A DNA stretch of 64,000 nucleotides from the IMG/VR virus record IMGVR_UViG_3300014204_000110, one strand, 5' to 3'. Numbering within the stretch: the first letter of the stretch is position 1; every line of letters starts with the position of its first letter. The notes below the pieces were generated by a model. That model saw only the letters and a list, made by a program, of their open reading frames with translations. It did not search any database and was not told where the DNA came from. The translations under genes were made by a program, and so were the position numbers. This document shows, in pieces, positions 1-64,000 of this stretch. This stretch comes from a virus. Taxonomy: Duplodnaviria > Caudoviricetes.

Positions 1-177
1 ATTTGAAGTTAATCCAGAGATGTTATCTTCTCCATTAAGCGGATTAAGAAAACATACATCTCCATAATTTTTACCACTATTTTTCCAATTACTATAATGA
101 TCAATTATTTGAGATCTCCATGCACGACAAAGATCTATTTCTTTTTCCGAGATAATTCCAGCAAGATAAATTTTCAT
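1..177 (-). CDS. nucleoside 2-deoxyribosyltransferase-like (NDT/Rcl) protein, runs off window edge
   Basis: Manual translation from ATG at 177: MKIYLAGIISEKEIDLCRAWRSQII...CFLNP; KIYLAG..WR..LNP pattern of NDT-like proteins. Confidence 0.55.
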   Translation of the reverse strand, partial: MKIYLAGIISEKEIDLCRAWRSQIIDHYSNWKNSGKNYGDVCFLNPLNGEDNISGLTSN

Positions 178-419
178 AAGTTAGTTTCTATATGTTCATG
201 ACATTGTTTACTTGCATTAAGTAATGACCATTTTAGAAGGTATTCTACAGTTATTTTACTTAGATCTAAGTTACCATCTTCTTTTTTTGCAATGTCTATT
301 GGTGTTTTACTAGATCTAGAAGCATTTTGTAAATCTTCTATAAGTTCAACTAGATTATCAAACATACGCTTATGAAGATCTAGATGACTCTCTTTCCAAA
401 GACCTTGTATAATTGACAT
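174..419 (-). CDS. hypothetical protein
   Basis: 81 aa ORF coupled to neighbours. Confidence 0.6.
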   Translation of the reverse strand: MSIIQGLWKESHLDLHKRMFDNLVELIEDLQNASRSSKTPIDIAKKEDGNLDLSKITVEYLLKWSLLNASKQCHEHIETNL

Positions 420-685
420 TATAACTCCAAATCTTTGTAACTAATTATTTTAACATCTCTTGCTTTAGCAACATTTATTTTAGTCATTCCAGGATCATTT
501 CCAACTATAAGATAATCTGTATAACTTCTAACTGTAGAATTATTTTTTACATAATATGTTTTATTTAAATATATTTCAAATTCTATTCTTGTATATCCTG
601 GAATAGTTCCTGTTACACAAATATTTTTATATTTAAGATCTATTTTTTGTTTTGGTTCTTGATCTCTACGTAAGTTTATACCCAT
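419..685 (-). CDS. stand-alone BRCT domain protein (NAD-ligase C-terminal type)
   Basis: ICVTGTIPGYTR...TDYLIVGNDPGMTKINVAKARDVKIIS matches LigA BRCT; N-terminus MGINLRRD. Confidence 0.8.
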   Translation of the reverse strand: MGINLRRDQEPKQKIDLKYKNICVTGTIPGYTRIEFEIYLNKTYYVKNNSTVRSYTDYLIVGNDPGMTKINVAKARDVKIISYKDLEL

Positions 686-1095
686 TAATTACCACAGCAT
701 GATTTAGGTTGTTTAAGTAATTCTTCAGTTTTAGTTTTATTAGTTTTAAAATTAACTATTAACTTATTTTTAAGTTCTTTAGCTATCTGACAATATTCAA
801 GTTCAAGTCTTAGTAAATTTTTATTTTCTTCAGAAAAGTCTATTGGACAAGATATATTTAATATATAATCTTGATCTTTAAGTAAAACTATTTCTTCAAA
901 TATATTTACGTTTATATTGTTAATTCTACAGAATGAAATTATATGACCGCCGACACATAGACCGAGTGATGATAATAATAACTCTAGAGGTGTATGAAAA
1001 TATAAATTACTTGATGTCTTTCCTCGTATAGGAACTTTTCCTACTGAAGTAATATTAATAATGTTATTTTTATCTCTCAGATTAACTGTTATCAT
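685..1095 (-). CDS. OsmC/Ohr-like protein
   Basis: TPLELLLSSLGLC ... YCQIAKEL two-Cys OsmC pattern; N-terminus MITVNLRD. Confidence 0.65.
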   Translation of the reverse strand: MITVNLRDKNNIINITSVGKVPIRGKTSSNLYFHTPLELLLSSLGLCVGGHIISFCRINNINVNIFEEIVLLKDQDYILNISCPIDFSEENKNLLRLELEYCQIAKELKNKLIVNFKTNKTKTEELLKQPKSCCGN

Positions 1096-1121
1096 TGTTC
1101 TATTTGTCCACTGCCATTTAA

Positions 1122-1343
1122 TTATAAATTATGACTTTTATCGATACTTGGATATAATTCTAACTTTCCGTAATAATTAATACTTAATATATTTCCAGCA
1201 TTATATTCATAAGTTCCATCTTTATTAACTATTGATAAAACTACACGATTATTATCTCTAAATAGTCTTAAGTATATTGGTGGTTTATTTTCTAATTGTA
1301 ATTCAACTATTTCTTTTTCATCATAAGCTCGTAGATTAAGCAT
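1122..1343 (-). CDS. hypothetical protein (MLNLR N-terminus)
   Basis: 73 aa ORF. Confidence 0.55.
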   Translation of the reverse strand: MLNLRAYDEKEIVELQLENKPPIYLRLFRDNNRVVLSIVNKDGTYEYNAGNILSINYYGKLELYPSIDKSHNL

Positions 1344-1346
1344 ATT

Positions 1347-2321
1347 TTATCCTATTTCTTTAATATCATTTATAGTTGGACCATAACCAAACCATGATAT
1401 TTTTGAGATGTTATTTAATCTAGAATAAAATTCATTACAATTATCTTTATTAAGATAATTAATAAAATTCATAAATACATTAGTTACACCATTCATTAAA
1501 CAAGATTCTTTATATTGTTCAATAGAAAAAGAAAATAATCTTCTTACTTTTTTACTAATAGTTGTTAATTCTGGTACTTGCTTAATATCATTCCAGGTTA
1601 TTTCATGTTGGTCTTGATAATATGGTCCTGAATAACCAATCATATTACCTATATTATCAAAATGATTAGCAACTCTAATTGGATAAGTACGCATACAAGC
1701 TATAATTTTATCGACCCATTGAATAGGAATTCCTGCATCAGCTAATCCTTGTTGTGGACTTGTATTACGGCTAGTACAATAAGGATAAAATCCATGATTT
1801 AGTGATAATGAATGTCCTTGTGGTATTGCTAATTGAATATGTTTACATGATTTTAACAATTCAAACCAATTTCTTGCACTAATTGTAAATTCTGGTAATA
1901 TTTTATTAGCAGTATTTATATTTTTAGGATCTCTATTTATTTTTTGAATAATAGAAGTACTAGTACCTCTCATAGTAGATCCTATTTGTATTAAATTCTT
2001 TTCTTTTTCTATATTATTTTCAGTTATTATTGTTGCATTTTCATGAATTAGAATTTTTGCATCTTTAGGAAGAAGTGCTTGCTCTTTCCAAAAATCAGTT
2101 ATATTAATGATTGATCCTGGTGATAATAAATGTAAACATGGTGCATTAGTAGCAAATGTTGTCCATTTATTACCATTTGAATCAAAACCTCCAGAATTTG
2201 GACCAAAATTACTTACAATTGTATCTGGATTATATTTATGAAAATAATATTCATTAAAAAGTCGTTTACCTTCACTACCATATTGTCCACCAAAAATTAT
2301 ATCTACCTTTGGATTATTCAT
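1347..2321 (-). CDS. purZ: PurZ-type adenylosuccinate synthetase homolog (divergent)
   Basis: GGQYGSEGK (Ser for the PurA Asp), ILIHENA, IGST, YPYCTSR, YPIRVAN, SGP.Y.DQ.EI, ELTT..K..RR.F.FS, NFINY are features of phage PurZ rather than PurA. Confidence 0.75.
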   Translation of the reverse strand: MNNPKVDIIFGGQYGSEGKRLFNEYYFHKYNPDTIVSNFGPNSGGFDSNGNKWTTFATNAPCLHLLSPGSIINITDFWKEQALLPKDAKILIHENATIITENNIEKEKNLIQIGSTMRGTSTSIIQKINRDPKNINTANKILPEFTISARNWFELLKSCKHIQLAIPQGHSLSLNHGFYPYCTSRNTSPQQGLADAGIPIQWVDKIIACMRTYPIRVANHFDNIGNMIGYSGPYYQDQHEITWNDIKQVPELTTISKKVRRLFSFSIEQYKESCLMNGVTNVFMNFINYLNKDNCNEFYSRLNNISKISWFGYGPTINDIKEIG

Positions 2322-2322
2322 A

Positions 2323-3816
2323 TTATCCTATATCATAATTTTCAATAGTTTTAACTAAATTATTTTCACCTTGTTCTACAACTGAAATATAATCAAGTAC
2401 TTTATCACTCCATCCAGCTATAAGATTGACGTTATTACCAATTACTTTTATACTTCCATGCCCAGCTAGATCTATTGAATGAATCCACATGTTTTTATTT
2501 TTAGTTTTGAGCTGAGATGCATATCTTTGAGTATCTGAAGTTCTATAATCATAAGAGCTATCATTATAACATTGCATATCTGAAAATATAATAACTCTAT
2601 CAATAGGTTCATTTAAACTGTTAAGTACTTTAAACGCTTCATGAAGATTAGTACTATGACCTACTCCAGAATGCTCTAGTTTAGAAATATTATCAAATAT
2701 ACTTGCTTTTGTTGAAAGATGTATAATTTTAGCAGTTTCTCCAAATGGAACAGCTATAGAGTTATCACAAAATTTAACTGCTGCTGATGCTAAAAGATTA
2801 CCAATTTGTCTCATTTGAACAATACTATCTTTTGAAATAGTACTATCCATACTACCACTTTCATCAGTTATAATAGCAGTAGTTCCAGATAATTTAGGAA
2901 GATTTTCAAATGAAATCAATAGTGCATCTTCAATAGTATCTAGAACTTTTGTACATCTAGTTTTACCAAGAGTTTCAACCATTTTATAAGCAGAGAAAAA
3001 TCTAAATGGAAGTTGTTTAGATTTACGTACTTCTTCTGGATTCTTAAGTATGTTGCATACTTTATCTAGATGAATGTCTGAAATATTATTTTCAAGCATA
3101 TTTTTAAGATTACGTAAAAGCATCATATATCCAGCTTTACTATCTATAATCTCTTCCCATACTTTTTTACTTTGACCTTTTTCTGAAAGTATTGTTTCTC
3201 TTGTTTTAGGAGTTTTAAGACGATCTTCTATAAGACGTTTCCAAAGATCAGCTTGTTCCTGATCTTTAGGTTTTGGTCGACATAAAAGTAATGCGTCTTT
3301 AAGCTTTACAGTGCTTTTAGAGCCTTTGTATCGTGAGAGGCTATATTCATCAAACTTTGGAAATACATCTGCTATACCTCTTCGTAAGCTTCTAGGAATA
3401 GGATTAACTTGTCTTTTACCTAAAGATAGATGATAAGCTAAGATATTAGTAATATCATCAACTCGTTCAATGATTTTACTGATCATTTTACGAACAATTC
3501 TATTACCTTTAGCACCTTTTGCTACTTCTGCGGCAAGTACATGAGATACACTACGCATATGAAATTCATTACGTGCGTAACAAGCAAGTCGTGCTACAAA
3601 TTCAGGATCTTCAGATATAACTCTACGTGCTACTGAAATAAGTTCTGAAGTATTATCTCCATAAAATTTAGGTTCATTAATGAAACTGGTGAGTACTTCT
3701 GTTACGAGTTTTTCTTTATCTTTAAGATCATAAGCGAGTCCACCAGCTTTATTTATTGTTTTTCTAGTAGTAATTGTTGATCTACCAGTACTAACTGCTT
3801 TTGTATTTGCTTTCAT
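2323..3816 (-). CDS. rsr: Ro60/Rsr TROVE-domain RNA-binding protein with C-terminal vWA
   Basis: TINKAGGLAY, EPKFY, YARNEFHMRS, FDEYSLSRY, LLRNLKNM, SKQLPFRFFSAY, DESGSM (MIDAS), IIFSDMQ, IAGWSDKV. Confidence 0.92.
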   Translation of the reverse strand: MKANTKAVSTGRSTITTRKTINKAGGLAYDLKDKEKLVTEVLTSFINEPKFYGDNTSELISVARRVISEDPEFVARLACYARNEFHMRSVSHVLAAEVAKGAKGNRIVRKMISKIIERVDDITNILAYHLSLGKRQVNPIPRSLRRGIADVFPKFDEYSLSRYKGSKSTVKLKDALLLCRPKPKDQEQADLWKRLIEDRLKTPKTRETILSEKGQSKKVWEEIIDSKAGYMMLLRNLKNMLENNISDIHLDKVCNILKNPEEVRKSKQLPFRFFSAYKMVETLGKTRCTKVLDTIEDALLISFENLPKLSGTTAIITDESGSMDSTISKDSIVQMRQIGNLLASAAVKFCDNSIAVPFGETAKIIHLSTKASIFDNISKLEHSGVGHSTNLHEAFKVLNSLNEPIDRVIIFSDMQCYNDSSYDYRTSDTQRYASQLKTKNKNMWIHSIDLAGHGSIKVIGNNVNLIAGWSDKVLDYISVVEQGENNLVKTIENYDIG

Positions 3817-3873
3817 GACACCCTCCGTAAGAGATTATATTTTTAATAAAGGTTAATATATAACCAATATAGG

Positions 3874-4104
3874 TTAATTTATAAACATTAAAATTATCCA
3901 AGTAAATATTGCTAAAGGAATTGATAATTGTCCTATTGCTGGACAGAAACCTATAAGCGAACCTTGCCACCAAACTATAGCATCTGGTTTTCCCATAAAA
4001 TTTAACCAACTATTAATCGTATAAGGCCAACATATTGCTCCAATAATAGCACTTATAAGTAATATAAAAATAAATCCACCACAACTGGTTTTAACTGAAG
4101 CCAT
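3874..4104 (-). CDS. small membrane protein
   Basis: Two or three hydrophobic segments; probable start MASVK after AAGGAG (the longer ORF call overlaps an ncRNA). Confidence 0.6.
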   Translation of the reverse strand: MASVKTSCGGFIFILLISAIIGAICWPYTINSWLNFMGKPDAIVWWQGSLIGFCPAIGQLSIPLAIFTWIILMFIN

Positions 4105-4133
4105 AAAATTCTCCTTTAAGTTAAAATAAAAAA

Positions 4134-4196
4134 TAGCGGAAAAATCGATAAATGTATTTTTTTCACACAAGAAGTAACATTTATCAGCATCCGCTA
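4134..4196 (-). ncRNA. Y-RNA-like module A (minimal, no tRNA-like domain)
   Basis: UAGCGGA/UCCGCUA outer stem, UGCU/GAUUUU internal loop, GAUAAAUGU/ACAUUUAUC inner stem, UACUUC. Confidence 0.65.
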
Positions 4197-4202
4197 AAGT
4201 TA

Positions 4203-4310
4203 TACAATAGTAATAAGAATCGAACTTACCTTTACGATACGTCTATCGATTAGTCTTCCAATAGGACTAGTCCTCGTGAGACCATGTTCCCCAGATCATC
4301 ATACTATTGT
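4203..4310 (-). ncRNA. atypical tRNA-like RNA with extra hairpins
   Basis: 9-bp acceptor ACAAUAGUA/UACUAUUGU, T-arm GUAAG-UUCGAUU-CUUAU, D-like hairpin, no canonical anticodon arm. Confidence 0.5.
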
Positions 4311-4316
4311 TTGTTA

Positions 4317-4436
4317 TAATAATATAGCGTGTTATTACACCAAAAAACTACCATTCAGATTAGCTTTATTTCAGCCACTCGCTTTTCATTTACTCATTAA
4401 AGATGCTCTACTATTAAGGCTACTACTATATTATTA
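4317..4436 (-). ncRNA. 23S rRNA H43/H44 (GTPase centre)-like RNA, copy 1
   Basis: Closing stem UAAUAAUAUAG/CUAUAUUAUUA; AGUAGCCUUAAUAGUAGAGCAUCUUUAAUGAGU ... UUUGGUGUAAUAACAC; paralog at 35212-35440. Confidence 0.55.
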
Positions 4437-4447
4437 AAGTTAAAAAA

Positions 4448-4574
4448 TAAACGGTAAAAGCATTTTTAGTATTTTACGTGCTCTAACCAACTGAGCTATC
4501 TATTAGAATCTAATAGAAAAGGACTCGAACCTTTGACATCGTCATATGAAGTAACTAAAAATAACAACCGTTTA
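4448..4574 (-). ncRNA. YrlA-type Y RNA module B (permuted tRNA mimic)
   Basis: Ro-type stem + UACUUC, then T-arm AAAGG-UUCGAGU-CCUUU, loop-closed acceptor UCUAUUAG/CUAAUAGA, D-arm UAGCUCAGUUGGUUAGAGC. Confidence 0.85.
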
Positions 4575-4583
4575 ATATATAAA

Positions 4584-4677
4584 AATGAGAAAATCTATTA
4601 AAGTTATGGCCCATGCCGTATAAGAAAAATCTTATACTTAGAATCGAACTAAGAAGTAGCTCTAATATACACTCATT
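4584..4677 (-). ncRNA. YrlA-type module C (reduced D-arm)
   Basis: Same stem/UACUUC; T-arm CUUAG-UUCGAUU-CUAAG, closed acceptor UAUAAGA/UCUUAUA, mini D-hairpin GGCAUGGGCC. Confidence 0.7.
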
Positions 4678-4690
4678 ATAATTTACAAAA

Positions 4691-4771
4691 AGTGGGAAAA
4701 TTTAAAAGTCTTGGTAAGTTTCCTTACCTTCTGATATGTATAGTAGAAGTAAGACTTTTTAAACACCCACT
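4691..4771 (-). ncRNA. Y-RNA-like module D
   Basis: AGUGGG/CCCACU, AAAAGUCU/AGACUUUU, UACUUC; payload hairpin GGUAAG-GAAA-CUUACC. Confidence 0.65.
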
Positions 4772-4780
4772 AAATTAAAT

Positions 4781-4914
4781 AAGATCGACAAAAATTATAG
4801 CAGTCTTTTTATACGGTCGCCTTACCACTTGGCTATAGATAACAAGTTATCTAGTAAGATTCGAACTTACGGTAACTGTTCCAATGGAAGTATCTGCTAA
4901 AAACATCCGACCTT
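4781..4914 (-). ncRNA. YrlA-type Y RNA module E (permuted tRNA mimic)
   Basis: AAGGUCGG/UCGAUCUU, UAGCAG/CUGCUA, UACUUC; T-arm GUAAG-UUCGAAU-CUUAC; closed acceptor UAGAUAAC/GUUAUCUA; D-arm UAGCCAAGUGGUAAGGC. Confidence 0.85.
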
Positions 4915-4918
4915 AAAG

Positions 4919-5323
4919 TTACTGTTTTGATTTGAAATGCAATTCTCTATGACAATTTGCACATAAAATTATACATTTATCTATTTCTTCTAATATTTTT
5001 GTCTTTGAACATCTTCCCATCATTGATACTTCAAAATCTTTATTAGCTGGATCTACATGATGAAAATCTAACACATACCATCTATCATCTCTGCAGTTTT
5101 TACAAGATAAAGTTTTCTTTAAGTCAATATACCACTCTCGTATTCCATTTTCGTATGTCTTTCTTGTATTTTTTTCTTCTATTTTATGATCTTGATAATA
5201 TTTTAGTCTTCTTTTAGTTGAACAGTCAATACAGTACGGTTGTAGTACTGTTTTGGTTTTTAATTTTCTTTTCCAAAATTTATCATCATCTAAATGTCTA
5301 TTACATTTTTTGCAATATTTCAT
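4919..5323 (-). CDS. HNH endonuclease
   Basis: CKKC/CIDC N-terminus, CKNC..LDFHHVDP..K..CIILCANCHRELH. Confidence 0.85.
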   Translation of the reverse strand: MKYCKKCNRHLDDDKFWKRKLKTKTVLQPYCIDCSTKRRLKYYQDHKIEEKNTRKTYENGIREWYIDLKKTLSCKNCRDDRWYVLDFHHVDPANKDFEVSMMGRCSKTKILEEIDKCIILCANCHRELHFKSKQ

Positions 5324-5391
5324 AGTGACCTCCTATATTTAGTATAGGCTGTCATTTATATTTTTGATTGACAATCAAGTGCATTAACCAA

Positions 5392-5667
5392 CTATGCTAA
5401 TATATCATTAAAGTATCCGTTTTCAAAATCATTCAATAAATGTACACCATTAGTAAAATTATATTTAAAATCTGTAGATTTTACATATTCAAGAAAAAGT
5501 GGTTGTTCAGTAACAGAAAAACCATCATAACTACCATTTTTAAATATAACGCTTATTGCAGTACCAAGTCCATCAAAGTCTGGATATTCGTCATAAACGT
5601 ATCCTAGAGTATTTATTGGATTTGCTAGACAAAGTACTTTAAGTTTTACTATATCTCCAATTTTCAT
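5392..5667 (-). CDS. hypothetical protein
   Basis: 91 aa ORF. Confidence 0.6.
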   Translation of the reverse strand: MKIGDIVKLKVLCLANPINTLGYVYDEYPDFDGLGTAISVIFKNGSYDGFSVTEQPLFLEYVKSTDFKYNFTNGVHLLNDFENGYFNDILA

Positions 5668-5689
5668 AAAAATCCTTAAATAAATTATA

Positions 5690-5812
5690 ATATAATGAAA
5701 AAAGCTAGAACAGAGATTGTCGGCTATACGACTTTAAGTATTACTTAAAGCTCTGAATTTCACGTTTATACAAATTATAAAAGAAGTAACTGTTCTAAAA
5801 CATCCATTATAT
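5690..5812 (-). ncRNA. Y-RNA-like module F
   Basis: AUAUAAUG/CAUUAUAU, UAGAACAG/CUGUUCUA, UACUUC; payload with CUUUAAGUA/UACUUAAAG and GUCG/CGAC hairpins. Confidence 0.65.
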
Positions 5813-5836
5813 CATAAAAATTAAAAATAAATTAAG

Positions 5837-6196
5837 CTATGTAATATTTATCTTTTCCCATAAAAATGGTATATAAGTTGCTCTTATTCCAACATTACCT
5901 AGAACATTAAGCATTGCTGCTGCTCCAATATTATTAGCAGTATGAATAAATATCTTGTCTGGAGCATGTTCTGGATTATTTGCTATCCAATTAGCAACTT
6001 CATATCCAGTACCTTCACCAGGTACATCAAAAGTATCACCAAGATCATGATCTAACATGAGATAATCATACTTATTATTTTTAAGAAGATCTATTGCTTC
6101 TTTAGGTATGTCTGTAAAAGTTACATTACAATCAATAAGACGCTTTTTAAATTGAAATATACGTTCAGCATTATCTTCAAGTATTAGTATTTTCAT
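5837..6196 (-). CDS. cyclic-phosphate-processing receiver-like domain protein
   Basis: ILILEDN.ER, LDHDLG, GTGYEVANWI, IHTAN..G...M pattern of the RNA-repair-associated REC family. Confidence 0.75.
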   Translation of the reverse strand: MKILILEDNAERIFQFKKRLIDCNVTFTDIPKEAIDLLKNNKYDYLMLDHDLGDTFDVPGEGTGYEVANWIANNPEHAPDKIFIHTANNIGAAAMLNVLGNVGIRATYIPFLWEKINIT

Positions 6197-6633
6197 TTTA
6201 ATCTTTCATTTATAAGTTGACTTATTCTTTTACTATCAAACAAACCTTTAGTCTGAGACATAACTTGCTTTATTACTAAACCCATTTCTTTTTTAGAAGT
6301 AGCATTTAAAGTTTTAATACTTTCGTTTATAATATCAGTTACTTCTTGTTCAGACATTTGTTTTGGTTGATATCTTTTGAGTATATCTATTTCATTTTGT
6401 TCTTTGGTTACTAGATCTTGTCTGTTGCCTTTAATGAACATTTCAATTGATTCTTCATGTTGTTTAATACTTTTGTTTACGATACTTATAACAAGATCAT
6501 CTGTTATTTCTAAACGTTTATTAAGTTTTTGAAGTTGTATGTCTGAGTCTAGAGTTCTTAGAACAGTAGTTTCACCGTTTTTAGTTTTCATACTTGTAAT
6601 TATATCAAATTTAATTTGTTCATAAATAGACAT
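6193..6633 (-). CDS. GatB/YqeY domain protein
   Basis: MK..LR..I..ESIEMF..GNRQDLV..E..EIDILKRYQPKQMSE..KEMG.V; true start MSIYEQ at 6633 (upstream extension is the tRNA). Confidence 0.88.
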   Translation of the reverse strand: MSIYEQIKFDIITSMKTKNGETTVLRTLDSDIQLQKLNKRLEITDDLVISIVNKSIKQHEESIEMFIKGNRQDLVTKEQNEIDILKRYQPKQMSEQEVTDIINESIKTLNATSKKEMGLVIKQVMSQTKGLFDSKRISQLINERLK

Positions 6634-6649
6634 AAATGTTCCTTTAAAG

Positions 6650-6723
6650 TGCAGTAAGTAAGATTTGAACTTACGATATTCTGTTTGGAAGACAGACTCC
6701 TTAACCAACTGGGATATTACTGC
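6650..6723 (-). tRNA. tRNA-Gly(UCC)
   Basis: GCAGUAA/UUACUGC acceptor, anticodon arm UCUGU-CUUCCAA-ACAGA, T-loop UUCAAAU. Confidence 0.9.
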
Positions 6724-7025
6724 ATAAAAGTTATAGGTGATTGAAATTCTTTGTTTTCTTTTTTTTCAGGAAGAACTTTAGCTAAAATGAGTTCTCGTTC
6801 AATGACTTCTATAAATATACGATTCCAAGCGCTATCAATAGATAATAAAATAAGTTCATTATTAGCTATAAATATTAATTTTTTATGATAACCTTTTTTT
6901 GTTTTTTCATTATAAATTTCAGTTATATTATTTTTATTTAAAAATTCTGTTAATTCATTATAGTTTATGCTTTTATAATTTTGTTTAAAATCATTATCAA
7001 CTGATAATATACATAATTTTTTCAT
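6717..7025 (-). CDS. hypothetical protein
   Basis: 102 aa ORF. Confidence 0.5.
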   Translation of the reverse strand: MKKLCILSVDNDFKQNYKSINYNELTEFLNKNNITEIYNEKTKKGYHKKLIFIANNELILLSIDSAWNRIFIEVIERELILAKVLPEKKENKEFQSPITFMQ

Positions 7026-7162
7026 ATTTATTCAATCAATTCTTCAAAGAGATCATTAAGATTTTGTTCTTCATTAAAACTTTCAGCACAAGCAGTACAT
7101 AAATCTTCACTATCACATTCATCTGGTTCAATAACGTCACCACAGCAACTACAATACATATA

Positions 7163-7756
7163 TTACTCCTCTAGATCTAATTTCATTTGATCTTTTAAGA
7201 TCTTATTTTGTTTAATATCATAAAGTTCTCTATCTTCATATCGATGTTTTGCTCTCCAACCCATAATTTTAGTACCAATGTCCCAAAGTGCATTGCGTTT
7301 TATATGATGATAAAGTTCTGTTTTACAATAACTATATATTTCTACATAATTCTTTTTTATTATAGGCTTTATATATTGTCTAAGACTTGGAAGTAATCTT
7401 ACTCCAAATATTATATCCGTATCATAATAAAATGATTTATTTGGTTCTTTATAAATTGTAGATTTATGGTCAAAACATGATTTTTGTGAGATACTTAATT
7501 TATCAAATATTTGTTTAGATATTATAAGTTCGGGTTCTTTATAGTCATCTAGAGTTTGTATATAAGTTTCTTTAAAAAGTGGTACAATTTCACAAAGTTC
7601 TTTTCCTAAAGGGTGTTTTTTACCAGTTCGACTGACTGTATATTTAACTACATAACCTTTTTGATTATAAAAATCCTTTTCTCTGTTTTCAGTAGAACTA
7701 TCTTTGAGTATTTTTCTTATCTTTTTATGTTTATAATATTTTTTACTTTTAAACAT
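7163..7756 (-). CDS. hypothetical basic protein
   Basis: 197 aa ORF with GGAG RBS. Confidence 0.65.
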   Translation of the reverse strand: MFKSKKYYKHKKIRKILKDSSTENREKDFYNQKGYVVKYTVSRTGKKHPLGKELCEIVPLFKETYIQTLDDYKEPELIISKQIFDKLSISQKSCFDHKSTIYKEPNKSFYYDTDIIFGVRLLPSLRQYIKPIIKKNYVEIYSYCKTELYHHIKRNALWDIGTKIMGWRAKHRYEDRELYDIKQNKILKDQMKLDLEE

Positions 7757-7773
7757 TATATCTCCAAATAAAC

Positions 7774-7998
7774 TAAATGTAGTTCTTTTATATGTTCAAT
7801 TTCTTTCCAGAGCTGGATAAATGACATTGTAACATTGTTGTCTAACACTTCTATTAATAGCTAATTAATAGTCATTCCAGATGCGCCTTTAACAATATTA
7901 TAAGTTCTACTAAAATCGCGTTATGGGTTTAGGCAGTGTCCCATTAGTATACTATTATAATATTATAACCTAAGTTATATATAAAAGAACTACATTTA
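7774..7998 (-). ncRNA. structured element bounded by a perfect 20-bp inverted repeat
   Basis: taaatgtagttcttttatat (7774-7793) / atataaaagaactacattta (7979-7998); internal hairpins; no ORF. Confidence 0.55.
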
Positions 7999-8000
7999 AG

Positions 8001-8216
8001 TTACCAATTGTATCTTTTATGACAATATATGATTCCAATAGTCATACATATTGATCCAATTATAGTAGAATAAATAGCATTCCAATGCATATTTGTTTCA
8101 ATAGCAAACCCAAGAGCTACTAGAAATGCTGAAACACCAAATATAAAACTAAATAATCCTAAAGAATCTTTAATAAAAGTATAATCTTTTTTAACTAATT
8201 CTTTTTCTTTTAACAT
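8001..8216 (-). CDS. small two-TM membrane protein
   Basis: Two hydrophobic helices. Confidence 0.55.
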   Translation of the reverse strand: MLKEKELVKKDYTFIKDSLGLFSFIFGVSAFLVALGFAIETNMHWNAIYSTIIGSICMTIGIIYCHKRYNW

Positions 8217-8224
8217 AATATCTC

Positions 8225-9343
8225 CTATTCATATGTTCTTATTACAATTCCACGAGCATGACAAGGAATTAAATCTTTCGAAAAATATTGGAATCTTACT
8301 GTCAAAGGTTGACCAATAAGAGAATTAATATTATCTAACCATTCCTTTCTCTTACTACGACTACCTTTTGGTCTAACGTCAAACTCTTTACCTTCTTTAG
8401 TTTTACATCTAAATACAACGGTCCCAATATCATCACCGTCTGCACTTACACCACCAATAATTTCGAATTCATCCTCTAAGAAATCTTTTTTCTTGAGTAA
8501 ATCTATACTACGATGGTTAAATTTATAAAGTCCATGTTTATTTCTGATCATTGATCCTTCAAAACCAAGACTTGTAAATTGTTTATGATATTTTTCAATA
8601 TCTTCCATACATGTAACTTCATATGATGGAACTTCAACTAACTTTCCATATTTTCTAAATCCAAATTCATTTTTTTCTGTAGATTGGTTAAAAAACTCTT
8701 TAATAGTTTTATATCGATCGTCGTAGATTACTTCTTTTTTTGGAATATCAAATATCCAATATTCTAAATTTGGAGTATCTTTATTATATTTTTTACAAGC
8801 AGAAGTGATATCTTGTAATGGAAGACCGTGAAGATAAGCTTCACCATCTCCATTTTCTAATACTTTTAAAAGTTCTTTAGTATCTAGATGTAGATGTTCT
8901 AAAGCAGGATATTCTTTTCCTTTTTTAGATTTAAGTAGTATTTTATTATCTACTTCTTCTGAAGTTAATCTGTTACCATCAAGTTTTGGACTAATATATG
9001 CTGGAAGTACTATTTTATGAGCATATTTAGTTATATTTTGAGCTTTCATTGGTAATGGTACTGTGATATTTATATCTTCAATATCTTCTACATATCCTTC
9101 ATCAAGTTTTTTATTAAGTTTACTTTGAGCTTCATTAAGACCTTGTTGCCAAGGAGTGGTCTCATTACTTTTTCCAATATTGACAGATTTAATTTCTTTA
9201 GAAGATGTAGTTTGTTTACCATCTTGATATCCATGTGTAACTTCTAATGTTACGGTTTCTCCAGTTTTATTTACTTCACATTGCCATATTTTTGTCTTAT
9301 CATTAGAAGCTTTAGCATATATTGGACCAAATTGTTGTTTCAT
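8225..9343 (-). CDS. ATP-dependent DNA ligase
   Basis: SPKLDGNR (motif I), DGE, WIFD, FEGSMIR, LLKKK, OB domain; WGR-like N-terminus. Confidence 0.9.
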   Translation of the reverse strand: MKQQFGPIYAKASNDKTKIWQCEVNKTGETVTLEVTHGYQDGKQTTSSKEIKSVNIGKSNETTPWQQGLNEAQSKLNKKLDEGYVEDIEDINITVPLPMKAQNITKYAHKIVLPAYISPKLDGNRLTSEEVDNKILLKSKKGKEYPALEHLHLDTKELLKVLENGDGEAYLHGLPLQDITSACKKYNKDTPNLEYWIFDIPKKEVIYDDRYKTIKEFFNQSTEKNEFGFRKYGKLVEVPSYEVTCMEDIEKYHKQFTSLGFEGSMIRNKHGLYKFNHRSIDLLKKKDFLEDEFEIIGGVSADGDDIGTVVFRCKTKEGKEFDVRPKGSRSKRKEWLDNINSLIGQPLTVRFQYFSKDLIPCHARGIVIRTYE

Positions 9344-9351
9344 AATTATCC

Positions 9352-10011
9352 TTAATTAGTAAATAAACCTTTACTAAAACTTTCAAGTTTAATATCATCA
9401 TTTGATGTTGTTGATCGTGTACTCATATATCTTACTGAAGCAGTGTTAACATTATTCCACATATCTGTTGTTCCAGTAGAATCGCTAGAATATTTAAGTG
9501 AACTTCCTCCAGCTAAATTTAAAGTATATTTTACTACTGAAAGATCTTGATTAGCTCCGATGTAATTTATTGTCCATCGTTTTGTATCTAGACGTTCAGA
9601 GATCATTTCTGAAATTTGTTTACTGTTATATTCTACTGAACAGTTTTCTGCTCCATCACTTATGATTAAAATAACGTAAGTTGTAAAATCATTATCAATT
9701 ATGCTATTTTTCATTTCATTAAGTAATTTAGCAACACCGTCGTACATTGCTGTTGTACCATTAGGATTATAATCTTTATCTGTAAAATCAACGATGTTAT
9801 TTATAGGTGTAGCATTAAACACTGTAGAAATATTATCTCTACTTGAAAATTTAACAAGGGTAAGTGTGGTTTCAATGTCTGAAAACTTTTTATATTCTTG
9901 TATGTGTTCATTAAGTCCAGAAACCGTTTCTCGTCTGGAACTAGCCATACTACCACTTTCGTCTAGTGCAATGCCTATATGTACTATTTTTTTATCAGCT
10001 CTAAGATTCAT
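9352..10011 (-). CDS. vWA domain protein
   Basis: LDESGSM, PNGTTAMYD, IISDGAENCS, YIGAN; N-terminus MNLRAD. Confidence 0.88.
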   Translation of the reverse strand: MNLRADKKIVHIGIALDESGSMASSRRETVSGLNEHIQEYKKFSDIETTLTLVKFSSRDNISTVFNATPINNIVDFTDKDYNPNGTTAMYDGVAKLLNEMKNSIIDNDFTTYVILIISDGAENCSVEYNSKQISEMISERLDTKRWTINYIGANQDLSVVKYTLNLAGGSSLKYSSDSTGTTDMWNNVNTASVRYMSTRSTTSNDDIKLESFSKGLFTN

Positions 10012-10542
10012 TGTATGTCCTCCAATGTGTTTGTTAATTTATTTGTCATTTCTACTAATTTATTAGAATCATCTATTCTAAGATTAATAGTTTTTTTAAT
10101 GTTCATATATTTTTGAATATCATTTACTTGTTCTTTAATATCTTTAAGTACTTGTTGATTTGTTTGAACATATGAACTTATACAATTTCTAATTTGAGTA
10201 AGATATTCTATATTTATTTCTAATTGTTCAAATTTTCTTATTTTATTAGTTATTTCTTTTGAATAATTAACAGTATTATCTATATTATAACATCTATGAT
10301 CTAGCTCAATTATAACATCTATGATCTAGCTCATTAACATCTATTTTTAAACTTTGTATAGATTCTTGTATTTCTTTGTATTGTTCTTGATTCATATCTA
10401 GTTCTTTTAGTAATAAACTTTCTATGATTTCTGTACATATTGGACAAAATTCATCAGAATTATGTCTATCAAGGATACCTCTAAGTATTGTTTTATCATT
10501 TAGTGATATTCCTGGATGTGATGTTATAATATCTTTATTCAT
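10008..10542 (-). pseudogene. coiled-coil protein split by a 25-bp tandem duplication
   Basis: Removing one repeat copy joins ORF 10306-10542 in frame to an open stretch ending at TGA 10008-10010. Confidence 0.65.
10284..10333. repeat. 25-bp perfect tandem duplication
   Basis: attataacatctatgatctagctca x2. Confidence 0.95.
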
Positions 10543-10790
10543 TTTAAGTTCTCTAATGCGCATTTAATATTATCTAGATCATATAAAATGCCGTCAATCT
10601 TTTCTTTATTTAAGGCTGGTTCTTCATGTATGTCATAATCAAATTTAAGTTCTTGATTAAGTAATGCATCAATAATATCAGAGGCAATTGGTCCAAATTC
10701 ATCAGTATTATATTTAGATAAGATATTATATAATATATTTTTATTTTCAAGAGTTATTTGATTATTACATGATATGTATGATTTATTCAT
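10539..10790 (-). CDS. hypothetical protein, paralog of downstream gene
   Basis: ITLENKNILYNILSKYNTDEFGPIASDIIDALL vs ISLNDKTILRGILDRHNSDEFCPICTEIIESLL. Confidence 0.65.
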   Translation of the reverse strand: MNKSYISCNNQITLENKNILYNILSKYNTDEFGPIASDIIDALLNQELKFDYDIHEEPALNKEKIDGILYDLDNIKCALENLK

Positions 10791-10805
10791 ATAAATCCTT
10801 TATAA

Positions 10806-10891
10806 TGCGGAAGGCGAGATTTGAACTCGCATGAAGCAATTGCTTCCTAAGATTTTAAGTCTTATTTGTAAACCAATTCCAACACAACCGC
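10806..10891 (-). tRNA. tRNA-Leu(UAA)
   Basis: Anticodon arm UAAGA-CUUAAAA-UCUUA, long variable arm, T-arm GCGAG-UUCAAAU-CUCGC; two U.U mismatches in acceptor. Confidence 0.82.
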
Positions 10892-10897
10892 ATAAAA

Positions 10898-11200
10898 TTA
10901 TTTAAATATTATTCCAGTAGATTTTTCTTCTTCTTTTTTATCAAAATTATAAGTTTCTACATATTTTCTATTAGGATCAGTACCATTAGGAAATGTTTTA
11001 GTACTAGTAATGTTTATAGGAAATTCTTCAACAATTTCTTCAATTACTTTTATTTTAACTATTTTAACGTGTTCATCTAGATAATAACTACAAACATGTC
11101 TACTTCCATAACTAGCTTTACCTAGAGAAGTATAAAAATCTTGTTTACCAATAGAATTTCCATCTTTATTAATTATTCTATAAGTTATATATTCTTTCAT
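10898..11200 (-). CDS. hypothetical protein
   Basis: ORF, probable start MKEYI. Confidence 0.55.
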   Translation of the reverse strand: MKEYITYRIINKDGNSIGKQDFYTSLGKASYGSRHVCSYYLDEHVKIVKIKVIEEIVEEFPINITSTKTFPNGTDPNRKYVETYNFDKKEEEKSTGIIFK

Positions 11201-11750
11201 ATTAATTATAGTTAATTTCTGCAAATTTTATTGGTTTTGTAGATTTATGTTTTACATCAATACGTCGTTTAGCTAGACCACCAACCATGAGTTCATGTCC
11301 ACCAATGAATTGATGAACATCATGCATCAGTTTTTGTAGGTCTTCTTGTTTTCCAATGAGATCGAATTTTGTTGTTTTTTTGTACAGGATTACTTTTTTG
11401 CTTTTTATTTCTTTCATTTAAAACCTCCAGTTTTAGGTAATTAGATATTAAAAATTGTCTTGTTACTATGTATCTTACTGTTGTATTTATTTTACGAACT
11501 AAAAGTTTATTTATTTTTATAAAAGTGATTATAACATTATCTACTTTATTAGTTTTATTTACTAAGACATCACCAACTTTTAGTTTCATATAATGTCCTT
11601 GTTAAATTATTTATTCTTCTTGATAGGTTGTATCTTTCTTAGGTTTTTCTAGTTTATTTTGTTTTCGAAGTCTTCGAGATCTAGAAATAGGATCTTCGTC
11701 TTCTTCATTTAAAAGAAGATCCAATTCTTCTGGAGAAACCTTTGGCATAC

Positions 11751-12464
11751 CTAACCTTTCTGTTGAAACATTTTACGTTTAAATGCACTTCTGTGACATT
11801 CGCAAAATTGTGGATATACAGATTGTCTTGAGTCATAAGTAATTAAAAAAGTATTAGAACATCTATTATTTAATTTATTTAAAGCATGGCATCGTATTTT
11901 AAGGCTTTGACCATTATGCAATCTTTTTTTATATTTAATTGATAGTATGATATTTTTACCATCAGGATCTGATAAAACAGATCTTGGAATACTTTTATTA
12001 TATAATTGTCGAGCTTCAATACATCTGATATCATCACAATATTTTTTTGTACCAATACCCATAAAAGTATTTATACATCCTACAAACTTACATATTTTAA
12101 GTCTTTTTTGATTTTTTGTAGGCCTTATATGTATTGGTGGATATCCACGTAGATTTAATATTTTTCCAGATTTATTTCTGTATTTTTCGAGATATATATT
12201 ATCGATTTCAAATTCTCCTGATAAAAGTGCATTTATACGTTCAAGATGTTTATTACATACTTCATAACCTTGAATAGATATTCCATCATGCTTAAGTTTT
12301 CCAGTTATACAAAAATATGCTTGTGCTGGTTCATCACAAAACATACAAGTTTTACTTGTTATATCTAAACTATTTCCTCTTACAACTTGAACAACACATT
12401 CCATTTTGTTCCTCAAATATCTTTCCGTAAGTATCTTCCCAATATTTGCGATATTTTGCTGCAA
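11751..12464 (-). CDS. Cys-rich putative zinc-binding protein
   Basis: CMFC, C..H, CKFVGC, CDDIRC, C..C..FCECH. Confidence 0.6.
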   Translation of the reverse strand: MQQNIANIGKILTERYLRNKMECVVQVVRGNSLDITSKTCMFCDEPAQAYFCITGKLKHDGISIQGYEVCNKHLERINALLSGEFEIDNIYLEKYRNKSGKILNLRGYPPIHIRPTKNQKRLKICKFVGCINTFMGIGTKKYCDDIRCIEARQLYNKSIPRSVLSDPDGKNIILSIKYKKRLHNGQSLKIRCHALNKLNNRCSNTFLITYDSRQSVYPQFCECHRSAFKRKMFQQKG

Positions 12465-12648
12465 ATTTTTCTATCCATTCACAGCATGCTTGATCCTGAA
12501 GATCATGTCCACATTTTTCACTTTCAATCCATTTATGAATTTCTATTTCTTTTTTTTGATCTTCTAGAAACTTTTTAAACTTTGCGTCATTAAGTAACTT
12601 ATGTTTTAAAGTTTTACTTTTTTTATAGTTTTTTACCAACATACTCAC
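12370..12648 (-). CDS. conserved hypothetical protein (HKW.ESEK.G.D motif, DUF4032-like)
   Basis: EIEIHKWIESEKCGHDL...EWIEKFAAKYR. Confidence 0.55.
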   Translation of the reverse strand: MSMLVKNYKKSKTLKHKLLNDAKFKKFLEDQKKEIEIHKWIESEKCGHDLQDQACCEWIEKFAAKYRKYWEDTYGKIFEEQNGMCCSSCKRK

Positions 12649-13077
12649 CTCATGGTTTTAAAACTATTGTTTCGTTGTTATATTTGAATATAGCACAATA
12701 TTTAACTGATGGTCTTAGCATTTCTAATACTGGAAAATCAAATATTGTAAGTTCTTTAGGTTTTTTATTACAACCTATTCTTATATCATCTTTATATAAA
12801 ATTATTGTCATATTTATCCTTAATCGTAAATTATTATTTTAATTGGAATGTCATTTTTATAAATTATTTCACATATACATTTATATTTATACTCAAGTAA
12901 AAAGTTTTTGTCTTTACATTTTTCTATAAATTCGTTATAATTAAATATTTGTTTCATAAATATCCATATATTAATATAAGAAAGGAAAGAGCACTAACTT
13001 ACCTAGGTTTTGTTTTTTTGACGTTCAGTTCCCATTACTGACTTGTAGTGTTTTTGTTTTAATCCTATATTATATTA

Positions 13078-13926
13078 TTATTTTAAATAGTTATCTGTAG
13101 TATCTATTTTAACATTATATTTAGCTAGAAAGCTATGAAACTTTTTCTTAAGTTCAGGTACTGCTCCTACAGCAGCTGTTCCATCACTTAGAAATACCAT
13201 CTTTTTAGCAATCTGTTGAGCAATAGCATCATCTCCTTGAGATATCTGAAGAATAAAATCAACGAAACTATTCATAAGACAATAATCTTCTGCAAGACCA
13301 GCCCAAGCGAGTTCATCTAGATTGTTAAGAGAATTAATAAGAAACATATTTACATCAGTAGATGGATCACTTGCATCTGGTACTTCAGCTTTAAATACAG
13401 AAAAATGTTCAGCAAATATATTAGATCCTTTTGTTGTCTTATTTATTGGACGATTTTTAAGATCTTCCCATTCACATAAAGCTTTATATAAATTAGCTTG
13501 AATAGACATACCATCTGTTCCAATAAGACAATGTTCTGTCCATATTGTATGTTCAATGCGTTCAAGACCAAGCTTTTCACGTTCGTTATTTCTAACTGCT
13601 AGGTCTTTGATATACTTCTGTTGTCTACTTTGCCATGCTGGATTAGAAGCTCTCCAGATTGCTGTAGGACCTATTATATCGCTTTCTTTCATTTGAGTGA
13701 TGAATGGATCAGGATTTTTTCCTTGAGCGTTAATCCACATCCTAGGATGTCCTATATGATGTCTATGGTGTGCGTCTAGAGTGATATCGATACTAAATAA
13801 ATCTTTCTTTACTCTCTTAATCATATCTGCAACTCGATCAAGAGCGTCATTACCACCAGTTACAGCTAGTTTACCACCTTCACAGAAATCTACTTGAGGA
13901 TCAATAACAATAAGTCCTACTTTCAT
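13078..13926 (-). CDS. pncA: nicotinamidase (isochorismatase family)
   Basis: VIDPQVDFCEGGKLAV, TLDAH...H, WTEHC, TKG, AGLAEDYC. Confidence 0.85.
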   Translation of the reverse strand: MKVGLIVIDPQVDFCEGGKLAVTGGNDALDRVADMIKRVKKDLFSIDITLDAHHRHHIGHPRMWINAQGKNPDPFITQMKESDIIGPTAIWRASNPAWQSRQQKYIKDLAVRNNEREKLGLERIEHTIWTEHCLIGTDGMSIQANLYKALCEWEDLKNRPINKTTKGSNIFAEHFSVFKAEVPDASDPSTDVNMFLINSLNNLDELAWAGLAEDYCLMNSFVDFILQISQGDDAIAQQIAKKMVFLSDGTAAVGAVPELKKKFHSFLAKYNVKIDTTDNYLK

Positions 13927-13929
13927 ATT

Positions 13930-14406
13930 TTACTCCTTAAGTTTATAGGTTAAATTAAAAGTATCTTTTTCAATACGATAAATATCATCAACAGTATCTG
14001 GAACTTTGCAAATATAATCTCCAAAATTACATATCATTTCTTCATTCCAAGGAGCTAAAAAAGTAATAGATTCTCCAATATATTCAAAAGCATCAGTTTC
14101 ACCTTTTGGGATTACTATAAGCCATATATTATTGTTGTATGTGATTTGTGCTTTAGTATTTATATATCTATTATTAAAAACTTTTTCTGTTATTAAATAT
14201 GTTTCGTTTTTACCATTAACTGTAATATTTTGAATAACACAATTAAATTCATTATTAGATATATTAGTTGTTTCTATTTTATTATCTAGAACTGAAACTA
14301 TTAATTCATTAGGTAATGCTTTTCGATATATAAATTTTCCAGATTTAGCATACCTTTTTGTTTGATTAGAGTTAAATAAATTAATTAATTCAGTTTTAGA
14401 TAACAT
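13930..14406 (-). CDS. PGDYG-like protein
   Basis: APWNEEM...GDYI...DIYRIEKDTF..TY. Confidence 0.55.
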   Translation of the reverse strand: MLSKTELINLFNSNQTKRYAKSGKFIYRKALPNELIVSVLDNKIETTNISNNEFNCVIQNITVNGKNETYLITEKVFNNRYINTKAQITYNNNIWLIVIPKGETDAFEYIGESITFLAPWNEEMICNFGDYICKVPDTVDDIYRIEKDTFNLTYKLKE

Positions 14407-14407
14407 G

Positions 14408-14812
14408 TTAAACTCCTATAGTTTTTTGTTTATACCAATTAAATTGAATTGAAGTTTCTTTTTTATGACAATTAGAACACATAATTTTACATTTAGATAT
14501 TTCTTTTTTTATTGTATCTAAACTCATATTTAACATGTGTGATATTACATATTTTTTATCTCTAAGATGATGAAATTCTAGACATCTTATATCTTTTTCA
14601 CCACATTTACATGGATTTTCTAAAAGATATTGAATTAAGAAATTCTGATTATGTTCAACTGTTTTAATTAATGATATTTTTCTTAATTTTTTAACAATAG
14701 GATTCAAACGTTTAATTCTATATTCTTCATTATAACACGTTTTACATTTTGCTGATCTACTATTAAATTCATCTTTAAATTTCCAGTCATTACATTTTTT
14801 ACATAATTTCAT
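14408..14812 (-). CDS. HNH endonuclease
   Basis: CKKC, LEFHHLRDK, EISKC.IMCSNCH; paralog of 4919-5323. Confidence 0.85.
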   Translation of the reverse strand: MKLCKKCNDWKFKDEFNSRSAKCKTCYNEEYRIKRLNPIVKKLRKISLIKTVEHNQNFLIQYLLENPCKCGEKDIRCLEFHHLRDKKYVISHMLNMSLDTIKKEISKCKIMCSNCHKKETSIQFNWYKQKTIGV

Positions 14813-14814
14813 GG

Positions 14815-15258
14815 TTATATATCATTTGAAGTTAATAATCCACTACATAAGAGATCTACTAGACGCGAATTTAAGGCATCACGTTCTAATTTATAACAAT
14901 CATCACATAATGTTTGTATCCAATCAAGATCTTTTCTTAATTTCCCAGATTTTCCATCATTTTCACATAGTGTATAAGATAATTGTTCAAATTGATTAAG
15001 TTGCCAGAATATTTTATTAAATATATCTTCCCATTCTTCTTTGGATAAATTTTCTTTTAATTTATCATAATTTAGATTTATTCTTAATCCACCTAATTTT
15101 TCTTTTATTTGAAATATTTCGATAAGTTTTTTTGTATCAATATCTGATAAGAAAGATAAAGTTAGATATATTAAACTATTCCATCCAGAACCGCATTCAA
15201 ATTTAAAATTATCTAGAAACATATATTTGTATTTATCTATAATTTCTTTTTCTGTCAT
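14815..15258 (-). CDS. conserved phage hypothetical protein
   Basis: FECGSGW, QIKEKLGGLR, W..TLCDDC. Confidence 0.7.
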   Translation of the reverse strand: MTEKEIIDKYKYMFLDNFKFECGSGWNSLIYLTLSFLSDIDTKKLIEIFQIKEKLGGLRINLNYDKLKENLSKEEWEDIFNKIFWQLNQFEQLSYTLCENDGKSGKLRKDLDWIQTLCDDCYKLERDALNSRLVDLLCSGLLTSNDI

Positions 15259-15575
15259 TAATCTTTCCTTAAATTTATATTTTTATATTTTGATATTATA
15301 TGATTATTTAAAAAAACTATATGAGCTTCTCCTCTATTCCAATCTCTATAAGATTCACTTATTAGTTTATATGAATATTTTCCAGTTAAAGATTTAAGTA
15401 TATTATCATCTATTGATTCTAAATTTTTTATAGTTGCTGTTCTTTCAGAAAATCTATTTCCATCAAGTAATGATATTAATTTTAATTCAAAAAAATTTAT
15501 CTGAGATAACATATAATAATTATAAAATGTATCTATTTCAAAAATATTTCCTATTTTATACATATTATTTTCCAA
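15258..15575 (-). CDS. hypothetical protein
   Basis: 105 aa ORF ending in NINLRKD. Confidence 0.55.
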   Translation of the reverse strand: MENNMYKIGNIFEIDTFYNYYMLSQINFFELKLISLLDGNRFSERTATIKNLESIDDNILKSLTGKYSYKLISESYRDWNRGEAHIVFLNNHIISKYKNINLRKD

Positions 15576-15758
15576 ATATTTTTCTTATTAATGCTATAAT
15601 AATATGAACGCTTCCAAAAAACAATATCATAATATTTAGAATTATTAATTTATATATATTTATACAAAGTTTATTTATAAAATTTCCAATATTACTACCT
15701 AGATTGTCACAAAATTCAACTGAACGATCAAATTTAGCTTTATCAGAATTAGTAAACA

Positions 15759-16049
15759 TTACTTTTCCTTTGGATAGTTATGAGTTCCTGGAGTAAATTT
15801 TGGTATTTTAGAAGTATCACCAAGTACACGAACGTAATCTCTTGTTATATCAAAAGATATTATAAGATCAAACTTTTTACCTTTTCTACTTTTATATTCT
15901 ACATCAATCCAATAACCTTTAAAAGTTCCTGTTTCTGACCATTGTTTAGTTATAACAATACGATCAGGATCTTGAGTTTTTCCTTCTTTTAGATTATTAC
16001 CAATTACTTTATAAACGTATTTTGTACATTCTGGTATTGTAAGTTTCAT
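15759..16049 (-). CDS. hypothetical protein
   Basis: 96 aa ORF. Confidence 0.55.
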   Translation of the reverse strand: MKLTIPECTKYVYKVIGNNLKEGKTQDPDRIVITKQWSETGTFKGYWIDVEYKSRKGKKFDLIISFDITRDYVRVLGDTSKIPKFTPGTHNYPKEK

Positions 16050-16062
16050 AAGATTTTCTATA

Positions 16063-16135
16063 ACTCCTGTAATGGATTTGAACCATTGATGATAGTTTTG
16101 CAGACTATAGACTTAGGCCACTTGTCTAACAGGAG
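16063..16135 (-). tRNA. tRNA-Cys(GCA)
   Basis: CUCCUGU/ACAGGAG, AUAGU-CUGCAAA-ACUAU, U discriminator. Confidence 0.92.
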
Positions 16136-16243
16136 ATGTTAAATATTTAGTAAAACGTAGCTTACTCAAGGCTACTGGCTTAACTTATATTTATATATCT
16201 ATAAATATCATGTATGCTTATGTACATCATATAGAGTATTTTA

Positions 16244-16666
16244 CTAAATATTATATTCTGAGATTGCTGGAATTTTGGTATTTTTCATAAATGACATAGT
16301 AACTCCATTTGATACTGGTCTTGTAGATTGAACTTTTGCTTCAATAAATGTACATACTTTTACTGGACTTGAAAGTTGAAACATTTCAGCACTTTTTGCT
16401 ATTACACTATCAAATGAAGAACAAATAGATCTTGGAAGATATTCTTTAATTTCAAATGGTTTGAAATATTTAATATCAATTGTATTAAGAGCATCTGTTT
16501 TACGTTTAGATGAGTCTCTACCAGTTTTACGACAGAAGTTATCATTTAAATGTGTAATTGAAAATCCTACCAGAAGTCTGTCATCTGGAGTTTTTTTGAT
16601 ACAATAACTATGAGCCAATGTATCTTTATTATCTTCTCTTACATGAAAATACAGTTCATCTTTCAT
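16244..16666 (-). CDS. hypothetical protein
   Basis: 140 aa ORF, D.FCRKTGR motif, AAGGAG RBS. Confidence 0.65.
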   Translation of the reverse strand: MKDELYFHVREDNKDTLAHSYCIKKTPDDRLLVGFSITHLNDNFCRKTGRDSSKRKTDALNTIDIKYFKPFEIKEYLPRSICSSFDSVIAKSAEMFQLSSPVKVCTFIEAKVQSTRPVSNGVTMSFMKNTKIPAISEYNI

Positions 16667-17076
16667 TTTGTCTCCTTTTGAGTATTAGTTAATATGTTTA
16701 AATCTTGTGTACTTGCTGTTATAATACTAGAATTTATTAACTGCTTTAATCTAGCATGATTATATGTTCTATCTATTGCTTGTTTACTATCTTCTTTTTT
16801 AATTATATTATTATCAATAATAACATAGTTATATTTAATTATGTATATATTTCTAATTGTATCATTTATTTTAAATCCTAATGGAAGAATACAAGCTATA
16901 GCTATAAATAAACTTGCTACTCCAGATACTAACCATTTTGTAAGTTTATAATAATATAATTCTTCACCTTCAAGTTGTTTAGCTACTTTAAGTTTTTCAA
17001 GTTCAAGTATTTTATCTTCTGAAAGGTATTTATATGCATTTTTATCTTCTTTATTATGTCTAAGATTTAAGTTCAT
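16663..17076 (-). CDS. single-TM membrane protein (MNLNLR N-terminus)
   Basis: Hydrophobic WLVSGVASLFIAIACILPLGF. Confidence 0.6.
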   Translation of the reverse strand: MNLNLRHNKEDKNAYKYLSEDKILELEKLKVAKQLEGEELYYYKLTKWLVSGVASLFIAIACILPLGFKINDTIRNIYIIKYNYVIIDNNIIKKEDSKQAIDRTYNHARLKQLINSSIITASTQDLNILTNTQKETK

Positions 17077-17585
17077 AAAAGCTCAATTGGTTTAAAGATT
17101 GTATTAGTTTTAAAAGTTTTTATAAACTCAGTTTTTATTGTAAAAGTATAACCTTTTCCAATGCAACCAAAAAGACCATAACTTTTCCAATCACAAATTC
17201 CAGAATTAGTTTTAGCTTTAAGTTTTGTATTACATTCATATGGATTTGTACTATGTCCTCCACAAAGTGGACATACAAACTTACCACTTGGAAATTTAAG
17301 TTTAAAATCTTCAAGAGTTTCAAATATTGCTATATTATCTATTCTTGGAAAGTTAGCTCTTTGATAATAATTTAAAGACCAATATGTTCGGTTACTTTCA
17401 AGTGCATCTAGAATAATATTTTTATCTATTCCTGTATGATGACTATAATGAGATATTAAACCATTAACGAATTTTATTAATTTTAAAGATTCTTTTTGTT
17501 CGTAAAATTGTACTTTATGATATTTTAAATTTGAACGAAAAGCATCTTTTCTTATTTGACTTAAAAGTTCTTTTGTTGTTTTCAT
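17073..17585 (-). CDS. conserved phage Zn-binding protein
   Basis: [35 protein letters not shown]. Confidence 0.7.
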
Positions 17586-18256
17586 AATGTTATAAATTTT
17601 GGTATAAAACCACCTTGAGTACAACCAGGAACTGGAATAAGATTATCACCTTTAACGTCTACGTTGTTTAACTTAGACATATTTTGATACCAAGTTTTTT
17701 TATATTCTTCTGATATTTTACCAAGTTCAACTAGAATATGATACCCACCACGAGTTTGAAGAACATTAAGACAATCTTTATTAATACAATCAAGTTTTAT
17801 ATCTTCAAGTTTAATGTTATCAAAATCGAAATCTATAAAGATTTTACGACTACAAGCTTTATGTATTTCACTTAAAACTTCTTGTTGTGGATTATATCCA
17901 CCATAAGGTTTAGAAATAAGCTCTGCAAGCTTTACTAGGCTTTTCTGAGCAGCCTTCTCTAGACTACGAGGGTTTGGATTGATATACAATACAAGAGCTT
18001 CTTGAGGTATTATGTTATGTTTCTGAAAGTATCGTCCTTTAGGTATCTCAAGCTGAGATATCTTTTCATATAAAAATTCTTTTGTAGAAGTGAATCTTTT
18101 AAGTTGAGATTTATCACTTTTTACATAAGAAACTGTTTGACAATACTTTTTACGTGCAAAGAGACAACAATAAAAGACTTCTCCATGCTGTAACTCTGGA
18201 AGCCAGTCTATGAAATCTTTAAAAAGTGGTTCATCTAGAATAATTTTGTAATTCAT
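17582..18256 (-). CDS. putative AEP primase-polymerase-like protein
   Basis: IFIDFDFD (DxD) and TRGGYH motifs; start MNYKI at 18256. Confidence 0.5.
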
Positions 18257-18280
18257 AATATCCTCAAAAAAATTAAAAAT

Positions 18281-18313
18281 AAAAATGGGTAAGACCATTG
18301 CTGATCTTACCCA
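18281..18313 (-). terminator. intrinsic terminator
   Basis: GGGUAAGAUC-AGCAAU-GGUCUUACCC followed by U-run. Confidence 0.75.
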
Positions 18314-18824
18314 CACCGCGACAGAACACATTCTATGGATCAATCACTGTACTGGATTTCTACAGTTTATTATAGGATTAGGCCCTTACCTGGAATCATC
18401 GTATTTTGACCAGTTATCTTCCTAACTTTAGTTTATACCTTTATAGCAACCATTACAACTACATACGATCTATTGTATTATCCACTATAAAAACATAAAC
18501 AACCTATTGTCCTGTGAAAGGTCATTCTCTATAAATTTTACCATTTTTATCATACCAAGTATATAAAGTACTTGATCTAAATAAATGAGTTAAGAAATCA
18601 TTATCATCTACTAAACCAAGTATAAATTTAGTAGTTATGTATTTTCCAGTATATGGATCATGTATTTTGTTTACCATAAACGCATTATACTTTAATTTTT
18701 TACCAATGTATATTGGTATTTTACTTCTAGAGATAAACTTCTTTTTAAGTCGGTTCATTCTTATAGGAAACATTAACCATTTGATAAATTTATTCATTAT
18801 TTTTACCTTTATTAGTTTAAATAA

Positions 18825-18904
18825 TAGGAGATAAAGGAATCGAACCTTTTTCGCATTTTCACGCCTTATAAGAGCGTCGGAGATTACCAACCTCCACATC
18901 TCCT
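18825..18904 (-). tRNA. tRNA-Ile(UAU)
   Basis: AGGAGAU/AUCUCCU, D-arm GGAG/CUCC, anticodon arm ACGCU-CUUAUAA-GGCGU, T-arm AAAGG-UUCGAUU-CCUUU. Confidence 0.75.
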
Positions 18905-18931
18905 TTAAAATCAATTAGTTATATTAATTTA

Positions 18932-19016
18932 CAGAAGGTATAGGATTTGAACCTATGGAAGATTACTCTCCGCTACGTTAGCAGTGTAGTGCCTTAAACC
19001 TCTCGGCCAACCTTCT
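18932..19016 (-). tRNA. tRNA-Ser(GCU)
   Basis: AGAAGGU/ACCUUCU, CUACA-CUGCUAA-CGUAG, long variable arm, G discriminator. Confidence 0.92.
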
Positions 19017-19211
19017 ATTTAAATATCTTTTTAATTACTTCTTTATTTTTAAATGACTTACATTTATAACAACTTTCTTTTGTATCTAATAATGGAGAAG
19101 CTTCTTTAATCACAAGAGATAAAAGAATATTAAGGCAATCATCACTTAAGTTTTTATATACTGAACGTTTCCATCTAGAAAGTATGTTTTGTTCTAACGT
19201 TTTTACGTTCA

Positions 19212-19538
19212 TTATTTAACTTTCTGAAGAATATCATCAACAGATTTTCTAAGCAGATATTTGAAATCATCTCTGATAGTAGCATTAGACATTAAATTTT
19301 TAATATCAGTTCCCATTTCAGTAAGTAATTTATTTACAAGTTTTTGAGCAAGTTCTTCTTCGATAAGTTCTTTGATACGAGCAAATACTTTAGCTCTATC
19401 AATAGTCGCATATACATGTTTTAGTTCTTGAGAAATGTCTATACGATTATTATAATCTATTTTAAAAGTTTCACCACTTTGAATAAGTTTAATTATAGCA
19501 TTTTCAATGCTTTGTTCTATTCTAGATGTATCTATCAT
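19212..19538 (-). CDS. hypothetical helical protein
   Basis: 108 aa ORF. Confidence 0.6.
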   Translation of the reverse strand: MIDTSRIEQSIENAIIKLIQSGETFKIDYNNRIDISQELKHVYATIDRAKVFARIKELIEEELAQKLVNKLLTEMGTDIKNLMSNATIRDDFKYLLRKSVDDILQKVK

Positions 19539-19546
19539 AAAATCCC

Positions 19547-20611
19547 TTATCTAATTGTACTTAAAGTCATATATTCTGGAAAATTTCTTGATATAAATTT
19601 AATACTATTAAAGTAATCTAAATTTTTAGATAATATTAAACATCCATGTCCAATTAAATTAACTGAAAAATTAGACGCGTTGTTATCTGGAATTATGTTT
19701 ATTATTTCATTAAATTCTTCAACATATCCACATGGAATATATTTATCTGTTATATATCCAGAATCAGTATAAATATGTCCATGTATTATATAATTAACGT
19801 TTTTATAATAATTATATAATCTAATTTGAACTGCTGTATCTACACTTGGTTTATTAAATCCACTAAAAAATACTTTATCTTCAAGTAATTGTACTGGTAC
19901 AAAACCTGTAGAATCTAAAGTTTCTTTATTAATATTTCTTTGTGATACAAATATCATATCATTTAGTTTATAACTTGGAAATCCAAACATACATCGAGTA
20001 GATATATTACCTAAAAATCGTTCTTTATTTATAACTCCATTAATTTTAGTTTTAAATATATCTCCATAACTATGTATTATATCTAAAAATTTAGGTTCTA
20101 TATTAATATTGCTATTAAAATTAACGTTAACGGATTCTACTCTAGAGAGATTAGAAATATAATTAATTAATTTTATTAACATAAGACTCATGCCTGAAAT
20201 AGTATCAGTATTAATCCATATATTTCCTAAAGTATCAAGTATTTTAAAATTGTATTCTTTTTGTTTATTTATAACAATACATAAATTTGAATGATTTTTA
20301 AACATTCGTTCAATTATTTCAAATGTTGAATATTTATCATTATCATTTCTTTTTGAAGTTACAAGCAAGCATTTTTTATTTAAAACTTTAATTTTTGGTA
20401 GATACTTATCTATCGAGTTATCTATATTTGGCATCCAAATTATAGTTTTATATTTAGAAATATTATTAATAATTTGATCTAGTATATATAATTGTCCACC
20501 ATTATAAAAATCTATATCTCTATATTGATTTTTTAATTCATTATATATACATTCACCAAAATATGAAGATTTTCCTATATTATTAAAATCTCCAGTTACT
20601 AATAATATCAT
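19547..20611 (-). CDS. class II aldolase/adducin-domain protein
   Basis: GNISTR, KPSVDT, YIIHGH, NLIGHGCL. Confidence 0.7.
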   Translation of the reverse strand: MILLVTGDFNNIGKSSYFGECIYNELKNQYRDIDFYNGGQLYILDQIINNISKYKTIIWMPNIDNSIDKYLPKIKVLNKKCLLVTSKRNDNDKYSTFEIIERMFKNHSNLCIVINKQKEYNFKILDTLGNIWINTDTISGMSLMLIKLINYISNLSRVESVNVNFNSNINIEPKFLDIIHSYGDIFKTKINGVINKERFLGNISTRCMFGFPSYKLNDMIFVSQRNINKETLDSTGFVPVQLLEDKVFFSGFNKPSVDTAVQIRLYNYYKNVNYIIHGHIYTDSGYITDKYIPCGYVEEFNEIINIIPDNNASNFSVNLIGHGCLILSKNLDYFNSIKFISRNFPEYMTLSTIR

Positions 20612-20873
20612 AAAGTTCCTTTTATAGATGGTAATATTGTATTTTCGTATTCTTCTGGAGATATAATATATTCGTTTTTATTATTCATTATTATTTTATA
20701 ATAATAAAACATATTATAACATGTGTGATATTTATTATAACTTATTTCTGAAATTAAATTTGTGTTAATATCAATTGTTATATCTATAACATCTTGGTTG
20801 TTATTAATAATAGTAGTACAATTTATTAATTTATTATTAAATATTATAGAAGTTTTAATATTAATTATAAACA

Positions 20874-21221
20874 TTATCCAATACTCCAATTTATAGTATT
20901 TTTAGCCCATGAAGGTTGTCTACATTTTATATATTTATTAGTCCATTTATACCAACAAACAATTCTAGATAATGGAACTATTCCTTTAGGAACTTGTTCA
21001 ACAACTATATATTTATAATATCCTTCTTCACTTATGTCCATACAATTAGATGTTATATGTTCTTGAGCTTCTTTTAATGTATTATACCATCCTAATAATC
21101 GTATATTTGAATTTATAAAATCTAAATGAATTTTGTTTTCTTTTTTAAATAATATTGGTCTTATTGCAGTAATGAAATATTTACTTATTTGGTAATATTC
21201 TTTTATTTCTTTTTCTGTCAT
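20874..21221 (-). CDS. hypothetical protein
   Basis: 115 aa; N..DI.E..Y.Y.VVE pattern common in phages. Confidence 0.6.
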   Translation of the reverse strand: MTEKEIKEYYQISKYFITAIRPILFKKENKIHLDFINSNIRLLGWYNTLKEAQEHITSNCMDISEEGYYKYIVVEQVPKGIVPLSRIVCWYKWTNKYIKCRQPSWAKNTINWSIG

Positions 21222-21768
21222 ATTTAGTTTTATCTTTGAAAGTTTTCTCAGTTTGTTTAGGTAATGGTATTCTAAATTTTTTAATCTTATTTTTCATAAT
21301 TGATTAGTAAAATCAGGTATATTTTTCCAACACCAAATAAAAAGACATTCATTAGGATATATTTGCATTAATTTATCCCAATTATATCCATGAGCTTTAT
21401 GTAAAAGTCTTATTAACATTGTTGTATAATTATCTCTATTTCCTGAAGATAATTCTATTTTATAATCTCTTATAAAATCATCTGAAACTTCAAAGTTATA
21501 TGTATGATTATCATAAATAATTGGTCCATCATAATTAAATAATTTATTGAAATATTTAAATGTTTGTTCTGTTATGGAAAATTTCATATATTAACTTTTC
21601 TTGGTGGAGAATCTTTATGTATTTCTTGTAAGTTGAATATACATTTATCTAATTTAATAGATTGTTGTAATTGTACAAGCTGTCTAAAATATTGATCTCT
21701 TGCATCTAGATCATCTAGACACTCTAATGGAATTTTAACTGTAAGTAGATAGTTCTTTTTAAGCATAT

Positions 21769-22587
21769 TTAATCCTTGAATAGATCTTCTCTTGAGATAT
21801 TATATGGATTGTTACGTTTATACTGTGAATTTAGATGTCTATCAATAACTTTTTGTTCCATTTCATTATTTTTTTGTATATCACCTCTTAGATAACTTTT
21901 TAAAATATTATCAACTTGTTCCCAGCTATCTGCTCCAATTTGTTCTAGACTTGTATTTGATACTCCAAGTCCATCTGTTGCATCTGCATTAACACAAGCC
22001 ATAAGAGCATTAGCTTGTTTTAGATGTCCACTGTTTGTAAGATCTTCTACGAGATATTTAGCAAGTTCATAAACTTCTGTTTTCCATAGACTTTGTATTG
22101 GTCCATAATCACCAACATCACCATGTAGGGTCCAGAAACCGAGCATCAGTTCAGAATAGTTATCAGTAGAAATAACCATTCCATTATTTAATCCTGCTAT
22201 TGCATATAAATTTATCATTCTTATTCTAGCTTTTACATTACCTTTGTAAATTGTATTTCTATTATCAACATTATTTCCAAATTCTGAACGTATATCATCG
22301 TATACACCATCACAAGTTTGATCAATATCATAGCAATGAAAATTTTTACAAAAATATAATCCGATATCATTTGCTCTATGATTTTCATTAGATTTATTAC
22401 TTTTAGTTGGAAGCGAAAGTCCAATCAATGGTAAATTAAGTTCATCCATTACTGGTTTAAGTAATGCTGCACATAGTGCACTATCAATTCCTCCAGATAT
22501 TCCAAGTACAACACTTTTAAGATTATTAGAAATCATATAATTCTTAAAATTAGATCTAATATTAGATATTACTTTAGAACAATTCAT
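21769..22587 (-). CDS. nadE: NH3-dependent NAD+ synthetase
   Basis: VLGISGGIDSAL, GNVKARIRM, STDNYSE..LGFWTLHGD, LWKTEVY. Confidence 0.92.
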   Translation of the reverse strand: MNCSKVISNIRSNFKNYMISNNLKSVVLGISGGIDSALCAALLKPVMDELNLPLIGLSLPTKSNKSNENHRANDIGLYFCKNFHCYDIDQTCDGVYDDIRSEFGNNVDNRNTIYKGNVKARIRMINLYAIAGLNNGMVISTDNYSELMLGFWTLHGDVGDYGPIQSLWKTEVYELAKYLVEDLTNSGHLKQANALMACVNADATDGLGVSNTSLEQIGADSWEQVDNILKSYLRGDIQKNNEMEQKVIDRHLNSQYKRNNPYNISREDLFKD

Positions 22588-22589
22588 GA

Positions 22590-23786
22590 TTAATCCTTAT
22601 AGTTAAAAGCACGTTTATATGTGGTTATATCTTCTTTAGAACCTAGAAATTTACCAGGATCATCACTAAGTTTAACTGTATTATACTTATAATCATCAAT
22701 ATAAAGTGATTGTAATTTAATTACAATATTAAGTGGACTTATCAAACCGTCATTGGATGTATCTGTCCCCCATCCAAATGAACAATCAAGATTAGGATAT
22801 TGATATCTAATATCTATAATTTTATGTGTGTTTAAATTATCAGAAAACATTATTTTACTTGAAGTTTTATTATATTTTCCTAATAATTTTACAAAATGAG
22901 CTATGCTTCCACTATCTTGTCTTAAATTTATACTTTCTTTTATATTTTTAAGAAACCATTCACTTCCATATGTATCTGTAAGAAAGTAGGTATCTGGAAA
23001 GATTTTAATGTAATCGCTAACTAATTGTTTTTGTGATTCTTCTAGATAATCCGCTTGTATAATATCAATTTCATACGATTCAATATTTCTATATTGATAA
23101 TCTTTATTAAATTGATATTGAGCTAAAGCAGCATATAACATATTCATTTCATGAGCAATTGTACCAATGGCTGGTATATTATATTTATTAGCTAGAGATA
23201 TATTAGATGTTCCAATAAGCTTATCTGGAATTTCTTTGAGACATTTCTCGATGAATATTTCTTGAAATTTAATATTAGAACGTCTACGAGTGCCAAATTC
23301 TACAAAATTAATATTTCTACAACTTTTAATTAGTTTAATTTTTTCATCAGTTTTTCTTATAAAAGCTTGTTCATGTTCATTACTAAATTTTCCCATAGTT
23401 TCTAAAGTATGATTTGAGAAAACTTCATTAACGGTTGACATTATAAGTGTCTCAAAAGGTATAAGATCTGATATTTTTCCTGTATAATATAAATTATTTA
23501 TATCTTGATTCATACTTGCAGCATTACCAATATCAAGTTTTGATAGATAATCTATAAAATCTAGATCATTAAAATGTTTATATAATAGCTGAAGTTCTGA
23601 ATATTTAAATTTTAAGTTAAATAATTTATTAACTTCTTCTCTTATTTTAACATCTAGAAATTTTAAATTAATATTACCACGATTGTATAATCTATAAGTA
23701 ACAATATGATTATCTAATTTCATTTTGTATAAAAAGTATAACATTTTATACTTATACATATCACAATCAAGTAGTGAAGTTATCAT
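22590..23786 (-). CDS. pncB: nicotinate phosphoribosyltransferase
   Basis: SLLDCDMYKYKM, EFGTRRR, GTSN, GTIAHE, TDTYG, RQDSG, FSDNL, SFGWGT, NIVIK, VKLSDDPGK. Confidence 0.9.
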   Translation of the reverse strand: MITSLLDCDMYKYKMLYFLYKMKLDNHIVTYRLYNRGNINLKFLDVKIREEVNKLFNLKFKYSELQLLYKHFNDLDFIDYLSKLDIGNAASMNQDINNLYYTGKISDLIPFETLIMSTVNEVFSNHTLETMGKFSNEHEQAFIRKTDEKIKLIKSCRNINFVEFGTRRRSNIKFQEIFIEKCLKEIPDKLIGTSNISLANKYNIPAIGTIAHEMNMLYAALAQYQFNKDYQYRNIESYEIDIIQADYLEESQKQLVSDYIKIFPDTYFLTDTYGSEWFLKNIKESINLRQDSGSIAHFVKLLGKYNKTSSKIMFSDNLNTHKIIDIRYQYPNLDCSFGWGTDTSNDGLISPLNIVIKLQSLYIDDYKYNTVKLSDDPGKFLGSKEDITTYKRAFNYKD

Positions 23787-23787
23787 A

Positions 23788-24237
23788 TTACTTACTTTCT
23801 GATAAAGTTTTAGCTACAGATAAAATCTCATCTAGATAATTATGTCTATTACAACCTTTAAGTAATAAATCCATACATTCTTTTATAAGATGATGATATT
23901 TTGGTTTTATACATTTGTATAAAAAACTATTAGCTTCTGCTTCATATAGTATTTCTTGAGATAAAGTTATATCATCTTTAATATCAGTATGTTTTGCGTT
24001 AATATGTCCTTGTTCATGAAGTCCAACTATTATATAACATAAATCCATTTTAGAATTTGTTATTTTTGTTTGATTATTATGTTCTAAATATCTTTTATAT
24101 ATTCTTTTAGTTCCAATAATTATTCTATATGTTTCATTATCATATGATCCGTAGTTAAATTTATCTTCAAAATCAAAATTGGTAATTTCAATTTTTATTG
24201 GTTCTTTAATACTTTTAGTTTGTACTAAAGCAGACAT
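23788..24237 (-). CDS. putative HExxH zinc metallopeptidase
   Basis: GLHEQGH ... EAEAN (ImmA/IrrE-like). Confidence 0.55.
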   Translation of the reverse strand: MSALVQTKSIKEPIKIEITNFDFEDKFNYGSYDNETYRIIIGTKRIYKRYLEHNNQTKITNSKMDLCYIIVGLHEQGHINAKHTDIKDDITLSQEILYEAEANSFLYKCIKPKYHHLIKECMDLLLKGCNRHNYLDEILSVAKTLSESK

Positions 24238-24238
24238 A

Positions 24239-25906
24239 TTACCTCATAGATATATGTAAAATTTTATTTGCATTTATCATAAGAACTCTAACTCCATCAG
24301 TAAATAACTTTTTAGTATTATCAAATGGAGGATCTTTTACTGATTTAATTCCAGAATCTAATATTAAATCTAAACGTTCATCTTCAATTATAGCTGCTGC
24401 TACAGATTTATTAAGAACACAAAAATTAGAAGAATCATTAGGTGAAGATTGTTCTTGAGTTAGTTTATAACCATCTTTAAAAATAATCGTATTTCTATAA
24501 TATTTTGATTTATATTCAGATATTATAATAGCTATTTTAAGTGATCCACCAATGTTATAATTTGCATCAATAATACGATGATTAGTAAGTTCTTTTATAG
24601 CGATTTGTTGTATTGAATCTTTGTTTGGAATAATTAACCAAGGTACTCCAAGAACGTTTTGAACAATCATATTAGTAAAAACTTGATAGTTAGAAAATAC
24701 ATTTCCTATAAGTTTTTTAGACCAAAGAATTCCAGGAATATGAACTATTATTTTATCATCTAGAACAGTATAAATCATATTATCAAATATAAAATAATCA
24801 GTATATTCAATTTTTGTACTATATTCTTGAACAGATGAATATAATTCTCTTATTCCTAAAATATGAGGGGTTATTTCAATTATAACTGGTAAATATTCAA
24901 ATTTAATAATATCATATTTATGATTTATATAAGTATGAAATAATTTATCTTTATGTTCATATATAACTGTTTTAGTAAAACAATATATTTTACCATTAAT
25001 TACTTTTGCGTCTATGATATTTTCAGATAGTGATATAACTTCAGAAATGTTAAAACTGTTATTATTTTGAATAACATATGATGATTGAGCTGTTACTTGA
25101 ATGTTATCATTTACTTCTGGAGGAATTGATCTGTCTTTCTGTTCTAAGACTGCTTCGTACCAAGATCGTATACTAGAAGGTATATTTGATAAATTTTTAG
25201 CGTGTTTAGGTAATGTTACTTTTTTATTAAAAATTGAATAGTTTAAATCCATTAGTTTAAGTTCTTTTACTTCTCGTCTAGAAAAATCAGGATGATTACC
25301 CTGATATGGATGAATTCCAAGAAATAATTGTATAGTTACAATTGCAAATCCAAACCAATCAGTTTTATCACTAAATTGACCAAATTTTACAGTACGATCT
25401 CTTACAGTATCCATTATGGCAGTACAAGGATATCCAGAGATTTGATAACTATCGGTGTCACAGAAGTATACATTATCAAAATTTTTATTTACTAAAAACT
25501 GTAGTTCGTTATAATCACCTACAACACAAGAATGCTTATGTAATGCAATTGTTGTATCTCTCATTATATTTATAAGTTTAATAAGAGTTTTTATATCTAT
25601 ATTATTTTTTTGTTTCCATCCTTCGTTGTACATCCAGCATAGATAAATTCTATCTGAGATATAGTCCATTGAAAAACCAATATCATGATAATTTTCAACA
25701 CATATATCTCTAGGACATAATACGTTTTTATAAGGTATATTTGTTAAAGCATCTATCTTACCGATAGGAATCATTTTACTTACGTCATGATATATTTTAA
25801 AAGCAGTACTACCAGATCTATATACTTTTCCTTCACCACCTGCTGCTACAAACTCATTCTGTCCAAGATTAAATTTTTGTCTTGACTTTTTAAGAGTTAT
25901 TTGCAT
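24239..25906 (-). CDS. Ser/Thr kinase (TerY-P triad, YegI-like)
   Basis: GGEGKVY, AFKIY, VVGDYN, FCDTDSYQ, TDWFGFA, GIHPY. Confidence 0.85.
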   Translation of the reverse strand: MQITLKKSRQKFNLGQNEFVAAGGEGKVYRSGSTAFKIYHDVSKMIPIGKIDALTNIPYKNVLCPRDICVENYHDIGFSMDYISDRIYLCWMYNEGWKQKNNIDIKTLIKLINIMRDTTIALHKHSCVVGDYNELQFLVNKNFDNVYFCDTDSYQISGYPCTAIMDTVRDRTVKFGQFSDKTDWFGFAIVTIQLFLGIHPYQGNHPDFSRREVKELKLMDLNYSIFNKKVTLPKHAKNLSNIPSSIRSWYEAVLEQKDRSIPPEVNDNIQVTAQSSYVIQNNNSFNISEVISLSENIIDAKVINGKIYCFTKTVIYEHKDKLFHTYINHKYDIIKFEYLPVIIEITPHILGIRELYSSVQEYSTKIEYTDYFIFDNMIYTVLDDKIIVHIPGILWSKKLIGNVFSNYQVFTNMIVQNVLGVPWLIIPNKDSIQQIAIKELTNHRIIDANYNIGGSLKIAIIISEYKSKYYRNTIIFKDGYKLTQEQSSPNDSSNFCVLNKSVAAAIIEDERLDLILDSGIKSVKDPPFDNTKKLFTDGVRVLMINANKILHISMR

Positions 25907-26475
25907 TAATTAATCCTATGAAGTGTTTTTCTTGTAATATCACTAGTCATTTCATCAACGTAAATTATTATATTTGAATCGATTATAAATGTATAACCAT
26001 CATCACTTTGATATATTGGTCTTGGATCATATAATGTTTTTACTTTTTTAACTGCATCTTCTTGTGTATACATTATACATGAAGTTAAAAATAAATAAAT
26101 AAATATAAGTAGATATTTCATATTATACCTCAATAATTTCTGTACAATTTTTATGTTTTTTAAATATTTCTATTAAATTTAAATATTTTTTATAATTTTC
26201 ATTTGGATATTGTTTATAACGTTCTATAAATTCTTTATCATAATTTTTATTATTACCTTTAAAATAATGTATATCTTGTTCTAAATATATTACTATTTTT
26301 GGAGAGGTATTACTAAAGGATACATTATATTGTTGTTCTCGTAATATTATATAAAATATAATATTTGTATAAAATGTTACACTTTTATTAGGATCATATA
26401 ATTCTTTCATTGTATTTATATCTGAAATTCCTATAACGTAATCTAGATCAATAATAGTTCCATCCATAAGTTTAA

Positions 26476-27225
26476 CTAGATATGACATAAGTATTCCTCT
26501 ATTATCATTGTAGCCATTGAGAGATCATCATTAGGATAAATATCTCTAGAGTTCCATTCTCTAAGTTGAGCCTTCATTCTAGCCATAACAAATTGATTAT
26601 TTGTGCGTTTAAATGAAACTAAAGCAATTACTGCTTCTTTAACATCAATACCGTATATATCAGTTACTCCATCAGAAAATAAACTTATAGTTTTAATATT
26701 TTCTAGTATTTGAACGTTTTTACCATAATATGGAGAATTTTCTATTTGATTAGAAGTATCTTCTCCAGTTGTTAAATTAATAACTCGTTCTGTAAGTATT
26801 GGTTTAAATTTTTCATACATATCTCTGCCATTTTCATCATAAACATAAGACATATATAATGGTGTATTTGGATTATAACTTCGAATAATAATTTTTTCTT
26901 CAACATCTGTTTTTATATAAATTACACCATCACCAATTATTGTAAGTTTAACTGTGTTATCTTTTTCATGTGAACATTCTAGATATGTAGCATCAAGTGA
27001 TATGTCTGATAAGTGTAATATACTTGGATGTAATAAATTAATATCCATTCTACATAATAATCTTGCTGCTATATCACTTGTTTTATGAGGAGTACAAATT
27101 CCATCTTTAGATGTAAGTGAACATCCATCAGAGAGACATATCTTATTTGAATAAGCATATGCATAATCTTGACAATAATTATGTGATCGTCCGATTACGT
27201 AATATGAATCTGTTTTTATATTCAT
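26476..27225 (-). CDS. PP2C-like phosphatase (TerY-P triad)
   Basis: GRSH..CQD, LSDGCS, DAT, IGDG, FSDG, NDDLS. Confidence 0.85.
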   Translation of the reverse strand: MNIKTDSYYVIGRSHNYCQDYAYAYSNKICLSDGCSLTSKDGICTPHKTSDIAARLLCRMDINLLHPSILHLSDISLDATYLECSHEKDNTVKLTIIGDGVIYIKTDVEEKIIIRSYNPNTPLYMSYVYDENGRDMYEKFKPILTERVINLTTGEDTSNQIENSPYYGKNVQILENIKTISLFSDGVTDIYGIDVKEAVIALVSFKRTNNQFVMARMKAQLREWNSRDIYPNDDLSMATMIIEEYLCHI

Positions 27226-27595
27226 AATTTTTCTAACATTTTAATGTTAATTAGTCCAAGAAAAGCACCAACCACAGCATAAATTTGATGATGATTTATT
27301 TTAAGTATGTCTTCAATAATTATAAATATTAAAACCCAAGCACAAATAAAAAGAATTGAATATAAAAATTTATTCATAATTATCTTCTATTATTTGAGTA
27401 AACTACGCTTTGGCATCATCTATTATATCTAGAATATCAACAAATGGCTTTTACAGCCTACAAGCGTAATTTACTAAAATATATGTACTATAGGTAGGAA
27501 AACACCTTGCTTATAATATAGATTAAATTTAAGGCATCTAGTGATTTATTATAATTGGGGTGTCATCCAATCACAGGAACTCCTACACTATAGTA

Positions 27596-28348
27596 TTAAA
27601 TAGTTACTTGTGAAAGTACTTGTTGTGTATTTTGAGATGTAACGGTTTGAGATTTAGATGAAAAGCTTTGAGAAATAAGTCCAGCTATTTTACCAAGACT
27701 ACTTGGACTTGCATCTTCAACAGAAATAAACTTGTCAATTCCACATTCTTTTGCAAATATTTCAAGATTTGTCTTAGTATTAATATCTTGCATATTTACT
27801 CCAATCATAACTATAATTGGAGCTGAAGTGTAAGCTTTTTCATCTTTTTTAAGAGCATCGATCTTAGCTTTTAAGATACTGTTCTTTTTACATTTAACTG
27901 AATTATTTTCTTCACCATCAGTGACTATAAAGATACAAGCTGTTGCATCGTAGTCTTGATCAATAAGTTGTCTACAGAATGTTTCTGATGCTTCGAGAGT
28001 ATCTAGAATAGCATCTCTAAGAGCAGTCATACCACGACATTTAATGGTTCCAACATAATTATTTTCATCAATCTGATCTACTGGTTGTAGACCATGAACT
28101 TCAGTAACGTAATCAGAGAATCGTGTTACTCTCTGCATGATTTTATTTTTGGTTGGAAGCTTTTTATTCATCTTTGTTATGTCAATAAGCATACGTTCGA
28201 TATCTGATGCAAAACTTCCTACACTTCCAGATGTGTCTAGAGCAATCATTCCAATCATCTGTTCATTATCAAAAGCATCAGTAATTGGAACATGACCAAA
28301 TTGAAATCCACTCATTGTTGTTGTACTTACTAAATTTTTTTCATCCAT
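27596..28348 (-). CDS. TerY-like vWA domain protein
   Basis: LDTSGS, GMTALRD, VTDGEENNS; adjacent to PP2C and kinase. Confidence 0.82.
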   Translation of the reverse strand: MDEKNLVSTTTMSGFQFGHVPITDAFDNEQMIGMIALDTSGSVGSFASDIERMLIDITKMNKKLPTKNKIMQRVTRFSDYVTEVHGLQPVDQIDENNYVGTIKCRGMTALRDAILDTLEASETFCRQLIDQDYDATACIFIVTDGEENNSVKCKKNSILKAKIDALKKDEKAYTSAPIIVMIGVNMQDINTKTNLEIFAKECGIDKFISVEDASPSSLGKIAGLISQSFSSKSQTVTSQNTQQVLSQVTI

Positions 28349-28359
28349 AAATTATCTCC

Positions 28360-29010
28360 TTATTTAGATTTTCGTTGATGTTTATATTTTCTAAAACTAT
28401 ATTTATCAAATCCTTTAGATTGAGCTTTAAGTGTGTCACTTATAGGCCAAGGTTCCTTCTCTGGAGTTGATAAAACTCCAGAAATAAATTGTTGTATCTT
28501 TTGAAATATTGTATAATTATCCATTACTTTTTGAAATTCAAATGGTTTTAGAAATGGATCTTTAAATAAAGTTAAATTTTTATATCTATCCTGAAAATTA
28601 AAAGAACTATTAAGTAATATTGGAGTTTTATATTTAATATGTAACTCAAATAGTTCTTGTGAAAAACCAGTTTGAAAGCTTGTTTTATGTATTTTATCTA
28701 TAGATTTTTCATATTTTGTATTTGTAAGTATTTTAATAAGTGCATCTCTAGAATATACAATCAAGCTTTTCGATAGATAATATCCTGAAACTAAAACTCC
28801 ATTATAATAATTACCACATATAGAAATTAAAAAAGATTCATATTGTGGTTCATAATTATTATAATAACTATTATTAAACATTGTATATAATTCTTTAGAT
28901 TTAAAATTATCTAGAACTACTTCAGATTTTCTAAAGTATTTAATACTTTTATCTATTCCAAGATTCATTATGTTGTCATAAAAGTCATGAAATGAACTAT
29001 AAATTACCAT
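28360..29010 (-). CDS. conserved phage hypothetical protein
   Basis: I.S.FHDFYD N-terminus and K..SKGFDKYSFR C-terminus. Confidence 0.65.
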   Translation of the reverse strand: MVIYSSFHDFYDNIMNLGIDKSIKYFRKSEVVLDNFKSKELYTMFNNSYYNNYEPQYESFLISICGNYYNGVLVSGYYLSKSLIVYSRDALIKILTNTKYEKSIDKIHKTSFQTGFSQELFELHIKYKTPILLNSSFNFQDRYKNLTLFKDPFLKPFEFQKVMDNYTIFQKIQQFISGVLSTPEKEPWPISDTLKAQSKGFDKYSFRKYKHQRKSK

Positions 29011-29011
29011 A

Positions 29012-30022
29012 CTATGCTACTTGTTTATGTTTGATTGAACTATAAAGTGAAGCTCCAATGAATCCTACACCAATAAGTCCAGTAATTACTTCTGGAACTT
29101 TAATAAAAGTGTCCATAAACATTATAATAGCAAGAGCACCAATTGCCCAATGCGCTCCATGTTCTAGATATATAAACTCTTTGAGAGTCTTTTTATCTAC
29201 AAGATATATTGTAAGACTTCTTACAAACATGGCACCGATACCAAGACCAATAGCTATAAGAACTATATCTTTACTAAGAGCAAATGCTCCAATAACACCA
29301 TCAAATGAGAAACTTGCATCAATGAGTTCTAGATATAAAAATAGAACAACACCAGCATGTTTAATAAGCTTTTCTTCACCTTTAAGTATAAATTCGCTAA
29401 GTTTATCTATAACTATAAATAAAGCTACTCCACTAATTGATGAAAAAGCTAGAATACTTTGTACATTTTTTGGAGATATATTTAATATTGTTACTAATAT
29501 TGTCATATATATTAATAAAGGCCAAGTTAAATTCCATCCATTTATTAATTTAATATAATGTTTTTCTCCAGGTAACCAGTGTGTTTCTTTTTCTTTATCA
29601 AATATAAAAGTAAGAAAAATCATAAGTAAGAAACTACCACCAAACATAGATATGAGATTATTACATGATTCTAGATGATGACTATAAGCCAACCCATCAA
29701 ATAAAGCTAACTTAACTGTTTCTAGTAAATTAATACCAGCAAATATACTTACAAGTACAATTGGAAATATAAGTCTCATTCCAAATACTGCTACAAGTAT
29801 TCCCCACGTAAGAAATCTACGTTGCCATATTTTAGGCATAAGTTCAAGTTTTGTTGCATTTATAACGGCGTTATCAAAACTAAGACTTACCTCAAGTACT
29901 CCAAGAAACAAAGCAAGTAAGCTATAAGATAATCCAGTCTGGAGATCTATACGAAGTCCCCATAAAAATGCTAAAATTACTCCAATTACTGTAATAATAA
30001 ATGACATTTTAAAGTACTTCAC
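29012..30022 (-). CDS. TerC-family (DUF475) integral membrane protein
   Basis: LEVSLSFDNAVINA, FLYLELIDASFSFDGVIGAFA, YLEHGAHWAIG. Confidence 0.92.
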   Translation of the reverse strand: MKYFKMSFIITVIGVILAFLWGLRIDLQTGLSYSLLALFLGVLEVSLSFDNAVINATKLELMPKIWQRRFLTWGILVAVFGMRLIFPIVLVSIFAGINLLETVKLALFDGLAYSHHLESCNNLISMFGGSFLLMIFLTFIFDKEKETHWLPGEKHYIKLINGWNLTWPLLIYMTILVTILNISPKNVQSILAFSSISGVALFIVIDKLSEFILKGEEKLIKHAGVVLFLYLELIDASFSFDGVIGAFALSKDIVLIAIGLGIGAMFVRSLTIYLVDKKTLKEFIYLEHGAHWAIGALAIIMFMDTFIKVPEVITGLIGVGFIGASLYSSIKHKQVA

Positions 30023-30429
30023 AAAGATCTCCTTATTTAAGTTTCAAAGTGTTCGTGTATTTTTAGTATTAAACCTATGCCAAAAATTATTAAACAAATA
30101 CTATTTATGATTAATGGATATATTAAATCTGGTATTTTATCTATCATACTAAGCTGAAAAATAACAGTTACTAAATTTAATATAAAAAATGTTAAATTAT
30201 ATAACATATATTACCTACTTAAATATTTTAAAAAATAATGCTTGTTCTTCAATTGAATTTGGTGTAAATAAACAGATTATTAATGAAATTATAAATACTA
30301 TCAATGATTCTTTCCAAAATGATTTATCATTTAAAATAAATAAAACAAATGAAATAAATGATAAATAAAATACTATTGTTGCAGTGTTATTTAAAGATAA
30401 TATTAAAAATTTCATAATAATCTCCTTAA

Positions 30430-30654
30430 TTACTTCTTTTTACGTTCAAGTTCAATCTTAAGTTTTTCTCCAGCAATACTTTCGACTGTTGCTGTTCCAA
30501 TAAATGGAATATTGAACTTTTTAGATACAATGTGTCCTCCAGATTGACCAGCCATTTTAAATAGTTTCTTCTGGAGACCAGTAAGCGAAAGAATGATAGC
30601 AATAACAATAACCCAACCAAGTAGGGCAATTGACCAACCAATTAATGTAAACAT
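30430..30654 (-). CDS. small membrane-anchored protein
   Basis: N-terminal TM, AAGGAG RBS. Confidence 0.6.
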   Translation of the reverse strand: MFTLIGWSIALLGWVIVIAIILSLTGLQKKLFKMAGQSGGHIVSKKFNIPFIGTATVESIAGEKLKIELERKKK

Positions 30655-30674
30655 AATTTCTCCTTAAATGAAAT

Positions 30675-30707
30675 AAAAAAGGGAACCGACCGTTAAGTCA
30701 GTTCCCT
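30675..30707 (-). terminator. intrinsic terminator
   Basis: AGGGAACUGAC-UUAACG-GUCGGUUCCCU followed by U-run. Confidence 0.8.
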
Positions 30708-30730
30708 AATGTTATAATAGTATGTATTAA

Positions 30731-31138
30731 TTAGATACCAAGTGACTTGAGAGCAGCATCAAAAGCAGGATCAATTGAAATTGCTTTTGCACGTACTGCA
30801 ACAAGTACTGCACGTTCAGTAGCATCAACACCACCATCCTTCATAAGAAGGTCTGTAAGCCACTGTGCTTCAGTAGCATCGATAACTCCAGGCGAACCTG
30901 CATCGTTAAGCGTAGCGTCACATACTGCGTCTGACATGAGTGTTACGAATGAAGGATCAACGTTACCTGAACACGCATCGTTGATCTGAAACAATGCTTC
31001 AACTTCTTCTTTTGAAACTACGCTATCTGCATAGATTTCTGTACGAAGCTGTGTGACTTCATCTGCATCAACTTTACCATCTGCAATTACTGCCGCTACG
31101 AGATCTTTAAGAGACATGAAATACTCCTTAAGAGACAT
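30731..31138 (-). CDS. TerB-like tellurite-resistance domain protein
   Basis: ADGKVDADEV..ADSVVSKEE..DGGVDATE repeats. Confidence 0.75.
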   Translation of the reverse strand: MSLKEYFMSLKDLVAAVIADGKVDADEVTQLRTEIYADSVVSKEEVEALFQINDACSGNVDPSFVTLMSDAVCDATLNDAGSPGVIDATEAQWLTDLLMKDGGVDATERAVLVAVRAKAISIDPAFDAALKSLGI

Positions 31139-31152
31139 GAAATACTCCTTAA
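31107..31152. repeat. 21-bp tandem duplication of RBS and start codon
   Basis: ttaagagacatgaaatactcc x2 (+ttaa). Confidence 0.95.
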
Positions 31153-31288
31153 ATTGAAGTTAAAGGTAATTGATAAATAATACTAATTCAAAAAAATATA
31201 AAATACTATATTTATGGTTGTTTTACATCCAAATTAGTAGCTATGCTTCTAATCTATAGTATTTTATTAGTTACCAGCAATATTAAAT

Positions 31289-31855
31289 TTACTTTGTGAG
31301 AGCGTTAGCGCCAGGAATAGTTGTAACCAGTGTATCTAGAGACATGATTTTACCAACATTGATAAACTCTGCTCCAATTGCGCCATTCTTAATTGTACAA
31401 AGATGTGCTGCTACACCAGTTTCTGTACTATTAAGCTGACCCTGTACAAGACAACTTCCATCTTCTTTTACCATATTGATGCTTGCGTCGTAATTTGAAA
31501 AGCTTACGCTATTACCTTCACTTGCATCTGTGTAGTTAAGACAAACTATGTATAGTTCATCTACTGAAGCATCGATTTTATTAATGGTGATAAATTCTTC
31601 TTTATCACCATCTTTTAAATCAACACCAGCATCATCTTCCATATTAATAAATGGAAAAGAATTTAGATCTCCTTGGCTTCCTCCAAGTCTTTTTGTAAAA
31701 ATACTGAAATTACTTCCATCCTTGTTTTTTCCAAAAAGCATTAAGTCTAGGTCTACTTTAGCTTTCCACTGAAGTACAATTCGCATCTGCTTAATTGTAC
31801 CAACTGATGCACTTGCGTTCTTATCTTTAAGAACGATTTTTGGTTTAAGTTCCAC
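31289..31855 (-). CDS. TerD/TerA-family stress protein
   Basis: LQW...VDLDL, GDLNSFPFINMEDDAGV, EEFITI, FSNYDA. Confidence 0.75.
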   Translation of the reverse strand: MELKPKIVLKDKNASASVGTIKQMRIVLQWKAKVDLDLMLFGKNKDGSNFSIFTKRLGGSQGDLNSFPFINMEDDAGVDLKDGDKEEFITINKIDASVDELYIVCLNYTDASEGNSVSFSNYDASINMVKEDGSCLVQGQLNSTETGVAAHLCTIKNGAIGAEFINVGKIMSLDTLVTTIPGANALTK

Positions 31856-31904
31856 AACTTACTCCTTGTTAAAGTTAAATGTATCAGAAAAATTAAAAAT
31901 AAAA

Positions 31905-32603
31905 TTAAAGTATTCCAACTTGTTTAGCAGCATTCTGCCAGATATCGTATTCTTCAAGAAGAGCTTTATACAGATCTTCATCTGAAGTTTTATTGATATC
32001 TTTGATTCTCTGAAAATTAGCATTATCTATTTTACGACCTGACATTGTATCAAGCTGTTCTAGATAGCTCATTCCAGCCGTTCCAATACCAATAAATTTG
32101 AAGAAAATATTATATTTTGATATTTCCTTCATATATTTAGTTGTATCACTTCGATCACTGTTATCACCATCTGTTACAAAAATAACAAATGTTGGTATTT
32201 TTGATAGATTTTGTTCGACGTAATAGTCAAAAATCTTTGCTATAACAGGACAATATTCTGTACCATTCCATTCTGCTTTTGGAACAATATTTTTATTTAC
32301 GAAATCGACGATATTACCAAGACCGACATTTGAGCATGATTCACATCGTCCTGAAAATCTGAATGTTTCCATTTCACCATTATCATCGAATTTAAGTGCA
32401 AGTGGCATCATTCGTTCAACTGTTTTCTGAACAGTTCCATTTGAAAATTCATCTTGCATACTTCCAGAAACGTCAATCACAAATGCAACTCTTGCTTGAG
32501 TTACTGCAAGTGATTTTGTTTTAAGAACAGCTTCAAATGTCTTTTCCCGAAGTTTGATCCCATCAGTAACTTCAGTTTTCTTACCAAAATCAAATAGTCC
32601 CAT
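31905..32603 (-). CDS. Ter-associated vWA protein
   Basis: IDVSGSM, FDDNG, PTFVIFVTDG, FFKFIGIG, LEQLD...R.IDNANF. Confidence 0.88.
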   Translation of the reverse strand: MGLFDFGKKTEVTDGIKLREKTFEAVLKTKSLAVTQARVAFVIDVSGSMQDEFSNGTVQKTVERMMPLALKFDDNGEMETFRFSGRCESCSNVGLGNIVDFVNKNIVPKAEWNGTEYCPVIAKIFDYYVEQNLSKIPTFVIFVTDGDNSDRSDTTKYMKEISKYNIFFKFIGIGTAGMSYLEQLDTMSGRKIDNANFQRIKDINKTSDEDLYKALLEEYDIWQNAAKQVGIL

Positions 32604-32626
32604 ATAGATCTCCTTATGTTAAAAGT

Positions 32627-33232
32627 TTATAAAGACAAAGCTAATTTAATATCATCTATGAATTTAATATCAAAAGATTGGTTATTGGCTGGAATGAATT
32701 TACCATAAGTTCTAAGAAGAAAGCTTGGGTGATATGTAGGAAGATATTGATATTTTACATCATTAATTCTTATTGGATATATACTTCCACGAATCTTTCC
32801 AATACCAAGATCTCCAAAATTATAAAATGTAGATGCTGCACAACGGCCAAGAGGAATAATTACTTTAGGTTTTAATCTATCGATATCATGTTCTAGATGA
32901 TGTTTACACAAACTTATTTCATCTAAAGTTGGTTCACGATTACGATTGTTACTATCAAGTGGATGATTTCTCACGTTATTTGTAAGAGCAATATTAAATA
33001 TTTTGTAAGTATCCCAAAGATGTTTAATTACTGATCGAAGATAACATCCAGCGGGTCCTACAAACGCTTGTTTTAATTCACTTTCACGTACCCCAGATCC
33101 GATTCCGTAGAAGAGTATATCTATTTGTTTATCATTATGTTTGATAACTTCAGTTGGAAGTCGATCACAATTATATATATATTGACATTTAGCAGGACAT
33201 TCTTTTTCTAAGTTTAGAAAGGTTTTTTCCAT
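32627..33232 (-). CDS. uracil-DNA glycosylase family 4-like
   Basis: AFVGPAG, TNNV, NREPT..E...C, LGR.A, TYHPS. Confidence 0.85.
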   Translation of the reverse strand: MEKTFLNLEKECPAKCQYIYNCDRLPTEVIKHNDKQIDILFYGIGSGVRESELKQAFVGPAGCYLRSVIKHLWDTYKIFNIALTNNVRNHPLDSNNRNREPTLDEISLCKHHLEHDIDRLKPKVIIPLGRCAASTFYNFGDLGIGKIRGSIYPIRINDVKYQYLPTYHPSFLLRTYGKFIPANNQSFDIKFIDDIKLALSL

Positions 33233-33334
33233 TGAATATTGCTCTTTTTATATTTATAATTTTAAAAATAAATTGTTCAATAAAATTAAAAATAAAATTA
33301 AGCATTGGATTTTCTCTTGTATGATAAGATCTCA

Positions 33335-33586
33335 TTATTGATCCTTAACATCTATTGGTTGATAAAGATAAAATCCTATTAATACAATTGGTACAACTAC
33401 TGTTTCGATAAATATAATGCTTAATGCTACATTACCTGGAGATACATTATAATTTATATCTTTACTCATTTCTTGAGTAGTAAAAAGTCCTTTTGGTTCA
33501 TAATTTTTACCATTAATGTTTCTAACTGATGTACAACTTGTTAAAAACATACATGAAATTAGTAAAACTAACAAAAACTTTTTCAT
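33335..33586 (-). CDS. putative lipoprotein
   Basis: Signal peptide with LTSC lipobox, C-terminal TM. Confidence 0.6.
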   Translation of the reverse strand: MKKFLLVLLISCMFLTSCTSVRNINGKNYEPKGLFTTQEMSKDINYNVSPGNVALSIIFIETVVVPIVLIGFYLYQPIDVKDQ

Positions 33587-34214
33587 GATTTTAATCCTTT
33601 TTTAGTTTGTTTATTAATTTTAAATAAATTTTTTATATTTCTATCAAGTATTTTAGATAGTTCTTTATTAGTTTCATTTATAATAGTAGGTGTTAAACCT
33701 GATTCACCTTGTGTTAAAGTTATATTAATTTCATTTAAAATTTCATATTTTGATATTTCTTTAATTTGATATTCTTTATTTTTTATATAAAATTTTATAG
33801 TTGTAGATTTTCGATCAATTGATTGTATTTCTTTTTGAAGTAATTTTATCAATTTTTCTACTGTTATAGTCATACTTTTATCCTTTCACTTATTAGTTTC
33901 TAAATTAAATGAAGTATTAATTATATTTTCAACTTCATTAAGAGATTCTTCTATTTTTGAAATTTTATCTTGAAATTTTTCTTTTATTAATTCTTTTGTT
34001 TTTTCTAATATATATTTATTAATATTATTTTCCCATTGTTCTATAACTTTTGTAATATCTAATTCAACTCCATCAACTAATAATTGAACATTATATTCTT
34101 CTTTAGCAGGAGTGATAACTTCAGTCCAATCTTTACCACATATTGTATATGCTAATGAATGCATTACAACATGAGATAAAGTAGAATATTCTGTTAATAC
34201 TTTATTTTCTAAAA

Positions 34215-34589
34215 TCATAATTTTCTACAATCTATTTGTTGAAGTGAATCATTCGTTGAAAAATAAATTTTCTTAATTTTTACAAACGTTATATAAGAAA
34301 AACAATTCGGACAAGGTTTAGATAATACTAACTGACCTTTAGCATTTATTCTTACAACTAGAAGTGACATTCCTTTGATATCTCGTTTAGCATTTAATAT
34401 AGCTGCTACTTCAGCATGTATACTATTAGGATATCTTTGATATTTCTTAAGAAGATGCTTAACTGAACGTTGTGCTGTGTTATGACCTCTAGAAATAATC
34501 TTATTTTTATCAAATATCACGCATCCAACTTGCATTTTATAAGTACTACGTCTAGCTTCAATTATCGCTTGCTTAAGTAGTGAATTCAT
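34215..34589 (-). CDS. CMP/dCMP-type zinc deaminase
   Basis: HAE ... SKPCPNC. Confidence 0.85.
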   Translation of the reverse strand: MNSLLKQAIIEARRSTYKMQVGCVIFDKNKIISRGHNTAQRSVKHLLKKYQRYPNSIHAEVAAILNAKRDIKGMSLLVVRINAKGQLVLSKPCPNCFSYITFVKIKKIYFSTNDSLQQIDCRKL

Positions 34590-35211
34590 AATTATTTAAT
34601 TATTTTTTGAAGTATTATATTATTAGTTTTCATAGAATTTATTAGATTATTTGATTTTAATAATATTTCATCTTTAGATTTAACTACTGTTGGACAAAAA
34701 TCACAAACACATATATGATCATGAATATGTTTAACTTCTTTTAATGATATTCTTACGGCTAAATCTGGTCCTACACCAGAATATATTATATTTTCAAGTG
34801 TATGTATATTTAATGCATTATCTTTAAATTTCCATTGTAATTTATTTATTTGATAATCTAATTGTGGTATTTCTTTAAAGAATACTTCAAAATTAAATCT
34901 ATGCATAATATTTCCTATTATTTTAAGTTTCTGTAAGTTCAGCAATTCTTTTAAATATATGACTTATATTATCGCATATACCATTGAGTTGTCTTTTAAA
35001 TTCAGGATCATCTGGAAGATGTAATTGGCGTTTTAAACTTCCATCAAGATCTCCTACTGAATCAAGTAAAAGTTTATTTATCTGTTCAGTATAACTATCT
35101 TTGTCATATGCTATTTTAGGAGTCATTTCTGGATTAGTATAACAAAGTATTGCTCTTATAGTTGCAGCTGTTGTATAAATAGTTTTCATAATTTACCTTT
35201 TTTAGAAAATA

Positions 35212-35440
35212 TAATATAATTATAACGTGTTGTTACACCAAAGAAACTTACCCATTGGGTGGAAGTCTTTAACTTCACTTACTCCTATTTTACCAACAGC
35301 ACATCATCTATATATACCTTGAATAATTTTTATGTATTATGAATTACCCATTAGATATTTGTAGACATATCGCACTAGTTGGTAGTTCGTCTCACTCATT
35401 AAAGATGGCTACTTCTAAGCCTACTATTATAATTATATTA
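35212..35440 (-). ncRNA. 23S rRNA H43/H44 (GTPase centre)-like RNA, copy 2
   Basis: 14-bp closing stem; GUAGGCUUAGAAGUAGCCAUCUUUAAUGAG ... UUUGGUGUAACAACAC. Confidence 0.65.
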
Positions 35441-35877
35441 AGATACTAATCTCATCGAGATCCCATCGACAGCATCGCTGCAGGATTGTCCTTGTTTGAT
35501 AACCCAATGTAAAAGATCGGATTAGATATGCATAATTTTAAATAGAATATACTCTTATTGCCACGTATGATATTACATATCCCGTAAAGAGAAGGTACAT
35601 TCTTCTTGTATAGAGTGTGCTGAAGCCATAACAATGGTTACATAACTCCACTATATTCTATTAAAATATAATAGCACGACTTATACGGCTGATAGATTTA
35701 TCACAATTAAGTGGCCAGACGGATAGCCTGGTTATTTTCTTATCGATGTAAGGATTAATTGTCTAACTATTTTTTCCGCGTTTGCCTGTCGTGCATGTAA
35801 ATATACAATAGTTCAGAATTTCACTGTAAACCTTACGTTTCAATAAAGACTATAACTGTTATTGTATATTTATTTTT

Positions 35878-36462
35878 TTAGTTATCAAATACTTGTTCAG
35901 CGGTCATTCCAGATACCTTACTTTCTGAAACATCTGCAACAACAGTAGTTCTTTTTCGTTTATCTGAAGCATCTGCAGCTCTTGCTAATGCTCCAATTGC
36001 ACCTGCAACTTTACTATTTGTACTATCATATGCTGGTTTAGAATCTAGTTCTTCACCAGCTATATTTAAAGATTCTATAACAGCGTTACAAATACCTTTA
36101 TTAGTAATGTTTTTAAATTGTTTTGTTCCATTCTTTTCATTAAGAAAAGAATTAATTGAAATAAATTTGTTTTTATTTGGTTGCTTAATTTCTCTTGATT
36201 GTATTGTAAGAGGACCCATTATATGACTTAGATCAGCTGTTGCAAAATCTCCATCTATTTGTACATTATCTGCTCTGAATATAATTGTTTCTCCAAAACC
36301 AATAATTCTTACATCATTACCATTCTTATTTGTGCTGAGATCTCCAATCCAACTTCTTAATTGGCTTGCTACAACATATTTATGGTCATCTGTAAGAAGT
36401 CCAGTAACTAAACTAATGTTACCAAGACCATCGATCATTTCAACACCTTTAACTTTGAACAT
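35878..36462 (-). CDS. hypothetical protein
   Basis: ORF; probable start MFKVKG after GGAGG. Confidence 0.65.
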   Translation of the reverse strand: MFKVKGVEMIDGLGNISLVTGLLTDDHKYVVASQLRSWIGDLSTNKNGNDVRIIGFGETIIFRADNVQIDGDFATADLSHIMGPLTIQSREIKQPNKNKFISINSFLNEKNGTKQFKNITNKGICNAVIESLNIAGEELDSKPAYDSTNSKVAGAIGALARAADASDKRKRTTVVADVSESKVSGMTAEQVFDN

Positions 36463-36497
36463 AAAAACCTCCAAATAAAGAGTAATATAAAATGCTG

Positions 36498-36935
36498 TTA
36501 CAAACAATTTATAACAGCTGGAATTTTATCTGTAATCGAAAGAATTAAAGGACAATAACTTTCTCTACTTTTTGTATAACCACACATAAGTATCTCTGGA
36601 ACGTTTTTACATCCAACAACCAGAAGACTATGTGAGTTATTATTTTTAATAAATGCTACATACCCTTTAGATATATCAAACATATCTTTAAGATAAACTG
36701 TATTTTTGTTACTTACAAATCCAATGATTTTAGTAAGTAGTAATTTATCTTTAAATGACAGTAAAATGTCTTTTATACATGAAGGATCTTTTTGTAACAT
36801 AGACCAATATCTAGATATGTGGTCGTTTTGTCGATCAAATGTTATTGTATTTTTCCAAACGTTCTCACCATTCGGACATATATTTATTATTTTTTCTTTA
36901 CTACAAATTAACTTAGTTATTCCTCTGCGCGCCAT
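36498..36935 (-). CDS. hypothetical protein
   Basis: 145 aa ORF. Confidence 0.55.
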   Translation of the reverse strand: MARRGITKLICSKEKIINICPNGENVWKNTITFDRQNDHISRYWSMLQKDPSCIKDILLSFKDKLLLTKIIGFVSNKNTVYLKDMFDISKGYVAFIKNNNSHSLLVVGCKNVPEILMCGYTKSRESYCPLILSITDKIPAVINCL

Positions 36936-38821
36936 ACACCAATTCTCCCGTTAAGATGTGACTGCTCTCCTGTATGACTATCAAACTCACTAAGATCACT
37001 GTAATCATCACTATCAATGTCTGTTTCTATCATACTATCAAAATTTGATATTCCAGATCTTATATTTTCAACTGCTTCTTCATTATAATGATGTTTGTTA
37101 TTTAATACATTGCAACTTGAAAGTATTGTATAGAATGTTTCATAGTTACTTTCTCTTGTTCTTGATACTTTAGCTGAAGCTTCCCACCAATTACATAATG
37201 GAACTTTAATTACGTTAAATTCTTCCCAAGATTGCCAAGTATCCCAATATAAACTATTGTCTAGAATATTACTTGCAAATAATTTTGCTGATGTAAGAAT
37301 TCCATCACCAAGATTAAAATCGTTTCCTCCAAGTTCAAGAATATCATCATAATTATTCATAAGTACACTATCTACTGGTAATGTACTTATATTATTAAGC
37401 CAATCATAAAACATTCTTGGATTGTCTTCAATGAAACTATCTTTATAATGTTCCCAACAATTGAGTATTTCACCAATACTCCAACGTTGTCCAACTTTGA
37501 GAATGTCACAAAATTGATTCCATCCTCCACAGATGTCTAGTTGATTAAAATCTTTATCTTGTTGTATAATCTTTTTAATATTAATCATTGTTGGATAAAG
37601 ATTATTAATTGATTCTGCTTTATCTGAATCAAGATTATATAAAATACTATCTATATATTCTTTCTTGTATTCAGCTGGAAGATCAATTAAACTTTTATCA
37701 TTAAATAACTTAATGTTATAATTTTGTTTTTGTTTAATAAGATCTACTAGAAATTGTGGAAATATTGCATTTTTATTTAAGATACCTTCTTTTAATGCAC
37801 GTTTAACGAGCATTATTACCCACCAATAACGTTCATTGGTATTATAATATTCTTTTTTAGTTATTTTAGTTAGCTGTGGATGATTAAGAATCCAATTAAG
37901 TATATTTTCTTTGTATAATTTAATCATTTCTTTTGGTAATATTTTTGTAACGTTATTTTCAATCCAAGATACTTTACCAATGTAATCATAAAGTTCAAAG
38001 AAATATTTAAAATTAATATATCCTTTATATATATTTTTTAAATTATCAATAGAGGTTTTACCCATAAAGTTTCTTTTTACTTCATGAGCTATAAAATTAT
38101 TACTCATTAATGTCCAGAGATTTATAAATTCTCCATTTTTTACTGCTATCATAGCATCTGACATTATAGATGCTATTTGTTTATTTTTAAAGAAAGTACT
38201 TGCAAAATTAATTATTTCATCATTTGATGCAAAACCAATGTATAATTCTTTTTTAATTGGTTTTTCTTGTCTATAAGTATAATTCTTCCAATTTGGAAGA
38301 CCAATATAACTTTTCATACAAGCATGTATTGTCATGTTTGTATTTTTATCAAACATTCCATAAATACCACCTTGACAGTATTCTACTTGAGATATACCAT
38401 GAAACTTTTCTATATTCCATGAAGTGCCTATAAGAAATGGATTGTATTCTCCGAATACTTCTCCTACTTGATCTATGTTATTAATGTCATTATTTTTATT
38501 TGGAATGTTAAATTCTGAAGTTGAATATAGAGGATGTATATCTGCAGGAAAACTTCTGAAATCAAACTGTTTTCCAGATTGATGTTGAGTTAAGTTTTCA
38601 ATTGTTGTAGACATTTCACCAATTTTAATTGGATCAAGTCTATTAGTATGTTGATAATTTATATCACCATTACTATCAAATTCTGGGTATAAATTGTATA
38701 CATCTTTTCTTTTCTTACCACAACCAAGGTCTATTTCATTACCAAATTCATCTGTTTTTATTATTCTAAATATACATTTTAACTTACCTAGCCTACTGTT
38801 TTTACATTCAAGTACGTTCAT
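36917..38821 (-). CDS. large hypothetical protein
   Basis: 634 aa ORF with AGGAG RBS; no recognisable motif. Confidence 0.75.
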   Translation of the reverse strand: MNVLECKNSRLGKLKCIFRIIKTDEFGNEIDLGCGKKRKDVYNLYPEFDSNGDINYQHTNRLDPIKIGEMSTTIENLTQHQSGKQFDFRSFPADIHPLYSTSEFNIPNKNNDINNIDQVGEVFGEYNPFLIGTSWNIEKFHGISQVEYCQGGIYGMFDKNTNMTIHACMKSYIGLPNWKNYTYRQEKPIKKELYIGFASNDEIINFASTFFKNKQIASIMSDAMIAVKNGEFINLWTLMSNNFIAHEVKRNFMGKTSIDNLKNIYKGYINFKYFFELYDYIGKVSWIENNVTKILPKEMIKLYKENILNWILNHPQLTKITKKEYYNTNERYWWVIMLVKRALKEGILNKNAIFPQFLVDLIKQKQNYNIKLFNDKSLIDLPAEYKKEYIDSILYNLDSDKAESINNLYPTMINIKKIIQQDKDFNQLDICGGWNQFCDILKVGQRWSIGEILNCWEHYKDSFIEDNPRMFYDWLNNISTLPVDSVLMNNYDDILELGGNDFNLGDGILTSAKLFASNILDNSLYWDTWQSWEEFNVIKVPLCNWWEASAKVSRTRESNYETFYTILSSCNVLNNKHHYNEEAVENIRSGISNFDSMIETDIDSDDYSDLSEFDSHTGEQSHLNGRIGVWRAEE

Positions 38822-38874
38822 ACATTCTCCTAGGTTTTGATAGAAAAGTTATATACGAAAAATTAAAAATAAAA

Positions 38875-39516
38875 TTAAGCTTTGTATTGTTTATAAAGTC
38901 CTTCTTTTACTGTACTTATAAATGATTGTATATCTAATCCTTTAAGTACTTCTTTTATTACACTTAAATGTTTTTCTTGTTGCAAATTAATTATTGGAAT
39001 TATTATATCTGTTTTTTTTGATTTTGTTATAAAATCCGCCATTGCTATTGCTTGTCCTGTTCCTCCAGAAGCTTGACCATCTGGAGTATAACATATGACA
39101 AGATCAGTAGGGCTATTCATTAATGGTCCCATTATCTGGAAACTATTTCTTATCATCATCAATTTTGTAGTATCTTTAAGACTGTTCCAAGATACTGGCA
39201 TATTTCTTAAAGACCATACTTTTATTGCATAAGCAGTAGCACTTTTAATATTTAATAGTTTATCAGATAGACACATGTTATTACATTCATAACTATCACG
39301 TCCATTAAATTTTCTCCAAGGAAAGAATATTTGTTTAGGACCTTTTATTGTAGCGCATCCAAGTTCAAATGCCATGTCTGCCCCAGAAGCTCCACCACTT
39401 CTAAGAGTAATGTTATTACGACCAAAATACATACCGATTTCAGTCATTATGTCACAAATGTGTCTAGGCGTGGCTCGCGAGCCTATACCTGAGTAGTACA
39501 TTTTATACTCCAGCAA
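38875..39516 (-). CDS. SLOG/DprA-like nucleotide-processing protein
   Basis: YSGIGSR.TP, LRSGGASGAD.AFE, RN..QIMG, SGGTGQA. Confidence 0.8.
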   Translation of the reverse strand: MLEYKMYYSGIGSRATPRHICDIMTEIGMYFGRNNITLRSGGASGADMAFELGCATIKGPKQIFFPWRKFNGRDSYECNNMCLSDKLLNIKSATAYAIKVWSLRNMPVSWNSLKDTTKLMMIRNSFQIMGPLMNSPTDLVICYTPDGQASGGTGQAIAMADFITKSKKTDIIIPIINLQQEKHLSVIKEVLKGLDIQSFISTVKEGLYKQYKA

Positions 39517-40467
39517 ATGATGTTAGTATACCAGCAATTGTTCCAATAAAAAATACAAGTGCTATACATCCTACTGTTTTAAATATTGTTATTAGAAATG
39601 TCATATTTATCCTTTTGTTATTTTTAATAATGCTTCTATGTGTTCTTCTTGTTTTTGAATTATTTTAAGAAGAAATTCGAAATTTTCATGATAAAAATCA
39701 AATACATCTGATTTATCATTCCAAAGTTCACATTCGTCAGTTTTACATACTTCTTTTATTGCTTTAAGACGTTCAATGTCTGGAACACTTGTAAGATTAA
39801 ATGAACTCATATATTTTCCTTTATATCTATAATAAATTCTTGTTGTTCAGTTATAAATCCACTATTGAGTGATCGAGATTCAAATGGATTTATTTTAGCT
39901 AGAATAATAAACTTATCTATCTGTATAAATAATTTACCGAAGTCATGACAGGTATATTTACCAGATCTTATAAGTTCTCCATCTATACTATTTTCATTTG
40001 ATGACGTTTCTATATACCATAAATTTTTAGGTCCTATCCATGTTATTATATTTGTTCGAATTGCTGTTTGAACTTGTATAACTTTTTGATAGACGTTATT
40101 TTTAAATATAAATCCTTTTCTATTTAGATCTTTCAGAGTTCTTGCATATTCTGAAAATCTGATCATCATACACCTCAAAAAATAAAAATAAATTAAGCTT
40201 TTTCATTACAATAAAATCCATTTGATGTGAAACTTAAAAATGCTAAACAATTATGACAATTATTATGTTTTATTGGACATAGACTAGAATTACTAAGTTG
40301 TTCTATTGGTTTAAAACATTTTGTTATTGTACATTTATTATCTTCAAGTAAAAATTTACATTTAAAGCATTTACCTTTAAATGTAAAAAATGCTGGACAA
40401 TCTGTTTCATCAATAAGTTGAATTTTATTTAAAACTAATTTTGTTTGTATAGGTATTGGTTTATTCA

Positions 40468-40767
40468 TTACCATAAATCTTCTGAAAATAGGAAATCATT
40501 TGGTTCTTTAATTTGACCATGTTTAAATGCATAGTCTCCAGCTTGGTTACGATCTAGAAACTCTCCAAGATCTGTTATAAATCCTTGAGTGTCTCTTATT
40601 TTTTCTTTTACTACTCTTTGATGAATTTCATGATTGTTATTATATACACAACAATGACGGGTTTTAGTAAAATCTTTAGGATGTTTACATACTCCTCCAC
40701 CATTTGGTGCTGTATATATAACGTCTCCAAGTTTAATGGCTGCTGCTACTATCATGTTTTTCTCCAA
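40468..40767 (-). CDS. conserved phage hypothetical protein
   Basis: IVAAAI..RH..QGFITD.GEFLDR..A...GQI...LFSEDLW. Confidence 0.7.
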   Translation of the reverse strand: MEKNMIVAAAIKLGDVIYTAPNGGGVCKHPKDFTKTRHCCVYNNNHEIHQRVVKEKIRDTQGFITDLGEFLDRNQAGDYAFKHGQIKEPNDFLFSEDLW

Positions 40768-41293
40768 TAATAAGTCTTGTTATAAATGGATAAATAGTGT
40801 TATTAGTATCTGGATTTCCATCATCTCCATCCACATATATTGTATAATAACCATCTGTTAAAGTTCCTTTAATTACTTCATTTTGGTTATCGTCGATATC
40901 TTTAACGAGTTGTTTAAGATCAAAATAACAGTCTTTAAGATTAATCAATGATGTTCCACTATAGGCGTATTTACCAGATGGTTTGAATGCTGTCCAATTA
41001 ATTAATCTTTTATTTTGTTTTTCAAAATGTTTTCTTGCTTCATTTGGATATTGCTCAAGAACTTCTTTATAAGATAAACTATCTGGTATTTCTATTTTTA
41101 TAATATTATTTTCTCGAAGTTTTATATTGTCCATTGATATATGTGTATTATATCCAGCTTCGAAAGCATTTCTAGATGCTACTTCTGAAGAAGAAAGAAT
41201 ATAAGCATAGCTTTGTTTTATATCTTTAAGCCATTCTTGAAATTTTTGTTCAATAAAGGATAACATTATGTTACTTTCTAGTTGATGTTCCAT
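40733..41293 (-). CDS. hypothetical protein
   Basis: 186 aa; FKPSGKY motif. Confidence 0.55.
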   Translation of the reverse strand: MEHQLESNIMLSFIEQKFQEWLKDIKQSYAYILSSSEVASRNAFEAGYNTHISMDNIKLRENNIIKIEIPDSLSYKEVLEQYPNEARKHFEKQNKRLINWTAFKPSGKYAYSGTSLINLKDCYFDLKQLVKDIDDNQNEVIKGTLTDGYYTIYVDGDDGNPDTNNTIYPFITRLIIGEKHDSSSSH

Positions 41294-41538
41294 TTAAGTT
41301 TATATTTTAAAATAAATTCTTTAGGGAAAGATGATATCCATCTACAATGTGGACATATAAATTGTTTACCATTAAATACTATTCTAGGCATTGTTTTACA
41401 ACTATTACCACAATATGGAGAATAATCTTTTTTAATCATTAAGTTTTCTCTTATAATAGTTTTTTCTGTCATATATACCTTTTATATAACTGAATATTAT
41501 ATGAATATTTTAATTTCATATAGTATTAGTTATATTTT

Positions 41539-41895
41539 TTAGTTAACTTCTTCGGATACTTCAATATCTTCTTTATTAGGACCAAGAAATTTCATTTTAT
41601 AAGCACGAATTACTTTCTTTGTATAATGATCACCTTTATAATCCCAATGTTCTGTGTGTATTTTACCTTCTATAAAGATAAAACGTTTAGGTCCTAGATA
41701 GTTTTTACACGTTTCAGCAAGTTTTCCAAAACATACTATTTCATGCCATTCTGTATGATTTTGTTTTTCTCCATTACTCATAAACGTTTCATTGGTTGCC
41801 ATGCTAAATGTACATACTGAACAACCATTTGGAGTTATTGTGAATTCAGGAACTTTTGCACTGAGATTTCCAATAAGAATAGTCTGTTGATGCAT
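41539..41895 (-). CDS. ssb: single-stranded DNA-binding protein
   Basis: LIGNL, FSMATN, TEWH.IV.FGKLAE, IEGKI.T..W. Confidence 0.88.
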   Translation of the reverse strand: MHQQTILIGNLSAKVPEFTITPNGCSVCTFSMATNETFMSNGEKQNHTEWHEIVCFGKLAETCKNYLGPKRFIFIEGKIHTEHWDYKGDHYTKKVIRAYKMKFLGPNKEDIEVSEEVN

Positions 41896-41948
41896 ATTGA
41901 CTCCTTGTAGAAAAGTGATAAAATATTCATACTTCTGACATAAATTAT

Positions 41949-42380
41949 TTATTTAGGTGTTAAAATTATAAATCTATCATCAAGTAATTTAGATATAATT
42001 GGTTTGACGTAATTCCAATCTAATCCTCCTAGACCACACCCAGGGCGTGTCAGATATATTTCTGTTAAGTTATACTTATCAACGAGTTTTACAAGTTCTT
42101 TGCATGAATTAATAATAAGATTAATATTTGATTTATCTTTCCAGTTATTTTTAGTTGGAAATGATATAATTGATACTATTTTATTAATAGTTACTATTAC
42201 TGGTGTATTGCCATATTCTTTAACATGATTTCCATAAAGAATTGGTAACTGAGGATATCTCTTTTTAGCTTCTAGAGCTATTCCTGCACCCATGACGAGT
42301 TCACCATTTATTTTAACAACACCATTTGTTGTTATACAAAATGTTTTCTTATCAAAGATATTACCAATTTCTTCTTTCAT
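41949..42380 (-). CDS. macrodomain (ADP-ribose-binding/hydrolase) protein
   Basis: TTNG, VMGAGIA, FPTK..W, PGCGLGGLDW. Confidence 0.88.
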   Translation of the reverse strand: MKEEIGNIFDKKTFCITTNGVVKINGELVMGAGIALEAKKRYPQLPILYGNHVKEYGNTPVIVTINKIVSIISFPTKNNWKDKSNINLIINSCKELVKLVDKYNLTEIYLTRPGCGLGGLDWNYVKPIISKLLDDRFIILTPK

Positions 42381-42450
42381 TATTACCTCATAAGTTCTTT
42401 GTGAGCTTTCTTACAAGAAAGCCATTAGAAATCATACAATTAAAAGAAAA

Positions 42451-42882
42451 TTAAGCTAATAGTTTATCTATATATTCTTTAGCTTTTTCTAGACTCCATG
42501 CATGTATGAAATATTCTCCTCTTGTTACATCTTCATTAGGAAATAAAGTATGTGCTGTTTCTTTTATAGTTGATCCAGTCCAATCTATGTTAATTACTCT
42601 TTTACGCCATCCTATTTTAATTATACCTTTATTTGTTGTTACTAAAAACCAAGGTTTATGTTTACAACAATAGCTAGAACAATATTCATTTGGAATTTCT
42701 TCTACGAATATTGGACAGCTAAATAGTTTTAAAATGTTTTCTTTATTTATTCTGTTATATTCTATTTCTTTTGGATCAAGTTTTTTTGTTTCTGAAAGAA
42801 GTTCATTTATAATTATAGATATATGTTCATCTATAATTATTTTATCATTTTCAGTTAAAGTTCGATTTAAATCTAAATACAA
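42451..42882 (-). CDS. conserved hypothetical protein
   Basis: IPNEYC..CC..PW..G.IKIGWRKRVINIDW..IHAW. Confidence 0.65.
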   Translation of the reverse strand: MYLDLNRTLTENDKIIIDEHISIIINELLSETKKLDPKEIEYNRINKENILKLFSCPIFVEEIPNEYCSSYCCKHKPWFLVTTNKGIIKIGWRKRVINIDWTGSTIKETAHTLFPNEDVTRGEYFIHAWSLEKAKEYIDKLLA

Positions 42883-43517
42883 CTCTAAATTAATTCCAGA
42901 ACTTTCATAACTATAAATTTTGTTAATAACATACTCCTTTATTGAAATAGTTTTGCTATTTTATTGATTATATTTGATCTTTGTTCTTTTGATGGAGTAT
43001 CTACATCACATAATAAATCTTTCATTTCACATAAAGTTTGTTTTAAATTATTTAAAGTATCTCCAAGAAATTCATCATTATATATTATTTTAATTATTTC
43101 ATAAAGATCTTTCTTTGTTAATGTTATATCATGACAATATGTATTATCAACTATATATAAAGACGTTCCAAATTCTTTACCTTCAAAAAATCCTGATAAA
43201 CATATTTCTCTATCTCCATCAGAATTTTTAGAATTAAATTTAGCAATTTTTGTGACCATAATTACTCCTTTATTTGTTTATATAATTTATTGTTATATGT
43301 TCTTAAAATTACTTTGTCTTTTTCTTCTAATGGTTTATTACATGGAATTGTTAATAGTAATCCACATTTTACACACCATGTAATACCAAATTTGTTATCT
43401 CTTATTTTATGTTTATTTTTAATACAATTATTATCAATATAATTAATAACTTTATATTTTTTGATAGATTTTATTATACCTGTTTTTGAGTTTATTATTA
43501 TTATTTCTATCATTGTA

Positions 43518-45260
43518 TTAATCCTTATCGAGATGCTCGGTTATAAGTTTAGCTGCTCTTGCTTCTCCACCTAAACGTCCATGTACTTTATATACCTTTC
43601 CGACATAATCATTCTTATTGTTTAACATATCTAGACATGTTTGTTTATCTCCCAAATTACCAGGGCCTAACTTATACATACGATTACTTTCAAGACTTTT
43701 AAACCATACTACTCCTGAGATGTTATCTTTTTCTGTAACTTTAAGATCGATGCTTTCAATCTTCCAATCATGTTCATCTCCCCATACTTTAACTTTATAA
43801 CCATCATTAATAGAAAGTCCTTTAGGAACTCCAACGAGACCTTCATGATCAGTTCTAAGTTTAGCTTTAGCCATTGGAACGATCTTCCAATAACGACTAT
43901 CAAGAACACTACACAAGGTAGACTGAAGATATCTGTTCTTGTGAAACTCCAAGTTTGTAGTTTCTTGTTGTTTAAATTTATCGAGCCTATAGATGTATAC
44001 TTCTGGAAAGATATCGGTACTCCTGACTTTATGTGAGTTGAGAACGCCTGCGACTTGGCTTGCAGATAGGAAAGACCAACAGATATTTTCGGCTCCTTTA
44101 ATATCCCACAGATAGTTAAGTATTCTACCAATCCTTGTATATCTGTAGAATACCAGTTCTGCCATACCTTGGCTTCTGATAGCTGTTGGTTTATCGATGA
44201 GTTCACTTGCTTTATAAGAATATTCAATTCTATGACTAGTGTTCTTGGACATTCTCGGGGAAAATATTTTGAAACTTTCATTTCTTTCAATTTTTCCAGA
44301 GCTTGTAAAATAGCAACTTGCTCCATCCATTTTTCTGGATATTGTTCCATGATCAACCTTTCTTAGAAACTCAGATTTAAAATCTTCTGGTTGAATCATT
44401 TTAAGATGAAGTCTATCTTTAAATGGTTCATCTCTTGGAATAAGTGTACCAACAATAAGTATTGGTGCAGATGTTTTACTTCCTTCATGTATTTTATACA
44501 CATATAAGCCTTGGTCTGCATTTATTAAAGGAGCGTATACATGAAGTGAAGATTTAACTTCTGGATGATAAAATTCACATTGATCTTTAAATATCACTTG
44601 TCTTGTAAATCCCTGTCCATACCCTTTAAGATTTGATCGCTCTGGATCATAACTCCAATCACAAGTAGCATTAGAAAGTGTATGATCATGATTCCAGACT
44701 ACTCGACTATTCTTAGCTATTTCATTTTTAAGATGATCCAGAAGTATCTGTTTACTATCCTCTGTTAGACGACCTTTAGAATTATATTTAAGATCATTTT
44801 CAAATGGTTTACCACTGACACGATAGACCATCGATAGATGTCCAATATGTAAGTCTATGTGTTTACCTGCTTTATGTGCGTCATGGTAAACTATTACTAG
44901 AGGTCTGATGATACGATTATTAATCAGGCTTTTATTTGTTGAAGTTATCCAGCTTCTTCTAGATGCTCCAAGACCATTTAAAAGCCAATCTTTTGGATAT
45001 TGTTTTGCTATTGAATGACCTTTATTGACATAACTTGAGGCTTTATTTATAAACATAAAATTACATATTTTAGAAGATATTGTATCTGAAAGTATATTTT
45101 CTATACTTTTATGTTTAATAAGATCTCGTGTTATGTTAATTATTTGAGGAATGTATCTAGAATACTTAAATTTACTGAGGCTCCATAAAGATGGATTTAC
45201 TGTTAAAAAGCCTTGTCTGCCTTTTATTAAGTTCTGTGTTATTTGCTGTAACATAATCAT
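43518..45260 (-). CDS. divergent ligase-like nucleotidyltransferase with LigD-phosphoesterase-like segment
   Basis: IVYHDAHKAGKHIDLHI; SRKMDG; FSPR; AE; HEGLVG; YKVK; C-terminal OB-like region. Confidence 0.55.
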   Translation of the reverse strand: MIMLQQITQNLIKGRQGFLTVNPSLWSLSKFKYSRYIPQIINITRDLIKHKSIENILSDTISSKICNFMFINKASSYVNKGHSIAKQYPKDWLLNGLGASRRSWITSTNKSLINNRIIRPLVIVYHDAHKAGKHIDLHIGHLSMVYRVSGKPFENDLKYNSKGRLTEDSKQILLDHLKNEIAKNSRVVWNHDHTLSNATCDWSYDPERSNLKGYGQGFTRQVIFKDQCEFYHPEVKSSLHVYAPLINADQGLYVYKIHEGSKTSAPILIVGTLIPRDEPFKDRLHLKMIQPEDFKSEFLRKVDHGTISRKMDGASCYFTSSGKIERNESFKIFSPRMSKNTSHRIEYSYKASELIDKPTAIRSQGMAELVFYRYTRIGRILNYLWDIKGAENICWSFLSASQVAGVLNSHKVRSTDIFPEVYIYRLDKFKQQETTNLEFHKNRYLQSTLCSVLDSRYWKIVPMAKAKLRTDHEGLVGVPKGLSINDGYKVKVWGDEHDWKIESIDLKVTEKDNISGVVWFKSLESNRMYKLGPGNLGDKQTCLDMLNNKNDYVGKVYKVHGRLGGEARAAKLITEHLDKD

Positions 45261-45343
45261 CCAATCGTTTATGACATATTGAACAATATTTAACGTTTTT
45301 TATTATATTTGGATCTGCATTATGATTACATTTTTCTTGTCGT

Positions 45344-45610
45344 TCAATTATATCTATAAGATCCATGCGTTCTCCATTGCATAATTGTTACAAGAAATGT
45401 TATAATTAGAACTGCTATTACTGGAATAACCATTGATGCTTCTATCCATAATGGAAGAGTTATCATAAATGGTACTTGTACAAGAAGTGTCGTAAGACCA
45501 ATTCCAGAAAGTGTTAAGATGATTACACTTTCAAAATTATTAAATAAATCTTTAAAAATATCAACTATTTTGGATATAACTTGTTTAAATAATCTTTTAA
45601 TAAAGTTCAT
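45344..45610 (-). CDS. two-TM membrane protein
   Basis: Hydrophobic segments. Confidence 0.6.
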   Translation of the reverse strand: MNFIKRLFKQVISKIVDIFKDLFNNFESVIILTLSGIGLTTLLVQVPFMITLPLWIEASMVIPVIAVLIITFLVTIMQWRTHGSYRYN

Positions 45611-47334
45611 GATATAATAATCCTATTATTAGATGGAACACTTTCAAATGGAAGTGATGGCTCATCAAAACGTTTGTTTTTACGTCTATATTCTCGATCT
45701 TTTTTGATTTTATCTTTAAGATTAAAATCTGAATATTTATCCATTTCATTAAGATGATATGAAATTATTTTATTGATATTACTTTGAGTAGATGGAGAAA
45801 TCATTCTTGATGTCCTTTAGTTAAAGATTTTGCAACTTTACGTGATTGATCTTCGGAATAAGCTTCTAGAATTTCTTGTTCTTTTTGATCATGAGCTTGT
45901 TTAATTCTTAAAGGTGCTGATGCTAAAATAGCAATAACTTGTTTAATTTCAGTAATATGATTATCAATTTCATTCTTAAGTTTAGGTTTGACTACTTTTT
46001 TCATATCTTTAAGAGCTGACCAAAGACCTTTAAGTTCACTAATTGTATATTCAAACATTTAAAATCCTTTAATAGATGGAGTATTAAGTATGAAAAAGAT
46101 AAGATTTATTGCTGCTAAGATATATAAGTATTTCATAGTTATATTTCTATAAAATCATTAGGAAGGTTTAGTTTAAAATAATCATTATAACCTTTAATAT
46201 ATCCATCCATATATGCATTTTGATTTTCTTCACATACTAACCCTAATATACTAAAAGCTTGATCGTGTGTTAATCCTGTAGATATAAGATTTTGTACAAG
46301 TTTTTTCTGATCCATATTATTTCTTTCTGTTAATTTTACGACTTTGTTTTTGTTGTTTAACTTTATCTTTTTTAATTTTATAAGGTTTCTTTCTATTTGT
46401 ATTTTGATGTAAATGTGGAAATGCTTTTGTTTGATATTCAGATCTTGGATGTTTAATTGGATCAGTCCATCCTCCAGATATGTAATCAAATGGTGTATAA
46501 ATCATATAATCCTTTCAGTATTCATTTAACATAAGTTCAATAGCTTTATGATCATAATCTTTTGGTTTAAGATTTAATGATATACTTTCTCCATAACAAG
46601 ATACTTCATATTGTGAATTAGTATATCTAATTGCACAAAAACCTGCTGAAGTGATATTAAAATGTTTAAATTCAGAATGTTTTTGACTTGTTGAAAATAA
46701 GATTGGTTGAGTATCATTAACTACTACATATTTCATTTCTTTAGTAATATATTCTCCTTTTCTTTGCAAACTTTCTTTTTTAAAAGAAAAGTTTCTTATG
46801 ATTAGAACGTTTAAAATAAAGATAAATAACAAGTACCATAAACTACTTCATTTGTTTCTATTTCAATTTCAGTTATACAAACCATTAATAAAGGAATCTG
46901 TCCATATGTATGATGTAATGTATTACGAAAAGATATATCAAGTTTATATTTAATAAAATTATTATTAAATATTATTCTTCTAATATCTTTTGGACGTTTA
47001 AATCGAGTTACACAATCCCATACAAAATATACTATATGTTTATATGTGTGACATATTAAAATAAGTATATTAAGTATTAATCCAATTAATACCAATGATA
47101 GTTATATTTTCTTAATCTTGTAGTAATACATTCATATAATGAAAGCATACTTTTATTTATAGACATATATCCTCCTGTTAGTTAAATATCATTGATTAGT
47201 ATTAATTATACTATATATTGTATTATATTACTATTATATACTACACATAGTATTTAATACCATTAATTTGTACCTGGCAAATCTAAAAATTTCATATTTT
47301 CATTGATTTCTCCCGCAATGGTAAAATTGTATAA

Positions 47335-47550
47335 TTACTTATCTGACTTAGGGATAGTAATAGTCATAGACGTATGGTCTTTGAATATGATGCTATTTTC
47401 TATTGTTACAAGTCTACGTATAGGTAGATCTGTGTTATTTACACGAAATCCTATGATACTATTGCCAAATTGTATCCATTCATTGGTAAGAGGTCTATAG
47501 AATTCATCAGTTGGTAGTAGTGGAGTGTTGATATCTAGAAGGATATGCAT
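47335..47550 (-). CDS. hypothetical protein, paralog of 48191-48463
   Basis: ILL..T.L..TDE.Y....W.Q......IRR..TI shared. Confidence 0.6.
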   Translation of the reverse strand: MHILLDINTPLLPTDEFYRPLTNEWIQFGNSIIGFRVNNTDLPIRRLVTIENSIIFKDHTSMTITIPKSDK

Positions 47551-47802
47551 GATATAGCTCCTTTATAGGTGAATTATATGTGTATAAATACCTTGAAATA
47601 ATTAAATAATTCATGTATAAACAGTTAATATATACATAAATTCTTTACAAAACACATATATATTTATGGTGTATACCACAATATATAGTAATTTACAGAT
47701 AATAAGTGATTTGAGCAAAATCAATGACTTACAGAAATAACCTCCATGTTATTAGAGTTTTTAATAAATCTGAAATTATCAATTTTATACCATAGGTTGT
47801 GG

Positions 47803-48129
47803 TTAATAAAATCTATTATCATAATCATATTCATCATCTATATCTGGATAAGCTGCATATTTTTCAGTTACTACTGGTTCAATACCTGCATTACTTAAAG
47901 CTATTTGATTTTCAATTTCAACCATAAGATCAAAATTTAGATCTTTATGTATTGATGCTCCAAGTATGTTAATACCGATAATAGCTAGAAGTGTAGCTCC
48001 TTTTTCATGAATGCAATCTTTGCAGTTAGTATCTGGATTTGATAATGGACATGGTATATTTTGTTCTGCTATACATGAATATAATCCTCTAGAGATAAGT
48101 TCTTCTTTTACTGCATTGAGAATAGACAT
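47803..48129 (-). CDS. hypothetical protein
   Basis: AAGGAG RBS, Cys cluster, acidic tail. Confidence 0.65.
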   Translation of the reverse strand: MSILNAVKEELISRGLYSCIAEQNIPCPLSNPDTNCKDCIHEKGATLLAIIGINILGASIHKDLNFDLMVEIENQIALSNAGIEPVVTEKYAAYPDIDDEYDYDNRFY

Positions 48130-48447
48130 AGATACTCCTTTGATAAATGTTTAATATGTTATATTAACCCCTCGTTACACTCGGGGGAGTTTATAGTTGA
48201 ATTGATATTGACATAGTTATTTTATTTTTTTCTTGATAAAATCCTTTGTTAGTATTAATAGTTATTTTTCTACGTATATTACCAAATACATTATGATAAT
48301 ATGTAGTATTTGACCATTCTTTTGGTATTTGCTCCCATGAGTTATTTATATATCTTTCATCAGTTGATATTAGTCTCATGGTGTTAGTTAGTAGTATGTA
48401 TATATCGTTATCGTAAGAAACTGGATTCCAATTCATAACATTCTCCT

Positions 48448-48810
48448 TTATGCTAATTTCCAACTATCTTTATTTGTTTTAATTCTTGGAGATATAAAAT
48501 GTCTATGTATCTTTAATAACAATGATGCAGTGAATCCTATAGATAGACCTATTAAAGCTCCATATACACCTCCAGACATGCCAATACTTCCCATTGCTAA
48601 TGCTACACCTACGTCTAGAACAATTGGTGCGCCTTTGGGTAATATACTTATAAATCTGAATGGATAAGCCATTCTATTCTTGATATTACTATGTTTATCT
48701 GTATATACATTAAGAGACTTTAATGCTTTAAAGAATGGTAACATTTCGTTATAAGTTAATATAACGTTTATGATAGCTATCAATGTACCGATACATAGAA
48801 TGATTAACAT
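48448..48810 (-). CDS. membrane protein
   Basis: AAGGAGG RBS before MLIIL; three hydrophobic segments. Confidence 0.6.
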   Translation of the reverse strand: MLIILCIGTLIAIINVILTYNEMLPFFKALKSLNVYTDKHSNIKNRMAYPFRFISILPKGAPIVLDVGVALAMGSIGMSGGVYGALIGLSIGFTASLLLKIHRHFISPRIKTNKDSWKLA

Positions 48811-48914
48811 AAGTCCTCCTTGGTAGATATTAAACATCAGACATAAACAAAGAATTAAAAATAAAAAAGGTAAGTTACTCTATCTATTTCTAGATATTTC
48901 ACTTACCTCTTTTT

Positions 48915-49106
48915 GATCAGTGAGGAGATTTAAACTATAGACAATTAGCTAACCGACTCAAATGCCTTTGAGAATGAATTATCTATTACTCCTACTACAT
49001 GTAGCAACGCTTGTAGACTATCTCTGGCTTCTAGATTGAAGCAATACGCAGTAACAGAGATATACCTTTGCTGGTGTTGCTAAATTCCAGTTCAGTCACA
49101 CTGATC
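48915..49106 (-). ncRNA. orphan structured RNA followed by terminator
   Basis: GAUCAGUG/CACUGAUC closing stem, internal CUGG/CCAG and AUCUCUG/CAGAGAU stems; GGUAAG..CUUACC-U-run terminator at ~48862-48909. Confidence 0.5.
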
Positions 49107-49468
49107 TCTTTTTATATAATGGATTTTCGATAGTTAAAAATGATAGTCTAACTGTGTACTATCTGGGATTGTTTGACGGTAATCCTACTTTTTAGTGGTC
49201 TACACATATTGACTTTTTGACTGGAACCATATTCAATATGTAGATATACTCCACTCAGTAACCATAACCAGTTGAGGTGTTAAATGGGCTGCTTGCACCC
49301 TGTGTGTTTCTATTCTACATTACATAGAGTAGTCATTCCAGACGCGTGGTAAGCAGCCATTAATCAGACATAAATTTAACGGGAATTCATATAAACTCCT
49401 ATAGATGTTAGAAGTTGAACGTTGATAAACATACTAACACGTAAACTAATCAATAATCAGACATAAAC

Positions 49469-49618
49469 TTATTTGTGTATTACCTTACACTTGATCTCAC
49501 GATTGTTGAGCAATCTGGCTGCATGTGCTGACATCTTTGTGATGGTGATCTTGGAGATGTTGTGAGCCATCGGTGACTCACTGAACTGACGAAATGAACC
49601 TTTAACTCTGATAAGCAT
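49469..49618 (-). CDS. small basic protein (49 aa, below ORF-track cutoff)
   Basis: AAGGAG RBS; MLIRVKGSFRQFSESPMAHNISKITITKMSAHAARLLNNREIKCKVIHK. Confidence 0.6.
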   Translation of the reverse strand: MLIRVKGSFRQFSESPMAHNISKITITKMSAHAARLLNNREIKCKVIHK

Positions 49619-49946
49619 ACTGAACTCCTTTGATAATAAGTTGTATGTAATGATAGATATAACTTACTTAGATGTTACCGTTTACCGTTCTGATGACGGA
49701 CTGATTCTCCTCGATTTTCAGTTATATCTATCTATAATATTCAGACATAAATTTCTTTATGTTTTTGAAAATAAAATGAACTTTATGCTTGTAGAAAACA
49801 ACCTATTAATGTATTTAATAGATACGTTAATAAGATGTTTTTGCTTACTTTTTATAAAAAAGTAACAACATGGCAGTATCCTTGTAAAATAAAAAGCCAT
49901 ATCCAGATACAATACAGATCTCTGGATACAGCTTTAACCAAAGGAG

Positions 49947-50255
49947 TTACTTGTTAAACTCTGAATTAAACCCTTCCTGAGCTTTCTTCAAAGTGTTATT
50001 GGCAATCTTACCCACGAACATACCCGATACTTTGAACACATTACTTACTGCTGATGTAGCATCCTTTGCTACTTTCTGACGATTCTCTTCCTTGAGGGAG
50101 TTATTGATAAGCTGAGTAGCATTATCAATAGTACTATCAACCTGTGCTCTGATAACTTTGACAATGTCTTTCTTGTCCTTGTTAGCCAGAGTATCGATCC
50201 CATCGGCAGTAGTCTGGAGTGAAGTAGCCAAACTGGTAAACAAACCTTTTAACAT
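49947..50255 (-). CDS. amphipathic helical hypothetical protein
   Basis: AAGGAG RBS before MLKGLF. Confidence 0.6.
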   Translation of the reverse strand: MLKGLFTSLATSLQTTADGIDTLANKDKKDIVKVIRAQVDSTIDNATQLINNSLKEENRQKVAKDATSAVSNVFKVSGMFVGKIANNTLKKAQEGFNSEFNK

Positions 50256-50968
50256 AACAAACTCCTTTATAAAATGCATGGCACTTAATTGGCTCGTATT
50301 TCTGTTCATAATGACTTTGAAATTTCATAAGGATTAACCATGTGTCTTTCCTATATGAAACTCTGAAATATTCCAAATTTACTGTCCATGCACAATAATC
50401 AGACATAAATTTGCCTGTTATATTTCATCCATTCATACAGGCTTTTGAATAGACAATCAATGTCATTTCATCTACACACTACTTAACCATCATTAAGTAT
50501 TATTGAATCATGTAGATATAGATGCGATTAAGTACGCAACTAACTATTCAATAATCAGACATAAATATTCTTATTGTTGTGAACCTCGACAATAAGCAGA
50601 TATCTCTGAGGGAGACAATCTCGATAATCCAGCAGTCTGGATAAACGAAAGATCCTCTTGAATAGCTTCATTAAGATCTTTAATAGTATCAAGATTTAAT
50701 ATACCTTTATGTGAGTTATATATGAAACTTCCATCCTGTCTGGAATCAATGATGGTCATAATGTTAGGCATAACTAACTCCTTTGGTTAGAATAGTTTTG
50801 CTTACTTTTTCAAAAGTAACTAATAGTTAATACATCTGACATAAATTTGTATTTATGTTTTTCTTGGTAAGAACAATAATATATGATGCTTGAATATACT
50901 CTCTCTTAGAACTGAGGGAGAAGTAGATAGTTTTTGACTAGAACTATCTTAAACTAGATATCTAGATA

Positions 50969-52207
50969 TTACTTAAGCATTGCTTTCACTTGATTGCAAT
51001 ACTCATTAACATTACTTATCCATAAGTTCCACATCTGAAAGTATACAATTCCTCCTCTAAGTTTAGTTATATTACGGTTATGCACCATAAAGCCTTCATC
51101 ATAAGCCAACTGTACTTGATCAGCATAGAACTTCAAACATTTATCCTTTCCAATTATACGATGTTGATGAGAGTTACAGAACTTACCTCTTATGTAATCA
51201 GTAACCAATACAAAACCTTCTTTCATTGTTGGTGTGGGTTCGTATACGTCGATTATACGATGTTTACGTAATGCAGGATTAACTGGTTGAGGTTTATACT
51301 TACTGTTCTCTATGTACTCTAGAGTGTGTTTAGGATGATAATCTATTACATCGTGATTCTTTCTAAATGTTGCATGAGACATCATAATACTTTGAGCATA
51401 TCTCATCTTACCAGAGTTCTTAACACCTCCAGTAAGTTCACAGATATAATCACATTCGTCTTCAGTAATAAATCCTTCATGAAGCTTTTCAATAGCAATA
51501 TCATAAGCTTTAGTAGGATCTTTACCAATATAGAATATCATACTCTTCCAGAACTTAAGATGAGCTTTATCCTGATGAGTACCAGACTCATTAGCTACAA
51601 GATCATAATCAGATTCAGTTAATTGTCTAGCATCATCATTATAGTTATTACAAACATTCTCATCATACTCATCATCAGTATCTTTGTATAACTCTCTGAT
51701 AGTATCTTTGTTACTCCATATCCATTTAGCCAGAGATCTATCAAGTTTAAGTTTCTTAAGAGCTTTGATATCAAGCATACCTTTATGATCAGTATACCAT
51801 TCAAGATTGAATCTTGTAACAGTATCCTTTTCATATTTATCATTAGAACATACAACTTCTTCGAATATATCCCATTGTTTAGGATGATAGTCTTTATTAC
51901 CATAAATATTATCACCAGGACCATCTACAGCAAAGTCATCACGTATATCAGGAGCGGTGCTATCTGCTAAGATACCAGTAGGACTTATCCATAATCCATC
52001 CTCACAGATATCTAGACTATTTCCTTCTTTATCAAACCTTTGAGGACCATACTCATCAGAGTTACTGTGATACATAACGTTCTCCTTTGATTTATGTGTA
52101 TCAGTAAAAGTTACTTCATGATTTGAAAGATCATACTCAGATAACTTACCATTAGCTTTAGCAATAAGACGATTAATGATCATCTGATTAGAAATAGTAC
52201 GATTCAT
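50969..52207 (-). CDS. large acidic hypothetical protein
   Basis: AAGGAG RBS before MNRTIS; ~412 aa. Confidence 0.7.
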   Translation of the reverse strand: MNRTISNQMIINRLIAKANGKLSEYDLSNHEVTFTDTHKSKENVMYHSNSDEYGPQRFDKEGNSLDICEDGLWISPTGILADSTAPDIRDDFAVDGPGDNIYGNKDYHPKQWDIFEEVVCSNDKYEKDTVTRFNLEWYTDHKGMLDIKALKKLKLDRSLAKWIWSNKDTIRELYKDTDDEYDENVCNNYNDDARQLTESDYDLVANESGTHQDKAHLKFWKSMIFYIGKDPTKAYDIAIEKLHEGFITEDECDYICELTGGVKNSGKMRYAQSIMMSHATFRKNHDVIDYHPKHTLEYIENSKYKPQPVNPALRKHRIIDVYEPTPTMKEGFVLVTDYIRGKFCNSHQHRIIGKDKCLKFYADQVQLAYDEGFMVHNRNITKLRGGIVYFQMWNLWISNVNEYCNQVKAMLK

Positions 52208-52359
52208 GATAAACTCCTTTGGTAAAAGTTTAGTTAATTGATACTTCAATTACTTCTTCATCATTAATAACATCAAAGACACGTTCAAACTCAGATACAT
52301 CTAGAAACTGATCATCATAATCTTGAATAGACATGATATTACTCCTTTGATTAAGTTAA

Positions 52360-52569
52360 TTAAAATTCAAATTTACCAGACATTATTTCTTCAAGTAGAT
52401 CAGCACATTCTTTACCAATAACTGGTTCTTTAGGATCTTTATGTACAGGACTTTCTTGTACTGTGCATAGATCATAGTTACAGTTCTTACAGATAAAAGA
52501 CTGTGGGTTATCTACTGTAGCAGGCATACCACAACCATCACATACAACTAGATACTTTGACTTAGACAT
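52360..52569 (-). CDS. small zinc-ribbon protein
   Basis: CDGC...CKNC, AAGGAG RBS. Confidence 0.65.
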   Translation of the reverse strand: MSKSKYLVVCDGCGMPATVDNPQSFICKNCNYDLCTVQESPVHKDPKEPVIGKECADLLEEIMSGKFEF

Positions 52570-53490
52570 GACATACTCCTTTGTTTATGGTTATTAATCA
52601 ATGAAACTTAAATTAGCGATTACTACTATAGCTATACATACTACAGCTATTACTAACCTCAATGTACCAGCATGTACACTAAGCTTACTACATCTAGATA
52701 CAAGATTAGATTGTATATACATATCTAATCCTTTCTATTGTTGATTGTTATTAATAAGTACTAGTTAACAATACCACTATCACTAGCAAGCGTGCCTTGT
52801 ACATCAAAGTATGATGCAATAAGCATATACGTTGCTACTGCTTTACTACGATTAAGACAACTAATACGATCACTAAGCTTATGATCTTTTTCAACAAAGA
52901 CCATACTATCAATTAATGTAACAGTAAACATAAAACCTCCTAGAAAAGTGTGTAAGTTATTGTTTTGTATAAAGTTACCCAGTGAGCTCTTATCTTCTGT
53001 AAAGTAATAATATAATACTAATAACACTCTAGGTACTATCGAAAAACATCCCTAATATCATAATCTCAATTCTCAAATAATTTTTTACACTAAACTGTAT
53101 ATTAAGCATTAACTATAATATTTAAATCCTAAAATAATTTTTCATCTATTTAAGCAATATCTAAATCCTCCAAAAAATTTTATCTGAAACCTCTTGATAG
53201 AAATTATACCTGATCTGATATAATCTTAGCTTTAAACAGTACTTTTATACCCTTTCTGGTATAAAAACGTAAAATCGAATTTTCAAAAAAAATATATCTG
53301 AATCGACCTCGCAATGGTCCTTTTCTATAACCCTAAACATATCAATAAGTTATAAGATATCTTTGTCTGAAAAGTATATATTATTTCAGACAAGAAGTGC
53401 ATAGTATTGCCTATTTATATGTATTTTGTGTTAAAACTGTTATAAAGCTACTAAAAGTGTTATATACTGCACCTTATGTGTTAAAACAAT

Positions 53491-53519
53491 TTGACATCCT
53501 AGATGTAAAGAAGTATATT
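53491..53519 (+). promoter_or_regulatory. sigma70-type promoter
   Basis: TTGACA-17 nt-TATATT followed by AGGAGG and ATG 53537. Confidence 0.8.
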
Positions 53520-53536
53520 ACTAATAGGAGGTAAGT

Positions 53537-53851
53537 ATGAAATATTGTAGTAATTGTAAGTATCTTTCTAAGTATATTCGTGATGAAATTATTGATTATA
53601 GATATATAGATGGAAGTATAGTAGAGTCTGGAAATAAAGTATGTCTATGTGATCCTAAAAGAGAAGATTATAATAATTGGGAATATGAGTGTGTAACTAA
53701 GGTTTTAACTGTTTATGATCCTAGAAAGCTTAATGTTAAGAATGATTGCCAGTGTTATCGAGAGAGATGGATATATAGAATTATAGCGTTTCTTAGAGGA
53801 TGTAAGTATTATCATGTTAATGGTGGATTAAAACATGAACGAGTTAAATAA
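53537..53851 (+). CDS. Cys-rich hypothetical protein
   Basis: First gene of plus-strand arm; CSNC..C..N..NDCQCY. Confidence 0.65.
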   Translation: MKYCSNCKYLSKYIRDEIIDYRYIDGSIVESGNKVCLCDPKREDYNNWEYECVTKVLTVYDPRKLNVKNDCQCYRERWIYRIIAFLRGCKYYHVNGGLKHERVK

Positions 53852-54043
53852 GTTAGTTATACTTATATTTGCTTTGTATGTGATTGGTGATACTATCAGG
53901 ATAATTGATCATAAGGATCGCTTTGTAATATTAAATGTGTTTAATACAGATACTGATAGTTGTTATGTTATGCTTGGTAATCTAGAGCATAAGTTAATAA
54001 GATATGAGCGTTGTTATAAACTTAGAAAGACTTTAGATAAGTA

Positions 54044-54072
54044 TTGACTTTAACTTTGAAATATTGTATATT
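54044..54072 (+). promoter_or_regulatory. sigma70-type promoter
   Basis: TTGACT-17 nt-TATATT upstream of Hsp20. Confidence 0.7.
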
Positions 54073-54127
54073 ACTTATGTTACTGATCGAATGACAGTAA
54101 CTTTTTTAATCTATCTAAGGAGGATTT

Positions 54128-54535
54128 ATGGACACACAACTATGGGACATCTTCGATGTCTTCTTCAAAGATGCACTGGACACTTCCAGTACCTACACAA
54201 CTCTTACGAACAGCAAACTACATTATCCAATTGATGTTAAGGAGACAACCTCTGGAATTCAATTTGATGTAGCTATTGTTGGGGCTGAGAAAAAAGATGT
54301 AATTATCGAAACCGAAAACGATATATTACGAATAATTTATCCTAATAATGAAAATAAAGACAGCACTGAAAAGTATCTTTATAAGGGGATTACACGTAAG
54401 TCTTTCAATTTTAATTGGAAGCTTGGTGGCAAGTTTGACGTCGCTCAGACAGTGGCAGCTATGGATAAGGGATTACTTACGATTAAGATTCCTTACACTA
54501 AGAACGCTACTAAGAAACGTGTTGAAATAGTTTAA
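54128..54535 (+). CDS. small heat-shock protein (Hsp20/alpha-crystallin)
   Basis: YPIDVKET, YLYKGITRKSF, A.MDKGLLTIKIP. Confidence 0.92.
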   Translation: MDTQLWDIFDVFFKDALDTSSTYTTLTNSKLHYPIDVKETTSGIQFDVAIVGAEKKDVIIETENDILRIIYPNNENKDSTEKYLYKGITRKSFNFNWKLGGKFDVAQTVAAMDKGLLTIKIPYTKNATKKRVEIV

Positions 54536-54539
54536 ACAT

Positions 54540-54560
54540 TTGGGGAGATATTCTCCCCAA
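54540..54560. terminator. hairpin/terminator after Hsp20
   Basis: ttggggaga-tat-tctccccaa. Confidence 0.65.
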
Positions 54561-54767
54561 TTATATTTATATGGGTAAAATTAAAAAAATAATGTCTGAA
54601 GAATTTAAGAGACGTAATTTTCCAGATAGTATTAATAATTATTTTATAGCAAATTGTCCATATAGTGATCGAGATTGTGATGTATTTTGTAATGAAGATG
54701 AATGTGAAGATTGTTTTCATGAATTTGTAACATTTGATCAACTTCATGTAAGTCTAGGAATTAAATC

Positions 54768-55082
54768 TTGATACATCTAAGAGATCCATATATAGAGAGT
54801 ATTGTAGAACTTAATTCATTTAAATTATTTTATGAAAGTAATTTTATATGTGACTGTAATGCAATTGAAATAACATCAAATACATTAAAAGGATTTTTTA
54901 CTACTAATTTTAATCTTGATATTTATCAAGATAAAACATATACGATTCTTATAAATTATAATAATACAATATATAATTTAAACTATGTTAAACTAACATC
55001 CAGACATCGTTATGTTGATAATTTTAATATACCAATTAGTCTAGATACTAAATACGAGTTTAAGTATGAACATATCTCTTAG
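54768..55082 (+). CDS. tagged protein 1 (MIHLRDPY)
   Basis: TTG start overlapping upstream stop. Confidence 0.6.
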   Translation: MIHLRDPYIESIVELNSFKLFYESNFICDCNAIEITSNTLKGFFTTNFNLDIYQDKTYTILINYNNTIYNLNYVKLTSRHRYVDNFNIPISLDTKYEFKYEHIS

Positions 55083-55458
55083 AGATCGAGCAGATCCAAT
55101 ATATCCAGAAAATAGTTTTAATAGTATCTGGTATGCAACAAGAATGCTTATAACTAGTGGATCTATGTTTAAGTTAGAATATAATCTTCCTAGACGTTGG
55201 GGTAAGACTCATCTATGTGGAAAACTCATGGAAGAATTTGAAAATGTAATATATATTGCTAGTAATGATAATATGTGTAAATATTTCTGTTCTACATATG
55301 GATATATAACTAGAACTTTTAGTGCTAATTATATACTTGATTGTTTAAGAGGTCGAATAATAAATTATATTTTATTTGATGAAGTATCTTCTGTTCAAGT
55401 AAATAACGTATTATCTTATGTACATCCTAAAGGTTATCTTGCAGTGAGATCATTATGA
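55066..55458 (+). CDS. tagged protein 2 (MNISLRDR), small P-loop ATPase-like domain
   Basis: PRRWGKT Walker A and ILFDE Walker B, terminase-ATPase-like but only 130 aa. Confidence 0.65.
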   Translation: MNISLRDRADPIYPENSFNSIWYATRMLITSGSMFKLEYNLPRRWGKTHLCGKLMEEFENVIYIASNDNMCKYFCSTYGYITRTFSANYILDCLRGRIINYILFDEVSSVQVNNVLSYVHPKGYLAVRSL

Positions 55459-55688
55459 TTCACTTAAGAGATCCATACATAAATGATTTTCCTACTCAAA
55501 GTCCGTCTAGTTCAGATTCAAGTAGTTCAAGTAGTTCAGAAAGTTTTAGTATTAGTGATAGTGCAAGTATTTCAATGAGTGCTAGTCCAAGTATAAGTAA
55601 TGAAAGAAATTATGAACATACACCTAAGAGATCGATACTTTCAAGAATATCCAAAAGATTGGTATCGATTATATCTTTTACTAAGTAA
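55455..55688 (+). CDS. tagged protein 3 (MIHLRDPY), Ser-rich
   Basis: SPSSSDSSSSSSSESFSISDSASISMSASPSIS. Confidence 0.55.
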   Translation: MIHLRDPYINDFPTQSPSSSDSSSSSSSESFSISDSASISMSASPSISNERNYEHTPKRSILSRISKRLVSIISFTK

Positions 55689-56022
55689 AAATATAAATGA
55701 AGATAGATTTTTTACCATAAATTTATCTAGACATAAACATTTTGAAACCGTTACTTTAGGTTTAAATTTATTAAATGATTTTGAACATCTTTTAATGATT
55801 GTTAAAAACGCTGGTACTGAAATAATGCTTAGAAAAAATAGTAATTTAAATAATATAAATCAATATAATTTATATTCTGGAGTAGAACTTAAAAATTGTG
55901 GATGTGATGTACATCTAAAATTAAAATATAAATATATATTTATGGATAACTTAGATGATGAACTTATAAAATACTATTCTAATCTTGGACTTAGTTATAT
56001 TAGTATAAAGAACAACTTATGA
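55612..56022 (+). CDS. tagged protein 4 (MNIHLRDRY)
   Basis: Start at 55612 matches the shared motif. Confidence 0.6.
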   Translation: MNIHLRDRYFQEYPKDWYRLYLLLSKNINEDRFFTINLSRHKHFETVTLGLNLLNDFEHLLMIVKNAGTEIMLRKNSNLNNINQYNLYSGVELKNCGCDVHLKLKYKYIFMDNLDDELIKYYSNLGLSYISIKNNL

Positions 56023-56228
56023 ACATAAATTTAAGAGATCGATACATTGCTGAGACACTTACAATCAAAGATATTTCTAATATGGTTGAGTGGTTGATGA
56101 AACAACCATCACAAGAATATATAATTCCAGTAGATAGTTATTATGATAAATTAATAGATGATTATTTTAATGAGCGAATTAAAAAATTAAAAACTAGGAA
56201 ACTATATGACAATAAATCTAAGAGATAG
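56019..56228 (+). CDS. tagged protein 5 (MNINLRDRY)
   Basis: ATGA coupling. Confidence 0.6.
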   Translation: MNINLRDRYIAETLTIKDISNMVEWLMKQPSQEYIIPVDSYYDKLIDDYFNERIKKLKTRKLYDNKSKR

Positions 56229-56415
56229 ATACGTAGAAGAACCAAAAGTATGGCCAGGTAAATTTGAATATACTGATACATTAGACTTTGATAATCACAT
56301 CATTCAACAATGGGTGCAAAATGCTAGAAGAGCACTATCTGCTGAAGTTAGACGAACTGTATTAGAACAAATACCGCGTTATAATCAAGGTGGAATAATT
56401 GAACCTAAATCTTAA
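56206..56415 (+). CDS. tagged protein 6 (MTINLRDRY)
   Basis: AGGA RBS. Confidence 0.6.
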   Translation: MTINLRDRYVEEPKVWPGKFEYTDTLDFDNHIIQQWVQNARRALSAEVRRTVLEQIPRYNQGGIIEPKS

Positions 56416-56701
56416 AAATAAATATCCAGATATCTTTAATGCTGTCTATGATAGTGTTACTGATTTTACAGACTTACCTGATGAAGTTATCTCTAAGATA
56501 GCTTATCGAGCAGGTACTGTAGCTTGTGAAGCTCACGAGCGAGAACTAACCAAGGAGAAATCAATGTCAGATGATCTTAAAGATCTTGTAACGTCTACAG
56601 ATGTTCCAAGTATTTCAAAACAAGAGATGCGAAAGACTCACGCTAATCAACATCAGCAAGCAAAGAAAATAACAGGAAAAGCTAAGAAAACAAAGAAATA
56701 A
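56399..56701 (+). CDS. tagged protein 7 (MNLNLKNKY); possible internal start MSDDLK
   Basis: TTG start; internal AAGGAG before ATG 56563. Confidence 0.5.
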   Translation: MNLNLKNKYPDIFNAVYDSVTDFTDLPDEVISKIAYRAGTVACEAHERELTKEKSMSDDLKDLVTSTDVPSISKQEMRKTHANQHQQAKKITGKAKKTKK

Positions 56702-56702
56702 C

Positions 56703-56731
56703 TTGATATCTTACTACGGTTGTAGTATATT
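56703..56731 (+). promoter_or_regulatory. sigma70-type promoter
   Basis: TTGATA-17 nt-TATATT upstream of RNR. Confidence 0.65.
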
Positions 56732-56778
56732 ATAGACATCACAATTGATGTCTATTTTTGTCTTTGAGGGAAAACAAA

Positions 56779-58665
56779 ATGAGTGTTACTTATCCAAATA
56801 TTGCTAGTGAATTTGTTGCTTTACGATCTTATTGTAGATGGTTACCAGATCAAGAAAGAAGAGAAACTTGGGAAGAAGTTGTAAATCGAGTTGTTAATTT
56901 TTTAAAAACAGAAACTCGTCATGCTGATAGAATTCCTAATAAAGTATGGACTTCTATTGAAGAAGGAATGTTAACTTTTAATGTAATGCCAAGTATGAGA
57001 CTTGCAGCTACTGCTGGGCCTGCTGCAAAAAAAGATAATATTTGTCTTTTTAATTGTTCATATTTACCAATTGATAGTATTAAATCATTTAGTGAATTAT
57101 TATATATATTAATGTGTGGTACAGGAGCAGGATTTAGTGTAGAAAAAGAAAACATTGATAAACTTTCTATTATTAAACATCCAAATTCTCAAAGAAGAGA
57201 TGATTATATAATTGAAGATTCTCGTGAAGGTTGGGCTAAAGCTTTTCAGTTTGGTCTTGAAACATGGTTTAATGGAGAAGATGTTCATTTTGATTTTTCA
57301 AAACTCAGACCATATGGTGCTTCATTAAAAACAATGGGTGGAAGATCTAGTGGTCCTGATCCATTAAAAGAACTTCTTGAATTTACAAAAGATATTATTT
57401 TTAACGCAAAAGGAAGAAAGTTAACTTCTTTAGAATGTCATGATATTTGTTGTAAAGTTGCAGAAGTTGTAGTTGTTGGTGGTACACGAAGATCAGCAAT
57501 GATTTCATTCAGTGATCTCGATGATCAATTAATGTGTCATGCAAAAGAATTTCCAATTCCACCACATCGATTTATGGCAAATAATTCTGCTGTATATAAA
57601 GAAAAACCTGATACTATTACTTTTCTTAAAGAATGGAGTTCATTAGCTGAATCTGGAAGTGGAGAAAGAGGAATTATAAATGTTAGTAATCTTGATGCTA
57701 TATGTAAAGATAGAAAATTTACAAAAGATATAAGATTCAATCCTTGCTCAGAGATTCTTCTTAGACCATACGAATGTTGTAACTTATCAGAAGCAGTTAT
57801 TAGAAGTGATGATGATATTGGAGATCTTGTTGAAAAAGTAACTACTGCTACATGGTTAGGTGTTATTCAAGGAACATTTACACATTTTCCTTTTTTAAGA
57901 CCTGAATGGAAAAAGAATTGTGAAGAAGAAAGATTAATTGGTGTAAGTCTTACTGGTCAAATGGATAATCCAGAAATTCTTTCAGAACAAGTGCTTAAAC
58001 AATTAAAAAAAGTAGTAATAAAAGTTGCAAAACATGCTTCTTCTATTCTAGAAGTGAATACACCAAAAGCATATACTTGTGTTAAACCATCTGGAACTGT
58101 TTCACAAGTTGTAGATAGTGCTTCTGGTTGTCATCCTAGATACAGTAAATTTTATATAAGAAGATATAGGATTTCTAGTTCTGATCCATTATTTCATCTT
58201 ATGAGAGATCAAGGAATTTCATATAAACCTGAAGTTGGTCAAACAGAAGATAATGCTACAACAATGGTTGTTGAATTTCCAATTAAAGCACCAGATAAAG
58301 CTATTACAATTAAAGATTGGTCATCATCAGATCAACTTAATTGGTATCTTAAAGTTCAAAAAAATTGGAGTACTCATAATGTTAGCAATACAGTTTACGT
58401 AAAAAAAGATGAATGGTTAAAAATTGGATCTTGGGTTTATGATCATTTTGCTGAAATAGTTGGTGTAAGTTTTCTTCCAATTGAAGATCATAAATATGAA
58501 TTAGCACCATATGAAGAAATTACTGAAGATAAATACAATGAATTATTAAAATCTTTTCCTAAATTAGATTTTTCAGTATTAGGAGAATATGAAAAACTCG
58601 TTGGTGATAAAACTGAAGCAGCTAAACAAATGGCTTGTTCTTCAGGATCTTGCGAAATAACATAA
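56779..58665 (+). CDS. nrdJ: class II (AdoCbl-dependent) ribonucleotide reductase
   Basis: RRETWEE, PSMR, FNCSY, GGRSSGP, VVGGTRRSA, NPCSE, CNL, CVKPSGT, C-terminal CSSGSCE; no small subunit adjacent. Confidence 0.9.
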   Translation: MSVTYPNIASEFVALRSYCRWLPDQERRETWEEVVNRVVNFLKTETRHADRIPNKVWTSIEEGMLTFNVMPSMRLAATAGPAAKKDNICLFNCSYLPIDSIKSFSELLYILMCGTGAGFSVEKENIDKLSIIKHPNSQRRDDYIIEDSREGWAKAFQFGLETWFNGEDVHFDFSKLRPYGASLKTMGGRSSGPDPLKELLEFTKDIIFNAKGRKLTSLECHDICCKVAEVVVVGGTRRSAMISFSDLDDQLMCHAKEFPIPPHRFMANNSAVYKEKPDTITFLKEWSSLAESGSGERGIINVSNLDAICKDRKFTKDIRFNPCSEILLRPYECCNLSEAVIRSDDDIGDLVEKVTTATWLGVIQGTFTHFPFLRPEWKKNCEEERLIGVSLTGQMDNPEILSEQVLKQLKKVVIKVAKHASSILEVNTPKAYTCVKPSGTVSQVVDSASGCHPRYSKFYIRRYRISSSDPLFHLMRDQGISYKPEVGQTEDNATTMVVEFPIKAPDKAITIKDWSSSDQLNWYLKVQKNWSTHNVSNTVYVKKDEWLKIGSWVYDHFAEIVGVSFLPIEDHKYELAPYEEITEDKYNELLKSFPKLDFSVLGEYEKLVGDKTEAAKQMACSSGSCEIT

Positions 58666-59612
58666 ATGAAGCAAATAAAAACATATCTAGAATATAACTT
58701 AGATAGTAAAAACATAATTATAATAAGTAATACTTATAAAGGAAGTCCTAAGATGTATTATAAATATGATATCTTGATAGGATCTAAAGAAATTATAACT
58801 AAATATAAAAGTGATCTTGTTCCAGAACATCTGCTTAAAACTGGATGGAAACCGAAGGTGGTTTATTTATGAAAGCAAAATTAATTATTTTAAAACACGA
58901 ACTAAATAATTGGTCAGAAAGATATAAAAAAGAAGCTGAAAGATGTCTTAATAATTGTAGTTTAGAATGTGTTGGATATAAAATAAGACAAGAAACTGTT
59001 GATGTAATTGTTGAAATGTTAAACAAAATATTAAATGAAGAGGAAAATAATGAGTAAAGAAGATAAATTAATAGAAGTGTTAAATAATATGATTAAATTA
59101 GTAGAACCAATTTATTACAAAGATTTTAATAAGAAAATAAAAGCAATTAATAATGAAGATCTTATCAAATATGAAGAAAAAGAATCTGTTGTTGGAGTTA
59201 CAAATATAAACAATAATGATTATGCAATTTCAACTTTAAGTATAATTGCTACAATAACTGATATTTTAATTGATAAACGTTTAGCATTTAATGTTGAAGA
59301 TACTGGAGTTATAAGTGGAGTTAAATTTTATGAACCTTTGGTGTAAATTAGGATTTCATGATTATGAAACTATAAAATCTTTATCAATAAGAGATATAGA
59401 AAACGATATAGCTATTAAAAGAGGAATTACTCCAATTCTTGACTATTATACAACTGGAATAACTTCTTATTTTAGTCAAAAAATATGTTTAAATTGTTGT
59501 AAGTATATTGATGAAATTACACCAGAAATTAAAAGACAAGAAAAAGTAGTAGATAAATCAAATATTCGAGAAAACAAATTAAAAGAAATACTTTCTAAAA
59601 AAGGAATTAATA

Positions 59613-60134
59613 ATGAGTGAAATTAAGTTACAAATAGTTAAAATGTTTGATGATGTTAAGTTACCTAGTAAGCAGAATCCTACTGATAGTGGATTTGATC
59701 TTTACGCTTATAGTTTTAAAAAGTACTATCAGAATCATGGTAGTAACTATGAACGACTTTTTGAAGATGATAAAGTAACTCCTTTTATACGTGATGGGGA
59801 ACTTGAACTGGCTAGTCTTGATAGAGTTCTTATAGGTACTGGTCTTAAGATGACAGTTGGACCTGGATATGAACTTCAAGTACGTGCTAGAAGTGGACTT
59901 GCTCTTAAACAAGGATTATCATTAGTAAACGGAATTGGCACAATTGACTATTCTTATCGTGACGAATGTTGTGTTATACTTATTAATCTTTCTAGAAAGA
60001 ATCAAGTGATTAAACTAGGAGATAGAATAGCACAAATTGTTCCTATGGCGGTTGCTTTGCCTGAAATACAGGTTGTTCAAACTTTAGATGGTGTTGATCG
60101 TGGTGGTGGTTTTGGGCATACGAATAACAATTAG
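59613..60134 (+). CDS. dut: trimeric dUTPase
   Basis: SGFDL, RSGLA, GTIDYSYR, GDRIAQ, RGGGFGHT. Confidence 0.95.
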   Translation: MSEIKLQIVKMFDDVKLPSKQNPTDSGFDLYAYSFKKYYQNHGSNYERLFEDDKVTPFIRDGELELASLDRVLIGTGLKMTVGPGYELQVRARSGLALKQGLSLVNGIGTIDYSYRDECCVILINLSRKNQVIKLGDRIAQIVPMAVALPEIQVVQTLDGVDRGGGFGHTNNN

Positions 60135-60251
60135 TCTATACTATAGGAGATAAATTATGTTTAATATGTTCATACGAACACTTATTAGGGCGATAACTTA
60201 TAATATAGTTAATGTTCTATTTAGAAAATTAATAAGATTAAAGAGGTTAAA

Positions 60252-60701
60252 ATGAATGTTGAAATAACTACAGATGGAACTCTGCAAAACACAATACTTA
60301 AAGTTGATGGTAAGGATATTACCAAAAATAACAAAGTAGTAAGTATAAGTGCTTATGCTTCTGCTCCTTTTAAAGGACAGGTAAGTGGTGACATTTATAA
60401 AGGTCACGTTGGTGTAAGTTATGAAATAATGGATGATAAAGGCACAATTGAACGACTTTCTATAGGAAGTTCTGAAACAGACTACGTAAAAGGCATCGGT
60501 CAGAAGATTAAACAGAATGATCAGGTATTGCAGTATCTAGGTCAGAATATTCCTGCAGAGCTAGACGTTATTGTAGATAAAATTGTAAAACATTGTGAAG
60601 ATAATAAGATAGCATGTCCCGCTAAAGATGTTCTTGTTACGAGAACAAAAGAATCATTGATGGATAAAGTCATTGATCTTGGAATTAAATTGGAGAATTA
60701 A
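60252..60701 (+). CDS. hypothetical protein
   Basis: 149 aa with GAGG RBS. Confidence 0.65.
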   Translation: MNVEITTDGTLQNTILKVDGKDITKNNKVVSISAYASAPFKGQVSGDIYKGHVGVSYEIMDDKGTIERLSIGSSETDYVKGIGQKIKQNDQVLQYLGQNIPAELDVIVDKIVKHCEDNKIACPAKDVLVTRTKESLMDKVIDLGIKLEN

Positions 60702-61002
60702 AATGTATAGTAAATGTAAAAAAGGCAAAGGTTCTAAAGGAAAATGAGTAAAACTAAACCAATTGTTATAAAGACTGGTAATACTTTTAAGGGACCAGGC
60801 TGGAATGGCCAAAAAGTTCAACCTGTGGTACAACCCAAACCACAAAAGACTTATGATCCTAAAAAAGGAAATACTGGAATTGCAGGATAGTTGCATATAA
60901 AAATATTAGAAGGGCTATTCTATATATGAGGTCCATCTTACGATGGAATAAGTTATAAAATCTCCCTTTCTACTGGATGTCCCTCAACATCCTTTCCTCA
61001 AG

Positions 61003-61033
61003 CGGCTAACGTTCTGTTAGCCGTATTTATTTT
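61003..61033 (+). terminator. intrinsic terminator
   Basis: cggctaac-gttct-gttagccg followed by T-rich tract. Confidence 0.65.
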
Positions 61034-61050
61034 ATACCTATACTAATTTT

Positions 61051-61539
61051 ATGACGCAATGTATATTATGTAACTTTAAATGTGAAGAAGACTTATGTAA
61101 AAGACATAAGAAGTTATATGTATTTGATGCATGTCTTAATGGATACCGATTAAAGAAACGCACATCTGGAAGCCGATATACACAAGCTAAATTTCATAAA
61201 ACAGAGATTACTCTTACAAAAATACTTGAAAAACGTTATGGAAAGAAAAATGTTATAACATCTTTTCATCCATTATGGGCAGTAAGTACAAAAGGAGTTT
61301 TACTCGAATATGATATTTATATAAAATCAAAAGATATTCTTGTGGAATATAATAGTATCATTCATTATGAATGGACTAAGTTCTTCCACAAGACAAAACT
61401 AGAGTTCTTACAACAGCAAAGGCGCGATAAAAGCAAAGCGCGTCTAGCTAAGAAAAATGGTAAAAAATTAATAATTTTTAAATATGATGAACCGTTGTTT
61501 AAAGATTATATTATAAATAAAATTGAAGGAGATAAATAA
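61051..61539 (+). CDS. PD-(D/E)XK (Vsr/DUF559-like) endonuclease
   Basis: E..L, LEYDIYI, LVEYN..IHY, RD..K...A. Confidence 0.7.
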   Translation: MTQCILCNFKCEEDLCKRHKKLYVFDACLNGYRLKKRTSGSRYTQAKFHKTEITLTKILEKRYGKKNVITSFHPLWAVSTKGVLLEYDIYIKSKDILVEYNSIIHYEWTKFFHKTKLEFLQQQRRDKSKARLAKKNGKKLIIFKYDEPLFKDYIINKIEGDK

Positions 61540-61890
61540 ATGGAATCGATGATTATTAGAGGAAGTGATGCAAGTGGAATGTATATTGCAGGACCTCAAA
61601 GATATTTTAATGTTGAAAGTGTAATGTTTGATGTTCCAATAAGTGCTACTAATGATGCTACTGTAACATTAAGTGGTGCTCAAACTGGAGAAAAAACTTT
61701 TAATAGTACAACGATTGTTAATGTTCCTTTTAAAGCAAATGAAGATGTATATATTACCACGTCTGGTTTTCTATCAACATATCAAGTTGTTATAAACTAT
61801 ACTCAAGTAGGAGACGCATCATCTTATGTACAGTCAGATATTTCTAGAGTTTCAGGTGGTGGATACTCAGTACCTTGGAGATTCCAGTAA
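61540..61890 (+). CDS. beta-rich hypothetical protein (possible virion protein)
   Basis: 116 aa, S/T/G/V-rich. Confidence 0.5.
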   Translation: MESMIIRGSDASGMYIAGPQRYFNVESVMFDVPISATNDATVTLSGAQTGEKTFNSTTIVNVPFKANEDVYITTSGFLSTYQVVINYTQVGDASSYVQSDISRVSGGGYSVPWRFQ

Positions 61891-61925
61891 ACTATCATAT
61901 AATTTAACAACTTGGAGGAAGCAGC

Positions 61926-62507
61926 ATGTCAGAAGTAATAAGTTTGATAGAAAAAATTACTGGATTTATAAATCCTCAAACATCATTAGTAATAATAGTT
62001 TTTTTAGCAGTACTTGTAATAATATCAGTAGCGGGAAATGTTGGGATTGACTGGAATAATAAAAAGATAACATTTGGTAGTGGTAAAAATAAAAGATCAT
62101 GCGCAGATTGTGTTAATTATCTTTTAACTAAAAGAACAACATTTGAAACTTTATATTATAATAAACAAAATAGTATTCTTAGACAACAGATGATTTTTGC
62201 AGAACATAAACTTCTAGAAATGGAACTTTTTGTAGGATATGAATTTAAATGTAATATAAAAGACGAATTACGTCGCTCTTTCAAAAACAATGGTTTTGCT
62301 GAAAGAACACCAGTAGAATATGAAAAATATATTCAAGAACGTATTGGTTCTTTAACAACAATGATAGCAGTTACACATCCATCCTTTCCAGCAATAATAA
62401 GAGAAATATATGATCATGCTAAAGACACCACCTTAAGAGTTGAATCAGAACTTAAAAAACTCGAAAAAGATTTTATAAAAGATGTAGATAAATTTATAGG
62501 AGTATAA
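61926..62507 (+). CDS. single-TM protein preceding endolysin (possible holin-type)
   Basis: N-terminal TM SLVIIVFLAVLVIISVAG; immediately upstream of the M15 lysin. Confidence 0.45.
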   Translation: MSEVISLIEKITGFINPQTSLVIIVFLAVLVIISVAGNVGIDWNNKKITFGSGKNKRSCADCVNYLLTKRTTFETLYYNKQNSILRQQMIFAEHKLLEMELFVGYEFKCNIKDELRRSFKNNGFAERTPVEYEKYIQERIGSLTTMIAVTHPSFPAIIREIYDHAKDTTLRVESELKKLEKDFIKDVDKFIGV

Positions 62508-62508
62508 A

Positions 62509-62907
62509 ATGCCAACCTTTTCTAAAAGTTCATTAGATAAATTAATTACTTGTGATCCTAAACTTCAGAAACTTTTTAATGAAGTTATTAAATATTTTGA
62601 TTGTGTGGTTGTTTTTGGTCATCGAGGTAAAGAAGATCAAGATAAAGCTTTTGCTGAAGGTAATTCTAAAGTACAATGGCCTAATGGTAAACATAATACA
62701 GTTCCTTCAAAAGCAATAGATGTTGCTCCTTTTATTAATGGTAAAATTTCTTGGGATAGTAAACAGTGTTTATATTTTGGTGGAATTGTAAAAGGTATTG
62801 CTACAATGCTTGGTATAGATATAAGATATGGCGGCGATTGGGACAGTGATAATGATGTAACTGATAATAAATTCAATGACTTAGTCCACGTAGAATTAAA
62901 GGAATAA
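62509..62907 (+). CDS. M15 family L-Ala-D-Glu peptidase endolysin
   Basis: FS..S...L, G.R....Q, KHN..PS.AID, RYGGDW, DLVHVEL. Confidence 0.9.
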   Translation: MPTFSKSSLDKLITCDPKLQKLFNEVIKYFDCVVVFGHRGKEDQDKAFAEGNSKVQWPNGKHNTVPSKAIDVAPFINGKISWDSKQCLYFGGIVKGIATMLGIDIRYGGDWDSDNDVTDNKFNDLVHVELKE

Positions 62908-62908
62908 G

Positions 62909-63574
62909 ATGTCAGAAATTAATTTAAGAAACGTTTCTAATCAAACAGAACTTGCTATTCTAGGACAAAATAATCCAGAACTTGCTAGTTTATTACAGGT
63001 ATATCCTCCAGAAATGGCAACTCTTTTAATTAATAATAAAGAAAAACTTGCAAGTATATCTAAACAGATGGAAAATTTTACAACAGTTACTTGTATTAAT
63101 ACAATGATAATGAAGTGTTCTCAAAATTGTGTATATAATAATGTTTGTATTTTCGTTAAGAATGATATACGTCCCGATGGGTTTCCCTGCCCTATCGAGA
63201 AAAAAGTTATATTAGATATGGAATTTGACATCGTAAGAAGTCTTGAAATTGATAAAAGTGATCCTATAGAAATGGAAATGCTTTGGGATTTAATCGATGC
63301 TAAACTTCTAGATATGCGAAGTAGTGGAGCACTTAAAGATGGAAGACTTACTCAGATAGTTGAACAAAAAGTTGGTCAAGCTATAGTAAGTCGTGAAGAA
63401 CTTTCTCCAAATATCGAAGCTAAGATGGAACTTAAAAGACTTAAACATAATATTATTGATAGCTTCGTAGCGACTCGTAGAGCCAAGAAAAAATATGGTA
63501 TGAGTAGTGATCAGAGTACTCTTGAAAAGATGATCAGAGAGGCTGCAATGAATGTTGAAGACCAATTGGAATGA
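62909..63574 (+). CDS. hypothetical protein (MSEINLRN N-terminus), Cys cluster plus helical region
   Basis: C...C....C.....G.PCP.E; small-terminase-like position unproven. Confidence 0.65.
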   Translation: MSEINLRNVSNQTELAILGQNNPELASLLQVYPPEMATLLINNKEKLASISKQMENFTTVTCINTMIMKCSQNCVYNNVCIFVKNDIRPDGFPCPIEKKVILDMEFDIVRSLEIDKSDPIEMEMLWDLIDAKLLDMRSSGALKDGRLTQIVEQKVGQAIVSREELSPNIEAKMELKRLKHNIIDSFVATRRAKKKYGMSSDQSTLEKMIREAAMNVEDQLE

Positions 63575-64000
63575 CATATATGATTCAGTTAAAAAACGTG
63601 TAAATTATATATCTTCGCGTACAAGAAATGTATTAACTAAAAATCAATTATATAATGTTGGTCAAAGAGAAGTTGGAAGAATTGATCAAAAAGAACTTAG
63701 ACATAATATTAAAAAAAAGTATGATAAAGCAGCGTTAAGAATAAATGAATATGTTTCTACTACTAGTAACAAAACACGTAAACTTCTAGAAGGTAATAAA
63801 GCTGGACGACTTCTTACACAGATTGCAAATAAAAAGTATGGAAAACATATTTTAATAGCAGCTGGAACGCTTTTAGCATCTAGTTTAATTGGAAAGATAA
63901 CACAATATAAATCAGAACCTGTTATACCTAAAAATTATGATCGTGGATATGACATTATGAATGAGACATTAACTGATTTTTCATCTCCAGTTAACTTACT
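63552..64000 (+). CDS. hypothetical protein, runs off window edge
   Basis: Manual translation MLKTNWNDIYDSVKKRVNY... open to window end. Confidence 0.6.
   Translation, partial: MLKTNWNDIYDSVKKRVNYISSRTRNVLTKNQLYNVGQREVGRIDQKELRHNIKKKYDKAALRINEYVSTTSNKTRKLLEGNKAGRLLTQIANKKYGKHILIAAGTLLASSLIGKITQYKSEPVIPKNYDRGYDIMNETLTDFSSPVNL

Follow-up and report, generated by a model that had tools for sequence, protein, structure and literature searches.

A short Phi-N-L-R peptide begins otherwise unrelated proteins across a clade of uncultured phages and may serve as a docking or delivery label

Why should otherwise unrelated proteins of one phage begin with the same few residues? The question is raised by the window analyzed here, a stretch of 64,000 nucleotides of AT-rich (27.6% GC), densely coded DNA from an uncultured phage of ~229 kb. 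About 12 otherwise unrelated proteins of this phage carry an N-terminal peptide of 4 to 6 residues with the pattern hydrophobic-Asn-Leu-Arg-x-Asp, or Phi-N-L-R-(x)-D (the tag). It lies at the extreme N terminus, 0 to 4 residues after the Met. An earlier, sequence-only reading of this DNA had pointed to such strings at the start of several genes, and when we checked the sequence, every one of these N-terminal strings was present. The tagged genes of the window are as follows.

419-685, minus strand: BRCT-only protein, 88 aa; tag MGINLRRD, core codons at 662-679; residues 1-19 disordered, BRCT fold at residues 20-88.
685-1095, minus strand: OsmC-like protein, 136 aa; MITVNLRD, core codons at 1072-1086; the motif is the predicted first beta-strand.
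1122-1343, minus strand: protein of unfamiliar family, 73 aa, a singleton; MLNLRAYD.
9352-10011, minus strand: vWA protein, 219 aa; MNLRAD immediately ahead of strand 1 and the MIDAS motif DESGSM.
10008-10106, minus strand: 32-aa ORF of uncertain status; MNIKKTINLRID / MNIKKTINLRIDDSNKLV...; overlaps the vWA start (ATGA).
16663-17076, minus strand: single-pass membrane protein, 137 aa, a singleton; MNLNLRH on a 44-residue N-terminal part, with one hydrophobic segment at residues 45-63.
54768-56415, plus strand: tandem array of six small genes; starts of the form M(x)I[NHS]LRD, the same tag.
62909-63574, plus strand: clade-core protein, 221 aa, after the endolysin gene; MSEINLRN.

Some of these assignments need comment. 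The earlier reading had called two of the carriers membrane proteins, which is right for 16663-17076, with its single hydrophobic segment, and wrong by hydropathy for 62909-63574, which has none. The vWA gene lies upstream of a gene for an ATP-dependent DNA ligase (8225-9343). The 32-aa ORF that overlaps it shows a ribbon-helix-helix-like pattern of strand plus helix; we asked whether this ORF could be what is left of the tagged gene found before vWA in the related genomes G002 and G004 and dropped the idea, as no similarity was detected. A homolog of the 73-aa singleton was found neither in the loci L001 to L004 nor in the genomes G001 to G004 and G007 described below.

The refutation that the sequence-only reading had proposed for its own claim was that the residue composition of an AT-rich genome produces such starts by itself. 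We ran this test, and bias was excluded. In a set of 126 nonoverlapping window ORFs, with [MILV][NHS]LR required to start in the first 8 residues, 10 of the 126 called genes were tagged, against 0.18 predicted both by composition and by the internal rate of the motif (Poisson P about 1e-14); when the pooled N-terminal residues were shuffled, the mean was 0.24 tagged genes and the maximum was 4. Written as M-x(0-4)-[MILV][NHS]LR, the motif starts 10 to 13 window ORFs, again with 0.18 expected, and internal copies in the window stand at chance level (3 versus 2.2 expected). Furthermore, Phi-[NHS]-L-K starts 1 gene, versus 10 for Phi-[NHS]-L-R, despite Lys being three times commoner than Arg, and composition bias therefore fails as an explanation. 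The enrichment of the tag at N termini is thus confirmed as real and is not due to composition. A search of the literature with the motif strings returned no relevant description.

The same tag stands before bodies of different known domains, much as the earlier reading had claimed. The AF2 model of the BRCT protein (pLDDT 82) finds its best PDB matches in the BRCT domains of RFC1 and ligases (E 6e-6), a phage heterodimeric ligase BRCT among them, and residues 1-19, which hold the tag, form an unstructured extension. For the vWA protein, the Pfam match is weak, but the DxSGS MIDAS motif and 11,606 homologs at E <= 0.001 uphold the label. The OsmC-like assignment is probable: the Pfam match is again weak, yet several homologs carry PF02566, and the body of the model is confident, with the motif falling on a first strand of low confidence. 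Most tagged genes cluster as singletons, and their bodies are unrelated. That OsmC-like strand is the best case for regarding the tag as chance or as an ordinary first beta-strand, and in one relative a match to the regular expression, MSLRVISH (G001), does look like chance, reading MDLKVINH and MALKVISH in its orthologs. Such an origin is nevertheless next to impossible as an account of the whole set in view of the P value of about 1e-14, the 1-versus-10 result for Lys and Arg, the persistence of the tag from 25% to 36% GC and its disorder in the BRCT model.

To follow the tag beyond the window, we gathered related contigs (GC 25-36%) by synteny around the OsmC-like gene and took from IMG/VR four whole relative genomes, G001 to G004 (three of them at least 95% complete, G003 64%), and an outgroup, G007. 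In each of G001 to G004, 7 to 11 genes are tagged, or about 3-7% of called genes (about 10% in the window), and many of these are singletons that lie in small arrays, whereas the 3 matches in the outgroup are at noise level. Six ortholog families, with an overall identity of 30-54%, retain N-L-R in their tagged members. There are two exceptions to this conservation: the OsmC-like protein reads ISIKD in G002, and the nuclease of G003 is untagged. Between the Met and the tag, orthologs have 0 to 4 residues, and this offset varies. The BRCT orthologs are 31-42% identical to the window protein and keep L-R in 6 of 6, with M-x-Phi-N-L-R-R unchanged in all five sequences aligned in A2 and a linker of variable length after the tag; in the G002 ortholog, the start codon is ATA and the tag is in frame, reading GLNLRTG. 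Among 18 OsmC-like homologs, R7 is invariant and the Asn position varies (N, Y, G, H, S, Q or I). The core protein encoded at 62909-63574 (217 to 221 aa in its family) retains N-L-R in all 5 of its 5 orthologs. Further families that keep the tag are the vWA protein and a 339-aa PD-(D/E)XK nuclease, and a carrier just outside the window does so as well:

L005, 11473-11925: 150-aa tag-keeping protein; MNLRKD.

The sequence-only reading had proposed looking at homologs from outside the lineage, and these do lack the tag. An exhaustive search for vWA homologs gave six nearest representatives, at 38-54% identity, that begin MN[LMV]R, and from about E 1e-37 outward the homologs have unrelated starts, mostly Lys-rich and of variable length. 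The tag is thus a lineage-specific addition to known domains, in line with what the earlier reading had supposed. Two further vWA representatives have tag-like starts (P0041, MKLRNKK, and P0086, MNLRKKK). As a side observation, the more distant tagged vWA representatives P0022 and P0024 are on contigs of 2 to 4 kb. A word search with the BRCT protein returned the query alone, and its orthologs came from synteny; the PurA-like protein, used as a probe, has no relatives in IMG/VR, and megablast of 12 kb against cultured phages gave no match. Judged from the genes compared, the tag is lineage specific and independent of the protein body, in a clade of uncultured phages of ~150 to 230 kb.

The variation in codons had led the earlier reading to favor a signal at the protein level, and the codon counts agree with this view. 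In a pool of 49 tagged genes from the window and the four relatives, the Arg codon of the tag is AGA in 38, CGN in 8 and AGG in 3 (n = 49), and the Leu codon is TTA in 23, CTN in 20 and TTG in 2, both in keeping with background usage. Arg codons of the form xGG make up 5 of 49 in the N-terminal tags, compared with 10% in the background. Selection is thus acting on the amino acids of the tag, and the bases are not constrained beyond amino-acid need.

A signal in the RNA or in translation just after the start codon, such as a Shine-Dalgarno-like or early-elongation element that has no peptide reader, would be a different explanation, and the commonest tag DNA, AAT TTA AGA GAT, is indeed one base off the RBS context of the phage (TTAAGGAGA). 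Furthermore, look-alikes of the tag at C termini truly are RBS footprints, as set out below. The N-terminal tags do not behave in this way: their Arg and Leu codons are at background (CGN 8/49, xGG 5/49), AAGAG occurs in only 2 of 126 real RBSs, the motif is not followed by a Met or a start codon, and among orthologs the amino acids are invariant while the codons differ. We therefore regard an RNA signal as very unlikely.

The C-terminal look-alikes themselves have a simple origin. The sequence-only reading had counted KNINLRKD, at the C terminus of an ORF at 15258-15563, as a copy of the tag; the string exists, but it is a ribosome-binding site read in frame.

15258-15280, minus strand: C-terminal NINLRKD followed by the stop, not a tag; AAT TTA AGG AAA GAT TAA TG, a Shine-Dalgarno sequence plus spacer.

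In this copy, the GG lies at −10/−9 of the ATG of the next gene (14815-15258). Genomes G001, G002 and G004 have 6 to 7 C-terminal Phi-N-L-R strings, versus about 1 expected; the 2 in G003 (0.6 expected) are no clear enrichment, and the 1 in the outgroup is chance. In the window and G001 to G004 together, 11 of 23 C-terminal copies sit 5 to 13 nt before the ATG of the next gene, and 8 of those 11 use AGG or CGG, versus 10% in the background (P about 1e-6). In these eight cases, TTA AGG AGA is the AAGGAG Shine-Dalgarno sequence read in frame. C-terminal copies on a 984-aa and a 217-aa protein of the relatives were also rejected, being attributable to chance or an RBS, as they are not conserved in orthologs.

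Two copies away from the N terminus stand apart from these look-alikes. One had been noted in the sequence-only reading, and its conservation in the orthologs of G001 and G004 speaks for it:

11751-12404, minus strand: Cys-rich protein, 217 aa; internal KILNLRG at about residues 81-87.

In G002, the orthologous gene is split into two ORFs exactly at ILNLRG. The other is on a clade-core Cdc48-like AAA ATPase, which in 4 of 5 genomes ends in a C-terminal tail K-Phi-N-Phi-R after a Lys-rich linker; its codons vary, and Lys replaces Asn in G004 and Arg in G003. From the pattern of conservation, the Cdc48-like tail and the internal ILNLRG of 11751-12404 look genuine. An internal copy in NAPRTase was discarded, since the sole ortholog found (in G004) reads YGLRQDSGS.

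What might read the tag? Ter operons are known accessory modules of jumbo phages (PMC7824862), and the sequence-only reading had suggested that the tag docks clients onto a phage Ter complex by imitating the first strand of TerD, I-(S/N)-L-x-K. The window does encode a Ter-like module, with TerC/DUF475 at 29012-30007, a weak TerB-like protein at 30731-31138 and a vWA-TerF-like protein at 31905-32603; a further ORF at 31289-31786, which starts MRIVLQWK, is TerD-like by eye but unsupported by Pfam or the PDB. The tag is absent from all of these Ter-like proteins of the window. By tblastn, the module was not found in G001 to G004, of which three have a completeness of at least 95%, and yet the same genomes keep their tagged orthologs and their 7 to 11 tagged genes; nor did the TerD profile PF02342 match in G001 to G004. 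A scaffold that is missing where the tags stay cannot be the reader. The likeness to the TerD strand fails as well, in that Arg is obligatory in the tag and no enrichment is seen for the Lys form that TerD strands typically have (1 versus 10). We give the Ter proposal almost no credence.

We favor a broader reading, namely that the tag acts as a label for docking or delivery and recruits diverse clients to a single clade-conserved partner, and we put its probability at roughly 0.55. Such a label would bring DNA-end and repair proteins, vWA, OsmC-like and membrane proteins and many fast-evolving small proteins to the common partner, with Arg, never Lys, as the key contact. Because the offset from the Met varies, what is recognized is not a free amino group at a set distance. 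Features that appear to narrow the choice of reader are the obligatory Arg and a motif that is terminal and, where modeled, disordered.

The classic precedent for a shared peptide is the capsid-targeting sequence (CTS) of phage T4, which is found on the internal proteins IPI-III and Alt (reviewed in PMC3012670 and PMC9958956). Like the CTS, the tag is a short N-terminal peptide common to unrelated phage proteins, many of which come from polymorphic arrays of small genes. If the tag worked in the T4 manner, it would load proteins into the prohead for injection with the DNA. Its strictly N-terminal position on unrelated bodies would suit this role, as would the many carriers that are small, fast-evolving singletons in tandem arrays, comparable to the polymorphic internal-protein locus of T4. 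However, the sequences of the two peptides are unrelated, and no conserved cleavage motif was seen behind the phage tag described here, where the residue after the Arg may be K, D, N, R, T or others. The carriers include replication and repair enzymes and a membrane protein, among them a nuclease and, in G003, RecA, and all tagged genes are nonstructural, lying among DNA-metabolism genes and outside the structural (virion) block, which spans 103 to 188 kb in G002. The conserved internal copy and the copy in the C-terminal tail of the AAA protein do not fit either. The T4-type prohead protease profile PF03420 had no match, which carries little weight, as the control was silent too. Capsid targeting therefore seems improbable to us.

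The same carriers bring to mind a motif that docks proteins onto a hub of replication or repair, that is, a clamp, an SSB or a polymerase-like platform, comparable to clamp-binding peptides. Several carriers handle DNA: the BRCT protein of the RFC1/ligase type, the vWA protein encoded beside a ligase, the PD-(D/E)XK nuclease, a GP88-like protein encoded beside the polymerase and, in G003, RecA. Motifs of this kind can be at either end of a protein or internal, which fits ILNLRG and the Cdc48-like tail. To our knowledge, however, the tag resembles no clamp-binding consensus (QL[SD]LF or the PIP box), and some carriers are not DNA proteins, namely, the OsmC-like protein, an L12-domain protein (L001, 2141-2599), the membrane protein and the small arrays. 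We hold such a hub to be quite improbable.

Another resemblance that we pursued is to the N-terminal strand of the Arc repressor, a ribbon-helix-helix (RHH) protein, which reads Q-F-N-L-R-W-P. The core Phi-N-L-R is identical, and the 32-aa ORF at 10008-10106 continues with D-D-x-x-x-L-V-E, which is helix-like. Unlike RHH proteins, the tagged proteins continue after the strand without RHH helices, into bodies that are BRCT, vWA, OsmC-like and others. We rejected an RHH strand as the source of the tag, since the two helices do not follow and a helix-like continuation is seen only in that ORF.

Returning to the docking or delivery label, the specific reading that we rank first, on weak grounds, is a delivery or degron tag for AAA+ proteins. 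Known Clp/Hsp100 systems recognize degrons at protein ends and adaptor-binding peptides, with examples in the N-motifs of ClpX, the N-degrons of ClpS, the N-terminal peptide of VipB bound by the N-domain of ClpV, and the phospho-arginine recognized by ClpC. The tag resembles these degrons in being a short, unstructured, terminal motif with a basic residue, and the phage has genes for ClpP and for a ClpC-like unfoldase bearing a ClpP loop. The presence of ClpP or ClpS in jumbo phages is known (PMC7824862). The tag is not known to match a published degron consensus, however, and the phage has no arginine kinase match and an unfoldase whose D2 is missing the Walker B acids.

The predicted partner would accordingly be the AAA+ proteostasis set of the phage itself, comprising the ClpC-like Hsp100, ClpP and the Cdc48-like AAA protein with the motif on its own tail; we offer this as a weak guess, with the odds against it. 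The tag would then set the time at which accessory proteins are unfolded or removed. The start of the ClpC-like gene lies about 2.5 kb ahead of the window. Its product is closest to ClpC, ClpE and ClpB in the PDB and has an invariant ClpP-docking MGF loop, and its N-domain is clade specific and without a Clp_N match; more distant phage Hsp100 homologs are without this N-domain and lie in loci that have no tag. A match to the ClpP family (PF00574) is present in G001, G002 and G004. Since the tag and the AAA+ genes occur in one and the same clade, their co-occurrence is not independent evidence. In addition, the D2 Walker B motif of the ClpC-like protein reads FRGI instead of FDEI, and with the Asp-Glu pair lost, its power as an unfoldase is uncertain.

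Several observations count against the AAA+ reading. Genome G003 (64% complete) has no ClpP match and yet has 11 tags. The carriers include the PD-(D/E)XK nuclease, the GP88-like protein beside polymerase and the BRCT protein, and timed destruction of such core DNA-metabolism carriers is not an obvious need; likewise, a terminal degron would not need the conserved internal copy in 11751-12404. A route through phospho-arginine was rejected, as a McsB-type arginine kinase (PF00217) had no match in G001 to G004, with a host enzyme being possible. We also rejected a 118- to 120-aa gene coupled upstream of the ClpC-like gene as a ClpS-like adaptor: its product has no Pfam match, and its Atlas look-alikes have flavodoxin-like or nucleoside 2-deoxyribosyltransferase folds, not ClpS. 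A complex prediction for the ClpC-like N-domain (A4) with the BRCT protein (A2) scored 0.00 and, being without controls, counts neither way. In its fullest form, in which the clade would run its own addressing of clients and Phi-N-L-R-x-D proteins would pass to the ClpC-like unfoldase of the phage with ClpP, to the Cdc48-like ATPase or to both, we consider the proposal rather unlikely.

Very few systems are documented in which unrelated phage proteins share an address peptide, the T4 CTS being the classic case. The motif described here is shorter and different, selection maintains it at the protein level throughout a phage clade, and the carriers with known folds make it experimentally tractable. 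There is also a practical warning, in that C-terminal look-alikes of such tags may be ribosome-binding sites read in frame. If the prohead were the reader, the tag would offer a way to load large phage capsids with cargo. If, instead, the reader were the AAA+/Clp set of the phage, the tag would be a virus-encoded code for selecting substrates for proteolysis or remodeling, and client addressing of this kind, if true, would amount to a virus-owned, sequence-coded pathway of protein turnover or delivery.

Genes for AAA+, Clp and putative chaperone proteins were located in the loci L001, L002, L003 and L005 and in the relative genome G002 as follows.

L005 13118-13621: the start of a ClpC-like Hsp100 gene, which begins outside the window, some 2.5 kb ahead of its first base
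L001 13526-15652 and L002 14289-16355: full-length orthologues of the ClpC-like Hsp100
G002 44647-47466 and L003 19638 onward: a Cdc48/VAT-like single-AAA ATPase
G002 100228-102522: a GroES-like start (MNFKPLNDRVLISVVEAP, judged by eye) and a ClpP-family gene (201 aa)

In the Hsp100, D1 is intact and the ClpP-docking MGF loop is invariant, and the D2 Walker B motif reads FRGI, not FDEI. Its N-domain, in which we found no match to Clp_N, is clade specific. The Cdc48/VAT-like ATPase, which is part of the clade core and carries K-Phi-N-Phi-R on its C-terminal tail, is 939 aa long in G002, compared with ~580 to 600 aa elsewhere, and the L003 version has intein-splicing and LAGLIDADG domains. The G002 GroES-like start and ClpP-family gene lie outside the virion module, at the end of a plus-strand block, with sugar-enzyme-like genes as neighbors.

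Three further genes bear on the tag, the Phi-N-L-R-(x)-D peptide that begins otherwise unrelated proteins of this clade, or on its Phi-N-L-R core.

L001 2141-2599: a 152-aa protein in which the tag (MNLRNG) is followed by a ribosomal L7/L12 C-terminal domain
G002 36484-36801: the BRCT orthologue
Window 11751-12404, minus strand: a Cys-rich protein of 217 aa (G002 counterpart, 21155-21810)

The G002 BRCT orthologue has ATA where the other orthologues have their ATG start, with the tag still in frame; either translation starts at ATA, which is rare, or the base was misread in sequencing. The Cys-rich protein is encoded by a single ORF in the window and in the relatives G001 and G004 and by two ORFs in different frames in G002, where the break falls exactly at the conserved Phi-N-L-R; this arrangement could have arisen by fission/fusion or a frameshift. 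All of the OsmC-like homologues in alignment A1 (window member, 685-1095, minus strand) share a C-terminal Cys-Cys-Gly tail (xCCGG/N), which is conserved and preceded by a variable linker.

The window also carries the following genes, all on the minus strand.

1347-2321: a PurA-like protein (324 aa)
2323-3816: a TROVE (Ro60-like) protein whose C-terminal part resembles vWA
8225-10011: a vWA protein and, immediately downstream of it, an ATP-dependent DNA ligase
21769-23786: NAD synthase and nicotinate phosphoribosyltransferase (NAD salvage)

Among the relatives, the NAD salvage genes are present only in G004. The PurA-like protein is absent from G001 to G004. Its match to the adenylosuccinate synthetase model is confined to the second half of the model, and it may be an enzyme of the PurZ type or a degenerate one. 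Taken together, the TROVE protein, the vWA/ligase pair and the BRCT-only protein look like a set that handles DNA or RNA ends.

What the first reader, a model, noticed from the sequence alone, without database searches (positions are those of the whole stretch)
2323..6723. Phage Ro60 locus with an array of six modular Y RNAs: constant Ro-type stem, swappable payload
Seen: upstream of the TROVE gene on the same strand lie six elements (4134-4196, 4448-4574, 4584-4677, 4691-4771, 4781-4914, 5690-5812). Each has a 6-8 bp outer stem, a UG(C/U)N strand opposite a U-rich strand, a 6-9 bp inner stem, then invariant UACUUC. Stem sequences differ between copies while pairing is kept (covariation). Payloads differ: B and E carry T-arm, loop-closed acceptor stem, then D-arm (the circularly permuted tRNA mimic of YrlA), C a reduced version, D and F other hairpins, A almost nothing. 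Known: bacterial Rsr binds Y RNAs that tether effectors such as PNPase, usually with one or two Y RNAs per locus. Inference: the phage builds a library of Ro RNPs with different RNA effector or decoy domains, possibly to absorb or redirect host anticodon nucleases and tRNA-targeting defences. The same block encodes a cyclic-phosphate-processing REC protein, YqeY and tRNA-Gly.
Basis: partly seen in the sequence, partly recalled or inferred. Interest (0 to 1): 0.9.

Follow-up and report, generated by a model that had tools for sequence, protein, structure and literature searches.

The report
Six-gene Y RNA array beside phage Ro60
An uncultured jumbo phage carries six small RNA genes next to its Ro60 gene that share one docking stem but have different heads (two mimic tRNA); they are real Y RNAs, but similar arrays of three to six occur in many phages and soil bacteria, so this is a large example of a known kind.

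Summary
Six elements lie on the minus strand (4134-4196, 4448-4574, 4584-4677, 4691-4771, 4781-4914, 5690-5812), upstream of a TROVE/Ro60 gene (2323-3816). Each has an outer stem, a UG(U/C) internal loop opposite a U-rich strand, an inner stem, then UACUUC.

A covariance model built only from related loci recovered five of them as its five best hits in the window; F was recovered only weakly. Rfam's YrlA model matches B and E below its threshold.

The two conserved strands sit where the published YrlA motifs GNCGAAN0-1G and YUAY lie. The same module, including UACUUC, occurs beside Ro60 in related uncultured phages (up to 6-7 copies), in Brevundimonas phage Gurke (5-6), Arthrobacter phage Atuin (about 6), crAss001 (3) and soil bacteria (3-5).

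So the Y RNA reading holds, and the array is at the top of a common range, not unique. The tRNA-nuclease decoy idea has no support: these tRNA mimics lack an anticodon loop. Expression and Ro60 binding are untested.

This scan has reported similar arrays on other phage DNA before.

Side result: an HNH endonuclease gene has cut off the 3' third of a tRNA-Asp gene inside the array.

The parts
2323..3816 (-). Ro60 (TROVE plus vWA-like) gene, 497 aa
   Evidence: Pfam TROVE E=3e-35. Best solved relative is Thermus phage phiLo Ro60, 9KOP/9L5Y, E=1e-32 over residues 24-488.
3874..4104 (-). Small hydrophobic ORF (about 76 aa) between element A and Ro60; AAGGAG lies before its ATG
   Evidence: No Pfam match. 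Its role in the system is unknown.
4134..4196 (-). Y RNA A: minimal module (7-bp outer stem, UGC, 10-bp inner stem, UACUUC, 15-nt remainder of loop), YrlB-like
   Evidence: Fold z=-4.9. Descriptor hit. R1 23.3 bits, E=6e-4 in the whole window.
4448..4574 (-). Y RNA B: YrlA-type, with T-arm, 8-bp closed acceptor-like hairpin and canonical D-arm
   Evidence: Rfam YrlA 45.9 bits, E=1.6e-8, below the gathering score of 69. R1 65.5 bits, E=1e-14.
4584..4677 (-). Y RNA C: reduced tRNA-like head (T-arm, 8-bp hairpin, 3-bp mini-hairpin)
   Evidence: R1 18.3 bits, E=0.011.
4691..4771 (-). Y RNA D: module with two hairpins, one closed by a GAAA loop
   Evidence: Fold z=-4.1. Descriptor hit. R1 16.2 bits, E=0.037.
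4781..4914 (-). Y RNA E: YrlA-type, with T-arm, closed acceptor-like hairpin and D-arm
   Evidence: Rfam YrlA 32.1 bits, E=1.6e-4. R1 41.4 bits, E=1e-8.
4919..5323 (-). HNH endonuclease gene, an insertion that splits the array
   Evidence: PHROG 2255, E=2e-29. Absent from relatives' contigs, which bridge 4921->5364 and 4900->5681.
5365..5406 (-). Remnant of a tRNA-Asp(GUC) gene: acceptor 5' strand, D-arm and anticodon arm, with T-arm and 3' strand lost
   Evidence: Rfam tRNA 28.7 bits with the T-arm deleted. With the relative's 33 letters in place ARAGORN calls an intact tRNA-Asp; the window alone gives none.
5690..5812 (-). Y RNA F: module (10-bp outer stem, 9-bp inner stem) with three hairpins that lack T- and D-loop signatures; the weakest member
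   Evidence: Best descriptor score. R1 only 11 bits, E=0.78 in the window and 0.021 in the region. Directly abuts E in a relative.
5837..6196 (-). cREC (cyclic-phosphate-processing receiver) gene
   Evidence: Pfam cREC_REC E=7e-18. Also present near the array in L001.
6193..6633 (-). YqeY-like gene. The likely ATG is at 6633; the longer TTG reading would overlap the tRNA gene.
   Evidence: Pfam YqeY E=1e-37, with the match starting at residue 30 of the long ORF.
6649..6723 (-). tRNA-Gly(UCC) gene upstream on the same strand
   Evidence: ARAGORN and Rfam tRNA 66.9 bits.
4204..4436 (-). Two further closed-stem elements in the gap between B and A (4204-4310 with a T-arm; 4317-4436). They lack the Ro module and their status is open.
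   Evidence: Closing stems of 9 and 12 bp, but folding z-scores of only -1.4 and -0.9. No Rfam or ARAGORN call. 4317-4436 shares two colinear blocks with 35221-35436.

Best explanation
The six elements are genes for Y RNAs, the small RNA partners of Ro60.

Each RNA pairs its 5' and 3' ends into a two-helix docking module. The UG(U/C) strand and the UACUUC strand are diverged forms of the YrlA motifs GNCGAAN0-1G and YUAY. I infer that the phage's own Ro60 ring binds this module.

The part between the two strands of the inner stem is a free 'head', and it differs between copies: a full permuted tRNA mimic in B and E, a reduced one in C, other hairpins in D and F, and almost nothing in A.

The genes lie head to tail, 9-13 nt apart, among tRNA genes on one strand. 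They are therefore most likely made as one or a few precursors and cut out like tRNAs.

By analogy with Deinococcus, Salmonella and Thermus phage phiLo, each RNA would gate Ro60's cavity and tether it to a partner chosen by its head. Candidates are PNPase-type exoribonucleases or tRNA-recognising factors. The phage would then make several Ro60 particles with different partners during infection.

Shown: the sequence architecture, its conservation, its covariation and its linkage to Ro60. Inferred: transcription, processing, Ro60 binding and the partners.
For: - A strict descriptor finds exactly the six claimed elements in the window; chance expectation in the region is 0.013.
- Rfam YrlA matches B (E=1.6e-8) and E (E=1.6e-4).
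- Model R1, built only from 11 YrlA-type RNAs of related loci, ranks B, E, A, C and D as its five best hits over both strands of the 64-kb window, with the claimed ends.
- All 135 R1 hits in 62 Ro60 loci lie on the Ro60 strand.
- Across 87 distinct hits from phages, bacteria and the window, 94.2% of cells pair against 35-47% when partners are slid, and all 30 pairs show compensatory changes.
- The window copies alone give 94.9% against 37-46%.
- The two conserved strands correspond in position to the motifs of Chen et al. 2014 (PMC4201824).
- The Ro60 protein is full length, and its closest solved relative is phiLo Ro60, which binds two phage Y RNA-like RNAs and PNPase (PMC12135203).
- Contigs of close relatives keep the array. 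Their substitutions fall mostly in loops, and those in stems keep pairing.
- D. radiodurans makes Yrn2, tRNA-Asp and Yrn1 as one precursor (PMC4201824). An intact tRNA-Asp sits inside this array in a relative.
Against: - There is no expression evidence for this phage: only DNA runs hold the stretch.
- Ro60 binding is not tested.
- B and E score below Rfam's gathering score (45.9 and 32.1 against 69 bits).
- The GNCGAA motif is reduced to UG(U/C), so docking could differ.
- F is not significant under R1 in a whole-window search (E=0.78).
- The model-guided alignments are fitted to the structure, which inflates the pairing percentages.
- The partners of the heads are unknown even for well-studied YrlA.
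- The host is unknown.
Confidence: 0.7

Rival explanations
1. RNA-repair platform. Ro60 and the tRNA-like Y RNAs, together with the neighbouring cREC phosphoesterase and an ATP-dependent ligase, form a machine that captures and mends phage or host tRNAs cut by host defence nucleases. The different heads would match different damaged substrates or repair enzymes.
For: cREC lies next to the array here and in L001, whose Ro60 is 42% identical. An ATP-dependent ligase lies within 3 kb of Ro60 in both. L001 adds PTH2, tmRNA and five tRNAs. The comparative literature treats TROVE plus a tRNA-like RNA as an RNA-repair platform and links cREC to RNA ligases (PMC7824862). Salmonella has rsr-yrlBA-rtcBA (PMC7790460).
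Against: The ligase belongs to the DNA_ligase_A_M family and may simply be the replication ligase. No RtcB, Rnl or polynucleotide kinase was found among the ORFs I scanned. Linkage alone does not show a joint function. This idea overlaps with the best explanation and does not exclude it.
Confidence: 0.2
2. Decoy library. The heads soak up or misdirect host anticodon nucleases and other tRNA-targeting defences.
For: B, E and C display tRNA elbows with canonical T-loops; B and E also have D-loops. The phage invests in its own tRNAs, five in this window, which is a common answer to tRNA-targeting defences.
Against: In these RNAs the anticodon stem runs into the Ro module, so there is no anticodon loop. 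The acceptor end is a closed hairpin without CCA (solved YrlA, bioRxiv 10.1101/312249). Nucleases that recognise the anticodon loop therefore have no site. Three of the six heads are not tRNA-like. The same arrays occur in free-living soil bacteria, where a phage counter-defence role cannot apply.
Confidence: 0.07
3. Not separate RNAs. The elements are hairpin punctuation (terminators or processing and stability signals) or decaying tRNA duplicates in a tRNA-rich intergenic region.
For: Each outer stem is followed by U-rich sequence in an AT-rich genome. A sits directly before a small ORF. One true tRNA gene in the region has decayed.
Against: The terminator scan finds nothing on this strand. 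The shared two-helix module with two conserved single-stranded motifs recurs beside Ro60 across phyla with strong covariation, which terminators or pseudogenes would not show. Heads A, D and F have no tRNA ancestry visible.
Confidence: 0.03

Closest known systems
Salmonella Typhimurium / Mycobacterium smegmatis YrlA and YrlB with Rsr (Rfam RF02553; Chen et al. 2014, PMC4201824)
   Same: Encoded upstream of Ro60 on the same strand. A 5'/3' stem with an internal loop carries the Ro-contact motif. YUAY begins the head. In YrlA the head is a permuted tRNA (T-arm, closed acceptor-like hairpin, D-arm), as in B and E. A second, hairpin-only RNA (YrlB) resembles A and D.
   Different: Six copies here, against two published per species. 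The Ro-contact strand is UG(U/C), not GNCGAAN0-1G. UACUUC is longer than YUAY. B and E score below Rfam's gathering score. Heads C and F are intermediate forms that have not been described.
Thermus phage phiLo Ro60 with Yrl1 and Yrl2 (PMC12135203; PDB 9KOP, 9L5Y)
   Same: A phage-encoded Ro60, the closest solved relative of this protein, with Y RNA-like genes upstream. In that system, binding and a ternary complex with host PNPase were shown.
   Different: Two RNAs, not six. My model finds only a weak hit in that locus. No tRNA-like head is reported there.
Deinococcus radiodurans Yrn1/Yrn2 cluster upstream of rsr
   Same: Several small RNAs upstream of rsr, made as one precursor together with a tRNA-Asp. 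They are Rsr-dependent and tether Rsr to PNPase (PMC4201824).
   Different: Two confirmed Y RNAs (four small RNAs seen). The arrangement of the tRNA-like parts differs. It is a cellular stress system, not a phage one.
Unannotated arrays in deposited phages: Brevundimonas phage Gurke, Arthrobacter phage Atuin, Bacteroides phage crAss001
   Same: Same module, with UACUUC about 23 nt from the 5' end in many copies. There are 5-6, about 6 and 3 copies next to Ro60 on its strand.
   Different: They are not annotated as Y RNAs in the records; one in Gurke is labelled tRNA-Ser. In Atuin and crAss001 most copies lie downstream of Ro60. I found no paper describing these arrays.
Vertebrate Y1, Y3, Y4 and Y5 RNAs
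   Same: A small family of paralogues with a conserved Ro60-binding stem and variable loops that recruit different proteins.
   Different: They are separate Pol III genes, not a tandem array. They have no tRNA-like head, and the stem motif is different (GGUCCGA with a bulged C).

Membership tests
YrlA (Rfam RF02553) | Score at or above Rfam's gathering score (69 bits) | tested here: not met
   B scores 45.9 bits (E=1.6e-8) and E 32.1 bits (E=1.6e-4). A, C, D and F give no match.
YrlA (Chen et al. 2014) | Encoded within about 4 kb of the Ro60 gene on the same strand | tested here: met
   All six lie 0.3-2.0 kb upstream of 2323-3816 on the minus strand.
YrlA (Chen et al. 2014) | tRNA-like domain: T-arm, closed acceptor-like stem-loop and D-arm in permuted order | tested here: met
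   Met for B and E. Partly met for C (T-arm and hairpin, D-arm reduced). Not met for A, D and F.
YrlA / YrlB (Chen et al. 2014) | GNCGAAN0-1G motif near the 5' end (proposed Ro contact) | tested here: inconclusive
   The window copies have G-N-UG(U/C)-(U/A) at that position. Related phages have G(U/C)G(U/C)AG and soil bacteria have GGCGAAG or GGUGAAG. The position matches but the sequence has diverged.
YrlA (Chen et al. 2014) | Conserved YUAY at the start of the head (V loop) | tested here: met
   UUAC in A, B, D and F, CUAC in C, AUAC in E (E has a purine at the first position). In every copy the motif extends to UACUUC.
Y RNA (general) | A long stem formed by the 5' and 3' ends, with an internal loop, supported by covariation | tested here: met
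   94.9% of cells pair in the six copies and 94.2% across 87 homologues, against 35-47% when partners are slid.
Y RNA (general) | Stable small RNA that is physically bound by Ro60 | not testable with these tools
   No RNA run holds the stretch. No RNA-protein binding tool is available.
Ro60 / Rsr protein | TROVE (HEAT-repeat ring) followed by a vWA-like domain, full length | tested here: met
   Pfam TROVE E=3e-35 plus a weak DUF7788 match at residues 316-423. Aligns to phiLo Ro60 over residues 24-488.

The most novel reading that the evidence does not exclude
Tandem arrays of three to seven Y RNAs, each with the same Ro60 docking module (marked by UACUUC) but a different head, are a general and so far undescribed way in which phages and some bacteria equip one Ro60 protein with a set of interchangeable adaptors. 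In jumbo phages the heads would each recruit a different host RNA enzyme, or protect or repair tRNAs, during infection.
Probability: 0.2. Interest if true: 0.7.

Novelty: new member of a known kind. Interest (0 to 1): 0.45.

Why it matters
Ro60 and Y RNAs are conserved from bacteria to humans, where Ro60 is a lupus and Sjögren autoantigen. What the variable part of a Y RNA does is still largely open.

- Arrays like this one lay out several natural head variants on one docking module beside one protein. They make a ready comparison set for asking which partners each head recruits.
- The module signature used here (two helices, a UGY/GYGYAG strand, UACUUC) finds hairpin-only Y RNAs. Chen et al. 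2014 could find those only by immunoprecipitation.
- The same signature shows that deposited phage genomes (Gurke, Atuin, crAss001) hold unannotated or mislabelled Y RNA genes.

For this particular locus the result is confirmation and placement, not a new kind of system.

Tried and rejected
- No whole genome is held for this window, so the rest of the phage could not be searched for more modules, PNPase or RNA ligases.
- No RNA holder is listed for the stretch. Nothing can be said about expression.
- The MAFFT alignment of the short module-only RNAs aligned the 5' halves but scrambled the 3' halves, so it could not be used for a model.
- The first 16-sequence YrlA-type alignment had five misaligned outliers, which I dropped.
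- RNAalifold missed the inner stem because two rows were shifted. I supplied the structure by hand after a register scan.
- The promoter and terminator scan found no more than chance.
- Folding energies of the two gap elements and of the tRNA remnant are not better than shuffles.
- The 2020 review (PMC10870794) and the supplementary tables of Chen et al. 2014 are not held. I could not check whether several YrlA per phage were already tabulated.
- Earlier scan notes claim that the handle resembles Dictyostelium Class I RNAs. The paper gives the motif only as logos, and the Rfam scan of the array at E<=10 listed no Class I match. I did not adopt the claim.
- A first script with hand-typed brackets failed on length and was replaced by constrained folding. 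In that script the parse of F was off by one, but no substitution fell in F.
- No close DNA relative exists in the phage collection apart from the HNH core.


Full report
**What is there.**
All genes in the first 10 kb of the window run on the minus strand. The 497-aa ORF at 2323-3816 is a full-length Ro60: Pfam TROVE E=3e-35, and its best solved relative is the Ro60 of Thermus phage phiLo (E=1e-32 over residues 24-488). Upstream on the same strand lie, in order:
- a tRNA-Gly(UCC) gene at 6649-6723;
- a YqeY-like gene and a cREC gene;
- element F;
- a 91-aa ORF;
- a T-armless tRNA-like piece;
- an HNH endonuclease gene;
- elements E, D, C and B;
- a 250-nt gap;
- element A;
- a small hydrophobic ORF;
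- Ro60.

Earlier notes of this scan and the run metadata describe the source as an uncultured groundwater/landfill jumbo myovirus.

**Check of the observation.**
Each of the six claimed intervals folds on its own into an outer stem, an internal loop and an inner stem. UACUUC sits directly 3' of the inner stem's 5' strand.

I wrote the architecture as a formal descriptor. It found exactly six matches in both strands of the 64-kb window, all at the claimed coordinates, although TACTTC itself occurs 71 times. Dinucleotide shuffles give 1.4 matches per 128 kb and 0.013 in the 1.7-kb region.

The descriptor was derived from these six elements, so I wanted an independent test. I fetched loci that encode related Ro60 proteins (33-52% identity). 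I aligned 11 of their tRNA-like RNAs and confirmed the structure on them: 89.7% of cells pair against 42-50% when partners are slid, and the covariation score is 0.66 against at most 0.19. From that alignment I built model R1, which contains no window sequence.

Searched with filters off over the whole window, R1's five best hits are the following, with the claimed ends:

| Element | Bits | E-value |
|---|---|---|
| B | 65.5 | 1e-14 |
| E | 41.4 | 1e-8 |
| A | 23.3 | 6e-4 |
| C | 18.3 | 0.011 |
| D | 16.2 | 0.037 |

F appears at the right place but only at 11 bits (E=0.78 for the window, 0.021 within the array region). It rests mainly on the descriptor, where it scores best, and on its position.

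Rfam's own YrlA model matches B (45.9 bits) and E (32.1 bits). Both are significant but below the gathering score of 69.

Among the six copies the inner-stem strands are only 40% identical. Each still pairs with its own partner at 7-8 of 8 positions (F, once its register is corrected, at 9 of 9), against 3.5 of 8 for non-cognate combinations. On the model-guided alignment 26 of 30 pairs show compensatory changes (that alignment is fitted to the model).

**What the conserved strands are.**
Chen et al. 2014 (PMC4201824) define two sequence motifs in bacterial YrlA. GNCGAAN0-1G lies near the 5' end and is the proposed Ro60 contact. YUAY begins the head.

The window's G-N-UG(U/C)-U strand and its (U/C/A)UAC-UUC strand occupy exactly these positions. 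Related phages have G(U/C)G(U/C)AG and UACUUCG. High-GC soil bacteria have GG(C/U)GAAG and UACUUCG. So the 'invariant UACUUC' is an extended form of a known motif that is shared across phyla. It is not an invention of this phage. What is diverged here is the shortened Ro-contact strand.

**How usual an array is.**
R1 gave 135 hits at E<0.01 in 62 Ro60 loci, and every one lies on the Ro60 strand. Counts of full-length module hits per locus:

| Locus | Source | Module hits |
|---|---|---|
| L001 | related phage contig | 6 (the descriptor suggests 7) |
| L016 | related phage contig, cut at its end | at least 5 |
| L003 | related phage contig, cut at its end | at least 4 |
| L011 | related phage contig | 4 |
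| L084, L056, L049, L053 | soil-bacterial loci | 4-5 |
| many others | | 2-3 |

Deposited cultured phages show the same:

| Phage | Module hits | Where |
|---|---|---|
| Brevundimonas phage Gurke | 5-6 | in the 840-nt gap before Ro60; one is annotated tRNA-Ser |
| Arthrobacter phage Atuin | about 6 | among its tRNA genes |
| crAss001 | 3 | in the unannotated gap after its TROVE gene |

Across 87 distinct hits the two module helices pair in 96% and 91% of cells, and every pair shows compensatory changes. The slid controls give 35-47%.

The published picture is 'at least two Y RNAs per species', with 254 bacteria and 22 phages carrying YrlA, two Yrl RNAs in phiLo, and three abundant RNAs upstream of an Rsr-like gene in a Listeria phage. 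I found no paper that describes arrays of five or more. This scan, however, has reported arrays of four to nine such RNAs beside Ro60-like genes in other phages.

**Evidence from close relatives.**
Only DNA runs hold this stretch. Laying contigs from four lake, freshwater and wastewater metagenomes showed close relatives of the array.
- One contig joins 4900 directly to 5681. E then abuts F, with no HNH gene, no 91-aa ORF and no tRNA piece between them.
- Another contig joins 4921 to 5364 through 33 other letters.
- With those 33 letters in place ARAGORN calls an intact tRNA-Asp(GTC) directly upstream of E. The window's own sequence gives no tRNA.

The HNH gene is therefore an insertion. It removed the T-arm and 3' strand of a tRNA-Asp gene that sits inside the array.

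Of 13 substitutions listed inside A-E, nine fall at unpaired positions and none falls in an outer stem. Those in the inner stems keep or restore pairing. These contigs have depth below 5, so this is weak support.

**How it most likely works.**
The sequence evidence supports six Ro60-partner RNAs made from a tRNA-like gene cluster. Spacers of 9-13 nt and the flanking tRNA genes suggest common precursors, as in D. radiodurans, where Yrn2, tRNA-Asp and Yrn1 are co-transcribed.

By analogy with Rsr/Yrn1/PNPase and with phiLo Ro60/Yrl/PNPase, each RNA would dock on Ro60 through the module and present its head to a partner. That step is inference. The partner of the tRNA-like head is unknown even for Salmonella YrlA.

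cREC and an ATP-dependent ligase also lie near the Ro60 array of L001, along with PTH2, tmRNA and tRNAs. This fits an RNA-maintenance neighbourhood (PMC7824862), but the ligase may be a DNA ligase.

The anticodon-nuclease decoy idea is weakened in two ways. There is no anticodon loop and no free CCA end in these heads. And the same arrays are present in free-living bacteria.

**Verdict.**
The array is a large and well-preserved member of a known class, and its multi-copy organisation is more common than the literature suggests. Expression, binding and function remain untested.

Noticed in passing
window 4919-5406: An HNH endonuclease gene (4919-5323) has replaced the T-arm and 3' acceptor strand of a tRNA-Asp(GUC) gene, leaving a remnant at about 5365-5406. 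A relative's contig has the intact tRNA and no HNH gene. Another relative lacks the whole 4901-5680 block.
   Followed up: yes
window 4204-4310 (-): A tRNA-like element in normal order, with a 9-bp closing stem and a T-arm (GUAAGUUCGAUUCUUAU), but without the Ro module. ARAGORN and Rfam do not call it, and its folding z-score is only -1.4.
   Followed up: partly
window 4317-4436 (-) and 35221-35436: An element closed by a 12-bp stem in the array gap shares two colinear blocks with a second locus 31 kb away (22 nt at 91%; 44 nt at 84%, E=7e-6). It is a two-member RNA family of unknown kind.
   Followed up: partly
L093 3823-3957 (Brevundimonas phage Gurke, ON529850.1): The feature annotated tRNA-Ser (3823-3897) lies inside an 86.9-bit YrlA-type hit (3824-3957), the last of 5-6 modules before Ro60. 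It is probably a Y RNA mislabelled as a tRNA.
   Followed up: partly
L089 5483-5872 (Bacteroides phage crAss001, MH675552.1): Three Y RNA modules lie in the unannotated gap just downstream of the TROVE gene gp96.
   Followed up: partly
L001 4038-4386 and 1402-1546: The related phage contig carries a tmRNA gene (119.5 bits) about 700 nt upstream of its Y RNA array. It also has a partial match to OLE RNA (45.9 bits, against a gathering score of 50).
   Followed up: no
window 1347-2321 (-); L090 586-1698: An adenylosuccinate-synthetase-like (PurA/PurZ-type) gene lies directly downstream of Ro60 here. A gene annotated '2-aminooxy adenylosuccinate synthetase' lies 2 kb upstream of Ro60 in Vibrio phage SRILMA. 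This may be coincidence.
   Followed up: no
window 3874-4104 (-): A small hydrophobic ORF (about 76 aa, with a good ribosome-binding site) is wedged between Y RNA A and Ro60. It matches no family.
   Followed up: no

Follow-up and report, generated by a model that had tools for sequence, protein, structure and literature searches.

A conserved structured phage RNA that reproduces the GTPase-associated centre of 23S rRNA

The GTPase-associated centre (GAC) of bacterial 23S rRNA consists of the top of helix H42 together with H43 and H44 (E. coli positions 1051-1108, the 58-nt uL11/thiostrepton fragment). It is a small autonomous folding element, and binding of uL11 needs its tertiary fold (PMC6239185), in which the stacked triples C1072/(C1092-G1099) and G1071/(G1091-C1100) dock the H43 loop on H44 (PMC2952862, PMC8614978). 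A variant with A1061, more stable in Mg2+, was used in the crystal structure of the isolated GAC fragment (PMC6239185). L10 contacts chiefly the backbone of upper H42 and the junction loops and is thought to need the conserved H42 core (PMC1635324). RNA mimicry by phages is also known, and the pseudo-ToxI RNA of phage PhiTE uses it to evade a host system (PMC3475682). Here we describe a phage RNA which, by comparison with its relatives, is shown to belong to a conserved structured family that reproduces the GAC, tertiary core included.

The RNA lies in a 64,000-nt stretch of phage DNA (the window), where 229 nt of non-coding sequence on the minus strand (35440-35212) bring two ends together into a self-closed copy of the 23S GAC. 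The initial annotation had proposed two 23S-like halves on the minus strand, separated by an insert of about 150 nt and closed by a stem. This layout is borne out, with an insert of 154 nt and a closing stem that is present but measures 15 bp when a terminal U.G is counted, instead of 14. The stem is an H42-like closing helix, P1, whose 5' strand (35426-35440; 15 nt, all A/U) pairs with its complement, the 3' strand, at 35212-35226. Read along the minus strand, P1 is followed by AGUA (35425-35422), the equivalents of A1058-A1061, and by the H43 stem-loop GGCUUAGAAGUAGCC (35421-35407, with A1067 at 35416 and U1072 at 35411), and these two segments (35425-35407) correspond to 23S positions 1058-1076. 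The junction, from A-UCUUUAAUGAGU through GAGUG, occupies 35406-35393, and the copy of 23S 1058-1090, comprising H43 and the H43/H44 junction, spans 35394-35425. After the insert (35392-35239, with CUUUG at its 3' end), whose last four bases form a UUUG linker from the insert helix to H44 (35239-35242), comes the H44 copy GUGUAACAACAC (35227-35238), which is GUGUAACAAC plus AC, equals 23S 1091-1102 and carries U1092:A1099 in place of C:G. Folding and family covariation together define a three-way junction of closing helix, H43 hairpin and H44 hairpin, and an unconstrained fold already yields all three (-56.4 kcal/mol, z -3.4). In a constrained fold the insert domain, including its own closing helix, covers 35243-35393 on the same strand: a 5-bp helix GAGAC/GUUUC (35389-35393 with 35243-35247) encloses a long AU-rich hairpin of about 94 nt (35291-35384), a small hairpin (35261-35278) and a hairpin ACCC-AAU-GGGU (35250-35260) followed by AAG. 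This 3' hairpin-UAAG element is common to about 20 members of the family described below, including the copy in Pseudomonas phage pf16.

The resemblance to 23S rRNA is well above chance. Allowing up to two mismatches, the H43 15-mer occurs once in 64 kb against 0.04 occurrences expected. The core without the insert aligns to Salmonella 23S 1051-1108 with a score of 14, and none of 2,000 shuffles, the control that the initial annotation had called for, comes near it (-8.5 +/- 3.7, best 4). By hand tally from the alignment, 34 of 44 positions from G1059 to C1102 are identical to Salmonella 23S, and three of the ten differences make up a single covarying base triple. The compensatory C:G to U:A change reported for H44 is seen, and the H43-loop base C1072 has become U as well, the whole triple having switched together. 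The mimic is not inside a 23S rRNA gene: its flanks are phage ORFs, and an Rfam scan of the 64-kb window returns no rRNA match and only tRNAs (four), as expected from the earlier statement that no other rRNA sequence adjoins it. The Rfam search proposed at the outset, run on the RNA locus with Rfam 15 at the gathering threshold and at a permissive E<=10, gives no credible family, introns, ribozymes and leaders included, and on 14 other loci of the family it finds tRNA and tmRNA only. Taken as a whole, the initial observation is confirmed by these comparisons.

Relatives of the RNA are numerous in phages. Megablast of its neighbourhood against phages gave no match, and a more distant BLAST search found the same motif in pf16, inside a tRNA cluster, and in jumbo phage CBB. 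A scan of IMG/VR with a 5'-side pattern returned 67 loci, of which three are true 23S and the remainder carry the insert; a scan with a 3'-side pattern, designed so that real 23S cannot match, returned at least 119 loci. Removal of duplicates and two false positives leaves at least 109 distinct members. A covariance model, R1, was built from 27 members with the window sequence among them, and on the window element it scores 96.4 bits (E 1.1e-32) over its full length (model positions 1-193); with default filters it misses this element, which has a long insert, and with filters off it finds it. Across 99 loci R1 recovers 98 matches of 27-146 bits, and a true 23S GAC scores 56.8 bits with the same model. 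Cultured carriers are phages pf16, GAP32, CBB and XacN1, to which BLAST adds Pseudomonas phages UNO-G1W1, Astolliot and Milchi and Aeromonas phage 4_4572. The copy in Xanthomonas phage XacN1 (L285, 695-930; 86 bits) begins 15 nt past a gene annotated as 2'-5' RNA ligase and has different insert borders, GAAUUG for GAGUG and AUUUG for CUUUG. Two phage contigs each hold two copies about 1 kb apart (L146, 1119-1233 and 2174-2362; L078, 3767-4086 and 4725-4942). A match in Paenibacillus phage Pd_22F (L284, ~1489-1554) was rejected as ordinary 23S with 23S flanks, and this 'complete phage genome' record with its 23S stretch reflects either captured host DNA or an assembly artefact.

Among 185,579 bacterial and archaeal genomes scanned with the 3' pattern, about 14 true members were found among the 120 matches listed, all of them on contigs of metagenome-assembled genomes (MAGs) without 23S flanks. 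The other listed matches lack H43 and were discarded; about 280 chance matches are expected from 16 fixed bases in 596 Gb. Since the members among these listed matches all lie on MAG contigs without rRNA flanks and the census is otherwise one of phages, the GAC-like RNA is essentially a phage RNA. We found no description of a phage GAC mimic in the full-text literature, a search to which most subscription journals were out of reach; as far as we could find, the family is undescribed, and it is absent from Rfam 15.

The secondary structure is under selection. In an alignment of 98 sequences, 92.8% of cells form standard pairs against 68.7 +/- 0.7 in shuffles (0 of 500 reach the observed value), and compensatory changes are present on both sides in 20 of 23 pairs. 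The covariation score reaches 0.603, whereas shuffles give 0.150 and sliding the partners by 1-3 columns gives no more than 0.16. These covariation counts, and those that follow, are per sequence and not per evolutionary event. P1 is found in every member with unrelated sequence, and all nine of its modelled pairs show compensatory changes. On the 109 members, anchored counts give GC 63, AU 34 and UA 4 for the pair 1054:1105; GC 89 and AU 13 for 1055:1104; and UA 32, AU 26, GC 19 and CG 2 for 1058:1080. The H43 stem shows occasional clean swaps, to A:U at 1062:1076, to A:U or G:C at 1064:1074 and to A:U at 1065:1073. The earlier interpretation is thus supported in part: a stand-alone H43/H44 mimic selected for its structure has strong support, and the proposal extends to H42, to the tertiary core and to a family of well over 100 phage RNAs, while the uses put forward with it (sequestration of L11/L10, EF-G or EF-Tu, or RelA, or a decoy role against rRNA-attacking toxins) are candidates only.

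In the tertiary core, 102 members have C(C:G) at the triple 1072/(1092:1099) and seven have U(U:A), with none of the 109 mixed. The window RNA is one of the seven, its sequence reading U1072/(U1092:A1099) together with G1071/(G1091:C1100), the latter triple being invariant in the family. The split was not imposed by the searches, given that the first scan left both sides free and the second fixed the 3' side only; the first scan alone yields 41 C(C:G) and seven U(U:A) among 48 unique sequences. The seven U(U:A) members may descend from one single change. The contact U1060:A1088 is invariant in all 82 standard members (82/82), and both bases are present in the window RNA, while 1082:1086 covaries across the family (U:A 47, C:G 21, A:U 7). 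The window junction is of a short type, 13 nt with one base fewer and U at 1086, and its own equivalent of 1082:1086 is not certain; 13 members including the window RNA share this type, which pairs 1057 with 1103 (U1057 with G1103 in the window RNA). Position 1061 varies freely in the family, just as it lacks conservation in rRNA, and the window RNA has A1061.

The insert leaves after GAGU-G and returns with C-UUUG before G1091, in the window as elsewhere; its basal pair, formed by an invariant G and the C of CUUUG, is followed by three covarying pairs. Insert length ranges from 61 to 312 nt (154 in the window), the interior is not conserved overall, and the inserts have no significant similarity to 23S rRNA. 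CUUUG is near-invariant also among members found with the 5' pattern, which did not impose it; neither A1084-G1087 nor C1102/A1103 shows covariation that would support base-pairing to the UUUG linker. Position 1101 is A in the family versus U in 23S. Insert site, UUUG linker and A1101 are common to all members whatever the host, phages of Gammaproteobacteria included, whose host 23S itself reads AAAGAAAG, and because these derived features are shared across hosts they point to one origin of the family and not to repeated capture. In 14 members (among them L073, L098, L108, L121, L122, L127, L139, L144, L147, L150, L155 and L159) the sequence departs from the junction right after A1077, and most of them seem to have an additional hairpin between H43 and the junction, which would make this a second place where insertion is tolerated. 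Two members with inserts of more than 300 nt (L013, element at 3689-4067, minus strand; L122, element at 576-948, plus strand), and no others, contain a hairpin of sarcin-ricin-loop type, AGUACG(A/G)GAGGAA, in the insert. The window insert has no such hairpin. In these two RNAs both parts of the factor-binding site of the ribosome would be copied.

Most members are found close to other small-RNA genes. In 65 of 109 (~60%), tRNA or tmRNA genes lie within 1.5 kb, always on the same strand, and the distance is within 300 nt in 57 and within 40 nt in 45; predicted tmRNA genes adjoin the element in L032 and lie about 3 kb off in L060. The window copy is outside any tRNA array, about 16 kb from the nearest tRNA gene, in a 690-nt stretch without credible ORFs (35190-35877), and ends 22 nt upstream of an 88-aa ORF (34923-35189). 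That ORF has no Pfam or PHROG family, and its neighbours likewise match no ribosomal protein family. Clustering of the ORFs within 6 kb of 48 members found no common protein beyond near-identical phages. Promoter and terminator scans at the window RNA gave background level.

The window itself is a low-GC (~27%) contig of a large phage, and the same DNA stretch was found as DNA contigs in a landfill and a groundwater metagenome, with no RNA sequencing run among the listed sources. Most of its ORFs are without a family; recognizable genes encode a ribonucleotide reductase, a TROVE/Ro60-like protein, a uracil-DNA glycosylase, a deaminase and five scattered tRNAs. The tRNA genes (6649-19017, minus strand; Gly-UCC, Leu-UAA, Cys-GCA, Ile-UAU and Ser-GCU) stand singly between ORFs and form no array, and Ile-UAU (18825-18904) was called by ARAGORN only, not by Rfam. 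The TROVE-domain protein (497 aa; 2323-3816, minus strand) is a PHROG 'RNA-binding protein'; Ro60 proteins are usually accompanied by Y-RNA-like partners. The roughly 440 nt directly upstream of the RNA (35441-35880, minus strand), which the initial annotation listed separately as several stem-closed modules, contain no credible ORFs, fold moderately more stably than shuffles (z -2.6) and have neither an Rfam match nor similarity to any fetched family locus. At ~53000-54000 the sign of the GC skew reverses and the genes pass from the minus to the plus strand, likely marking a boundary between divergent transcription or replication modules.

We favour, with reserve, the reading that the locus is a stable RNA gene of about 229 nt whose product would serve as a free-standing, uL11-binding imitation or decoy of the ribosomal stalk base, off the ribosome. 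For the window RNA we infer expression, processing, binding and host effect alike from sequence. Because the GAC folds autonomously and uL11 reads its fold, the phage RNA should fold in the infected cell and bind host uL11. As sequence and covariation show, an arbitrary helix takes the place of the top of H42, nearly every base of H43, H44 and the junction is retained, along with long-range contacts that hold both hairpins to each other, and a phage-specific domain of about 150 nt projects from the 5' strand of H44. The folded RNA may also bind uL10-bL12; its P1 is without the conserved H42 core. The result would be a free stalk-base copy away from the ribosome, which could draw uL11, stalk proteins or docking factors off ribosomes or absorb something aimed at the GAC. 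One possible effect is depletion of uL11 or stalk proteins from ribosomes with loss of RelA activation, and an alternative would be competition for factors. The missing conserved protein neighbour makes a host partner more likely. A1067 is contacted by thiostrepton, EF-G and the tRNA elbow. It is A in 87 of 109 members and replaced in 22, and the fold-defining nucleotides are essentially fixed, a pattern which suggests selection for the fold, and hence for a fold-reading partner (uL11) over one that needs A1067. The insert and UUUG lie at the position of the 23S 1088-1090 bulge and could change the uL11 surface.

An extension of this decoy reading, which we put forward tentatively, is that a free stalk-base particle of RNA and uL11, perhaps with uL10-bL12, competes for translational GTPases or RelA, or takes an as yet unknown attack on the GAC. 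If true, a large phage would use it to reprogramme or protect host translation, and the members bearing a sarcin-ricin-type hairpin would imitate the whole factor-binding site.

Other functions agree with parts of the evidence. The RNA might be a sacrificial target, a surplus GAC that would spare the ribosomes by drawing a defence enzyme of the host, or a small molecule directed at the GAC (such as a thiopeptide), much as phage tRNAs offset tRNA-cleaving defences. Such a substrate decoy would need a near-exact copy of the rRNA site, members do sit among phage tRNAs and tmRNAs, and the XacN1 RNA follows the gene annotated as 2'-5' RNA ligase. However, no defence system directed at the GAC is known to us, genes for defence or counter-defence do not recur next to the RNA, and 22 of 109 members lack the A at 1067 on which thiopeptide binding centres; many hosts are moreover Gram-negative, and thiopeptides enter Gram-negative cells poorly. 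We consider this explanation unlikely. A similarly low probability attaches to the idea that the variable insert is the active part, as a small RNA or protein-binding arm, and the GAC fold, with or without uL11, only a nuclease-resistant, tRNA-like frame. Inserts of 61-312 nt that differ between phages would suit such a scaffold, as would subfamilies with shared insert motifs, such as the hairpin-UAAG of the window and pf16, and the two members with the sarcin-ricin-type hairpin AGUACG(A/G)GAGGAA. Any stable helix would suffice as a frame, though, and loop and junction bases identical to 23S across more than 100 diverged phages would not be needed; the shortest insert, 61 nt, also offers little room for a separate function.

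For the window copy only, a cis-regulatory leader has to be considered, with the element as 5' UTR of the 88-aa ORF (34923-35189) and control through uL11 binding, in the manner of autoregulatory ribosomal protein leaders. Between the end of the P1 3' strand and the ATG are 22 nt that include an AAAGG ribosome-binding site, and no terminator is predicted after the RNA. P1 does not overlap that ribosome-binding site, though, the ORF is without Pfam or PHROG family and is not a ribosomal protein, and in 45 of 109 members it is a tRNA gene, not an ORF, that comes next within 40 nt. We give the leader a very low probability. That the window RNA is a decaying remnant of host 23S rDNA taken up by the phage, or a match arising by accident in AT-rich sequence, has a negligible probability and is refuted as far as sequence analysis reaches, since, although true 23S pieces do occur in phage records (Paenibacillus phage Pd_22F), the shuffle controls, the compensatory changes and the intact triple oppose it, as do the replacement of H42 by a closing helix, the family-wide insert site and linker, and flanks that are not rRNA.

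Hundreds of large phages, from a range of habitats, carry a GAC-like RNA. If the function of this RNA is as proposed for the uL11-binding decoy, it would be the first free-standing copy of a ribosomal functional centre that we could find encoded by a virus, and a new phage route to interfere with, or shield, host translation. The family provides more than 100 natural variants of one of the best-studied RNA tertiary folds, both base-triple forms included, and with cultured carriers available uL11 recognition and RNA folding can be tested directly on this set. Even with another function, it is a widespread and strongly conserved structured RNA missing from Rfam.

The closest described structure is the bacterial 23S GAC itself, with which the family shares the three-way junction, the H43 and H44 loops and the tertiary contacts U1060:A1088, both triples and, among standard members, 1082:1086. 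The phage RNA differs in lying outside any rRNA gene, in having an arbitrary helix for H42 and a 61-312-nt domain in the 5' strand of H44, and in its invariant UUUG and A1101; further differences of the window RNA are the U(U:A) triple and the loss of one base from the junction. Autoregulatory leaders of ribosomal proteins (L10, L1) are likewise copies of ribosomal protein binding sites outside the ribosome, but they are cis-acting 5' UTRs of cellular ribosomal protein operons and usually loose imitations, whereas the phage RNA is almost exact, tertiary core included, and is a phage gene, mostly among tRNA genes and with no ribosomal protein gene nearby. Phage tRNA arrays and tmRNAs share genomic setting and strand with most GAC-like RNAs, the window copy excepted, and the GAC-like RNA is presumably released from tRNA transcripts by tRNA-processing enzymes; unlike them, it is not tRNA-like in fold, has no Rfam match and copies a piece of rRNA. 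The PhiTE pseudo-ToxI RNA is also a phage non-coding RNA that imitates a host RNA, but what it imitates is the antitoxin RNA of a single defence system, in a single phage lineage, whereas the GAC-like RNA imitates a universal ribosomal site in many lineages. Finally, 4.5S (SRP) RNA contains a decamer identical to 23S 1068-1077 (GAAGCAGCCA of H43) and was once proposed to compete for EF-G. This natural non-ribosomal RNA shares 10 nt of identity within a different fold, whereas the phage RNA copies the whole domain.

Follow-up and report, generated by a model that had tools for sequence, protein, structure and literature searches.

A short terminal peptide on unrelated proteins of an uncultured phage lineage, clustered in a hyperplastic gene array, as a candidate docking motif

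Seven small neighbouring genes of an uncultured, AT-rich phage with a 229-kb genome, present in landfill and groundwater samples, begin with the same few residues. This shared tag, M-x-I-x-L-R-D-[R/P]-Y, is the local version, a little lengthened, of a terminal peptide that occurs throughout the phage's lineage. The wider terminal motif is phi-[N/H/S]-L-R-(x)-[D/E/N], of which the array is the densest cluster. We think it probable that the tag is a short linear motif which serves for docking, is portable between proteins and is recognised by a single partner in the cytoplasm, common to all carriers. The analysis was based on a stretch of 64,000 nucleotides of this genome, referred to here as the window, and on related phages.

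All seven ORFs listed in the preliminary description of this DNA were found between 54768 and 56701 on the + strand, consecutive, co-directional and overlapping by 4, 17, 23 or 77 nt (Table 1), and the common start noticed there reads M-x-I-x-L-R-D-[R/P]-[Y/A]. With a terminator-like hairpin on either side and overlap of starts with stops, the ORFs are read as small accessory genes of one tightly coupled operon; among listed RNA runs none was found to contain the stretch. Six of the seven were called by the metagenome gene caller; the poly-Ser ORF at 55455-55688 was missed, and the status of ORF3 is thus uncertain. ORF4 has an alternative in-frame ATG at 55600, four codons upstream. ORF7 is 42% identical to DNA of one relative (L001) across an in-frame stop, its C-terminal half is a stand-alone 49-aa ORF in the closest relative, and the probable separate gene within its frame possibly carries an eighth, degenerate start of the form x-L-K-D.

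Table 1. Positions in the window of the array, its flanking genes and the dispersed tag carriers
Feature	Position	Strand	Remarks
MGINLRRD..., 88 aa	419..685	-	Weak BRCT match
MITVNLRD..., 136 aa	685..1095	-	Weak OsmC match
MLNLRAYD..., 73 aa	1122..1343	-	
vWA protein MNLRAD..., 219 aa	9352..10011	-	Tag = residues 1-6, before strand beta-1
C-terminal copy ...KNINLRKD*	15258..15575	-	Leu-Arg-Lys codons (TTAAGGAAAG) double as the next gene's RBS
MNLNLRH..., 137 aa, single-pass membrane protein	16663..17076	-	One predicted transmembrane segment, ~residues 47-70
Hsp20 / alpha-crystallin gene	54128..54535	+	PF00011, E = 4e-12; flanks array; absent from relative G001
Hairpin and T-run, terminator-like, 3' of Hsp20 gene	54540..54560	+	Upstream border of array transcription unit
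Leading ORF of the unit, Cys-rich, untagged, 66 aa	54571..54771	+	TGA stop overlaps ORF1 TTG start
ORF1, tagged, 104 aa, MIHLRDPY, TTG start	54768..55082	+	Orphan; low-confidence small beta-barrel model
ORF2, tagged, 130 aa, MNISLRDRADPIYPEN... (MNISLRDRA)	55066..55458	+	Residues 1-16 tag and linker, then RecA-like P-loop domain
ORF3, tagged, 77 aa, MIHLRDPY, poly-Ser	55455..55688	+	77-nt overlap with ORF4; status uncertain
ORF4, tagged, 136 aa, MNIHLRDRY	55612..56022	+	Orphan
ORF5, tagged, 69 aa, MNINLRDRY	56019..56228	+	Orphan
ORF6, tagged, 69 aa, MTINLRDRY	56206..56415	+	Orphan
ORF7, 100 aa, MNLNLKNKY, TTG start	56399..56701	+	Degenerate tag, weakest copy
Probable separate small basic gene (MSDDLKDLV...) in ORF7 frame	56564..56701	+	ATG 56564, strong AAGGAG RBS
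Terminator-like hairpin between array and RNR gene	56732..56755	+	
Class II (B12-dependent) ribonucleotide reductase (RNR)	56779..58665	+	Conserved anchor of hyperplastic slot
MSEINLRN..., 221 aa	62909..63574	+	Relatives start MNLRD, MNLRS, MNNINLRA

Beyond the tag the array proteins share nothing recognisable, as had been described: once the first 12 residues were removed, none of the 21 pairs scored above shuffled sequences (best z = 1.4, ORF2 versus ORF4). The mini P-loop ATPase seen earlier was recovered in ORF2, which matches Pfam AAA_14 (E = 4e-4) with a Walker A GKT and a Walker B FDE, and the ESM Atlas model of which (pTM 0.79) matches a RecA-like helicase domain 1 over residues 17-130. 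ORF1 gave a low-confidence all-beta model whose structural neighbours include tube-like folds, with PilZ-type barrels matching equally well. No longer relatives of ORF2 were found at E <= 10, a word-index search of 5.8 billion proteins with ORF5 recovered only ORF5 itself, and megablast of the array region against 50,697 phage records gave no match.

The array could instead have arisen by repeated tandem duplication of one small gene of which only the N-terminus is still recognisable, the common start then having no signal function. At their 5' ends the genes are more alike in DNA than the peptide alone requires, ORF5 and ORF6 are both of 69 aa, and with the tag left in place there is a weak alignment between ORF2 and ORF4 (28% over 71 aa; E = 0.004, the database being small); the single-sequence AlphaFold2 model of ORF4 (pLDDT 33) is unusable for comparing the folds of these two. 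However, full-length paralogy, which the preliminary description had set against its own proposals, was not found, no pair being similar past residue 12. ORF2 is an alpha/beta P-loop protein whereas the low-confidence model of ORF1 is all-beta, unrelated Pfam domains elsewhere carry the same tag, and its preservation in orthologues goes back much further than the array itself. Such a duplication history is, in our judgement, unlikely.

The tag is not limited to the seven array genes; it also heads other ORFs in the window and in relatives. In the first 10 residues of the ORFs no tripeptides are more enriched than NLR and LRD, NLR being observed 8 times against 0.2 expected in the window (p = 6e-11) and 13 times against 1.2 in the window and a relative together (p = 8e-10). 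A six-frame search of the 64 kb with the pattern [LIVM][RK][DN][RPK][YAF] gave 9 matches, 7 at the array ORF starts and 2 not at ORF starts. The tag mostly follows directly upon Met1, although its distance varies from 0 to 8 residues, and it is sometimes found at the C-terminus. In addition to those in Table 1 the carriers include a PD-(D/E)XK nuclease and, with a C-terminal copy, the Cdc48-like AAA+ ATPase of one relative (G001), and tags are also found on unrelated proteins in several relatives, of which one has a 219-kb genome. Orthologues of the OsmC-like carrier begin MTSVHLRD (G001) and MITVNLRD (L218). Full-text literature searches found no publication describing an NLR/LRD end-tag.

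Selection acts on the peptide and not on the DNA, because the codons of the tag vary as in the genome, the MNLR start of the vWA proteins is retained and the tag is an overhang outside the folds. Leucine is encoded by TTA, CTA, CTT, CTC, CTG and TTG and arginine by AGA, CGT, CGA, CGG, CGC and AGG, both in proportions like those of the genome, and orthologues swap these codons and keep the residues while neighbouring residues drift. The comparison of synonymous with non-synonymous variation that had been proposed thus came out on the side of the protein. MNLR begins all 18 full-length vWA orthologues of 41-100% identity (a nineteenth, truncated, lies outside this count), with the next residue varying freely, and the tag is absent from homologues below 40% identity; the family of the 221-aa protein likewise keeps its tag among relatives. 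In the AlphaFold2 model of the vWA protein (pLDDT 89) residues 1-7 form a coil, of which residues 1-3 have pLDDT < 50, and the fold of ORF2 begins at residue 17, past tag and linker, so that in the models the tag is disordered and overhangs the folded domains. With retention at the protein level, a disordered overhang, and unrelated carriers across genome and lineage, the general form of the earlier suggestion, a short linear peptide on diverse cargo, is supported.

The second earlier suggestion was that of a DNA recombination site at cassette junctions, building an integron-like array. The window has exactly five copies of the DNA word YTAAGAGATMSATA, each of them within the array; the dispersed copies, in their varied codons, share the peptide only. 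The array cassettes are 68-84% identical over their first 22-38 nt, starting 8-11 nt upstream of the ATG, and this similarity drops sharply after about codon 9, whilst contigs from related strains lose likeness at the cassette borders 55601 and 56202 (single contigs, and therefore weak evidence). However, there are neither intergenic spacers nor attC-like inverted repeats at the array junctions, orthologues alter the codons and retain the residues, and a scan of viral contigs for the exact word gave 43 single-copy matches, approximately chance by a rough estimate, and no second array. The annotated neighbours of the array are Hsp20 and RNR, with no integrase among them; two small unnamed ORFs at 53537-54047 lie outside this annotation. 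As the reason for the conservation of the tag, an integron-like site is not supported and is very improbable; secondarily, the cassette-start DNA may offer a hook for recombination inside the array.

The slot occupied by the array, between the Hsp20 and RNR genes, is hyperplastic. Synteny with the 219-kb relative extends over both flanks, and 52.6-56.47 kb of the window has no counterpart there. The comparison of cassette order in relatives, which the preliminary description had called for, showed that this relative has two other tagged ORFs at the slot (MGILLRDK and MSILLRDRPY). In a scan of 160 loci anchored on RNR, drawn from collections of viral and metagenome sequences, only the 87% relative had tagged ORFs on the upstream side of RNR; RNR relatives of <= 63% identity had no upstream tagged ORFs or had upstream DNA too short to tell.

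It has also to be considered whether the motif is a translation element, that is, Shine-Dalgarno-like or downstream-box RNA at gene borders that reads as L-R-D by chance. The array tags read TAAGAGA, and in several of the C-terminal copies the following gene has its Shine-Dalgarno sequence, TAAGGAG, in frame at the place of the motif, so part of the C-terminal signal may be nucleic-acid in cause. This overlap does not, however, explain the Asn that precedes Leu-Arg in the C-terminal copies. Furthermore, AGG, the codon that would pair best, is used in just 1 of the 31 candidate starts outside the array that entered the codon survey, a set with some doubtful ORFs, against 35% for CGN; no start codon lies at Shine-Dalgarno spacing past the motif, and the upstream Shine-Dalgarno strength is equal in genes with and without the tag (Mann-Whitney p = 0.96). 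We give this explanation hardly any credence. On the same spacing and strength results, two related ideas were rejected: that the true starts lie downstream of the tag, and that the tag compensates for a missing RBS.

In the docking reading that we prefer, the short disordered overhang that these phages append to many unrelated proteins, at the N- or the C-terminus, would be read by a single partner. That this partner is cytoplasmic is suggested by the membrane-protein carrier, since its tag sits on an N-terminal tail of ~45 residues. The tag may act in a manner akin to the tethering peptides and degrons of AAA+ unfoldases and proteases, or to hub-binding motifs at either terminus; the array would then be the place at which fast-changing small effectors are plugged into the tag pathway, and the 22-38 nt of DNA identity at the cassette starts probably aids their exchange. 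A bolder proposal, which we offer tentatively and with more doubt than belief, is that of one dedicated phage or host reader of phi-N-L-R-x-D, at either end of some two dozen or more phage proteins, as a virus-wide sorting or timed-turnover code, with the slot upstream of RNR an effector dock fed by recombination in 27-38 nt of tag DNA. Since Asn is replaced by His or Ser and R/P-Y is added in the array members, these may form a sub-type that has a partner of its own. It counts against the docking reading that zf-C4_ClpX (PF06689), CDC48_N (PF02359) and Clp_N (PF02861) had no match in the 95%-complete G001 and that the Cdc48-like AAA+ protein of G001 is itself tagged; G001 also encodes two ClpP-family proteins. 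A complex prediction for an Hsp20 dimer with ORF5 scored 0.00 and carries no weight for or against.

The T4 prohead protease cleaves at L/I-x-E, which L-R-D resembles. An analogy with the T4 capsid-targeting sequence (CTS) had been proposed; taken further, the tag would be a virion leader that loads diverse small anti-defence proteins into the prohead and is then removed by a protease, perhaps after L-R-D. The best precedent for this is the internal-protein locus of the T-even phages, the diverse, defence-countering proteins of which have only the N-terminal CTS conserved in common (PMC3012670). As with the array tag, a short N-terminal leader is there the sole common part of diverse small proteins at a variable locus (PMC3012670). 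The array too lies in a hyperplastic locus where a relative has different cargo, and one of the two ClpP-family proteins of G001 could be a prohead protease. However, PF03420 (T4 prohead protease, gp21, Peptidase_S77) and PF07068 (gp23) are absent from G001, and the array is located beside nucleotide-metabolism genes, away from the head module. The tag is shorter than the T4 CTS, has copies at the C-terminus, and occurs genome-wide on enzymes and a membrane protein, its carriers including an AAA+ ATPase, a vWA protein and a nuclease; its distance from Met1 is variable, and no conserved cleavage context comes after it. In its specific form the analogy is not supported, and capsid targeting is considered unlikely.

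In a different view of the cargo the array is a set of decoys, pieces of the tube, terminase and capsid proteins that the phage itself encodes, and resemblances in two of its members speak for this. ORF2 has a terminase-like Walker A context, RRWGKT, compared with SRWGRR in an intein-bearing 1114-aa protein of the phage, beside the portal, and it weakly matches a PHROG terminase (E = 0.007), whilst the ORF1 model, of low confidence, has tube-like folds among its structural neighbours. Yet Smith-Waterman scores of the array proteins against the phage's own packaging and portal region were those of shuffled sequences, in a comparison over DNA reaching ~75.5 kb in the numbering of the window, which does not include the capsid and tube genes of this phage. 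Nor was any significant similarity found in the relative, with its entire genome compared, the sheath and the split tube gene among the rest; the search among longer proteins yielded no parent for ORF2, and PilZ-type barrels fit ORF1 just as well. Decoys are thus a most improbable account of the array.

Some phages, for example T4 with its internal proteins, are known to give different proteins a common address peptide at one end, and bacterial compartments and proteases use such peptides too. If the docking reading is true, a whole jumbo-phage lineage would put a tag of four to six residues, usable at either end, on many unrelated non-structural proteins, and this would point to an undescribed means by which a virus routes or assembles its own proteins or times their removal. 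The tag would offer a sequence handle for co-regulated or co-localised accessory genes in uncultured phages, likely host-takeover or anti-defence effectors, and could serve as a portable engineering tag, whilst the array shows how effectors may be exchanged as modules.

Several known systems resemble the tag in part. The I-x-I/V docking motif of small heat shock proteins (sHSPs) binds the beta4-beta8 groove of alpha-crystallin domains, and every tag copy has a similar phi-x-phi core on a flexible tail (M/I/L/V-x-L); the third position is, however, always Leu and is followed by an invariant Arg which the sHSP motif does not require, and a cognate sHSP does not accompany the tag everywhere, as PF00011 is absent from the phage genes of tag-bearing G001, where a host sHSP is possible. 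Integron cassettes and the PeSL-flanked modules of T4-type hyperplastic regions resemble the array in that small cassettes, promoterless and all in one orientation, share a junction sequence that recurs, and in that the content differs in relatives; the repeat of the array, however, lies inside coding sequence and is selected as peptide, with no attC and no intergenic promoter-stem-loops. The PIP box and the beta-clamp motif are hub-binding short linear motifs by which many unrelated proteins, at either terminus, reach one hub; the tag differs in having no consensus of the Q-x-x-L-x-x-F-F type, and its carriers are not mainly replication proteins. The cargo-loading peptides of encapsulins and the encapsulation peptides of bacterial microcompartments take unrelated cargo to one receptor from the N- or C-end, much as the tag would if it docks its carriers, but these peptides are helical or of greater length and their partner is a known shell, whereas one of the tag carriers is a membrane protein. 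The C-terminal XB tail of SspB and the N- and C-terminal recognition motifs are examples of the tethering peptides and degrons of ClpX; these, like the tag, are portable stretches of four to six residues with Leu-Arg at disordered ends of either kind, although the sequence is different and G001 is without the ClpX N-domain. As a short motif on a disordered terminus, at either end of the protein, the tag thus has the form of a ClpX-type tether or degron, and may have a corresponding function.

The observation of the array is confirmed: the seven overlapping ORFs (ORF1-ORF7) which the preliminary description credited with a common LRD-type N-terminal peptide, here called the tag, are present where it placed them. 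A six-frame search with the pattern [LIVM][RK][DN][RPK][YAF] returned nine matches in the 64 kb, seven of them array ORF starts lying within 1.7 kb and the other two not at ORF starts; the DNA word YTAAGAGATMSATA occurs in exactly five copies in the window, all in the array. The ORFs have no spacers, neighbours overlapping by 4 nt (ATGA or TTGA), 17, 23 or 77 nt, and owing to this packing and the terminator-like hairpins which bracket the unit (see table), the seven tagged ORFs and the Cys-rich ORF ahead of them, which has no tag, look like one operon. Read in another frame, the tag-coding DNA of a downstream ORF gives its upstream neighbour a stop (CT-TAG-A in 55066-55092, GA-TAG-A in 56206-56232, CT-TAA-A in 56399-56415) and the ATGA starts do likewise in the +1 frame, so that a tagged cassette tends to bring any ORF before it to an end. 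The 77-nt overlap is that of ORF3, a poly-Ser protein missed by the gene caller, with ORF4, for which there is an alternative ATG four codons upstream, while the latter half of ORF7, which begins at 56564 behind a strong AAGGAG site, stands as a 49-aa gene of its own in the closest relative. Within the ORF3 poly-Ser coding repeat (window 55509-55545), a second contig in both full-match runs has a joint which goes back 37, a population length variant of the serine-rich tract.

Coordinates and sequences of the array, of tag carriers (proteins bearing the tag at either end) and of neighbouring features
Feature	Source	Coordinates	Remark
Terminator-like hairpin	window	54540-54560	upstream of array unit
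ORF1	window	54768-55082	+ strand
ORF2	window	55066-55458	+ strand
ORF3	window	55455-55688	+ strand
ORF4	window	55612-56022	+ strand
ORF5	window	56019-56228	+ strand
ORF6	window	56206-56415	+ strand
ORF7	window	56399-56701	+ strand
Terminator-like hairpin	window	56732-56755	downstream of array unit
RNR	window	56779-58665	without insert
RNR	L001	9866-12685	interrupted by ~310-residue insert
Tagged ORF, 194 aa	L001 slot		MGILLRDK
Tagged ORF, 103 aa	L001 slot		MSILLRDRPY
BRCT-like protein, 88 aa	window		MGINLRRD
OsmC-like protein	window		MITVNLRD
73-aa ORF	window		MLNLRAYD
vWA protein	window		MNLRAD
137-aa protein	window		MNLNLRH; one transmembrane segment
221-aa protein	window		MSEINLRN
C-terminal copy (one)	window		ends ...KNINLRKD
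Tagged 32-aa mini-ORF	window	10008-10106	- strand; MNIKKTINLRIDD...; overlaps vWA start
102-aa ORF	L217	9696-10004	MNLRTDKPEY
PD-(D/E)XK nuclease	G001		MAINLRKS
Cdc48/VAT-like AAA+ ATPase	G001	51171-52982	ends ...KLNLRTDDVNI
GroES-like protein near a ClpP-family gene	G001	113094-115401	
Second ClpP-family gene	G001	36359-36988	
Tail tube gene	G001	175681-177417	- strand
1114-aa protein	L221	10847-14191	~window 65.5-68.8 kb, past window end
413-aa protein	L221	15613-16854	past window end; ends ...ILNLRSRLNT

Past the tag the proteins share no detectable similarity, as first described: with the first 12 residues removed, none of the 21 pairs scored above shuffled controls (best z = 1.4). ORF2, rightly taken for a mini P-loop ATPase, matches Pfam AAA_14 at E = 4e-4, and its ESM Atlas model (pTM 0.79), in which residues 17-130 match RecA-like domain 1 of helicases and whose nearest look-alikes are small viral P-loop protein clusters, indicates a genuine folded protein. 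ORF1 gave a beta-barrel model at low confidence only, and no relatives of ORF5 were found among 5.8 billion proteins. That the cargo are decoys, fragments of the phage's own virion proteins, is an unlikely reading: no array protein is significantly similar to the packaging and portal region of this phage, or to the relative's genome, sheath and split tube gene included, and the only likenesses are that of the ORF2 P-loop to the 1114-aa intein-bearing protein, at motif level, and a PHROG terminase match of ORF2 at E = 0.007.

The window, a section of a 229,018-bp contig in an ENA metagenome assembly, has a G+C content of ~27% and mostly orphan genes, the recognisable ones including DNA ligase, a TROVE-type RNA-binding protein, class II ribonucleotide reductase (RNR), dUTPase and Hsp20; a portal gene and the 1114-aa protein lie just past its downstream end. 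Its source is a large uncultured tailed phage with no close record among 50,697 deposited phage genomes. The closest relative found is a 219-kb IMG/VR contig (locus L001, genome G001), rated 95% complete and analysed whole, the RNR of which is 87% identical; the insert in that RNR is intein-sized and has intein hallmarks (Cys first; His-Asn then Cys last). The 1114-aa protein (L221 in the table) adjoins the portal gene and contains two Hint/intein modules, of which one includes a LAGLIDADG endonuclease; with ...SRWGRR in its N-terminal part, followed by an intein, it is probably the large terminase. In G001 the tail tube gene consists of a 62-aa and a 148-aa exon, parted by an insert which encodes a 352-aa endonuclease-like ORF and resembles a group I-type intron encoding a homing enzyme.

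The tag is not restricted to the array locus. There are 17 NLR tripeptides in window ORFs of at least 40 aa, nine within seven residues of the start codon and one C-terminal, and in an unbiased count of all tripeptides, comparing the first ten residues with ORF interiors, NLR and LRD were top-ranked in the first ten residues, NLR being observed 8 times against 0.2 expected in the window (p = 6e-11) and 13 times against 1.2 in the window and G001 together (p = 8e-10). In G001, about ten ORFs have the tag at the N-terminus and several at the C-terminus; its Cdc48-like AAA+ gene has an H-L-R start as well as the N-L-R tail, and a 59-aa ORF there, MGIILRDPPDPIEPEE, starts much as ORF2, MNISLRDRADPIYPEN, does. 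As a consensus the copies give phi-[N/H/S]-L-R-(x)-[D/E/N], after which comes a polar stretch, often acidic or proline-rich; the form in the array is M-x-I-x-L-R-D-[R/P]-Y. The 32-aa mini-ORF may be a decayed or shortened carrier; the ORF at the same position in a relative (L217) is also tagged.

It is the peptide rather than the DNA on which conservation appears to act. In a survey of candidate N-terminal copies with available DNA, some doubtful ORFs among them, the tag residues are kept whilst six codons are used for Leu and six for Arg, in genome-like proportions (AGA 61% vs 60% in the genome, TTA 52% vs 42%), and the earlier proposal of a DNA recombination site is thus not supported as the cause of conservation. 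Among 19 lineage homologues of the vWA protein (41-100% identity), all 18 which are full-length start M-N-L-R, the next residue varies freely (A, Q, R, K, N, E or T) and the Leu codon in five genomes is CTT, CTA, TTA, CTT and CTC; homologues below 40% identity, Bacteroidales proteins included, start directly with the domain. The family of the 221-aa protein has the same pattern (MNLRS, MNNINLRA; variants NIDLRD, INFR and NVR), and the tag is also kept in OsmC-like and BRCT-like orthologues. As residues 1-7 of the vWA AlphaFold2 model (pLDDT 89) are coil before strand beta-1, with residues 1-3 at pLDDT <50, the tag is predicted to be a disordered overhang added to folded domains.

At several C-termini the copy is encoded by TAAGGAG, read in frame, which is also the ribosome-binding site (RBS) of the next gene; the C-terminal signal is thus in part of nucleic-acid origin. 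This role leaves unexplained the Asn before Leu-Arg in these copies and the G001 AAA+ tail, downstream of which lies a separate RBS. The 413-aa protein encoded just upstream of the portal gene ends in a copy too distant from the next start codon to be that gene's RBS. For the N-terminal tag a role as an RNA element fails: AGG, the best codon for SD pairing, is found in 1/31 non-array candidates (CGN 35%), upstream SD strength is alike in tagged and untagged genes (p = 0.96), and no start codon lies at SD spacing after the tag, which also speaks against true starts downstream of it.

The array occupies a variable slot between the Hsp20 and RNR genes. Synteny with L001 holds from RNR onward and again upstream of the slot, and nothing in L001 7.3-9.55 kb corresponds to window 52.6-56.47 kb. 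In place of the array the L001 slot has two different tagged ORFs and one untagged, then a conserved small basic gene, then RNR. At DNA level the array ORFs are 68-84% identical over their first 22-38 nt, a count which takes in 8-11 nt ahead of the ATG; this is more than the peptide requires and implies recent common descent or exchange of these 5' modules. An 8.5-kb stretch (window 52000-60500) recurs with zero differences in two public metagenome runs, one from a landfill (2018) and one from groundwater (2022); the source sample may be either or both of these. In contigs of related strains, parts of ORF2/3, ORF4 and ORF7 persist at 85-93% identity, and the likeness ends at 55601 and 56202, both cassette borders; seen in single short contigs, this is only a hint of cassette exchange. 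Such an array upstream of RNR is absent in distant RNR relatives (at most 63% identity) with enough upstream DNA.

The preliminary description had likened the tag to T4 capsid-targeting sequences. Its general form, a short peptide signal on diverse cargo, is supported by codon variation, orthologue conservation and the overhang; however, capsid loading as the general role is argued against by a membrane-anchored carrier, enzyme carriers and the C-terminal copies, all of which point rather to a partner in the cytoplasm. G001 has no match to the T4 prohead protease or gp23 family, to Hsp20, to the ClpX zinc-binding domain, or to Clp_N or CDC48_N; two ClpP-family proteins and the Cdc48-like AAA+ protein are encoded there, one ClpP-family gene lying near that of a GroES-like protein. 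Hsp20, the gene of which adjoins the array, might read the tag, given the likeness of the phi-x-L core to I-x-I, a docking motif of small heat-shock proteins, but G001 has tags without Hsp20.

No description of the tag was found in a full-text literature search. Among known systems, AAA+ protease degrons and tethering peptides come closest to the genome-wide pattern, together with hub-binding motifs which can be used at either terminus. For the array, the T-even internal-protein locus comes closest, its diverse defence-countering proteins having the capsid targeting sequence as their sole common feature (PMC3012670).
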